Of a stretch of 50,327 bases of DNA, positions 1 through 50,327 are shown one piece after another. The DNA is from Macrostomum lignano. Its lineage: Eukaryota. The number at the start of each line of letters is the position of its first letter. Position 1 is the first letter of the stretch. Location of the stretch: assembly GCA_002269645.1 (NCBI GenBank), contig NIVC01001460.1, positions 50,422 to 100,748 of the forward strand, in the 5' to 3' direction. The notes under the pieces were generated by a model, which worked only from the letters and a program-made list of their open reading frames with translations, searched no databases and was not told the DNA's origin. The position numbers were made by a program, and so were the translations under genes.

Positions 1-3000
1 CAGCATCTCTAACTAGCCCTGTCGCTGTCAATATATAGAATTAAATGGAGAGCTTAGAAATGACACTCAATGGGGCTGATATACACAGGTGCAAAGATGA
101 CGCAGAGCCCGCTACTCTCAGCATCTCTAACTAGCCCTGTCGCTGTCAATATATAGAATTAAATGGAGAGCTTAGAAATGACACTCAATGGGGCTGATAT
201 ACACAGGTGCAAAGATGACGCAGAGCCCGCTACTCTCAGCATCTCTAACTAGCCCTGTCGCTGTCAATATATAGAATTAAATGGAGAGCTTAGAAATGAC
301 ACTCAATGGGGCTGATATACACAGGTGCAAAGATGACGCAGAGCCCGCTACTCTCAGCATCTCTAACTAGCCCTGTCGCTGTCAATATATAGAATTAAAT
401 GGAGAGCTTAGAAATGACACTCAATGGGGCTGATATACACAGGTGCAAAGATGACGCAGAGCCCGCTACTCTCAGCATCTCTAACTAGCCCTGTCGCTGT
501 CAATATATAGAATTAAATGGAGAGCTTAGAAATGACACTCAATGGGGCTGATATACACAGGTGCAAAGATGACGCAGAGCCCGCTACTCTCAGCATCTCT
601 AACTAGCCCTGTCGCTGTCAATATATAGAATTAAATGGAGAGCTTAGAAATGACACTCAATGGGGCTGATATACACAGGTGCAAAGATGACGCAGAGCCC
701 GCTACTCTCAGCATCTCTAACTAGCCCTGTCGCTGTCAATATATAGAATTAAATGGAGAGCTTAGAAATGACACTCAATGGGGCTGATATACACAGGTGC
801 AAAGATGACGCAGAGCCCGCTACTCTCAGCATCTCTAACTAGCCCTGTCGCTGTCAATATATAGAATTAAATGGAGAGCTTAGAAATGACACTCAATGGG
901 GCTGATATACACAGGTGCAAAGATGACGCAGAGCCCGCTACTCTCAGCATCTCTAACTAGCCCTGTCGCTGTCAATATATAGAATTAAATGGAGAGCTTA
1001 GAAATGACACTCAATGGGGCTGATATACACAGGTGCAAAGATGACGCAGAGCCCGCTACTCTCAGCATCTCTAACTAGCCCTGTCGCTGTCAATATATAG
1101 AATTAAATGGAGAGCTTAGAAATGACACTCAATGGGGCTGATATACACAGGTGCAAAGATGACGCAGAGCCCGCTACTCTCAGCATCTCTAACTAGCCCT
1201 GTCGCTGTCAATATATAGAATTAAATGGAGAGCTTAGAAATGACACTCAATGGGGCTGATATACACAGGTGCAAAGATGACGCAGAGCCCGCTACTCTCA
1301 GCATCTCTAACTAGCCCTGTCGCTGTCAATATATAGAATTAAATGGAGAGCTTAGAAATGACACTCAATGGGGCTGATATACACAGGTGCAAAGATGACG
1401 CAGAGCCCGCTACTCTCAGCATCTCTAACTAGCCCTGTCGCTGTCAATATATAGAATTAAATGGAGAGCTTAGAAATGACACTCAATGGGGCTGATATAC
1501 ACAGGTGCAAAGATGACGCAGAGCCCGCTACTCTCAGCATCTCTAACTAGCCCTGTCGCTGTCAATATATAGAATTAAATGGAGAGCTTAGAAATGACAC
1601 TCAATGGGGCTGATATACACAGGTGCAAAGATGACGCAGAGCCCGCTACTCTCAGCATCTCTAACTAGCCCTGTCGCTGTCAATATATAGAATTAAATGG
1701 AGAGCTTAGAAATGACACTCAATGGGGCTGATATACACAGGTGCAAAGATGACGCAGAGCCCGCTACTCTCAGCATCTCTAACTAGCCCTGTCGCTGTCA
1801 ATATATAGAATTAAATGGAGAGCTTAGAAATGACACTCAATGGGGCTGATATACACAGGTGCAAAGATGACGCAGAGCCCGCTACTCTCAGCATCTCTAA
1901 CTAGCCCTGTCGCTGTCAATATATAGAATTAAATGGAGAGCTTAGAAATGACACTCAATGGGGCTGATATACACAGGTGCAAAGATGACGCAGAGCCCGC
2001 TACTCTCAGCATCTCTAACTAGCCCTGTCGCTGTCAATATATAGAATTAAATGGAGAGCTTAGAAATGACACTCAATGGGGCTGATATACACAGGTGCAA
2101 AGATGACGCAGAGCCCGCTACTCTCAGCATCTCTAACTAGCCCTGTCGCTGTCAATATATAGAATTAAATGGAGAGCTTAGAAATGACACTCAATGGGGC
2201 TGATATACACAGGTGCAAAGATGACGCAGAGCCCGCTACTCTCAGCATCTCTAACTAGCCCTGTCGCTGTCAATATATAGAATTAAATGGAGAGCTTAGA
2301 AATGACACTCAATGGGGCTGATATACACAGGTGCAAAGATGACGCAGAGCCCGCTACTCTCAGCATCTCTAACTAGCCCTGTCGCTGTCAATATATAGAA
2401 TTAAATGGAGAGCTTAGAAATGACACTCAATGGGGCTGATATACACAGGTGCAAAGATGACGCAGAGCCCGCTACTCTCAGCATCTCTAACTAGCCCTGT
2501 CGCTGTCAATATATAGAATTAAATGGAGAGCTTAGAAATGACACTCAATGGGGCTGATATACACAGGTGCAAAGATGACGCAGAGCCCGCTACTCTCAGC
2601 ATCTCTAACTAGCCCTGTCGCTGTCAATATATAGAATTAAATGGAGAGCTTAGAAATGACACTCAATGGGGCTGATATACACAGGTGCAAAGATGACGCA
2701 GAGCCCGCTACTCTCAGCATCTCTAACTAGCCCTGTCGCTGTCAATATATAGAATTAAATGGAGAGCTTAGAAATGACACTCAATGGGGCTGATATACAC
2801 AGGTGCAAAGATGACGCAGAGCCCGCTACTCTCAGCATCTCTAACTAGCCCTGTCGCTGTCAATATATAGAATTAAATGGAGAGCTTAGAAATGACACTC
2901 AATGGGGCTGATATACACAGGTGCAAAGATGACGCAGAGCCCGCTACTCTCAGCATCTCTAACTAGCCCTGTCGCTGTCAATATATAGAATTAAATGGAG

Positions 3001-6000
3001 AGCTTAGAAATGACACTCAATGGGGCTGATATACACAGGTGCAAAGATGACGCAGAGCCCGCTACTCTCAGCATCTCTAACTAGCCCTGTCGCTGTCAAT
3101 ATATAGAATTAAATGGAGAGCTTAGAAATGACACTCAATGGGGCTGATATACACAGGTGCAAAGATGACGCAGAGCCCGCTACTCTCAGCATCTCTAACT
3201 AGCCCTGTCGCTGTCAATATATAGAATTAAATGGAGAGCTTAGAAATGACACTCAATGGGGCTGATATACACAGGTGCAAAGATGACGCAGAGCCCGCTA
3301 CTCTCAGCATCTCTAACTAGCCCTGTCGCTGTCAATATATAGAATTAAATGGAGAGCTTAGAAATGACACTCAATGGGGCTGATATACACAGGTGCAAAG
3401 ATGACGCAGAGCCCGCTACTCTCAGCATCTCTAACTAGCCCTGTCGCTGTCAATATATAGAATTAAATGGAGAGCTTAGAAATGACACTCAATGGGGCTG
3501 ATATACACAGGTGCAAAGATGACGCAGAGCCCGCTACTCTCAGCATCTCTAACTAGCCCTGTCGCTGTCAATATATAGAATTAAATGGAGAGCTTAGAAA
3601 TGACACTCAATGGGGCTGATATACACAGGTGCAAAGATGACGCAGAGCCCGCTACTCTCAGCATCTCTAACTAGCCCTGTCGCTGTCAATATATAGAATT
3701 AAATGGAGAGCTTAGAAATGACACTCAATGGGGCTGATATACACAGGTGCAAAGATGACGCAGAGCCCGCTACTCTCAGCATCTCTAACTAGCCCTGTCG
3801 CTGTCAATATATAGAATTAAATGGAGAGCTTAGAAATGACACTCAATGGGGCTGATATACACAGGTGCAAAGATGACGCAGAGCCCGCTACTCTCAGCAT
3901 CTCTAACTAGCCCTGTCGCTGTCAATATATAGAATTAAATGGAGAGCTTAGAAATGACACTCAATGGGGCTGATATACACAGGTGCAAAGATGACGCAGA
4001 GCCCGCTACTCTCAGCATCTCTAACTAGCCCTGTCGCTGTCAATATATAGAATTAAATGGAGAGCTTAGAAATGACACTCAATGGGGCTGATATACACAG
4101 GTGCAAAGATGACGCAGAGCCCGCTACTCTCAGCATCTCTAACTAGCCCTGTCGCTGTCAATATATAGAATTAAATGGAGAGCTTAGAAATGACACTCAA
4201 TGGGGCTGATATACACAGGTGCAAAGATGACGCAGAGCCCGCTACTCTCAGCATCTCTAACTAGCCCTGTCGCTGTCAATATATAGAATTAAATGGAGAG
4301 CTTAGAAATGACACTCAATGGGGCTGATATACACAGGTGCAAAGATGACGCAGAGCCCGCTACTCTCAGCATCTCTAACTAGCCCTGTCGCTGTCAATAT
4401 ATAGAATTAAATGGAGAGCTTAGAAATGACACTCAATGGGGCTGATATACACAGGTGCAAAGATGACGCAGAGCCCGCTACTCTCAGCATCTCTAACTAG
4501 CCCTGTCGCTGTCAATATATAGAATTAAATGGAGAGCTTAGAAATGACACTCAATGGGGCTGATATACACAGGTGCAAAGATGACGCAGAGCCCGCTACT
4601 CTCAGCATCTCTAACTAGCCCTGTCGCTGTCAATATATAGAATTAAATGGAGAGCTTAGAAATGACACTCAATGGGGCTGATATACACAGGTGCAAAGAT
4701 GACGCAGAGCCCGCTACTCTCAGCATCTCTAACTAGCCCTGTCGCTGTCAATATATAGAATTAAATGGAGAGCTTAGAAATGACACTCAATGGGGCTGAT
4801 ATACACAGGTGCAAAGATGACGCAGAGCCCGCTACTCTCAGCATCTCTAACTAGCCCTGTCGCTGTCAATATATAGAATTAAATGGAGAGCTTAGAAATG
4901 ACACTCAATGGGGCTGATATACACAGGTGCAAAGATGACGCAGAGCCCGCTACTCTCAGCATCTCTAACTAGCCCTGTCGCTGTCAATATATAGAATTAA
5001 ATGGAGAGCTTAGAAATGACACTCAATGGGGCTGATATACACAGGTGCAAAGATGACGCAGAGCCCGCTACTCTCAGCATCTCTAACTAGCCCTGTCGCT
5101 GTCAATATATAGAATTAAATGGAGAGCTTAGAAATGACACTCAATGGGGCTGATATACACAGGTGCAAAGATGACGCAGAGCCCGCTACTCTCAGCATCT
5201 CTAACTAGCCCTGTCGCTGTCAATATATAGAATTAAATGGAGAGCTTAGAAATGACACTCAATGGGGCTGATATACACAGGTGCAAAGATGACGCAGAGC
5301 CCGCTACTCTCAGCATCTCTAACTAGCCCTGTCGCTGTCAATATATAGAATTAAATGGAGAGCTTAGAAATGACACTCAATGGGGCTGATATACACAGGT
5401 GCAAAGATGACGCAGAGCCCGCTACTCTCAGCATCTCTAACTAGCCCTGTCGCTGTCAATATATAGAATTAAATGGAGAGCTTAGAAATGACACTCAATG
5501 GGGCTGATATACACAGGTGCAAAGATGACGCAGAGCCCGCTACTCTCAGCATCTCTAACTAGCCCTGTCGCTGTCAATATATAGAATTAAATGGAGAGCT
5601 TAGAAATGACACTCAATGGGGCTGATATACACAGGTGCAAAGATGACGCAGAGCCCGCTACTCTCAGCATCTCTAACTAGCCCTGTCGCTGTCAATATAT
5701 AGAATTAAATGGAGAGCTTAGAAATGACACTCAATGGGGCTGATATACACAGGTGCAAAGATGACGCAGAGCCCGCTACTCTCAGCATCTCTAACTAGCC
5801 CTGTCGCTGTCAATATATAGAATTAAATGGAGAGCTTAGAAATGACACTCAATGGGGCTGATATACACAGGTGCAAAGATGACGCAGAGCCCGCTACTCT
5901 CAGCATCTCTAACTAGCCCTGTCGCTGTCAATATATAGAATTAAATGGAGAGCTTAGAAATGACACTCAATGGGGCTGATATACACAGGTGCAAAGATGA

Positions 6001-9000
6001 CGCAGAGCCCGCTACTCTCAGCATCTCTAACTAGCCCTGTCGCTGTCAATATATAGAATTAAATGGAGAGCTTAGAAATGACACTCAATGGGGCTGATAT
6101 ACACAGGTGCAAAGATGACGCAGAGCCCGCTACTCTCAGCATCTCTAACTAGCCCTGTCGCTGTCAATATATAGAATTAAATGGAGAGCTTAGAAATGAC
6201 ACTCAATGGGGCTGATATACACAGGTGCAAAGATGACGCAGAGCCCGCTACTCTCAGCATCTCTAACTAGCCCTGTCGCTGTCAATATATAGAATTAAAT
6301 GGAGAGCTTAGAAATGACACTCAATGGGGCTGATATACACAGGTGCAAAGATGACGCAGAGCCCGCTACTCTCAGCATCTCTAACTAGCCCTGTCGCTGT
6401 CAATATATAGAATTAAATGGAGAGCTTAGAAATGACACTCAATGGGGCTGATATACACAGGTGCAAAGATGACGCAGAGCCCGCTACTCTCAGCATCTCT
6501 AACTAGCCCTGTCGCTGTCAATATATAGAATTAAATGGAGAGCTTAGAAATGACACTCAATGGGGCTGATATACACAGGTGCAAAGATGACGCAGAGCCC
6601 GCTACTCTCAGCATCTCTAACTAGCCCTGTCGCTGTCAATATATAGAATTAAATGGAGAGCTTAGAAATGACACTCAATGGGGCTGATATACACAGGTGC
6701 AAAGATGACGCAGAGCCCGCTACTCTCAGCATCTCTAACTAGCCCTGTCGCTGTCAATATATAGAATTAAATGGAGAGCTTAGAAATGACACTCAATGGG
6801 GCTGATATACACAGGTGCAAAGATGACGCAGAGCCCGCTACTCTCAGCATCTCTAACTAGCCCTGTCGCTGTCAATATATAGAATTAAATGGAGAGCTTA
6901 GAAATGACACTCAATGGGGCTGATATACACAGGTGCAAAGATGACGCAGAGCCCGCTACTCTCAGCATCTCTAACTAGCCCTGTCGCTGTCAATATATAG
7001 AATTAAATGGAGAGCTTAGAAATGACACTCAATGGGGCTGATATACACAGGTGCAAAGATGACGCAGAGCCCGCTACTCTCAGCATCTCTAACTAGCCCT
7101 GTCGCTGTCAATATATAGAATTAAATGGAGAGCTTAGAAATGACACTCAATGGGGCTGATATACACAGGTGCAAAGATGACGCAGAGCCCGCTACTCTCA
7201 GCATCTCTAACTAGCCCTGTCGCTGTCAATATATAGAATTAAATGGAGAGCTTAGAAATGACACTCAATGGGGCTGATATACACAGGTGCAAAGATGACG
7301 CAGAGCCCGCTACTCTCAGCATCTCTAACTAGCCCTGTCGCTGTCAATATATAGAATTAAATGGAGAGCTTAGAAATGACACTCAATGGGGCTGATATAC
7401 ACAGGTGCAAAGATGACGCAGAGCCCGCTACTCTCAGCATCTCTAACTAGCCCTGTCGCTGTCAATATATAGAATTAAATGGAGAGCTTAGAAATGACAC
7501 TCAATGGGGCTGATATACACAGGTGCAAAGATGACGCAGAGCCCGCTACTCTCAGCATCTCTAACTAGCCCTGTCGCTGTCAATATATAGAATTAAATGG
7601 AGAGCTTAGAAATGACACTCAATGGGGCTGATATACACAGGTGCAAAGATGACGCAGAGCCCGCTACTCTCAGCATCTCTAACTAGCCCTGTCGCTGTCA
7701 ATATATAGAATTAAATGGAGAGCTTAGAAATGACACTCAATGGGGCTGATATACACAGGTGCAAAGATGACGCAGAGCCCGCTACTCTCAGCATCTCTAA
7801 CTAGCCCTGTCGCTGTCAATATATAGAATTAAATGGAGAGCTTAGAAATGACACTCAATGGGGCTGATATACACAGGTGCAAAGATGACGCAGAGCCCGC
7901 TACTCTCAGCATCTCTAACTAGCCCTGTCGCTGTCAATATATAGAATTAAATGGAGAGCTTAGAAATGACACTCAATGGGGCTGATATACACAGGTGCAA
8001 AGATGACGCAGAGCCCGCTACTCTCAGCATCTCTAACTAGCCCTGTCGCTGTCAATATATAGAATTAAATGGAGAGCTTAGAAATGACACTCAATGGGGC
8101 TGATATACACAGGTGCAAAGATGACGCAGAGCCCGCTACTCTCAGCATCTCTAACTAGCCCTGTCGCTGTCAATATATAGAATTAAATGGAGAGCTTAGA
8201 AATGACACTCAATGGGGCTGATATACACAGGTGCAAAGATGACGCAGAGCCCGCTACTCTCAGCATCTCTAACTAGCCCTGTCGCTGTCAATATATAGAA
8301 TTAAATGGAGAGCTTAGAAATGACACTCAATGGGGCTGATATACACAGGTGCAAAGATGACGCAGAGCCCGCTACTCTCAGCATCTCTAACTAGCCCTGT
8401 CGCTGTCAATATATAGAATTAAATGGAGAGCTTAGAAATGACACTCAATGGGGCTGATATACACAGGTGCAAAGATGACGCAGAGCCCGCTACTCTCAGC
8501 ATCTCTAACTAGCCCTGTCGCTGTCAATATATAGAATTAAATGGAGAGCTTAGAAATGACACTCAATGGGGCTGATATACACAGGTGCAAAGATGACGCA
8601 GAGCCCGCTACTCTCAGCATCTCTAACTAGCCCTGTCGCTGTCAATATATAGAATTAAATGGAGAGCTTAGAAATGACACTCAATGGGGCTGATATACAC
8701 AGGTGCAAAGATGACGCAGAGCCCGCTACTCTCAGCATCTCTAACTAGCCCTGTCGCTGTCAATATATAGAATTAAATGGAGAGCTTAGAAATGACACTC
8801 AATGGGGCTGATATACACAGGTGCAAAGATGACGCAGAGCCCGCTACTCTCAGCATCTCTAACTAGCCCTGTCGCTGTCAATATATAGAATTAAATGGAG
8901 AGCTTAGAAATGACACTCAATGGGGCTGATATACACAGGTGCAAAGATGACGCAGAGCCCGCTACTCTCAGCATCTCTAACTAGCCCTGTCGCTGTCAAT

Positions 9001-10715
9001 ATATAGAATTAAATGGAGAGCTTAGAAATGACACTCAATGGGGCTGATATACACAGGTGCAAAGATGACGCAGAGCCCGCTACACTCAGCATCTCTAACT
9101 AGCCCTGTCGCTGTCAATATATAGAATTAAATGGAGAGCTTAGAAATGACACTCAATGGGGCTGATATACACAGGTGCAAAGATGACGCAGAGCCCGCTA
9201 CTCTCAGCATCTCTAACTAGCCCTGTCGCTGTCAATATATAGAATTAAATGGAGAGCTTAGAAATGACACTCAATGGGGCTGATATACACAGGTGCAAAG
9301 ATGACGCAGAGCCCGCTACTCTCAGCATCTCTAACTAGCCCTGTCGCTGTCAATATATAGAATTAAATGGAGAGCTTAGAAATGACACTCAATGGGGCTG
9401 ATATACACAGGTGCAAAGATGACGCAGAGCCCGCTACTCTCAGCATCTCTAACTAGCCCTGTCGCTGTCAATATATAGAATTAAATGGAGAGCTTAGAAA
9501 TGACACTCAATGGGGCTGATATACACAGGTGCAAAGATGACGCAGAGCCCGCTACTCTCAGCATCTCTAACTAGCCCTGTCGCTGTCAATATATAGAATT
9601 AAATGGAGAGCTTAGAAATGACACTCAATGGGGCTGATATACACAGGTGCAAAGATGACGCAGAGCCCGCTACTCTCAGCATCTCTAACTAGCCCTGTCG
9701 CTGTCAATATATAGAATTAAATGGAGAGCTTAGAAATGACACTCAATGGGGCTGATATACACAGGTGCAAAGATGACGCAGAGCCCGCTACTCTCAGCAT
9801 CTCTAACTAGCCCTGTCGCTGTCAATATATAGAATTAAATGGAGAGCTTAGAAATGACACTCAATGGGGCTGATATACACAGGTGCAAAGATGACGCAGA
9901 GCCCGCTACTCTCAGCATCTCTAACTAGCCCTGTCGCTGTCAATATATAGAATTAAATGGAGAGCTTAGAAATGACACTCAATGGGGCTGATATACACAG
10001 GTGCAAAGATGACGCAGAGCCCGCTACTCTCAGCATCTCTAACTAGCCCTGTCGCTGTCAATATATAGAATTAAATGGAGAGCTTAGAAATGACACTCAA
10101 TGGGGCTGATATACACAGGTGCAAAGATGACGCAGAGCCCGCTACACTCAGCATCTCTAACTAGCCCTGTCGCTGTCAATATATAGAATTAAATGGAGAG
10201 CTTAGAAATGACACTCAATGGGGCTGATATACACAGGTGCAAAGATGACGCAGAGCCCGCTACTCTCAGCATCTCTAACTAGCCCTGTCGCTGTCAATAT
10301 ATAGAATTAAATGGAGAGCTTAGAAATGACACTCAATGGGGCTGATATACACAGGTGCAAAGATGACGCAGAGCCCGCTACTCTCAGCATCTCTAACTAG
10401 CCCTGTCGCTGTCAATATATAGAATTAAATGGAGAGCTTAGAAATGACACTCAATGGGGCTGATATACACAGGTGCAAAGATGACGCAGAGCCCGCTACA
10501 CTCAGCATCTCTAACTAGCCCTGTCGCTGTCAATATATAGAATTAAATGGAGAGCTTAGAAATGACACTCAATGGGGCTGATATACACAGGTGCAAAGAT
10601 GACGCAGAGCCCGCTACTCTCAGCATCTCTAACTAGCCCTGTCGCTGTCAATATATAGAATTAAATGGAGAGCTTAGAAATGACACTCAATGGGGCTGAT
10701 ATACGCAGGTGCAAA
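1..10715. repeat. 118-bp tandem satellite array (90 full units plus a partial one; runs off the left edge)
   Basis: Unit CAGCATCTCTAACTAGCCC...GAGCCCGCTACTCT recurs at 1, 119, 3541 (30x118+1), 7081 and 10621. It ends at GCAAA 10715 before AT-rich unique sequence. Confidence 0.99.
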
Positions 10716-11408
10716 TATTGTTATTTACATAGTTATTTGAATAACTATAACTTCAAATAGTTTTTCGAAGGATTGTAGTTTTGTCTCTTGAAGTCTAATA
10801 TGTGTCTTTGTTTTTCTCCTTAAAGTAGTGTATCTGATTTTAGCTTTATTTTTGTTGGGATAGGGAAAATCTTGTGTTGTTTTATTGGTTTAAGTTTCGT
10901 CATTTTTTATATGGGGTATATTTAGAATATATCCTATTTTGAAACGGTAATTTTTTGCGCGTCATTTTTAGTTACTTAGAGGATATATTCGATTGTGTCA
11001 TTTCTACATTCTGCGTCATCCAAACGCCCCCACCTCCAGCATGCCCCACGCCACCTCCAGCCTGCCCCACCCCTCCTCCGGCCTGCTCCACTCTACATCC
11101 AGGTCTCTGAATCTAAAGTATCAAATCCTCATCGCTGAATCAACTCTTTTCCCACCTGCCAACCATACACAGACACTCTGCATGGGACACTGTATGGGCA
11201 GTCATGGAAATTGTACAATTTTTCAGTAACAAAGCATGCACACATTTGCTCTAAACTAAACTAAAAGAACAATTAAAGGATCAACTGCCTGCAAAATGAT
11301 CAGCAAAATCAATTCATGCACTGTTCGGGAGGGCTGCCCTGTGCTACAAAAATCAGTCAAATAACCCGTCTAGACCTGCAAGTTTTTCACCTATAACTCA
11401 CATTTCAG

Positions 11409-11752
11409 ATGCAGTCCCAGCGACTCAGAGCTGAGCCATCAGCTGCACTCAGCACTGGAGCAGTCAGGCTTCACCGAATCCCGAGCCGCATTGCAGAGCG
11501 CGGCTGCCGATGTCCTGCAGCAGATTCTGAGAAGTCGACTGGATGATAATCCATTTTTTGTGGTCGGCAGCTACTCAGAAGGCTGGGGCAACAACCTGAC
11601 GACACTGGACGGCAGAACTGACGCCAATTCCGACATTGATGTGATGCATTTGATTTCTGGCCGAGAATACCACCAGAAAAGTCTGTGCGAGTGCGATGGA
11701 GCTTCGGAGCAGCACGAGCTGGTGAACGGGCACATTCAGTGCTCAGGATTCG
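11409..11752 (+). CDS. cGAS/Mab-21-like nucleotidyltransferase (cGLR-type), internal exon with NTase motif
   Basis: Acceptor CACATTTCAG|A at 11408 and donor G|GTGAGT at 11753. Encodes ...FFVVGSYSEGW...NSDIDVM..., the hG[S]-x(n)-DxD pol-beta NTase signature. An in-frame stop at 11371 and no in-frame ATG imply an upstream exon that I could not resolve. Confidence 0.85.
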
Positions 11753-12122
11753 GTGAGTTCTCTCTTGGGGAGTGAGATTGTCTGGTAGTTTTGTTATGAC
11801 TGTTAGAGATTGCTAAGAAAACTTGGCAAGATTGTTGGTTTTAAATTTTTGTAGGATTGGTAAAAGTGGAGCAATGCTATGGAGGACTCAGTGAAAAACT
11901 GTTCATTTTAGCAGCTTTTTGCATTTTTAGGTAAGAAGACTCGAATTTAGGGAACTTATAGGTAGCCTGTGACCTCTCCGTAGTGAGTTTAGGGTGGGTG
12001 CAAATATCGTGTCATTTGGTTGGGCGGTTTCTAAAGCTGCATATTTCCCGAACAGTCCAAGGCATCACCGCACAGACTCAAAGCTGTATATTCCCCAATC
12101 GGGAACCGAATCGTTTTTACAG

Positions 12123-13567
12123 CCTCCAACCCTGCTCATGCGACACCCGGATGCCCGCTGAGGCCAGCGCTGGACAATGTCGACGCATGCCGTCTCTGCC
12201 GCTACCCGCCCATCACGCCGCTGCTGCCAAACCGCGTCTCCAACATCCCCCATCCGGTGTTGGAGGCTCTCCAGAAGGTTCTCACCTCCGCCTCATCGCC
12301 CTGTCACGTGGTGCACGCAGCCTCTCCTGACCGAGGAGGCGAAGAGCTCCGCGTGAGCACCAGCTTCCTGGAGAACCGGATGCTGCGAAGTCTCACTACC
12401 CTGCAAGGCCAACTGTTCGTCACACTCAAATACCTGGTCAAGAAGGTCATCTGTCACAAGAATGGCTTGAATTCCTACCACGTGAAGACCATCGCCTTCC
12501 GAATGGTGGCTGAGACGCCGGTCGAGCAGTGGAAGAAGGAGAACCTCGTGAGTCTCACGAGACAGTCGCTGCAGATGCTGCTCGACTGTGTGGAGAAGAG
12601 CCGAGAGCAGGACAGACAAACACCTGACACACCTGACCGATCTCGGGGTCGCATCATGAACCATTTCTTTCTCAGCGATGCGGCCATCTACCTCAAGGGT
12701 GCGGACAAGGAGAGAGCGGACCAGCATTTGGACGGCATCATGAGCACACTGAGAACAGGAATCGATCGGCTGCCCCAACTGCTGCAGCAGTTCATCGGCA
12801 GTCTCAGACCTGTGAGCGACTCAGGCACATTCTACTTCCACCCGTTCCAAATCCTGCCGGATCTGAGGCCGATGTCCCTCACGAAGTCCAGTGCTCTCGA
12901 GTACTATCAGATCTACGACGTGGTGAGAGAGTGTCTGGTGCGTCTCTCGCGCAGTGACTGCAGCCAGCGATCTCAGGAGTCGCTCACAGAGCTGATTGCC
13001 AGACTGCCAGACTGCACCCTCTCAGCACGGGAGGCTCTCAGAGCGCTGGCTTGCCTGAAGTTCGGCTACCGAGAAACTGCAGAGAGAGTCGTGAGCTCGT
13101 GCTTAGGTCACTCGGTGAGCAGAGGCATCGCTTGGTCTCGTGAGAAGTCGGCGACTGAAGCGACTGTGGAGTTCGTGATGCGGCATCTGAGCAGCCGCGA
13201 CTCGGCGTGGAAGTTTTGCTTTGAGTTCGACCAGCGACCGAAACTCGAGTTCTTGACAGGAGCTCTGAGGGAGTGCTTTCCCCTCCGGTTGTCGAGCAGA
13301 GCTGACCATTTCTACATGAACTTTGATGCTCTGCTGTGGGCTCTGCGGCTCGAGCTGCGGACTGATCGAGAAGCGTGCGCTCAGGACTGGATCCGGGATG
13401 TGGCTGAGAGAGAGGACTCGGATGAGCAGGAGGTGCTGGTTGCCGCTTTGAATTCTTCAAATCTGGAGCAGATTCTGGAAATAGTAAAGAAGCTGAAGAT
13501 GATGAGGGCAGATCTTCTCAGTTGGCTGAAGGCGAGACTTCTGGAAAAATGGAGCGATCGAACTTAG
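12123..13567 (+). CDS. cGAS/Mab-21-like nucleotidyltransferase, terminal exon
   Basis: Acceptor TTTTTACAG|CC at 12122 is phase-compatible (G|CC=Ala) with the previous exon. Encodes DNVDAC (candidate third acidic residue), ELRVSTSFLE (cf. WRxSFSxxE), LKYLVK and SYHVKT (cf. Mab-21/cGAS SYHxKT), then a long helical C-terminal extension to TAG at 13565-13567. Confidence 0.85.
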
Positions 13568-14674
13568 GAAGTTTCGAGTAAAAAACAAAAACTGTTTTGC
13601 TGGTGAGCTGGTAATTAATATTTCTATTTTCCCAAATTATCCGACTGCTCTGATATTCCTCTTCCATTTTCGCATTGAGTCGGCATCCCGAGAACTTCAG
13701 CTCATTAACATGTACTTTACTGCCATCTGGGTCATTGTCCTTGAATTCGTTGGAAATTTCGATTTTTTAAACAAAATTTTCAGTGTAACATTTTGTTATA
13801 AATGTCTCATTATCGAATTTAGCAAATTCCGCTTCATCAGTAGCTTACTGACCGCTTTCGCACTCGGATATTTTATGACTTCACGGTGCTTCAGTTCCAC
13901 CGCGTTTTGACTGCTGCAGTAGAAATGGTAAAATACCATTTAGCCAGTCAGCCATATAATTCTGAGATACGAGCATGATGACAATGGCTTATTTTTGTCA
14001 AAATAAGTGAGCGCAGTCTTGAGCCGTAAGGAGCGGGTGGTTAGAGAGGCCAGCTTAACCTCAAGCAGTAATTATGCTATTCTCAGGCTGCACATCGCTC
14101 TTCTAGCCTCCCTGCAACCAGCGATGCTGTGCTCGGTGTGTTTTGAGCAGTGAGCTGGATGGAGTTGCATTCTAGCCAGACTTGTTTTTTGTCTCTGAGA
14201 CAGGGGGTTGGCGTTTCGAGAGGCGTTTCGAGAGGCCTGTATGGGGCAGTTGCCAACTCAAAGCAGTCTCATCGCAATGCAGACAAAGCACTGCCACTGC
14301 TGAGCTGGGTGGGGCCGCTCCAGATGAAGGTTGGAGACTGCAGGCGCGTTTTTAGTGCTTTGCTTTTGCAATGTCGCCTCCGGCGTTTTTGGCAATTTTG
14401 GCTTTGGTTTTTCAAAACGCAAAACGCATTGAAATGAGAGATGAAGGTCATCTGCAGACCCTTACTCAAATTAATAAGCTGTCGCAGGAGGGCTGCAGCC
14501 ACCCTGGCACAACGCCTTCGGCGACCTCAGTCCCACATCCCACGGCAATTCAGCCCATTCCGCTAAATCCTGAGCCATGCAAGCTCGCCAATGCTGTACG
14601 CAGGCACTCATGCACAGTGGTCCCACAGGGTGTACAGCGGCCCTAACTTTCTCATCGTCTAATCAGCTTGGCTG

Positions 14675-15339
14675 CCATCTGCATGTACCCGCCCTGGAGA
14701 TCTGCTCCCTCTTCCATCTGCATGTACCTGCCCCGGAGATCTGCTCCCTCTTCCATCTGCATGTACATCAATCTGCCCTGGAGATCTGCTCCCTCTTCCA
14801 TCTGCATGTACCTGCCCCGGAGATCTGCTCCCTCTTCCATCTGCATGTACATCAATCTGCCCCGGAGATCTGCTCCCTCTTCCATCTGCATGTACATCAA
14901 TCTGCCCCGGAGATCTGCTCCCTCTTCCATCTGCATGTACATCAATCTGCCCCGGAGATCTGCTCCCTCTTCCATCTGCATGTACATCAACCTGCCCCGG
15001 AGATCTGCTCCCTCTTCCATCTGCATGTACATCAACCTGCCCCGGAGATCTGCTCCCTCTTCCATCTGCATGTACATCAATCTGCCCCGGAGATCTGCTC
15101 CCTCTTCCATCTGCATGTACATCAATCTGCCCCGGAGATCTGCTCCCTCTTCCGTCTGCATGTACATCAATCTGCCCCGGAGATCTGCTCCCTCTTCCAT
15201 CTGCATGTACATCAACCTGCCCCGGAGATCTGCTCCCTCTTCCATCTGCATGTACATCAATCTGCCCCGGAGATCTGCTCCCTCTTCCATCTGCATGTAC
15301 ATCAATCTGCCCCGGAGATCTGCTCCCTCTTCCATCTGC
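14675..15339. repeat. 45-bp minisatellite (two early units shortened to 36 bp)
   Basis: Unit ATCAATCTGCCCCGGAGATCTGCTCCCTCTTCCATCTGCATGTAC, about 15 copies. Confidence 0.97.
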
Positions 15340-15515
15340 GGCTATCCAACAGCCATGAAACAAGGCCGGCTCCCAAGCCACAGAGAGTGAACTCAGGGCC
15401 GCTGTACACTCTGTGTGAGCATTGCGTATGAGTGCTGTGCCTGCGTACAGTATTGGAGCGCTTGCAGGTGCTCCATCAGGATCTGGGCGCGGCCATCAGC
15501 AGCCAATTTCAATAA

Positions 15516-16820
15516 TCAAAATTTCAACCGCCTGGCTTTGCTTTGCCTTCAAGCAGAAATCGCTCTGAAGTGCTCCTTTACTTCACCGCCAGCCGCCAAC
15601 ATTGAAAAGCAAATTCGCATTTTCAAGCGGCTTCAATTCAGCTCATCAGTGTTTTCACCTGCGGTTTCTGATCACCGGAGTTGAGCAATAAAAAGGCTTC
15701 AGTCCTTAATTACCGCAGTGTGAGCTCTGGAGAAGCGCAGCTTGCAGCGGAGCGGAAAAAGCAGCCACCTCTACTCGTCTCAACCGCAGCCACCCGAGCA
15801 GCCCAGCTCCAGACCAGCCCAACTCAATGCTCAGAGGACAATGGGTGAATGCTGAGGTTTGAGGGCCGAGCCAGCAGCCTGCGAACGCGTGGCACAGAAG
15901 GCTCGCAGCAAATGCTTTGGGTAGGGGGGGGGGGGCTGATGTTTGTCTAGCAATGGCACAAAGAGAAGCTGTGTGAGCGCCAACCCTGCCTGCTCAAAGC
16001 ATTCATTGCCTGTGCGTTCTCAGCGAGACTATAGAGAACTCACTGCCTTGAGTATTCGGTTTGGAGAGTTTGAGATGAGGGCCTCGCAGACTCATAAGAA
16101 TAATAATAGGGGCTTTAAAGGCCGGCCTGCTTGGCTGTCCCTCTGTATTAAGATAGCAGAAAAATAAGCTTTTGTGTGCAGCATGGCAGACATTCAACTC
16201 ATTGGACAATTAAATGCTCACTAATTCATTTTCTAGACAGAATAGGTTATTATTTTTGCAGGTATTTGTTTAAATGGGTACCGCAAGCATTCTGATTGAT
16301 TGATTTGTTCGTGAATTAATCGATTTTTTATTGATTTCATGATTGGCTGCTTTTGCTGATGCCCTGGTGCTGGCACTCCTTGTAGAATATCATTCTTAAC
16401 TTTATTGCAAGACATTTAATACTGTTTTGTGTAGAGAACCGTTTCTTAGAAAGTGTTTATTAAGGAGGCTGGTTCTCGCCGTAAATACACTACAAAGGAA
16501 GGAACTTTTTCACTTTTTATGTAATAATCGTTATTGCTTTAGATGGGAGGCAAAACCACTGTCCATATTTTGATATGTTTTGCCTTTCTTACAGCACTAT
16601 TGATATTCATAAAGCTTTTTGTGTTTGTGGAAATACTCGATAATCATATTCAGCTTTCTTGTTTAATTTTTCGGCTGCTTTGTCTTCTGAATTTATTTTT
16701 TGTTTAGATCTGTTTTACTCACCTTTATGAAAAGTTTATGTGTGGAAGAAGTTTATTTTTTGATGTGTTAGTGAGTCTGTTTTTTTATTATTTAGTTACA
16801 TAGTTATTTAGTTAGTTCAT
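15516..16820 (+). repeat. Copy 1 of a ~1.3-kb duplicated non-coding element (no tRNA head)
   Basis: TCAAAATTTCAACCGCC...GATGTGTTAGTGAGTC aligns colinearly with 17301-18555, with scattered substitutions and small indels. Confidence 0.92.
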
Positions 16821-17237
16821 TAGGGTGTTTATTTGTTTGTTTTTTAAAAATTCAATTTTTAAGCTATTGCTATCGGTCTTTGACTCGCCAAGTAACTTGG
16901 GCTATTCTACAAATATATCGCTTTCGTTATTGAACAAAAATCACCTCCTGACTTTTGCGTCACGTCAGTTAGTTTGTTAGGAGAATTTTAAGATTCTGAG
17001 GCTGATGGGGAATTTCTGAGATGCTGAGGCTCACGGGGGGGGGGGTTTCTGACAGGCCAAGCATCAAAGGGAGAGAGGAGTTACGGGTTGGGACAATGAC
17101 CTGAGGGGAGTCGCTGAGATGCTAAAGGGGTCAAAGGGGGTCAAAAGGGGTCAAAGGGGCTGCTTATATCTCAGGCTAGAAAGCTGACTTTCACGACCGA
17201 TGCCTTCTGCTCTCAATGATTTCACTGCATTGCCAGA

Positions 17238-17300
17238 GGCAGAGAGGCTCAGCGGTGAACGCGTTTGACTCTCACGCCTCGGTCCCGGGTTCGAATCCGT
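17238..17300 (+). mobile_element. tRNA-derived (Glu-CTC-like) SINE-type head / pseudo-tRNA
   Basis: A-box-like AGGCTCAGCGG, then CTCTCAC..GGTCCCGG, then B box GGTTCGAATCC at 17288-17298. Anticodon and acceptor stems do not pair, so it is not a functional tRNA. Confidence 0.65.
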
Positions 17301-18551
17301 TCAAAATTTCAACCGCCTGACTTTGCCTTCAAGCTGAAATCGCACTGAAGTGCTTCTTTACTTCACCGCCAGCCACATCATTAAAAAGCGAATTCGCATT
17401 TTTGCATCAGTCTTTTCACCTGGGTTTCTGATCACCGGAGTTGAGCAATAAAAAGGCTTCAGTCCTTAATTACCGCAGTGTGAGCACTGGAGAAGCGCAG
17501 CTTGCAGCGGAGCGGAAAAAGCAGCCACCTCTACTCGTCTCAACCGCAGCCATCCAAGCAGCCCAGCTCCAGACCAGCCCAACTCAATGCTCAAAGGACA
17601 ATGGGCGAAAGCTGAGGTTTGAGGGCCGAGCCAGCAGCCTGCGAACGCGTGGCACAGAAGGCTCGCAGCAAATGCTTTGGGTAGGGGGTCTGATGTTTGT
17701 CTAGCAATGGCACAAAGAGAAGCTGTGTGAGCGCCAACCCTGCCTGCTCAAAGCATTCATTGCCGATGCGTTCTCAGCGAGACTATAGAGAACTCACTGC
17801 CTTGAGTATTCGGTTTGGATAGTTTGAGATGAGAGCCTCGAAGACTCATAAGAATAATAATAGGGGCTTTAAAGGCCGGCGTGCTTGGCGGTCCCTCTGT
17901 ATTAAGATAGCAGAAAAATAAGCTTTTGTGTGCAGCATGGCAGACATTCAACTCATTGGACAATTGAATGCTCACTAATTCATTTTCTAGACAGAATAGG
18001 TTATTATTTTTGCAGGTATTTGTTTAAATGGGTGCCGCAGGCATTCTGATTGATTGATTGGTTCGTGAATGATTCGATTTTTTATTGATTTATGATTGGC
18101 TGCTTCTGCTGATGCCCTGGTGCTGGCACTCCTTGTAGATTATCATTCTTAACTTTATCGCAAGACATTTAATACTGTTTTGTGCAGAGAAACGTTTCTT
18201 AGAAAGTGTTTATTAAGAAGACAGGTTTTCGCCGTAAATACACTGGCTACACTGCCTACAGAGATAGGAAGTTTTCACTTTTTTCGTATGAAAATTGTAT
18301 TGCTTTCGATAGGAGGCAGACCCAATGTTGAATATTTTGATATGTTTTGTCTTCCTTATACCTCTATTGATATTCGTAAAGCTTTTTGTGTTTGTGAAAA
18401 TACTCCATAATCATATTCAGCTTTCTTGTTCAATATTTCGGCTGCTTTGCCTTTTGAATTTATTTTGTTTAGATCTGTTTTACTCACCTTAATGGAAACT
18501 TCATCTGCGGAAGTTAATTTCTTTGATGTGTTAGTGAGTCAGTTTGTTTTT

Positions 18552-18555
<4 letters not shown>
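17301..18555 (+). repeat. Copy 2 of the ~1.3-kb duplicated element
   Basis: Colinear with 15516-16820. Begins directly after the tRNA-like head and ends in the (TTAG)n tract. Confidence 0.92.
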
Positions 18556-18877
<322 letters not shown>

Positions 18878-18949
18878 ATTAATATTAAAAATACATTTCA
18901 TGCGTGTTTATGCCTCAATAAAATGCGTTTTTTCTTCATCTCTCACATT

Positions 18950-19240
18950 GCCTCCCCTGTCTCCCCCCTCTCTCTGTCTCTTCCCATCTCTCCTCTCTCT
19001 CTGTCTCTTCCCATCTCTCCCCCTCTCTCTCTGTCTCTTCCCATCTCTCCCCTCTCTCTGTCTCTTCCCATCTCTCCCCTCTCTCTGTCTCTTCCCATCT
19101 CTCCCCTCTCTCTGTCTCTTCCCATCTCTCCCCCTTTCTCTCTGTCTCTTCCCATCTCCCCCCTCTCTCTGTCTCTTCCCATCTCTCCCCCTTTCTCTCT
19201 GTCTCTTCCCATCTTCCCCCTCTCTCTGTCTCCTCCTGTA
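18950..19240. repeat. CT-rich ~27-bp minisatellite
   Basis: CTCTCTCTGTCTCTTCCCATCTCTCCC-type units. The preceding ~70-bp flank is also repeated at 20870-20940. Confidence 0.9.
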
Positions 19241-19647
19241 ATAGGTCGTTTTGTCGGTAGTCTCTGATGGCCTCTCACACCAACTACCTTACACGCCTGC
19301 TACCCCTCTGCCACGACAGACAGAAGCTTCGAAGAACTGAGACAAGTCATTTTCTTAGTTTGAGCTCAAACTCTACTAAACTCGGCCGTGGAGAGCCTCG
19401 GCTCTTTCAATTGCATTGTATTTATAATGCTCAGCATTGTGCTCGGGGGCAGTGTTGGGGTGGTGGCGTGATATTTTTCCGCCTCACAAATCTTATGTGC
19501 TTTTTTGCATAGTTAGGTAGTTATATAAATTAACACAGAGAGGGCATGCATTGTCTGCGTGGCTGTTTTAGTGCAGGCAAATGGGTGGGTCTAACATTAA
19601 ATATCTACGATAAGTTTCTAATAGCATATCAGCGTTTTGAACTCTGA

Positions 19648-20742
19648 TACAGTGCAGGCCTTTGGCTTCCAAATGGTTAACTTGCACTTTTCCATGGCTG
19701 TTTGCTGACACAGTGCAGGCCTCTGGCTTCCAAATGGTTAACTTGCACTTTTCCATGGCTGTTTGCTGACACAGTGCAGGCCTCTGGCTTCCAAATGGTT
19801 AACTTGCACTTTTCCATGGCTGTTTGCTGACACAGTGCAGGCCTCTGGCTTCCAAATGGTGAACTTGCACTTTTCCATGGCTGTTTGCTGACACAGTGCA
19901 GGCCTCTGGCTTCCAAATGGTTAACTTGCACTTTTCCATGGCTGTTTGCTGACACAGTGCAGGCCTCTGGCTTCCAAATGGTGAACTTGCACTTTTCCAT
20001 GGCTGTTTGCTGACACAGTGCAGGCCTCTGGCTTCCAAATGGTTAACTTGCACTTTTCCATGGCTGTTTGCTGACACAGTGCAGGCCTCTGGCTTCCAAA
20101 TGGTTAACTTGCACTTTTCCATGGCTGTTTGCTGACACAGTGCAGGCCTCTGGCTTCCAAATGGTTAACTTGCACTTTTCCATGGCTGTTTGCTGACACA
20201 GTGCAGGCCTCTGGCTTCCAAATGGTGAACTTGCACTTTTCCATGGCTGTTTGCTGACACAGTGCAGGCCTCTGGCTTCCAAATGGTGAACTTGCACTTT
20301 TCCATGGCTGTTTGCTGACACAGTGCAGGCCTCTGGCTTCCAAATGGTTAACTTGCACTTTTCCATGGCTGTTTGCTGACACAGTGCAGACCTTTGGCTT
20401 CCAAATGGTGAACTTGCACTTTTTCATGGCTGTTTGCTGACACAGTGCAGGCCTCTGGCTTCCAAATGGTGAACTTGCACTTTTCCATGGCTGTTTGCTG
20501 ACACAGTGCAGGCCTCTGGCTTCCAAATGGTAAACTTGCACTTTTCCATGGCTGTTTGCTGACACAGTGCAGGCCTCTGGCTTCCAAATGGTTAACTTGC
20601 ACTTTTCCATGGCTGTTTGCTGACACAGTGCAGGCCTCTGGCTTCCAAATGGTTAACTTGCACTTTTCCATGGCTGTTTGCTGACACAGTGCAGGCCTCT
20701 GGCTTCCAAATGGTTAACTTGCACTTTTCCATGGCTGTTTGC
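19648..20742. repeat. 61-bp tandem repeat (~18 copies)
   Basis: Unit ACAGTGCAGGCCTCTGGCTTCCAAATGGTTAACTTGCACTTTTCCATGGCTGTTTGCTGAC. CTTGCAC recurs at 19681 and 19742. Confidence 0.97.
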
Positions 20743-20929
20743 TATCTTGATTGCAGTAAGCTTAATCTTTTATATAAGCAGCAAACAGAATTTTGTAAAT
20801 GCAAAAATTTTTTATTTATGATTTTGTGTGTACTTGTGCTTTGTTTTTATTGCGCACAGTTAAAATCAAAAATAAATTTCATGCGTGTTTGTGCCTTAAT
20901 AAAATGCGTTTTTTCTTCTTGTCTCACTT

Positions 20930-21150
20930 TGCCTCCCCTGTCTCCCCCTCTCTCTGTCTCCTCCCATCTCTCTCCCCTCTCTCTGTCTCCTCCCATCTCT
21001 CTCCCCCTCTCTGTCTCTTCCCATCTCTCTCCCCCTCTCTCTGTCTCTTCCCATCTCTCTCCCCCTCTCTCTGTCTCTTCCCATCTCTCTCCCCCTCTCT
21101 CTGTCTCCTCCCATCTCTCTCCCCCTCTTTTTCTGTCTCTCTGTCTCGAC
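20930..21150. repeat. CT-rich minisatellite, same family as 18950-19240
   Basis: CCCCTCTCTCTGTCTCTTCCCATCTCTCT units preceded by the shared flank TTTCATGCGTGTTT...AATAAAATGCGTTTTTTCTTC. Confidence 0.88.
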
Positions 21151-21373
21151 TCACACCAATTGTGTACATACTTACCGTACGCTCTCTATCCACCTGTCTA
21201 CTCTCTCTCCCCTCTAACCTCGCCTATCTAGTAACTTTTACAACGCCACTTGTCGCTAATTTTCACTTGACCTGACGAAGAAATACAATAATTTGGAATA
21301 TCGGCAATTCAATTGAACTGACTTTTTCCAGTCCTTTCTACCGTGTCAGTGCCTGAGATTGGAGGTGCCATCC

Positions 21374-21416
<43 letters not shown>

Positions 21417-21487
21417 GTCTCTCTCTGCCTATATTTGTAGCTCTTAACTTACAGCCCTGAATTCGAAATATCGGCAATTAAATTAGG

Positions 21488-24327
21488 TGTGAGGTGTGAT
21501 TCTGAGGTGTGATTCTGAGGTTTGATTCTCTTTGAGGTGTGATTCTCTCTGAGGTGTGATTCTCTCTGAGGTGTGATTCTCTCTGAGGTGTGATTCTCTC
21601 TGAGGTGTGATTCTCTCTGAGGTGTGATTCTCTCTGAGGTGTGATTCTCTCTGAGGTGTGATTCTCTCTGAGGTGTGATTCTCTCTGAGGTGTGATTCTC
21701 TCTGAGGTGTACTTCTCTCTGAGGTGTGATTCTCTGAGGTGTGATTCTCTGTGAGGTGTGATTCTCTCTGAGGTGTGATTCTCTCTGAGGTGTGATTCTC
21801 TCTGAGGTGTGATTCTCTCTGAGGTGTGATTCTCTCTGAGGTGTGATTCTCTCTGAGGTGTGATTCTCTCTGAGGTGTGATTCTCTCTGAGGTGTGATTC
21901 TCTCTGTGGTGTGATTCTCTCTGAGGTGTGCTTCTCTGAGGTGTGATTCTCTGTGAGGTGTGATTCTCTGAGGTGTGATTCTCTGTGAGGTGTGATTCTC
22001 TGTGAGGTGTGATTCTCTCTGAGGTGTGATTCTCTCTGAGGTGTGATTCTCTCTGAGGTGTTATTCTCTCTGTGGTGTGATTCTCTCTGAGGTGTGATTC
22101 TCTCAGGTGTGATTCTCTCTGTTGGTGTGATTCTCTCTGAGGTGTGATTCTCTGTGAGGTGTGATTCTCTGTGAGGTGTGATTCTCTCTGAGGTGTGATT
22201 CTCTCTGAGGTGTGATTCTCTCTGAGGTGTTATTCTCTCTGTGGTGTGATTCTCTCTGAGGTGTGATTCTCTCAGGTGTGATTCTCTCTGTGGTGTGATT
22301 CTCTCTGAGGTGTGATTCTCTCTGAGGTGTGATTCTCTCTGAGGTGTGATTCTCTCTGAGGTGTGATTCTCTGTGAGGTGTGATTCTCTGTGAGGTGTGA
22401 TTCTCTCTGAGGTGTGATTCTCTCTGAGGTGTGATTCTCTCTGAGGTGTTATTCTCTCTGTGGTGTGATTCTCTCTGAGGTGTGATTCTCTCAGGTGTGA
22501 TTCTCTCTGTGGTGTGATTCTCTCTGAGGTGTGATTCTCTCTGAGGTGTGATTCTCTCTGAGGTGTGATTCTCTCTGAGGTGTGATTCTCTCTGTTGGTG
22601 TGATTCTCTCTGAGGTGTGATTCTCTCTGAGGTGTGATTCTCTCTGAGGTGTGATTCTCTCTGAGGTGTGATTCTCTCTGAGGTGTGATTCTCTCTGTGG
22701 TGTGATTCTCTCTGAGGTGTGCTTCTCTGAGGTGTGATTCTCTGTGAGGTGTGATTCTCTGAGGTGTGATTCTCTGTGAGGTGTGATTCTCTGTGAGGTG
22801 TGATTCTCTCTGAGGTGTGATTCTCTCTGAGGTGTGATTCTCTCTGAGGTGTTATTCTCTCTGTGGTGTGATTCTCTCTGAGGTGTGATTCTCTCAGGTG
22901 TGATTCTCTCTGTTGGTGTGATTCTCTCTGAGGTGTGATTCTCTCTGAGGTGTGATTCTCTCTGAGGTGTGATTCTCTCTGAGGTGTGATTCTCTCTGAG
23001 GTGTGATTCTCTCTGTGGTGTGATTCTCTCTGAGGTGTGCTTCTCTGAGGTGTGATTCTCTGTGAGGTGTGATTCTCTGAGGTGTGATTCTCTGTGAGGT
23101 GTGATTCTCTGTGAGGTGTGATTCTCTCTGAGGTGTGATTCTCTCTGAGGTGTGATTCTCTCTGAGGTGTTATTCTCTCTGTGGTGTGATTCTCTCTGAG
23201 GTGTGATTCTCTCAGGTGTGATTCTCTCTGTTGGTGTGATTCTCTCTGAGGTGTGATTCTCTGTGAGGTGTGATTCTCTGTGAGGTGTGATTCTCTCTGA
23301 GGTGTGATTCTCTCTGAGGTGTGATTCTCTCTGAGGTGTGATTCTCTCTGAGGTGTGATTCTCTCTGAGGTGTACTTCTCTCTGAGGTGTGATTCTCTGA
23401 GGTGTGATTCTCTGTGAGGTGTGATTCTCTCTGAGGTGTGATTCTCTCTGAGGTGTGATTCTCTCTGAGGTGTGATTCTCTCTGAGGTGTGATTCTCTCT
23501 GAGGTGTGATTCTCTCTGAGGTGTGATTCTCTCTGAGGTGTGATTCTCTCTGAGGTGTGATTCTCTCTGTGGTGTGATTCTCTCTGAGGTGTGCTTCTCT
23601 GAGGTGTGATTCTCTGTGAGGTGTGATTCTCTGAGGTGTGATTCTCTGTGAGGTGTGATTCTCTGTGAGGTGTGATTCTCTCTGAGGTGTGATTCTCTCT
23701 GAGGTGTGATTCTCTCTGAGGTGTTATTCTCTCTGTGGTGTGATTCTCTCTGAGGTGTGATTCTCTCAGGTGTGATTCTCTCTGTTGGTGTGATTCTCTC
23801 TGAGGTGTGATTCTCTGTGAGGTGTGATTCTCTGTGAGGTGTGATTCTCTCTGAGGTGTGATTCTCTCTGAGGTGTGATTCTCTCTGAGGTGTTATTCTC
23901 TCTGTGGTGTGATTCTCTCTGAGGTGTGATTCTCTCAGGTGTGATTCTCTCTGTGGTGTGATTCTCTCTGAGGTGTGATTCTCTCAGGTGTGATTCTCTC
24001 TGTTGGTGTGATTCTCTCTGAGGTGTGATTCTCTGTGAGGTGTGATTCTCTGTGAGGTGTGATTCTCTCTGAGGTGTGATTCTCTCTGAGGTGTGATTCT
24101 CTCTGAGGTGTTATTCTCTCTGTGGTGTGATTCTCTCTGAGGTGTGATTCTCTCAGGTGTGATTCTCTCTGTGGTGTGATTCTCTCTGAGGTGTGATTCT
24201 CTCTGAGGTGTGATTCTCTCTGAGGTGTGATTCTCTCTGAGGTGTGATTCTCTCTGTTGGTGTGATTCTCTCTGAGGTGTGATTCTCTCTGAGGTGTGAT
24301 TCTCTCGGAGGTGTGATTCTCTCTGGG
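21488..24327. repeat. 17-bp minisatellite GAGGTGTGATTCTCTCT with higher-order duplication
   Basis: About 165 units. Rare variants recur 1663 bp apart (GTACTT at 21711/23374; GTGCTT at 21931/23594). Confidence 0.97.
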
Positions 24328-24493
24328 TTCTGAGGATCAGTGGATTATCTAGCAATAAGACTATCTGGGTCAATTATTAGGAAAAGGCATGGTATTCTAC
24401 TTCAAGTGTGACTCTAAGAGGTGAAATGATTCCGTTTTAACAGCCTGATTATTGAATCAAAAGCGTGATATTTTATGAGATTGACAGGCTCAC

Positions 24494-24940
24494 TTATCCA
24501 CCCTATCGATCGGCTGATTAGCGGTCGGCCCAAGCGACCCGATGCAGATCACAAAACAGCCGATGCCCACGTCCATCAGCCCTGTGCCGAAATTGAGCGT
24601 CTTGCTGAAATCGTTATTCCAGCAGGGCTGGTCCCTAGCGAAGATGCACACAGTTGTGCTGATGTACACCATGGATCGGTAGATCGCCAGCAAGTCATTG
24701 TACGGAGGTCTGGATAGCTTCTTCGCTCCATTGTCAGCTATGGCATGAGTAGTGATGGGCAGAGTTGATGAGGCAGCAGACCCCTGAGACAGGCTCTTGT
24801 GCAGCAGGCAGCCGAGGTAGGTCACCACGCAGACGGCATTGAAGGCCAAGGAAAAGATGGCGTAGCGCTCTATTGGGAAGTCGGTCACGCAGATCACGAA
24901 TGGGATTGTCAGAATGCAGAATTGAAGCCAGGATGCTGGG
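24494..24940 (-). CDS. PIGW: PIG-W/GWT1 (GPI inositol acyltransferase)-like internal exon
   Basis: Acceptor CTCCAG| at 24941 and donor AA|GTGAGC at 24493. Encodes hydrophobic WLQFCILTIPFVICVT...YRSMVYISTTVCIFARD...FSKTLNFGTGLMDVGIGCFV, matching the PIG-W YR...FAKTExxGxxLMDxGVGxFV block, though divergent. Confidence 0.75.
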
Positions 24941-25039
24941 CTGGAGTTTCAGCAAATGGCTTGCTTAGTAGGTTTTCGGGTTGTGGTGGGTTATTGTGCT
25001 TGGTTGTCCCCCGATTCTGTGTTTGGGGTAATTCTAAAG

Positions 25040-26370
25040 TTGGGGCGATTCTGTGGTTGGGGCGATTCTGTGGTTGGGGCGATTCTATGGTTGGGGCGAT
25101 TCTATGGTTGGGGCGATTCTATGGTTGGGGGGATTCTATGGTTGGGGGGATTCTATGGTTGGGGCGATTCTATGGTTGGGGCGATTCTATGGTTGGGGCG
25201 ATTCTATGGTTGGGGCGATTCTATGGTTGTGGCGATTCTATGGTTGGGGCGATTCTGTGGTTGAGGCGATTCTATGATCGGGGCGATTCTATGGTTGGGG
25301 CGATTCTATGGTTGGGGCGATTCTATGGTTGGGGCAATTCTATGGTTGGGGCGATTCTATGGTTGGGGCGATTCTATGGTTGGGGCGATTCTATGGTTGG
25401 GGCGATTCTATGGTTGTGGCGATTCTATGGTTGGGGCGATTCTATGGTTGGGGCGATTCTATGGTTGGGGCGATTCTATGGTTGGGGCAATTCTATGGTT
25501 GGGGCGATTCTATGGTTGGGGCGATTCTATGGTTGGGGCGATTCTATGGTTGGGGCGATTCTATGGTTGTGGCGATTCTATGGTTGGGCGATTCTATGGT
25601 TGGGGCGATTCTATGGTTGGGGCGATTCTATGGTTGGGGCGATTCTATGGTTGGGGCAATTCTATGGTTGGGGCGATTCTATGGTTGGGGCGATTCTATG
25701 GTTGGGGCGATTCTATGGTTGGGGCGATTCTATGGTTGGGGCGATTCTATGGTTGGGCGATTCTATGGTTGGGGCGATTCTATGGTTGGGGCGATTCTAT
25801 GGTTGGGGCGATTCTATGGTTGGGGCGATTCTATGGTTGTGGCGATTCTATGGTTGTGGCGATTCTATGGTTGGGGCGATTCTGTGGTTGAGGCGATTCT
25901 ATGATCGGGGCGATTCTATGGTTGGGGCGATTCTATGGTTGGGGCGATTCTATGGTTGGGGCAATTCTATGGTTGGGGCGATTCTATGGTTGGGGCGATT
26001 TTATGGTTGGGGCGATTCTATGGTTGGGGCGATTCTATGGTTGTGGCGATTCTATGGTTGGGGCGATTCTATGGTTGGGGCGATTCTATGGTTGGGGCGA
26101 TTTTATGGTTGTGGCGATTCTATGGTTGGGCGATTCTATGGTTGGGGCGATTCTATGGTTGGGGCGATTCTATGGTTGGGGCGATTCTATGGTTGTGGCG
26201 ATTCTATGGTTGGGCGATTTTATGGTTGGGGCGATTCTATGGTTGGGGCAATTCTATGGTTGTGGCGATTCTATGGTTGGGCGATTCTATGGTTGGGGCG
26301 ATTCTATGGTTGGGGCGATTCTATGGTTGTGGCGATTCTATGGTTGGGCGATTCTATGGTTGGGGCGATT
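25040..26370. repeat. 17-bp minisatellite GGTTGGGGCGATTCTAT
   Basis: About 78 units. The variant TTGAGGCGATTCTATGATCGGGG recurs at 25261 and 25888 (627-bp internal duplication). Confidence 0.97.
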
Positions 26371-26687
26371 CATCCATAGAACTATGAATAAATAAATCAT
26401 AGTCTAATACTGTGCATGTATTTCTGAGATCTACTTTGTTTCACTTCGATCCCCTACTTAGTATCTGTGTATCAGTAGTATATTCAGTACGCTGGTATGA
26501 TTTTCTTCTAGTTCACTTTTTAAAAAGTCCTTTAAAATAATTTCAAAGTCTCAGTTTTGACAGGATGAACAAGTAAAAAACAAATTGCTTGGCTCACTGA
26601 TCAGATAGCAAAGAGATGTAGTCAATATTCATTTTCAGGTACTTATAATTAAGACAAAGATAAATATTCTTGTGTTCTATCTGTGAT

Positions 26688-27158
26688 AGAACACAGAGGG
26701 TGAGAGGGGAACACAGAGGGTGAGAGGGGAACATAGAGGGTGAGAGGGGAACACATAGAGTGAGAGGGGAACACAGAGGGTGAGAGGGGAACACAGAGGG
26801 TGAGAGGGGAACACAGAGGGTGAGAGGGGAACACAGATGGTGAGAGGGGAACACATAGAGTGAGAGGGGAACACAGAGGGTGAGAGGGGAACACACAGGG
26901 TGAGAGGGGAACACAGAGGGTGAGAGGGGAACACAGAGGGTGAGAGGGGAACACAGAGGGTGAGAGGGGAACATAGAGGGTGAGAGGGGAACACAGAGGG
27001 TGAGAGGGGAACACAGAGGGTGAGGGGGGAACACACACATGGCGAGAGGGGAACACAGAGGGTGAGAGGGGAACACAGAGGGTGAGAGGGGAACACAGAG
27101 GGTGAGAGGGGAACACAGAGGGTGAGAGGGGAACACAGAGGGTGAGAGGGCAACACAG
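26688..27158. repeat. 20-bp minisatellite ACACAGAGGGTGAGAGGGGA
   Basis: About 23 tandem units. Confidence 0.96.
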
Positions 27159-27538
27159 GGTGGGCGACGGAGAAGAAAGGTCAGATAAGGACAGCCGCAC
27201 AAGAAATCAAAAGTCCGATTCCGAAAAGACCTCCGGAGACGCTGAACCCCCTGGACGAGGCGCGCCTCCTCCTGGACAGCCGGGGACGCCAGCTGAGTCC
27301 CACCGTCTGCCGGGTCACCCACATCGGCGGCGTCGACCTGCCGCTGATCTTCGCCGAGGCGAAGCCGGGCAAGCTGGAGGCCCCTTCGCCATGCCGGCCG
27401 GTCTCGAGACTGCGCCTACCGACACCCGCGACTGCAGCAGCTGCCGCTGCACCAGCTGGTGCGCTGCTGCGGGTCCGCCCGCCTACGGCACCAGGTCTCC
27501 TCATCACTGCTGCCGCTGGCACTGCCGAACTCTACTGA
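27159..27538 (+). CDS. Putative coding exon of an unidentified protein
   Basis: GC3-rich open frame not in the supplied track: EKKGQIRTAAQEIKSPIPKRPPETLNPLDEARLLLDSRGRQLSPTVCRVTHIGGVDLPLIFAEAKPGKLEAP...AELY*, stop 27536-27538. No convincing acceptor and no family recognised. Confidence 0.3.
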
Positions 27539-27621
27539 GGTCCTGTGCTCGATTCCCTGCGTGCACCGGGACGGACTAGGGGTTGCTGCCAGTGAGTCAA
27601 AATCAGGCATTGAAAAGGGGA

Positions 27622-27712
27622 GAAAGGAGAGGGGATGGAAAGAGAGGAGAAGGATGGAGAGAGGAGAGGGGATGGAGGAGAGAGGAGAGGAGATGGAGGA
27701 GAGAGGAGAGCC
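27622..27712. repeat. GA-rich ~21-bp low-complexity repeat
   Basis: GAGAGGAGAGGAGATGGAGGA-type units, same family as 28843-29122. Confidence 0.8.
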
Positions 27713-28055
27713 GTGATACAAATATTTGCATATTTATCAACGCTTTTAGGATGCTCACAAAATATTTAATGCGGGAATTATTAGCAGTCCATATCCGCAT
27801 GATTCAAATTGTCAGATGGCCCGTAAGTTGAAACTTTTTTAATTTAGTTAAAAACTTTTTACGACATGCGATGCAGCTCGCCAAGCTAGAGGCTGCTTCT
27901 GTCTGTTAAAACACGTTTGGATATAATAAATGTTTCCGGGAATTTAAAAAAAAAACTATTTTGTTTTAATAGTTTTTAAACAAACAGTCCGATATTATTC
28001 TTGTTAATCAGGATTGATCTCCAGTTTGTTTTTAAAAACGATTCTAGATCCTGTA

Positions 28056-28660
28056 TCATGGGATCCAGTGCTCAATCATGCACTCTGCCGTTCTCAGCGA
28101 GTAGCTCTGGCCCAGAGAACTGGGACACCCGACGCAGTGGTACATCATTGGCATCTGGGCGTAGTGCACACTCAAGGCTGTCGGGTAGTCGAAGTAGATG
28201 CCGTTCGGATTGAAGAAAGTACAATATCCGAACCACCAGCCTCCGCGACGCTCTAAAGCGCAATTATCCGGACTCAAATCGTTATCGGAGTCCGGGGTGG
28301 AAAACTGGTTACCCTGGATGCCAATGTCGCTAGTCGTCATGGCCTGTCCAATGCTTGAAGCGGCCGAGTCAAACTCGCCAATGACAGCTCGGTACTTGTC
28401 CTTGGGCCCGGACACGGTGAAGTTCAAGTTCTCCGTCCAGTACCAATTTTGTCCCAATCGCTCAGCTCCCAACGGACCCGGCGACCTCCGTGTTTGGTGA
28501 GCTGGTGAATCTGCTCAAGGCCCAGCCAGAAATTATCGGCTTCTTCTAAGCCAAATCCAGTAGAGTAGTCGGTCCAGTTCTTATCGAAGCTCAGGTTGCT
28601 GCTCACGCGATGCTGGAATGTCTTCCAGCAGTTGAATTGGCCCAATGGTTGTGCCCATAT
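28056..28660 (-). CDS. Fibrinogen-related domain (FReP) exon with an apparent 1-bp frameshift
   Basis: FQHRVSSNLSFDKNWTDYSTGFG...FWLGLEQIHQLT...ELSDWDK in one frame continues as NWYWTENLNFTV...FSTPDSDND...NCA...GGWWFGYC...NPNG in another. The break is at an A4 run (plus TTTT 28447-28450). Acceptor ACGCAG| at 28661. The exon is 605 nt, one short of 202 codons. Confidence 0.85.
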
Positions 28661-28842
28661 CTGCGTTATGAAAGCATTTTGGAACGTAATAGAAGACCAG
28701 AGAAAACAGAAAAAATCAGTGTTGCAGACACGTGTACTCACCCAGACTTGAGTCACGGTAGCATCTACACGAATAGCATTCCTGCACTTTCTACAACCGT
28801 TCGGCCCCCTGTTGCACACAAACTCATGACAGGTCCGGTTGT

Positions 28843-29122
28843 GGAGAGGAGATGGAGGAGAGAGGAGAGGAGATGGAGGAGAGAGAGGAGAGGGGATGGA
28901 GGAGAGAGGAGAGGAGATGGATGAGAGAGGAGAGGAGAGAGAGGAGAGAGAGGAGAGGGGATGGAGGAGAGAAGAGAGGAGATGGAGGAGAGAGGAGAGG
29001 AGATGGAGGAGAGAGGAGAGGAGATGGAAAAGAGAGAAGAGGAGATGGAGGAGAGAGAGGAGAGGGGATGGAGGAGAGAGGAGAGGAGATGGAGGAGAGA
29101 GGAGAGGGGATGGAGAGAGAGG
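28843..29122. repeat. GA-rich ~21-bp minisatellite (probably in the FReP intron)
   Basis: GAGAGGAGAGGAGATGGAGGA-type units. Confidence 0.9.
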
Positions 29123-29169
29123 AAGCGTCGCAGATATGCAAACAAAAAACGGCAAGATAGGGTAAACTT

Positions 29170-29282
29170 TCTGGTAAGGAAGTGGCATTCTGATATCCCG
29201 GTTGCAGACCATCAGCGCTGTGAACAGCTGCGGAAATAGAAGGCAAAATAAGCAGATACCAAACGATTGATACGTAATTCAT
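29170..29282 (-). CDS. Probable signal-peptide first exon of the FReP gene (3' boundary uncertain)
   Basis: ATG at 29282 gives MNYVSIVWYLLILPSISAAVHSA, a signal-peptide-like hydrophobic core with a small-residue cleavage region, same strand and upstream of the FReD exon. Donor not resolved. Confidence 0.45.
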
Positions 29283-30594
29283 ACCTGTCTCCCCTTGACT
29301 CCCTTTAGTCTCTTAGAGACGAACTAGATACACCTGTGAGCCATGGGTCTGGGTCTTTGTATCCCACTTGTCATTTGTTTTTTTAACAGCATGGTAAGTA
29401 TGTCTTGATGTTCTAATCAATAATAATGCACTATGTGAAACAGACAATGTGAAGCATACGATTGAAAGATGAAAAACTCCTAGTTATTTTAAGTACGTTA
29501 GCATTTTGAATTCATCAGCTGATGAGGGGATCATGATCAGAAAAGGCAGTTTTAATTGTCTGCTTCAATATTTTTATTTTGCGGTAAAATTGATGCAAGG
29601 CAAGGCTTTCTTTCCACAGCCAACCTGGAACGGCCTGTGGTCAGCCATGGAACTCCCGCAGACTTTCTTACCCGCGAGGGATCAGGGAGGTTAGCAGTGC
29701 TCATCATCAGACTGGCTACCGGTTGAGACATTGGCTCATTTTATTGACAGAAAAGATCTGCATGCGTTCCAATACGAGCAAGTCGTAGTAGTCATTCATT
29801 ATTCACAGAGCTCACAGAGCTAGCTGGTTAAATTAAGAGCTAGAGCCGTAGCCTAGCGGTGCAGCGCATCGCTCAGATGTTAAAGTACATTCACGTTAAT
29901 TTTTGGGACTAAATTGGAATCTCGGCTTGGCTCTGCTCGTGGATTTAACCTCAAAGACGCTGGGAAGTGTACATGTCTAACGATAAATAAAGTGTGGGTG
30001 TGTGCCTGTGGATATGAGTGCGTACGTATCCGCGTGCCTGTGTGCCTGCTCAGGGGAATCGGCGGGATGGGCAGTAATGCCTCTTGCCGGTTGTGCGACA
30101 ATACCCACAACCAAGCGGAAAGGCAAGTGCAGTTTTCTGTGCTGCTGACACCTGAGCTTCCATATTCACATGGATACTACATTCACATTCACATGAATGT
30201 ATCTGACGCACACAGTCTGCGCTTTGATTTGGGCTTTTTCCGAATCGGTATGAACTGCAAAACAGGCTTTTTGGGGGGCTCAAAAGACCGTTTAGCATTC
30301 CGACACATCCAACATGCCCGATTTTAATGGACCTCGCAGCCAAATAGTTTAGTACAAATAGTATAATCCATAGTATAATCAAAGTGTAATCAAAATAGTA
30401 TAATCCAAATAGTATAGTACAAACTACGTAACGTAGTTTCTTTTCGTTACGCCGACGCGCGTAGACGACGTTACGTGGCATTACAACGTCGGAGTAAAGA
30501 AAAAAGTAGCTCGTACCCATTTACCAGCAGCGTCTACAGATTTCGGATGCCTCGAGCTCATGAGTGCTCGAGTAATCTAACGCAGATGTATATA

Positions 30595-30735
30595 ATCATG
30601 GATGTTTAATGCGCATTCTAGGGTTAGAAAGTCCGAGGCTGCATTTGATGGTCTCGAGGCGAGCGAAGCGAGCCGAGGACCATTAAGTGTGGCCGAGGAC
30701 TTTCTACCATAGAATGCGCATTAAACTACCGTGAT
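30595..30735. mobile_element. Fold-back (palindromic) MITE-like element
   Basis: GTTTAATGCGCATTCTA..TAGAAAGTCC pairs with GGACTTTCTA..TAGAATGCGCATTAAAC. Nested inner stem ATGGTC/GACCAT with apex GCGAGCGAAGCGAGC. Confidence 0.6.
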
Positions 30736-30798
30736 CTTATATGAAATCCGAATTGCTTATATTATGCTGAAAGCATCTAAATAGAATAATCGAATTCA

Positions 30799-30960
30799 AT
30801 GGAGCCGCCAGTTAATTTGCTCACAGCCTTTCACAGCTTCCCCCAAGCTTCACCACCACTCAAGGGAGTGGCTTATCGAGCCATCGGGGACTTGAAAGAG
30901 AAAAGAAGAAAAGATAAAATGACTGAGTAAATTTATTAAAATATATGAGCAGCTTTAGTG
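30799..30960. repeat. Conserved ~150-bp block 1 (also at 34543-34680 and 38328-38465)
   Basis: Shared core ATGGAGC.GCCAG...TGCTCACAGCCTTTCACAGCTTCCCC...CAAGGGAGTGGCTTATC...GACTT..AGAAAA. Confidence 0.8.
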
Positions 30961-31902
30961 TTGGCGATTTCAGTGCTGGAGTACTGGCGCTGTAATCGCG
31001 TTTAGCTGACAGGACGGTCGCCTTTGTGCGTGCTTGCGCGGGCTGTTCTTTGTGCCGGCGTGTGGGGGGTTGGGGTGCGCGGGGTGCTGGGACGGTTGGC
31101 CTTTTGGCGGTTGGCCTTTTATGTGCGTGCGCGATGTTCTGATCAGCGCGATTGCCCTCGCAATTTTTTCTGCTTTTCCTTGCTTTTTCTTTTATCCTAT
31201 GATTTTGGTTCTCCTGTTTTACTCAGCAATTTTGTTTCTTTTAAGCTTCAATACTATCGAATTATATTCGTAATTGCTAGCGGGCTCGCTTCGCCTGCCC
31301 TTCGTCGTCCTCGCCATCCCCGCGCCTTCCGCCTTTTTCCTGTTGGCTAATATCAATTATTGACATTCATTGAATATAGAATATAAACAATAGGCACAGG
31401 CTAGACTAGGCGAATAGGCCCCAAAAGTGAAAAACTTGGGACTAAATTTCATAGGTTTACCCCCAAAATTAAATGGATACGCTCGTAACAACAAAAAAAA
31501 CAACAGAATACGCAGTTAGCGTCACTGAATGGATGGATGGATCGATTGAATGGAAAACAGCTCTATTCTGCCGTCCAATAAGCAGCGCAGAGTTAAAAGG
31601 AGCATTAAACAAACACGAGCGCATAAAAAATCAACTTAGTTTAGCTAACAAGGGTTAAGGGAAAAGTAAATTACATAAATTACAAAGTCTAATAAATTAC
31701 TTAAAAATTACACTTTCTGCGAATCGTACTAAGAAATTACGCCTCTAGCATACATTCATGACTGGCTTAAAATTATATAGGCTTACAGTTTGGCTCGTAA
31801 AACGAAAAGGCCATATTCGTATAACTAACAATGAATTAACACAATCAAAGAAATGTTGCACAAAGCTACAATGCTAAGTTTTAAGGTTATAAAACATAAT
31901 TT

Positions 31903-32595
31903 TTAGTTCTTCCTTGTAAAAAAGGAACCGATTTTGATGTCACTCAAAACTTTAGACACATTAACCAGTTCGAGGGCGTACTCACGAGTTTTCATCGCGG
32001 TGCCACCCCAGCTCGTACCGCTTTTCCGCATGTCGTGGACGGCGTACACAGGCGGTGACGAGTCCGTGACCGGGTTGTAATTGGTGATGTTTGAGCACAG
32101 CTGCGTCAGGTTCTTCACCTTTCTGAGACGCTGCATGTGCGGATCTTTGGTGTCGTTCAGCTTCCTGCAGCACTCACCCATCGTAGACAGTCGATAGTTT
32201 CGAAAAACCTTCGAAACGCCGCTCAACGAGTTGTTCTCGTACGGATAGAAGCTGAACGATGGCGGCATGTACACCGCTTCCATCGAGTCGTTTGTCAGCG
32301 GATGCTTGGCATTGTACCGCTCCAAAATTCTCGTCAGTCCAACTGGTCCAGCAAAGCCGAGAATGTCCCAGTTCGGCCGAATGAGAGACAGCTGGTCGAG
32401 CACGAACTTATAGAACTTGTGCCCTGGCGCAGACATGAGGAAGGCGGGACTAGCAACAGGTCTAATGGGCCAGTGAGGTCCGAACAGCTGCAGCGAGTGC
32501 GTCTCCGGCTCGCGAGTGACCACCGCGTAGAAGCGACGAAACTCGTCCAGGCTTCGCGTCAGGCTGTAGTCCAGGTCTGCGTACGTGCCGCCGAG
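31903..32595 (-). CDS. GT32 (Gly_transf_sug, DXD) glycosyltransferase copy 1, exon 2
   Basis: Acceptor TTGAAG| at 32596. Encodes LGGTYADLDY (GGxYxDxD), GPVGLT and VYAVHD..SW, ending FFTRKN*. Confidence 0.85.
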   Translation of the reverse strand, partial: LGGTYADLDYSLTRSLDEFRRFYAVVTREPETHSLQLFGPHWPIRPVASPAFLMSAPGHKFYKFVLDQLSLIRPNWDILGFAGPVGLTRILERYNAKHPLTNDSMEAVYMPPSFSFYPYENNSLSGVSKVFRNYRLSTMGECCRKLNDTKDPHMQRLRKVKNLTQLCSNITNYNPVTDSSPPVYAVHDMRKSGTSWGGTAMKTREYALELVNVSKVLSDIKIGSFFTRKN

Positions 32596-32754
32596 CTTCA
32601 AAAACCCAAAAAATATGTATGTATGATTTCCGCTTAAAAAGAAGTCAACTGCATGCTGTACGAGCGTAAAAGGTAATTTTTAATTGAGAAATAAGTAAAT
32701 ATGACTAGTATAGTGTTTCAGTATTCTGTGAATGCTCAATATTGCATTACCTAC

Positions 32755-33318
32755 CTTATGCATCAGCATGTAGCGGAACATGTCAACCTTCATGATGTGC
32801 ATCTTCTGAGACTTGAATTGCTTCAACAGTTTAGGAAAATTTTCAGCCACGAATGGATCCATATCCTTGTCGCGCCATAGCACGTGGATCCAATCGGGGT
32901 GAAGTTTCTGCCAAGTTTTTATGTGCTCGACAAAGTACTTGGACACGAACTCGTTGCGCCAGAGAATGTGCCGGATCTTCGGTATCGGGAAGATGCCTCT
33001 TTTGTGCAGGCTCGTCTCGTAGTCCAGCCGGCAGCTCTCGTTTGCGCAGACAGCCGGCAGCCAAGTCTTCCGTTTCAATTGTACTTTTCTGTTTGCTAAT
33101 ATCGATGTGAAATCGGATTGAATCAGAGTAGCATTTCCTCCATTTCTGTTGAAGACATGGAACAAGGTGGCAAGAAAAACCGGATGCCTGCTCGTCTTTG
33201 TCGACAGCGTCGCTATCTGAGTTATTGCGGCGTAGACCAGTAGAATAACGAAAACAGCAAACACGATTTTGCGCCACTTGTCGCATCGAATCGTTCTAAT
33301 TTTGACGAAAAAAATCAT
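32755..33318 (-). CDS. GT32 glycosyltransferase copy 1, exon 1 (type II membrane anchor)
   Basis: MIFFVK... then TM segment IVFAVFVILLVYAAI, then IPKIRHILW, W..LHPDW..VLW.D, KVDMFRYMLMHK, donor AAG|GTAGGT at 32754. 564 nt, phase 0. Confidence 0.85.
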
Positions 33319-33319
33319 T

Positions 33320-35670
33320 TTTATGAAGCGGGTTTTTGTTTAGATTTCGTTTAGAATGCTTGTTTAGATTCTTTGGCTTTTTTTCTTGCATTTTAGTAGC
33401 TGTAGTAGTTTAGATCGGTTCTAGCGAGGAGATAAGGGGTCAGGTAATTTGCAGACAGGTGGGAGTGTGGGGTTTACAGGAGGCAGCCTAACACTTACAA
33501 GCCTAGCCTTCACTGCACTGAGCACCAGATATGAGGGAAAGGCAGCTATTGAGACTGTTTTATACAACTCATTACGGACTTAGGGGGGGGGGGAGAAATC
33601 GAGCAGCGCATAGTACGAGTAAAATAGCCGTGTTGCACGTGGCTGCATAAGGCTGTGTACGACTTCTCAACTATTTAAAATTCAATTATTTTAAGGTCAT
33701 TTATTCTTATCTACTAAAATATTTTGTCTCCACTTATATATGCAGGTATGCGTGTGATTGGTTTTAGAAAATCCACTCTACGCTAGTACGAGCTTAAAAA
33801 TTGTGTGACATGTAGGTGGATCTTGGTCTCCTGGCCTTTTTCGAAAATTACGGAGGCTTACACCACCCTTCATGTTTGGGCGTACCGTCAATTCCCACTG
33901 TAAAGAAGAAGAGCTTCGCACTAAAGATTAAACAAGCAGGCATTAGCATATCACCAGTATTAGACACTTAGACCAAACAGGGGGATTCTCAGCTTCTCGT
34001 CTTTTGGAACTGGGAATATATCAGCATGCTCGACTATTACGAGTAATACGAGCATATAATGGAACATATGTTCTATGTTTCAAGGTGCTCAGTGCGAGAA
34101 GGTTGAGAAGAGTTTTCATGCTAGCAGATCTGCCTCGCCCAGGGTCGCTATCATAAGATCGGCCGAAGTTTAAAAAACGTCAAAAGACAACATAAAAAGA
34201 ACCAAAACTCTCATCCTAATCATTAATACTCAACAACAGTAGCAGCAGCAAAGACGCAACCCATAAGGCCATAAAATAAGTATAATGCTCAATTGCAAAG
34301 TCCGCCCCGTCACAGTGTCGAGCGTCCCGGCGTCGCGCACGTATCGACGCGTTTGCACCTGAATAGGCTCTGCAAGTTGAGCAGCAGAACGTCCTGTTGA
34401 GGAGGCTAAGAGCAGCAACTCACGGACCCGATCACGCGCAGGACGGTGGATCCCTAACCTCACTGTATTTCGGTGTTGTGAGGCCTTGCAAGATTTTTCA
34501 GGGTTTCGTCTGCAGTTCAGTTTTATGAAGCGACCCCCTCACGTAGATGGAGCTGCCAGCTGCCTGCTCACAGCCTTTCACAGCTTCCCCATGCTCACTG
34601 GTCAAGGGAGTGGCTTATCTGAGACTTAAATGAGAAAACAGAAAATAATACAATGCTTCAGGCACATAAGCAGTTTAAGTGATTCATTATTGTCGTTTAT
34701 TGAATTAAGAAATACACGCACGTACGATATGATATCTTAATTGGATAGCAGTTCCATTATATAAATTATATAAAATTACATAAACTACATAAGTCACGAT
34801 AAATAAATCAGAAGTAACATATTAGAAACGGCTCTAGCTTACTTAAATTGACTGGCTTGAAAATATAGCATTTTAATTGATTGCTACGAGCAAGCAATTT
34901 TATCCAGGATAGCAAAAAGACATGCATTTTGAGCCTGACTGCTAGTTGTCTATGGTAAAAAGTGTGTCGACCCAGCAGGCAATTTAATCCTTGGAGCACT
35001 CATTTAAGCATGCCTCCAACCAAACCAACCAGGAAGCTCCATATGAAAAAGTTACGACGTAGAACAAGGTTCAGCAAGAAAAAGTTCATTTAACGAAACC
35101 TGCTTATAAAGAAACACACGACAGAAAAGTTTTTACATGTACGTTTAGACTTCAGTAAGTTACATAATCACCTCCCCAAGCGATGCAGCCTGTGCGAATT
35201 CTTGCCTGCGTGCTAAGTTGGCAATGCTTTTGTTGTTATCGCCTCTGTCGATAGCGTCGATTATCAATCTATGCTTTTTGTCGCTAATCTTAGCATATTG
35301 CACAGGTGGCGCTCCGGCATCTTTGGCAGCGATTCCGTCGATGTCTTCAAAAATGGTGCTGGCTTGGTCACATTCGTCTGTCAAAACTGATAGTGGAACG
35401 GCATAGACAGCGCTGTTTATGGATTTCAGTGCTTAAAATGAGTGCTCCAAGGCCTGCCGGTGTGACACACTTTTTACCATAGACAACTAGCAGTGAGGCT
35501 CAAAATGCATGTCTTTTTGCTATCTTGGATTAAATTGCTTGCTCGTAGTCTCTACTAGCTTGCAAAATGCTATATTTAAGCTTATAGTATAACCTGACAC
35601 TGCTCGTACTGCATAAAGGCTAGCGATACATGACTAACAATACAGTGAAAAATCAAAGGAATGTAAACAT
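33320..35670. repeat. Intergenic spacer 1 of the ~3.8-kb tandem triplication (near-identical to 37115-39510)
   Basis: Colinear high identity with 37115-39510 at an offset of about 3790-3840 bp. Confidence 0.93.
34855..35582. mobile_element. Non-autonomous TIR DNA transposon (MITE-like) with a transposase-HTH-like remnant, copy A
   Basis: ~150-bp inverted repeats at 34855-35010 and 35430-35582 (AAATATAGCATTTT...CATTTAAGCA and its reverse complement). Internal minus ORF 35160-35384 YAKISDKKHRLIIDAIDRGDNNKSIANL resembles a Tc1/IS630-type N-terminal HTH (inference). Confidence 0.7.
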
Positions 35671-35672
35671 AG

Positions 35673-36392
35673 CTACCAAGTTAGTCTTTTGAAGTTCGAA
35701 ACAGAATTATTCGTAAAAAAGGAACCGATTTTGATGTCATTCAAAACTTTAGACACATTAACCAGTTCGAGGGCGTACTCACGAGTTTTCATCGCGGTGC
35801 CACCCCAGCTTGTTTCGCTCTTCCGCATGTCGTGAACGGCGTACACAGTTGGCGACGAATCTGTGACAGGGTTATAATTGGTGATGTTTGAGCACAGCTG
35901 CGTTAGGTTCTTCACCTTTCTGAGAAGCTTCATGCTGGAGTCTTTAGTGTCGTTCAGTTTCCTGCAGCTAATGCTCATCTTGGACAGTCGATAGTTTCGA
36001 AAATTCGTCGAAACGCCGCTTAACGAGTTGTTCTCGTACGGATAGAAGCTGAACGATGGCGGCACGTACACCGCTTCCATCGAGTCGTTTGTCAGCGGAT
36101 GCTTGGCATTGTACCGCTCCAAAATTCTCGTCAGTCCAACTGGTCCAGCAAAGCCGAGAATGTCCCAGTTCGGCCGAATGAGAGACAGCTGGTCGAGCAC
36201 GAACTTATAGAACTTGTGCCCTGGCGCAGACATGAGGAAGGCGGGACTGGCCACAGGTCTAATGGGCCAGTGAGGCCCGAACAGCTGCAGCGAGTGCGTC
36301 TCCGGCTCGCGAGTGACCACCGCGTAGAAGCGACGAAATTCGTCCAGGCTTCGCGTCAGGCTGTAGTCCAGGTCCGCGTACGTGCCGCCGAG
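35673..36392 (-). CDS. GT32 glycosyltransferase copy 2, exon 2
   Basis: Acceptor at 36393. LGGTYADLDY through FFTNNSVSNFKRLTW*. Confidence 0.85.
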   Translation of the reverse strand, partial: LGGTYADLDYSLTRSLDEFRRFYAVVTREPETHSLQLFGPHWPIRPVASPAFLMSAPGHKFYKFVLDQLSLIRPNWDILGFAGPVGLTRILERYNAKHPLTNDSMEAVYVPPSFSFYPYENNSLSGVSTNFRNYRLSKMSISCRKLNDTKDSSMKLLRKVKNLTQLCSNITNYNPVTDSSPTVYAVHDMRKSETSWGGTAMKTREYALELVNVSKVLNDIKIGSFFTNNSVSNFKRLTW

Positions 36393-36550
36393 CTTCAAAA
36401 ACCCAAAAATATTTCTGTATGATTTCCGCTTAAAAAGAAGTCAACTGCATGCTGTACGAGCGTAAGAGGTAATTTTTTATTGAGGAATAAGTAAATATGA
36501 CTAGTATAGTGTTTCAGTATTCTGTGAATGCTCGATAGTGCTTTACCTAC

Positions 36551-37180
36551 CTTATACATCAGCATGTAGCGGAACATGTCAACCTTCATGATGTGCATCT
36601 TCTGAGACTTGAATTGCTTCAACAGTTTGGGAAAATTTTCAGCCACGAATGGATCCATATCCTTGTCGCGCCACAGCACGTGGATCCAATCGGGGTGAAG
36701 TTTCTGCCAAGTTTTTATGTGCTCGACAAAGTACTTGGACACGAACTCGTTGCGCCAGAGAATGTGCCGGATCTTCGGTATCGGGAAGATGCCTCTTTTG
36801 TGCAGGCTCGTCTCGTAGTCCAGCCGGTAGCTCTCGTTTGCGCAGACAGCCGGCAGCCAAGTCTTCCGTTTCAATTGGACGTTTCTGCTTTTTAGTTTCG
36901 ATGTGAAATTTAATTGAATCAGAGTAGCATTTCCTCCATTCCTGTTGAATGCATTGAACAAGGTGGCAAGAAAAACCGGATGCCTGTTTGCGTTTGTTGA
37001 CAGCGTCGCTATCTGAGTTATTGCGGCGTAGACCAGTAGAATAACGAAAACAGCAAACAGAATTTTGCGCCACTTGTCGCATCGAATCGTTCTAATTTTG
37101 ACGAAAAAATCATTTTTATGAAGCGGGCTTTCGTTTATATTTCGTTTAGAATGCTTGTTTTTTGGCTTTTTTTCTTGCAT
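36551..37180 (-). CDS. GT32 glycosyltransferase copy 2, exon 1
   Basis: Open from ATG 37180 (MQEKKPK...) to donor AAG|GTAGGT at 36550. The proximal ATG at 37113 is one base out of frame. Confidence 0.8.
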
Positions 37181-39510
37181 TTTAGTAGCTGTAGTAGATC
37201 GGTTCTAGCGAGGAGTTAAGGGGTCAGGTAATTTGCAGACAGGTGGGAGTGTGGGGTTTACAGGAAGCAGCCTAACACTTACAAGCCAAGCCTTCACTGC
37301 ACTGAGCACCAGATATGAGGGAAAGGCAGCTATTGAGACTGTTTTATACAACTCATTACGGACTTAGGGGGGGGGGGAGAAATCGAGCAGCGCATAGTAC
37401 GAGTAAAATAGCCGTGTTGCACGTGGCTGCATAAGGCTGTGTACGACTTCTCAACTATTTAAAATTCAATTATTTTAAGGTCATTTATTCTTATCTACTA
37501 AAATATTTTGTCTCCACTTATATATGCAGGTATGCGTGTGATTGGTTTTAGAAAATCCACTCTACGCTAGGACGAGCTTTAAAATTGTGTGACGACATGT
37601 AGGTGGATCTTGGTCTCCTGGCCTTTTTCGAAAATTACGGAGGCTTACACCACCCTTCATGTTTGGGCGTACCGTCAATTCCCACTGTAAAGAAGAAGAG
37701 CTTCGCACTAAAGATTAAACAAGCAGGCATTAGCCTATCACCAATATTAAACACTTAGACCAAACAGGGGGATTCTCAGCTTCTCGTCTTTTGGAACTGC
37801 GAATATATCAGCATGCTCGACTATTACGAGTAATACGAGCATATAATGGAACATATGTTCTATGTTTCAAGGTGCTCGGTGCGAGAAAGTAGAGAAGAGT
37901 TTTTATGCTAGCAGATCTCCCTCGCCCAGGGTCGCTATCATAAGACCGAAGTTTAAAAAACGTCAAAAGACACAACATAAAAAGAACCAAAACTCTCATC
38001 CTAATCATTAATACTCAACAACAGTAGCAGCAGCAAAGACGCAACCCATAAGGCCATAAAATAAGTATAATGCTCAATTGCAAAGTCCGCCCCGTCACAA
38101 TGTCGAGCGTCCCGGCGTCGCGCACGCATCGACGCGTTTGCACCTGAATAGGCTCTGCAAGTTGAGCAGCAGGACGTCCTGTAGAGGAGGCTAAGAGCAG
38201 CAACTCACGGACCCGATCACGCGCAGGACGGTGGATCCCTAACCTCGCAGTATTTCGGTGTTGTGAGGCCTTGCAAGAATTTTCAGGGTTGTGTCTGCAG
38301 TTCAGTCTTATGAAGCGACCCCCTCACGTAGATGGAGCTGCCAGCTGCCTGCTCACAGTCTTTCACAGCTCCCCCATGCTCACTGGTCAAGGGAGTGGCT
38401 TATCTGAGACTTAAATGAGAAAACAGAAAATAATACAATGCTTCAGCCACATAAGCAGTTCAAGTGATTCATTATTGTCGTTTATTGAATTTAAAAATAC
38501 ACGCACATACGATATGATATCACAATTGGATAAGCAGTTCCATTACATAAATTATATAAAATAACATAAACTACATAAGTCACAATAAATCAATCAGTAG
38601 TAACATTTTAGAAACGGCTCTAGCTTACTTAAATTGACTGGCTTGAAAATATAGCATTTTAATTGATTGCTACGAGCAAGCAATTTTATCCAGGATAGCA
38701 AAAAGACATGCATTTTGAGCCTGACTGCTAGTTGTCTATGGTAAAAAGTGTGTCGACCCGGCAGGCAATTTAATCCTTGGAGCACTCATTTAAGCACTAT
38801 CTTGCTCGGCCTTTCCATTTATTTCATGCATGCCTCCAACCAAACCAACCAGGAAGCTCCATATGAAAAAGTTACGACGTAGAACAAGGTTCAGCAAGAA
38901 ATCGTTCACTTAACGAAACCTGCATATAAAGAAACACACGACAGAAAAGTTTTTACATGTACGTTTAGACTTCAGTAAGTTACATAATCACCTCCCCAGC
39001 GATGCAGCCTGTGCGATTTCTTGCCTGCGTGCTAAGTTGGCAATGCTTTTGTTGTTATCACCTCTGTCGATAGCGTCGATTATCAATCTATGCTTTTTGC
39101 TGCTAATCTTAGCATATTGCACAGGTGGCGCCCCGGCATCTTTGGCAGCGATTCCGTCGATGTCTTCAAAAATGGTGCTAGCTTGGTCACAATTCGTCTG
39201 ACAGGTTGAAAAAAATGAGAGTGGAACGGCATAGACAGCGCTGTTTATGGATTTCAGTGCTTAAAATGAGTGCTCCAAGGATTAAATTGCCTGCCGGTGT
39301 GACACACTTTTTACCATAGACAACTAGCAGTGAGGCTCAAAATGCATGTCTTTTTGCTATCTTGGATTAAATTGCTTGCTCGTAGTCTCTACTAGCTTGC
39401 AAAATGCTATATTTAAGCTTATAGTATAACCTGACACAGCTCGTATTGCATAAAGGCTAGCGATACATGACCAACAATACAGTAAAAAATCAAAGGAATG
39501 TAAACATAGC
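37115..39510. repeat. Intergenic spacer 2 of the triplication
   Basis: Duplicate of 33320-35670 with small indels. Confidence 0.93.
38641..39419. mobile_element. Non-autonomous TIR element, copy B (co-duplicated with the spacer)
   Basis: Same TIRs as copy A. The right TIR retains GGATTAAATTG (about 39279-39290), which is missing in copy A. Confidence 0.7.
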
Positions 39511-39512
39511 TA

Positions 39513-40229
39513 CTAAGTTAGTGTTTTTAAGTTCGAAACAGAATTATTCGTAAAAAAGGAACCGATTTTGATGTCACTCAAAACTTTACACACATTAACC
39601 AGTTCGAGGGCGTACTCACGAGTTTTCATCGCGGTGCCACCCCAGCTCGTTTCGCTCTTCCGCATGTCGTGAACGGCGTACACAGTTGGCGACGAGTCTG
39701 TGACAGGGTTGTAATTGGTGATGTTTGAGCACAGCTGCGTTAGGTTCTTCACCTTTCTAAGACGCTGCATGTGCGGATCTTTGGTGTCGTTCAGTTTCCT
39801 GCAGCTAATGCTCATCTTGGACAGTCGATAGTTTCGAAAATTCGTCGAAACGCCGCTTAACGAGTTGTTCTCGTACGGATAGAAGCTGAACGATGGCGGC
39901 ACGTACACCGCTTCCATCGAGTCGTTTGTCAGCGGATGCTTGGCATTGTACCGCTCCAAAATTCTCGTCAGTCCAACTGGTCCAGCAAAGCCGAGAATGT
40001 CCCAGTTCGGCCGAATGAGAGACAGCTGGTCGAGCACGAACTTATAGAACTTGTGCCCTGGCGCAGACATGAGGAAGGCGGGACTGGCCACAGGTCTAAT
40101 GGGCCAGTGAGGCCCGAACAGCTGCAGCGAGTGCGTCTCCGGCTCGCGAGTGACCACCGCGTAGAAGCGACGAAACTCGTCCAGGTTTCGCGTCAGGCTG
40201 TAGTCCAGGTCTGCGTACGTGCCGCCGAG
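39513..40229 (-). CDS. GT32 glycosyltransferase copy 3, exon 2
   Basis: Acceptor at 40230. LGGTYADLDY through FFTNNSVSNLKTLT*. Confidence 0.85.
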   Translation of the reverse strand, partial: LGGTYADLDYSLTRNLDEFRRFYAVVTREPETHSLQLFGPHWPIRPVASPAFLMSAPGHKFYKFVLDQLSLIRPNWDILGFAGPVGLTRILERYNAKHPLTNDSMEAVYVPPSFSFYPYENNSLSGVSTNFRNYRLSKMSISCRKLNDTKDPHMQRLRKVKNLTQLCSNITNYNPVTDSSPTVYAVHDMRKSETSWGGTAMKTREYALELVNVCKVLSDIKIGSFFTNNSVSNLKTLT

Positions 40230-40386
40230 CTTCAAAAACCCAAAAATATGTATGTATGATTTCCGCTTAAAAGAAGTCAACTGCATGCTGTACGAGCGTA
40301 AAAGGTAGTTGTTAATGCAGTAATAATATAATGTGACTAGTATAGTGTTTCAGTATTCTGTGAATGCTCGATAGTGCTTTACCTAC

Positions 40387-40950
40387 CTTATACATCAGCA
40401 TGTAGCGGAACATGTCAACCTTCATGATGTGCATCTTCTGAGACTTGAATTGCTTCAACAGTTTGGGAAAATTTTCAGCCACGAATGGATCCATATCCTT
40501 GTCGCGCCACAGCACGTGGATCCAATCGGGGTGAAGTTTCTGCCAAGTTTTTATGTGCTCGACAAAGTACTTGGACACGAACTCGTTGCGCCAGAGAATG
40601 TGCCGGATCTTCGGTATCGGGAAGATGCCACTTTTGTGCAGGCTCGTCTCGTAGTCCAGCCGGCAGCTCTCGTTGGCGCAGGCAGCCGGCAGCCAAGTCT
40701 TCCGTTTCAATTGGACGTTTCTGCTTTTTAGTTTCGATGTGAAATTTAATTGAATCAGAGTAGCATTTCCTCCATTTCTGTTGAATGCATTGAACAAAGT
40801 GGCAAGAAAAACCGGATGCCTGTTTGCGTTTGTCGACAGCGTCGCTATCCGTGTTATTGCGGCGTAGACCAGTAGAATAACGAAAACAGCAAACAGAATT
40901 TTGCGCCACTTGTCGCATCGAAACTTTTGGACTTTTACGAAAAAATTCAT
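40387..40950 (-). CDS. GT32 glycosyltransferase copy 3, exon 1
   Basis: ATG 40950 MNFFVKVQKFRCDKW..., 564 nt to donor at 40386. The 5' flank is unique and unlike that of copies 1 and 2. Confidence 0.85.
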
Positions 40951-41475
40951 TTTTATCAAACGGTGGCTTTTTAAATCCCCTTATTTTTGCACTTGTAAAT
41001 TTTGTAAAATGCTTTCCTAGCAGACTAATTAAGACGTCCTATTTCGACTTCTGTTTTTTACCTTGCTTATTTCAATCACCGATTGGCTATTCCAACTAAT
41101 CCACAATCACTGGCCAAACCATTCTGTCCGGAGAGGTATCTACGTCAGTCTCGCTCCTTACCGGTGCGCTATCAGTTTGGGATAGGACAAATCGGGTAGC
41201 TCATTCCTACCTGACCAAGCCTAGAAATGTACATTCTGTAACCGTCCACGGATGAATTGGGGCTTTCTGCATTAAATTTTAAGATAGCTGGAGTTTGCGT
41301 TAAATACATCCAACTTCCTGAAGGAATATAGTAAGGCTTTTTCTGAAACTTCTTTTTTCAATTTCTGGACTGCTATATTAACATCTTCTCTGTCGTTTTC
41401 AAGTCATTAAGACTTCGTTGCTCCAGTTATTCGTTGTCAATGCCTGTTGTGTTGGAGCGAGTCTGGTATTGTCTG

Positions 41476-42773
41476 GATGAATGAATCAATGGATGGATGG
41501 ATGGATGGATGGATGGATGGATGGATGGATGGATGGATGGATGCATGGATGGATGGATGGATAGATGGATGGATGCATGGATGGATGCATGGATGGATGG
41601 ATGGATGGATGGATGGATGCATAGATGGATGGATGGATGGATAGATGGATGGATGCATGGATGGATGGATGGATGGATGGATGGATGGATGGATGGATGG
41701 ATGGATGGATGGATGGATGGATGGATGGATGGATGGATGGATGGATAGATGGATGGATGCATGGATGGATGGATGCATGCATGTATGGATGAATGAATCA
41801 ATGGATGGATGGATGGATGGATGGATGGATGGATGGATGGATGGATGGATGGATGGATGGATGGATGGATGGATGGATGGATGGATGGATGGATGGATGG
41901 ATGGATGGATGGATGGATGGATGGATGGATGGATGGATGGATGGATGGATGGATGGATGGATGGATGGATGGATGGATGGATGGATGGATGGATGGATGG
42001 ATGGATGAAGGAATGGATGGATGGATGGATGGATAGATGGATGGATGCATGGATGGATGGATGGATGGATGGATGGATGGATGAAGGAATGGATGGATGG
42101 ATGGATGGATAGATGGATGGATGGATGGATGGATGGATGGATGGATGGATGGATGCATGGATGGATGGATGGATGGATGGATGGATGGATGGATGGATGG
42201 ATGGATGGATAGATGGATGGATGCATGGATGGATGGATGCATGCATGCATGGATGGATGGATGGATGGATGGATGGATGGATGGATAGATGGATGGATGG
42301 ATGGATGGATGGATGGATAGATGGATGGATGGATGGATGGATGGATGGATGCATGGATGGATGGATGGATGGATGGATGGATGGATGGATGGATGGATGG
42401 ATAGATGGATGGATGGATGGATGGATGGATGGATGGATGGATGGATGGATGGATAGATGGATGGATGCATGGATGGATGGATGCATGCATGCATGGATGG
42501 ATGGATGGATGGATGGATGGATGGATGGATGGATGGATGCATGGATTGATGGATGGATGGATGGATGAATGAATGGATGGATGGATGGATGGATGGATGG
42601 ATGGATAGATGGATGGATGCATGGATGGATGGATGGATGGATGGATGGATGAATGAATGGATGGATGGATGGATGGATGGATGGATGGATAGATGGATGG
42701 ATGCATGGATGGATGGATGGATGGATGGATGGATGGATGGATGGATGGATGGATGGATGGATGGATGGATGAT
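41476..42773. repeat. (GGAT)n microsatellite, ~1.3 kb
   Basis: GGAT/ATGG units with occasional GCAT, AGAT and GAAT variants. Confidence 0.99.
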
Positions 42774-43384
42774 GGACCATATTGGCTGTTTGAGCTAGTT
42801 GCCTATGCAGTGCTAACAACTCGTGTGCCATCTCATTGAAACTAATCACTGAGCACCCTGGCCTCCCATGCTCAAATAAAATCGATGGAAGGCAGCGAGG
42901 TCCTATTGCTAAGCCAGGAAAATGTGAGAAAAGCAGAGCTGGCTAGCGACGCAAACCAAATCTTATCGAATTCGAGCTTGCGAATGGTTGGAAGGATACA
43001 AGTTTTTTATTTATCATAGATTTATTTATCTTTTTCTTATCGATCTTCCGATAGGATGGCTGGTCCCCAATAGAGTTAGCTCATAGTAACTTTGATGGGA
43101 TTCTGTCGACTGTAAGACATCTGGAGTGACTATCGATCCATGGCTATCGATAAAGCATACATAGTTATTGAAAATTTAAGACGACATGCCCAGCTGTCGT
43201 AAGCATTGGTCGAGCCTCTTTTTTTAAACCCGTGCGGGGTTGAGTATCAAATTTGTGAAATGAACTACTTAGAGTAGCAACGGTGATTTCTTACCTCGGT
43301 AAATATCAGATAGAAGCGCAAAAACACTCGACCACTGAGAATCTCTCACTCTCGCTCACTCTCTCAAGTCACTGACGATTCCTA

Positions 43385-43738
43385 GGAGTCACTTAAAATG
43401 TCTGAAGGTCACTGAGAATCCCCATGAGTCACTGAGAATCCCCATGAGTCACTGAGAATCCTCATGAGTCACTGAGAATCCCCATGAGTCACTGAGAATC
43501 CTCATGAGTCACTGAGAATCCCCATGAGTCACTGAGAATCCTCATGAGTCACTTCGAATCTCTAAAAATCACTGAGAATCTCTAAAAATCACTGAGAATC
43601 TCTAAAAATCACTGAGAATCTCTAAAAATCACGGAGAATCTCTAAAAATCACTAAGAATCCCCATGAGTCACTGGGAATCTCTAAGAGTCACTAGAAAGC
43701 TCCAAGAGTCACTGAGAATCTCCAAGAGTCACTGAGAA
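43385..43738. repeat. 20-bp minisatellite GAGTCACTGAGAATCCCCAT and variants
   Basis: About 17 units. Two more related units reappear at 45298-45335. Confidence 0.92.
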
Positions 43739-44395
43739 TACTGCACTTGATAAGCCAAGGATTACTGCACTTGATAAACTAAAAATAATTGCACTTGATA
43801 AACTAAAAATAATTGCACTTGATAAACTAAAAATAATTGCACTTGATAAACTAAAAATAATTGCACTTGATAAACTAAAAATAATTGCACTTGATAAACT
43901 AAAAATAATTGCACTTGATAAACCAAGGATTATTGCACTTGATAAACCAAGGATTATTGCATTTGATAAGCCAAGGATTACTGCACTTGATAAACCAAGG
44001 ATTATTGTACTTGATAAGCCAAGGATTATTGTACTTGATAAGCCAAGGATTATTGCACTTGATAAACCAAGGATTATTGCACTTGATAAACCAAGGATTA
44101 TTGCACTTGATAAACCAAGGATTATTGCACTTGATAAACCAAGGATGATTGCGCTTGATAAACCAAGGATTATTGCACTTGATAAACCAAGGACTACTGC
44201 ACTTGATAAACAAGGATTACTGCACCTGATAAGCCAAGGATTATTGCACTAGATTTGAAAGGATTATTGCACTAGCTGAGAAGCTGATTATTGCGCTGTC
44301 TAAAAAAGAGATTATTGCGCTCGTTGAGACGTGGATTGTTGCACAACCTGAGAAAGCGATTATTGCATTAGCGGAGGTAACATTTGCACTAGCTA
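43739..44395. repeat. 24-bp minisatellite TTGCACTTGATAAACCAAGGATTA with a degenerate right end
   Basis: Two homogeneous variant blocks followed by 24-bp-periodic GATTATTGC cores with variable linkers. Confidence 0.92.
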
Positions 44396-44409
44396 CTTGC
44401 TGTTTCGTG

Positions 44410-45040
44410 GATGCTTGCTATCTGGAGGATGCTTGCTCTCGAGGGGGGGGGGGTACGAGCTACTTGCTATTTGGGAGGGGCGTACGGGCTACATGTATGG
44501 GATTCTTTCTATCCAGGGATGCTTGCTATTTAGGGACTCTTGCTATCTGCAGGATGCTTGCTATCTGCAGGATGCTTCTTTAATATCTGGGGGAGTGCAT
44601 GCTATCTGCAGGATGCTTGCTATCTGGGTGGATGCTTCTATAATATCTGGGGGGTGCTTGCTATCTGCAGATGCTTGCTATCTGCGGTGATGCTTGCTAT
44701 CTGGGGGATGCTTGCTATCTGCAGATGCTTGCTATCTGCGGTGATGCTTGCTATCTGGGGGATGCTTGCTATCTGCAGATGCTTGCTATCTGCGGTGATG
44801 CTTGCTATCTGGGGGATGCTTGCTATCTGCAGATGCTTGCTACGAGCTATCTGCGGTGATGCTTGCTATCTGGGGGATGCTTGCTATCTGCAGATGCTTG
44901 CTATCTGCGGTGATGCTTGCTATCTGGGGGATGCTTGCTATCTGCAGATGCTTACTATCTGCGGTGATGCTTGCTATGAGCATTAGGGGATGCTTGCTAT
45001 CTGCGGTTGCTTACTTTTGGAGGGGGTGCTTGCTATCTGG
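44410..45040. repeat. GATGCTTGCTATCT minisatellite with a 54-bp higher-order unit (19+18+17)
   Basis: GATGCTTGCTATCTGCGGT-GATGCTTGCTATCTGGGG-GATGCTTGCTATCTGCA repeated. Confidence 0.9.
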
Positions 45041-45832
45041 GGGGGGGGGTGCTTGCTGTCTTGGGAATATTTTCTATTTAGGGGGAGCTATATTTTGTTG
45101 TCTGTTTGTTAATTTTAGAGAAAAAGTGATTCATAGCAAACATCTTTGTCCGTGTCAATTTTACACGAATGTGATTTTTAAAAGTGAAGAAGGAATTGGT
45201 TCTTAAGAAAATGTGCTTTTTTAATTGTTTTCCATGAACTATTTTTGCTCCTTGCTTATTGGGCGCCCCGAAGGGGGCCGCACTAGATTGCTAGTAGACT
45301 CTCTAAGAGTCACTAAAAAGCTCCAAGAGTCACTACATTATCAGAAATAGTAAAATCTTACTTATCTTTCAGTAAATTTCCGAAAGCAAAACATGCAGAA
45401 AAACTGGCATTTGCAAGGTGATCCAAAGGACCAACAATCAAAACAACATTGTGCGCGTATACTTCATTGACAAAATCTTATCAAGCCTTGTACGACAGCA
45501 AAATTCGATATGCAAAGTTTTACTGCAACAAAGAACAGACATTGTGGAAGGTGCTGACTAATTAAAAAAACACAAAAATAACAGGAAACATCGTGTGAGT
45601 GTGCAAAGGTGCCAAACTGTGTCGACAGCCAGGAATAGTTTGATACAATTATTGACGCTGCTGACCAACGTCATCAATGTTACCAAAGTCTATAAGCTCT
45701 GAGCTTCGCTACTAAACCTGCTTAACCTCAATTACGTGTAGTAACTTTCACTCGCAAAAATTTAAATAACGATCGATGCATGGAGCTGAATAGAGAAAAA
45801 AATTGACAAAATTCGAGCTCATCCATCAGCGC

Positions 45833-46269
45833 TCAAACGAAGCCATCCTCGTACGGGTAGGTTGCGCTGTCTGAGTCTGTGGAATTGGGACTCACTGCGT
45901 GCGTGTGCTGCAGGATTGGCGACGGGCCTTCTCGAAAGCACGGCAGTGGCTGCTTCTCTGGCTCCTCTTGTTGCTGCTGCTGCTGCTGTTGCTGTTGCTG
46001 CTGCATTTCAAGGTGATGCTGGACAAACAGGTGCTTCTGAAGAGGCCGATGACCGTCCTCTATAGTGCCTTCGTCCTTGTCGATTCCGTCAATGTCTGAA
46101 CTGCGAGATTTGATTAGGATACCTGGATTGGCCAGGGTTGAAGATCGGTGGTCCCTGACTGCTGAGCGGTCATCATTGAGGCTGTCCTCGGCTGACCTGT
46201 ACAGCTGACCCGGCAGTGCCATGCGTAGGGTCGTGGAGTTTGAGTCGCCCTCGATTGAGCCGCCTTCTT
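45833..46269 (-). CDS. GRM: Metabotropic glutamate receptor, terminal exon (cytoplasmic tail with Q12)
   Basis: Acceptor CCAATAG|AA at 46270, phase 1, matches the preceding exon. Open to TGA at 45833. Confidence 0.7.
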
Positions 46270-46312
46270 CTATTGGAAAGAAAAATTTTGGTTTGACACA
46301 GTTCACCGAATC

Positions 46313-46940
46313 ACCAATCGACCCCATGACCAATCGACCCCATGACCAATCGACCCCATGACCCATCGACCCAATGACCCATCGACTCAATGACCCATCG
46401 ACCCAATGACCCATCGACCCAATGACCCATCGACCCAATGACCCATCGACCCAATGACCCATCGACCCAATGACCCATCGACCCAATGACCCATCGACCC
46501 AATGACCCATCGACCCAATGACCCATCGACCCAATGACCCATCGACCCAATGACCCATCGACTCAATGACCCATCGACCCAATGACCCATCGACCCAATG
46601 ACCCATCGACCCAATGACCCATCGACCCAATGACCCATCGACCCAATGACCCATCGACCCAATGACCCATCGACCCAATGACCCATCGACCCAATGACCC
46701 ATCGACCCAATGACCCATCGACCCAATGACCCATCGACCCAATGACCCATCGACCCAATGACCCATCGACCCAATGACCCATCGACCCAATGACCCATCG
46801 ACCCAATGACCCATCGACCCAATGACCCATCGACCCAATGACCCATCGACCCAATGACCCATCGACCCAATGACCCATCGACCCAATGACCCATCGACCC
46901 AATGACCCATCGACCCAATGACCCATCGACCCAATGATCC
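46313..46940. repeat. 16-bp intronic minisatellite ATGACCCATCGACCCA
   Basis: About 39 units filling the last mGluR intron. Confidence 0.97.
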
Positions 46941-46958
46941 AACGACTTAATGACTCAC

Positions 46959-47142
46959 TGTGATTGGCATAACTTCCAGCACTGCTCGACGCCTGTTTTT
47001 TGTAATGATTTGAGTTCATGGTCAGTTTGCGAACATTTTTCTCTGGCTGGAAAAATATGATGTAGATCTTGGGCGTGAACAAGCAGGCCAAAGCCACCGA
47101 CGCTGACAGAGAGATGCTGACGCATAACGTTGTAATTTGCAC
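46959..47142 (-). CDS. GRM: Metabotropic glutamate receptor, TM7 and proximal tail exon
   Basis: GTTTCAG|VQITTLCVSISLSASVALACLFTPKIYIIFFQPEKNV..., donor A|GTGAGT at 46958. Confidence 0.92.
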
Positions 47143-47194
47143 CTGAAACACAGAGCAGCAACTGACACTCTGGGAGGCTGGAGGATGTAGGAAG

Positions 47195-47421
47195 CTGGCC
47201 CAACAACTGAGGATCTGGGAGGCTGGCCCAGCAACTGAGGATCTGGGAGGCTGGCTCAGCAACTGAGGATCTGGGAGGCTGGCCAGCAACTGAGGATCTG
47301 GGAGGCTGGCCCAGCAACTGAGGATCTGGGAGGCTGGCCCAGCAACTGAGGATCTGGGAGGCTGGCCCAGCAACTGAGGATCTGGGAGGCTGGCTCAGCA
47401 ACTGAGGATCTGGGAGGCTGG
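47195..47421. repeat. 28-bp intronic minisatellite CCAGCAACTGAGGATCTGGGAGGCTGGC
   Basis: About 8 units, period 28 (47233 and 47261). Confidence 0.93.
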
Positions 47422-47579
47422 CGGTGGCCCAGCAAGCTACAATTCTCACGTCTACTCTATAGTTATAGGCTATTTCTACTAAAGATAAACACAATGTAAC
47501 AAAATATCCTCAACACTTGCTACTAATAGTACAAGCCAGCTACAGTAGAAAGCAGATCAGTTGGTCCCGTACTGCTCAC

Positions 47580-48266
47580 CTCAAAGGACGAGTGCGTACC
47601 GAAGAACAGAGGCACGAAGGCCAGCCAGATGATGCAGGTGGTGTACATGGTGAAGCCGATAAACTTGGACTCGTTGAAATTCTCAGGAATCCGCCTGGTC
47701 TTGATGGCATAGTAGGTGCACACCATGATGAGGATCATGTTGTAGAACAGCGACACCAAAAACGATTTGTCGTCGATTTTGCAGCGCAGAATCGATTCGA
47801 GACGCTGCGGATGGTGGATCCTGGTGCCGGGGTGGCTCAGCACCAGCCAGATGAGGGTGCACGCCAGCTGGACGCTGATCAGAGCTCCGGCAATCAGCAG
47901 CTGCGACTTCGGCGAGATGAACGGCGGTCGCTTGGCGCTTCTACTCGCTGCCTCAAAGATTCGGGCGATGCGGTTGGTCTTCGTCAGCAAGCTGGCGTAG
48001 ATCATGGCGAAGCCGAGACCGATGCCGATGCGCTGCAGGGCGCAGGTGAAGCCGGTCGGCTTGGTGATCAACAGGAAAGTCATCAGGTAGCAGACGAGAC
48101 AGCCCGAGAGCAGCAGGTAGCTCAGTTCTCGGCCGGATGCTTTCACTAGCGGAGTCTCGTTGTAGCGAACAAAGGTGGCGATGATGAAGGAGGTTGATAG
48201 AATGCCCATCGTGCTGAGAATGATTGGCACGATTGCGTACCAGCTGGTCCACTGCATGTACTGAAC
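47580..48266 (-). CDS. GRM: Metabotropic glutamate receptor (class C GPCR), TM1-TM6 exon
   Basis: TPLVKASGRELSYLLL, KTNRIARIF, KTRRIPENFNESKFIGFTMYTTCIIWLAFVPLFFGT. Acceptor CCCGCAG| at 48267 and donor GAG|GTGAGC at 47579. Upstream ligand-binding exons are not seen in the window. Confidence 0.96.
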
Positions 48267-48761
48267 CTGCGGGCGCGGAGTAGCACAGGGGTTGGCTGCG
48301 TGTCAGGGACCTGACGAGACCAGGACACTTTGGATGTCCCAAAAGTTCCCAAAATGTTTGCTCCAGCTCCTCAGTACCTTGACCCATATTTTATGTTTTA
48401 AGTGTCAAACTAAAGATAATTTTTTTTCCTTTTTAATTTCCTTTTTATCTAGTTTTAGTTAAGGGTGGTTACACAAGGAAATATGAAGGAAGGTCAGATA
48501 CTTCCTAGTAGTGTCGTCCATTTTCCATAATCATTATTTTTGCAAAAATTAACTTTGAATTCGTCAGCAAGATCTGAAAACGTCTATGGATGAAACCAGT
48601 AGGATGGCTGATCAGATCTAGTGGTGCCAGCGCGTGTATATTCCATACCAAATGCTTGCTTTTGGCTACAGATTTAAGGATGAGTTCTCTGTTAAGGTAC
48701 AGAGAGTGAAAGAGAGATACTTTCTGGATAATTTTTTGATTTATTCTTTTTGATTTTGATG

Positions 48762-49030
48762 TTTGGTTGTAGCCTACTGGCTAATGCGTCGGACTCACGA
48801 CTTGAAAGGTCAGTGGTTCGATTCCCGATACCACTCGGAACAATTTGTGTCCTTGAGCAAGACGCCTAACTCTGCATTGCTTCAGTTCACCCAGCTGTAA
48901 AATGGGTGCCAGCAATAGCTGGGGTAATTGAGGCTGTGTGTGTCGACCCCCCAGTCCTTGCCGCGCCCCTAAGGTTGCACATCAGCTAATGTGCAACCAG
49001 CTAATTGTGTAATCAATTATACTACTTTTT
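48762..49030 (+). mobile_element. tRNA-derived SINE with a MIR/CORE-like central domain (antisense, in the mGluR intron)
   Basis: B box GGTTCGATTCC at 48815-48825, followed by TGTGTCCTTGAGCAAGACGCCTAACTC...CTTCAGTTCACCCAGCTGTAAAATGGG, which resembles the CORE consensus CCTTGGGCAAGTCACTTAACC...CTCAGT...CTGTAAAATGGG. 3' end is approximate. Confidence 0.75.
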
Positions 49031-49842
49031 ATCTTTTTAATCCTTCTACTCGTAGATCCCTGCCAGATCCCTATTAGGCGAACCCCAAAATATTTTTCTG
49101 ACAACGTCACCTGAATATTTCCAACTTCTTTAAAACTCTTTCAGAAACCGAATCAGTTGTTTTTTTTACGGATGCCTGTCGTGAAAAGAAAATCCTAACT
49201 AAGAGTTGATGTAGAAAACAATTTCTCTAATTAAAGTTGACTCTAACAGCTGTTCATTTGCAGCTTCGCCTCCCCCCAGTCGTTTAGCGATGAATAATTG
49301 CCTTCCAAAAATTGGAGCATCTTCCTCCGGTTGTCTCCTCCCGTTTTCTTAAGTTTCATTTTATTCTTAGAAACTCTCCATATTTTGGCACAGTTTCCCT
49401 TTCGGTGAAGGCTGTTGCGGCCCAAGTCAAAGCCTTCCACTGCCGTCTCCCTCTCACTCCCCAACGTCTATTGCCATACGTTTTTGCAGTAAAATGAAAC
49501 TACAGAAACTTTCCAACAACCCCTCTCGCTCTCCTTTCTGCAGAAAGCTTCTGTTTTCCTAATTTTTTGTCGATGACGGCGGCGTGGACGGGCGGGCGGG
49601 CGGCAATTTAGTCAGCGCGTACTTTCACATTTTCATTTTTATAATCTTTCCTTTGCCGGTTGTTTACCGGCTCATCGTCGCATCGTCGCATCCAAAAATC
49701 AGAGTGCTGAGGCGATTCCTGAGCACATAATACAACAAATTGGGAGGGGAGGGGGGAACAAAGCCAAGAATTCTGCACCCATGTACATAAGTAAATTTCT
49801 ACATGTACATTATTTTCAGAATCGGTGTTGTCAGCGATCGTT

Positions 49843-50327
49843 TTAGCGCCGCAGGCACTGATTTTAGCGCCGCAGGCATTCATTTTAGCGCTGCAGGCAC
49901 TCAGTTTAGCGCCGCAGGCACTCATTTTAACGCCGCAGGCACTCCTTTTAGCGCCGCAGGCACCATTTTTAGCGCCGCAGGTACTCATTTTAGCGCCGCA
50001 GGTACTCATTTTTACGCCGCAGGCACTCATTTTAGCTCCGCAGGCACTCAGTTAAGCGCCGCAGGTACTCATTTTAGCGCCGCAGGCACTCATTTTAGCA
50101 CCGCAGGCACTCATTTTAGCGCCGCAGGCACTCATTTTAGCGCCGCAGGCACTCAGTTTTGCCCCGCAGGCACTCATTTTAGCGCCGCAGGCACTCATTT
50201 TAGCACCCAGGCACTCATTTTAGCGCCGCAGGCATTCATTTTAGGCCGCAGGCACTCATTTTAGCGCCGCAGGCACTCATTTTAGCGCCGCAGGCACTCA
50301 TTTTAGCGCCGCAGGCACTCATTTTAG
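49843..50327. repeat. 21-bp minisatellite TTTTAGCGCCGCAGGCACTCA (runs off the right edge)
   Basis: About 23 tandem units. Confidence 0.97.

What the first reader, a model, noticed from the sequence alone, without database searches (positions are those of the whole stretch)
11409..13567. Spliced cGAS-like receptor (cGLR) with intact catalytic motifs, ~0.7 kb from a giant satellite
Seen: joining 11409-11752 to 12123-13567 (canonical GT-AG, phases match) gives a ~595-aa protein. It carries GS(11566-11571)..SDIDVM(11629-11646), DNVD, ELRVSTSFLE and SYHVKT(12473-12490). The ORF track splits it and misses the link. Established: these motifs define the Mab-21/cGAS fold, and animal cGLRs that keep the acidic triad make cyclic dinucleotide messengers on sensing nucleic acid. 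Inference: an uncharacterised, probably active innate-immune sensor in a poorly studied invertebrate lineage, possibly with a novel ligand or product.
Basis: partly seen in the sequence, partly recalled or inferred. Interest (0 to 1): 0.78.

Follow-up and report, generated by a model that had tools for sequence, protein, structure and literature searches.

The report
Flatworm cGAS-like gene, 5' end missing
The two exons are real and encode the enzyme half of a cGAS-like immune-sensor protein from the flatworm Macrostomum lignano, but relatives of it were already catalogued and screened in 2023, and this copy lacks its start and ankyrin-repeat exons in the window.

Summary
Exon 11409-11752 joins exon 12123-13567 through a GTGAG...CAG intron, in phase, to give a 595-codon open frame. 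GS, SDIDVM, DNVD, ELRVSTSFLE and SYHVKT sit at the stated coordinates. The window is the 3' end of Macrostomum lignano contig NIVC01001460.1. The gene is GenBank PAA67719.1, 'hypothetical protein BOX15_Mlig022050g1, partial'.

A family profile matches cGAS/cGLR profiles at hhalign probability 99.6%, with D128 aligned to human cGAS D319. PDB sequence hits are only cGLR1, cGAS and Mab21L1. The best fold matches are cGAS, MB21D2 and CdnE. GS, DxD and the third Asp are nearly invariant across paralogs.

- The ATG at 11409 is out of frame. Full-length paralogs (870-1,575 aa) carry N-terminal ankyrin repeats, encoded upstream of the same conserved acceptor. No such exon lies in the 11.4 kb upstream, which is 0.7 kb of unique DNA plus a 10.7-kb satellite.
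- It is one of at least 31 diverged M. lignano paralog clusters.
- Li et al. 2023 already listed M. lignano ankyrin-cGLRs and screened five. None is among their 15 characterised actives.

Enzyme activity, ligand, product and a STING partner remain untested. This is a new member of a known kind, of modest interest.

The parts
1..10715 (.). 118-bp satellite, 90.8 copies at 99% identity, cut by the window start. It lies where the intron or upstream region before the NTase exon should be.
   Evidence: Tandem Repeats Finder. No copy is present in paralog loci L002 or L003.
10716..11408 (+). 693 bp of AT-rich unique DNA (GC 38.5%) ending in the acceptor TTTCAG (11403-11408). It holds no ankyrin or linker coding sequence.
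   Evidence: tblastn with 36 paralogs, P0037 and P0052 finds nothing upstream of 11404. The acceptor fits both the cis (CAG) and the spliced-leader ([T/C]TNCAG) motifs.
11409..11752 (+). Internal exon: 1 nt of a split codon, 114 codons, then 1 nt. It encodes the N-terminal spine helix, the G-S loop (11566-11571) and D-I-D (11632-11640). It is the counterpart of exon B of paralog P0006 (aa 295-409).
   Evidence: The ATG at 11409 is out of frame.
11753..12122 (+). 370-nt GT-AG intron (GTGAG...TTTTTACAG), GC 42%.
   Evidence: Paralogs have an intron at the same position: 80 nt in P0006, and P0007 likewise has an intron there.
12123..13567 (+). Terminal coding exon, ending in TAG. It encodes the third catalytic Asp (codon 12173-12175, in ALDNVD), LRVSTSFLE (12347-12373), SYHVKT (12473-12490), the Mab-21_C helix bundle and the C-terminal domain.
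12422..12601 (+). Stretch matched by Pfam Mab-21_C (PF20266), aa 215-274 of the 595-aa product.
   Evidence: E 1.2e-4 and 22.5 bits, against a cut-off of 24.1. All 12 family members scanned match, with best E 8.6e-13.
12809..13564 (+). Family-specific C-terminal domain of about 250 aa, mostly helical. It is modelled with confidence but has no solved structural analogue.
   Evidence: AF2 pLDDT 85.1 and pTM 0.87. The best Foldseek PDB hit has E 0.76, to the TRIF N-terminal domain.

Best explanation
These are the last two coding exons of a Macrostomum lignano gene (GenBank PAA67719.1). The gene belongs to a large, lineage-specific family of proteins with three modules: N-terminal ankyrin repeats, a divergent cGAS-like nucleotidyltransferase (cGLR) domain, and a helical C-terminal domain of about 250 aa.

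The exons in the window encode the whole cGLR domain and the C-terminal domain. The exons for the ankyrin repeats, the linker and the start codon are not in the window. They must be cis-spliced onto the conserved acceptor at 11408/11409, across an intron of at least 11.4 kb that holds the 118-bp satellite. This is inferred, not shown.

By homology, the domain most likely works as other cGLRs do (inferred). A ligand or partner, possibly read through the ankyrin or C-terminal modules, releases the enzyme. The G-S loop and the acidic triad then bind two Mg2+ ions and NTPs and make a nucleotide second messenger. The triad is D75, D77 and D132 of the 595-aa product, or D71, D73 and D128 in PAA67719.1 numbering. 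The downstream receptor is not identified.
For: - Identity and family: a 100% match to PAA67719.1. There were 35 further hits, essentially all from M. lignano, at 31-86% identity, many with N-terminal Ank domains. About 31 clusters at less than 50% identity span the cGLR and C-terminal regions, and all 10 checked are M. lignano.
- cGLR homology: hhalign of the family against human cGAS plus 8 bivalve and coral cGLRs gives probability 99.55%, E 1.9e-23 and 191 columns, with D128 on cGAS D319. hmmsearch of the PDB hits only cGLR1 8GJY (E 3.5e-6), cGAS (about 1e-5) and Mab21L1. The top Foldseek matches are cGAS, MB21D2 and CdnE, with probability 0.92-1.0.
- Motif: GS, X20, DIDV, X52, LDN fits the Li et al. 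2023 spacing criteria. G49, S50, D71, D73 and D128 are at least 90% conserved, including in four Li et al. screen proteins.
- Secondary structure: the model places strands at FVV before GS, at DVMHLI and at ALDNVD.
- No sign of decay: an intact 595-codon frame, and 132 of 138 family-conserved positions kept, within the range of full-length paralogs.
- Exon structure: P0006 and P0007 have introns at both equivalent positions, with the ankyrin and linker exon directly upstream.
- Upstream exon: UniProt model P0052 is 100% identical over the shared 210 aa. It joins an ankyrin-tail and linker exon (…NGHHQVVSSLIKAQADV…QLDFG) to this same acceptor.
- Transcript evidence: the GenBank models derive from RNA-seq assemblies.
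Against: - No start codon or ankyrin exon lies within 11.4 kb upstream. The paralog introns at that position are only 105 and 587 nt.
- The GenBank CDS is 5'-partial.
- Pfam PF03281 does not hit. PF20266 is below its threshold for this protein.
- The N-terminal part of the core aligns with cGAS only weakly: E 5.5e-4 at probability 30% for GS, and 6 columns for DxD.
- The AF2 core is poorly modelled. Residues 79-138 and 170-188 have pLDDT below 50, and Foldseek E-values are 0.02-0.09.
- Five relatives purified by Li et al. are not among their 15 characterised active enzymes.
- No STING was found or excluded for this species. Wu et al. [quoted passage not shown]
Confidence: 0.55

Rival explanations
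1. This is a truncated gene copy. A duplication or rearrangement, together with the satellite expansion, cut the ankyrin and start exons away. What remains is a transcribed but untranslatable, or N-terminally truncated, young pseudogene or gene fragment.
For: - No coding exon lies in the 11.4 kb upstream.
- The only ATG at the exon start is out of frame and ends after 45 codons.
- A spliced leader ending in ATG and joined at this acceptor would read the same wrong frame (SL sequence from PMC8629364; frame).
- The first in-frame Met lies after the G-S loop, in DIDVM.
- The GenBank model is 'partial'.
- The M. lignano DV1 assembly holds 180 Mb of duplicated blocks, and 15% of the genome is tandem repeats.
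Against: - The 595-codon frame is intact, and 96% of family-conserved positions are kept.
- The gene model has transcript support.
- Model P0052 links an ankyrin-tail exon to an identical exon, although it may come from a second locus.
Confidence: 0.3
2. The domain is a non-catalytic Mab-21-fold module. Like MiD51 or Mab21L1, it would bind a nucleotide or serve as a scaffold, with the ankyrin and C-terminal modules doing the signalling.
For: - The NTase half is very divergent. PF03281 does not hit.
- The GS-to-DxD spacing (20) and the DxD-to-D spacing (52) sit at the extremes of the accepted ranges.
- Val replaces the usual Q/T before GS.
- MiD51 is among the fold hits.
- No M. lignano member is among the 15 characterised active enzymes.
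Against: - The G-S loop and all three acidic residues are nearly invariant across paralogs that are only 33-59% identical. That is hard to explain without catalysis or metal and NTP binding.
- Sequence hits go to cGLR1 and cGAS at E 1e-5 to 1e-6, but to Mab21L1 only at E 1.2.
Confidence: 0.2
3. It is an OAS-like enzyme that makes linear 2'-5' oligonucleotides rather than a cyclic messenger.
For: OAS and cGAS share this fold. OAS3 domain I appears among the fold hits at rank 28 with E 1.8.
Against: All significant sequence and profile hits are to cGAS/cGLR, and none is to OAS. The WRxSFS-like LRVSTSFLE and SYHxKT signatures are of the Mab-21/cGAS type.
Confidence: 0.05

Closest known systems
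Macrostomum lignano ankyrin-cGLR fusions listed by Li et al. 2023 (PAA86972.1, PAA45980.1, PAA57558.1, PAA93208.1, PAA68676.1; Tables S2 and S3 of PMC9980059)
   Same: - Same species and same architecture: Ank_2 domains N-terminal to the cGLR domain.
- They align over the cGLR domain and the start of the C-terminal domain at 33-39% identity.
- They share GS[FY].[ED][AG]W[GA], SD[IV]D, LR[VF]S[TF], LQGQ, YH[AV]K and HFF.
   Different: - These are different paralogs. PAA67719.1 was not found in the stored, truncated supplement text.
- The copy in this window lacks its ankyrin and start exons.
- None of the five is flagged as one of the 15 characterised active enzymes.
Crassostrea virginica cGLR1 (PDB 8GJY), human and mouse cGAS, human MB21D2 (PDB 7LT1)
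   Same: - They share the caged NTase and helix-bundle fold, the G-S loop and the acidic triad.
- They share the WRLSFS/LRVSTSF strand and the SYHxKT helix.
- They are the best sequence hits in the PDB and the best fold hits. hhalign probability is 99.6%.
   Different: - Identity is only 11-17%.
- The N-lobe is shorter: 52 residues between DxD and the third Asp, against 91 in human cGAS.
- There is no cGAS-type Zn thumb between the LRVSTSFLE strand and SYHVKT.
- It has an extra C-terminal domain of about 250 aa and, in paralogs, N-terminal ankyrin repeats.
- A family-specific set of nearly invariant Cys and His residues (H84, C91, C136, H172) has no known role.
Stylophora pistillata cGLRs fused to ankyrin repeats or death domains (Li et al. 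2023)
   Same: The cGLR core is fused to protein-interaction repeats, a minority architecture found in 13% of cGLRs.
   Different: They come from a different phylum. No sequence comparison was made here, and their C-terminal domain was not shown to be shared.
Mab21L1 and MiD51 (non-immune Mab-21-fold proteins)
   Same: They share the fold and the Mab-21_C domain.
   Different: Mab21L1 matches the family profile only at E 1.2. M. lignano has a separate canonical Mab-21 protein, PAA76228.1, with pfam03281 at E 4e-91.

Membership tests
Animal cGLR (criteria of Li et al. 2023) | Active-site motif h[QT]GS X8-20 [DE]h[DE]h X50-90 h[DE]h | tested here: met
   The sequence reads VVGS, X20, DIDV, X52, LDN (criteria). 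Val replaces Q/T, as in some accepted bivalve cGLRs (SVGS). Both spacings are at the limits of the ranges. G, S and the three Asp are at least 90% conserved in the family.
Animal cGLR (criteria of Li et al. 2023) | Sequence homology over the C-terminal part of the NTase core and the helix bundle | tested here: met
   hhalign probability 99.55%, E 1.9e-23, residues 125-338, with D128 on cGAS D319. hmmsearch of the PDB gives cGLR1 at 3.5e-6 and cGAS at about 1e-5.
Animal cGLR (criteria of Li et al. 2023) | Sequence homology over the N-terminal NTase core (spine helix, G-S loop, DxD strand) | tested here: inconclusive
   A sub-profile hhalign aligns GS with G212/S213 at E 5.5e-4 but probability 30%. 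SDIDVM aligns with NEFDVM over only 6 columns. Pfam PF03281 gives no hit.
Animal cGLR (criteria of Li et al. 2023) | Predicted structural homology to cGLR and CD-NTase enzymes | tested here: met
   The top four Foldseek PDB hits are cGAS (4K96, 7UXW), MB21D2 (7LT1) and CdnE (7X4T), with probability 0.92-1.0 and TM on the target of 0.44-0.52. Caveats: E-values are 0.02-0.09, and core residues 79-138 and 170-188 have pLDDT below 50.
Animal cGLR (criteria of Li et al. 2023) | The three acidic residues cluster in space at the active site | not testable with these tools
Only the secondary structure is: the residues lie on or next to predicted strands 73-78 and 126-131.
Animal cGLR (functional definition) | Ligand-stimulated synthesis of a nucleotide second messenger | not testable with these tools
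   This needs biochemistry. Five relatives were in the Li et al. screen, and their 'Note' column, which flags the 15 characterised active enzymes, is blank.
Pfam Mab-21 (PF03281) and Mab-21_C (PF20266) | Score above the Pfam gathering cut-off | tested here: not met
   PF03281 gives no hit. PF20266 scores 22.5 bits against a cut-off of 24.1 for this protein. The family clearly matches PF20266: 12 of 12 members, best E 8.6e-13.
M. lignano ankyrin-cGLR-CTD family (full-length gene) | N-terminal ankyrin-repeat exon(s) and a start codon upstream of the conserved acceptor | tested here: not met
   Neither is present anywhere in the window. The upstream 50 kb of the contig could not be fetched. P0052 shows that such an exon is joined to an identical exon in another assembly's model.
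cGAS-STING pathway | A STING receptor encoded in the same genome | tested here: inconclusive
   A search with the human STING C-terminal domain reached only vertebrates and a hemichordate (357 candidates). The word index cannot reach a flatworm STING. M. lignano is absent from Li et al. Table S5.

The most novel reading that the evidence does not exclude
The M. lignano ankyrin-cGLR-CTD proteins could be a flatworm-specific family of pattern-recognition receptors, expanded to at least 31 diverged paralog clusters. They would use the ankyrin repeats or the structurally unmatched C-terminal domain to sense ligands, and would signal through a nucleotide messenger to a receptor other than canonical STING. 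This would be in a phylum generally held to have lost cGAS-STING. The copy studied here would be an active member whose first intron has been inflated by a satellite of at least 10.7 kb.
Probability: 0.2. Interest if true: 0.7.

Novelty: new member of a known kind. Interest (0 to 1): 0.33.

Why it matters
[quoted passage not shown] 2023). The flatworm Schistosoma mansoni lacks both cGAS and STING (Wu et al. 2014). A large, conserved cGLR expansion in the free-living, genetically tractable M. lignano is therefore a usable entry point. It allows two questions to be asked: what cGLRs do when canonical STING may be absent, and what appended ankyrin and C-terminal modules contribute.

This particular copy adds little beyond that. 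It is one paralog among dozens, annotated already as a partial hypothetical protein, and its family was already recognised and sampled biochemically.

Two points here go beyond what Li et al. reported:
- The upstream intron, or a breakpoint, is occupied by a satellite.
- The C-terminal domain is modelled with confidence but has no match among solved structures.

Tried and rejected
- The exhaustive representative search was run on an alignment that still held the ankyrin columns. It returned 625,000 hits, mostly ankyrin proteins. Only the roughly 31 hits spanning the cGLR region were usable.
- The STING search with the human C-terminal domain has too short a reach and says nothing about M. lignano.
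- Literature searches for Macrostomum with STING or cGAS, and for cGLR with ankyrin or flatworm, found nothing specific.
- The upstream part of contig NIVC01001460.1 could not be fetched. The locus returned lies inside the window.
- PAA67719.1 and six paralog accessions were sought in the Li et al. supplements and not found. Tables S1 and S2 are truncated in the held copy, so absence means nothing.
- The ATG at 11409 was rejected as a start codon because it is out of frame.
- Spliced-leader trans-splicing at 11409 was rejected as a route to this protein. The leader's terminal ATG falls in the same wrong frame.
- The N-terminus of UniProt model P0037 (137 aa, not ankyrin) is not encoded in the window, and its C-terminus is a frame-shifted artefact.
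- dN/dS was not attempted. Only paralogs at 58% identity or less have DNA available, so synonymous sites would be saturated.
- The satellite, the spacer, the intron and the 3' flank have no similarity to paralog loci.
- A weak lead links the C-terminal domain to the TRIF N-terminal domain: Pfam E 0.065 in one member and Foldseek E 0.76. It is not significant and is not used.

Full report
[quoted passage not shown] The gene lies on contig NIVC01001460.1 (100,748 bp). The window is the last 50,327 bp of that contig.

**Observation.**
- GS is at 11566-11571, SDIDVM at 11629-11646, DNVD at 12173-12184, ELRVSTSFLE at 12344-12373 and SYHVKT at 12473-12490.
- Exon 11409-11752 ends G|GTGAG. Exon 12123-13567 follows TTTTTACAG. 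The split codon G|CC gives Ala, and the joined frame has 595 codons ending in TAG.
- Both splice sites fit the motifs reported for M. lignano (GT[G/A]AG and CAG; PMC8629364).
- Exon GC content is 55-57%, against 42% for the intron.
- The GenBank annotation of this assembly derives from an RNA-seq-based transcriptome (PMC5730564), and it uses the same junction.
- The full-length paralog genes P0006 and P0007 have introns at exactly the equivalent positions.

**The 5' end.** 11409 is the first base after a conserved acceptor (TTTCAG|A). The ATG at 11409-11411 is one base out of frame with the GS/DIDVM frame and ends after 45 codons. The M. lignano spliced leader ends in ATG. If it were trans-spliced here it would also read that wrong frame.

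Full-length paralogs are 870-1,575 aa long. They carry about 250-350 aa or more of ankyrin repeats plus a linker, encoded by exon(s) that end 105 nt (P0006) or 587 nt (P0007) upstream of the equivalent acceptor.

No such coding sequence exists anywhere in the window. tblastn with 36 paralogs, P0037 and P0052 found none. Upstream of the exon lie 693 bp of AT-rich unique DNA and then the 118-bp satellite (1-10715; 90.8 copies at 99% identity; cut by the window edge).

UniProt model P0052, from the older ML2 assembly, is 100% identical to this gene over the shared 210 aa. It joins an ankyrin-tail and linker exon (…NGHHQVVSSLIKAQADV…PPKQLDFG) to this very acceptor. Two readings follow:
- The gene is complete, with an intron of at least 11.4 kb inflated by the satellite.
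- This copy is a truncated duplicate.

I could not fetch the upstream 50 kb of the contig to decide. The coding region shows no decay. The frame is intact, and 132 of 138 positions that are at least 90% conserved in diverged paralogs are kept, which is within the range of full-length paralogs.

**What the protein is.** On this protein alone, Pfam finds only Mab-21_C (PF20266), at 22.5 bits and just under the 24.1 cut-off. The NTase model PF03281 gives nothing. phmmer against the PDB gives cGAS at E about 0.04 around SYHVKT. Family-level evidence is much stronger.
- All 12 scanned members hit Mab-21_C, with best E 8.6e-13.
- A family profile without the ankyrin columns hits, in the whole PDB, only 'cGAS-like receptor 1' 8GJY (E 3.5e-6), cGAS chains (about 1e-5) and Mab21L1 (E 1.2).
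- hhalign against a profile of human cGAS plus eight bivalve and coral cGLRs gives probability 99.55%, E 1.9e-23 and 191 columns. Those sequences come from Li et al. Table S3. D128 (PAA67719.1 numbering; the first D of DNVD) aligns with human cGAS D319.
- The N-terminal third aligns only weakly. GS aligns with G212/S213 at E 5.5e-4 and probability 30%, and SDIDVM aligns with NEFDVM over 6 columns.

An AlphaFold2 model (pLDDT 73.9, pTM 0.79) has low confidence in core residues 79-138 and 170-188. Even so, its best PDB matches are cGAS, MB21D2 and CdnE, at probability 0.92-1.0, E 0.02-0.09 and TM on the target of 0.44-0.52.

The motif VVGS, X20, DIDV, X52, LDN fits the Li et al. 2023 criterion h[QT]GS X8-20 [DE]h[DE]h X50-90 h[DE]h, except that Val stands where Q/T is usual. 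Both spacings are at the limits of the ranges. G49, S50, D71, D73 and D128 are at least 90% conserved across paralogs that are only 33-59% identical.

There is no cGAS-type zinc thumb between LRVSTSFLE and SYHVKT. Instead the family has its own nearly invariant Cys and His positions (H84, C91, C136, H172), whose role is unknown.

**C-terminal domain.** Residues 340-591 are conserved throughout the family. They are modelled with confidence (pLDDT 85.1, pTM 0.87, mostly helical). They have no significant match in the PDB (best E 0.76). Their function is unknown.

**Family size and spread.** About 31 clusters at less than 50% identity span the cGLR and C-terminal regions. All ten that were checked are M. 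lignano. The only members from elsewhere are 1-3 kb metagenome fragments, one of them filed under a Kangiellaceae MAG.

**Prior knowledge.** Li et al. [quoted passage not shown] Their Table S2 lists M. lignano accessions with N-terminal Ank_2 domains. Their Table S3 shows that five M. lignano proteins (#89-93) were purified without the ankyrin part for the 140-enzyme screen.

Four of those five were aligned with this protein and are 33-39% identical, with the same signatures. Their 'Note' field, which flags the 15 characterised active enzymes, is blank, and Macrostomum is never named in the main text. The family is therefore already recognised as predicted cGLRs, and no activity has been reported for it.

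**Mechanism.**
- Shown: the fold family, the motif conservation and the exon structure.
- Inferred: a metal-dependent nucleotidyltransferase that makes a nucleotide messenger on activation, regulated by the ankyrin or C-terminal modules.
- Unknown: the ligand, the product and the receptor.

A STING search with the human domain could not reach flatworms. Wu et al. [quoted passage not shown]

**Verdict.** This is a new member of a known kind. It is a 5'-incomplete paralog of an already catalogued M. lignano ankyrin-cGLR family, next to (or interrupted by) a large satellite. Interest is modest.

Noticed in passing
window 1-10715: A 118-bp satellite with 90.8 copies at 99% identity runs off the window start. 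It occupies the position where paralogs have a 0.1-0.6 kb intron before the NTase exon. No copy is present in two paralog loci.
   Followed up: partly
window 14691-15339: A 45-bp tandem array (14.7 copies, 95% identity) produces spurious ORFs of 227-284 aa in four reading frames, just downstream of the gene.
   Followed up: no
window 15720-15917 and 17480-17677: A duplicated segment of about 200 bp is used as extra 3' 'exons' in UniProt model A0A1I8JJC3 (P0037) of this locus. That model also frame-shifts the true C-terminus.
   Followed up: partly
window 31900-41000, minus strand: Three tandem copies of about 3.8 kb (87-99% identical) each carry an ORF with a glycosyltransferase DXD sugar-binding region (Pfam PF04488, E 2e-7 to 2e-6).
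   Followed up: partly
window 47523-48257, minus strand: An ORF encodes a class C GPCR seven-transmembrane domain (Pfam 7tm_3, E 1.2e-68). It is probably one exon of a larger gene.
   Followed up: no
window 18530-29123, 41474-47422 and 49841-50327: Mini- and microsatellites are unusually dense. Examples are a 17-bp unit x167 (21514-24325), a 17-bp unit x80 (25012-26371), a 61-bp unit x18 (19644-20743), TGGA x326 (41474-42776) and a 16-bp unit x41 (46305-46954). The window is largely repeats.
   Followed up: no
P0031 (MEE4247562.1, 'Kangiellaceae bacterium' MAG); P0047, P0048, P0050, P0051 (JGI metagenome contigs of 1-3 kb): These proteins are 38-41% identical to this flatworm family and are filed under a bacterial MAG or marine metagenomes. 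They are most likely eukaryotic (flatworm-like) DNA in the bins, and the only family members seen outside M. lignano.
   Followed up: partly
P0005 (UniProt A0A1I8FXA2), a paralog model: This model starts with MQSQRLRAE…, the same out-of-frame ATG reading as window 11409. The ab initio model then switches to the true frame. The out-of-frame ATG is therefore conserved in at least one paralog and misleads gene predictors.
   Followed up: no
L003 8190-11161 and 22619-25442: The P0007 locus holds two tandem copies of the cGLR exons, about 90% identical. The GenBank model spans 19 kb across both, so local tandem duplication is part of the family's expansion.
   Followed up: no
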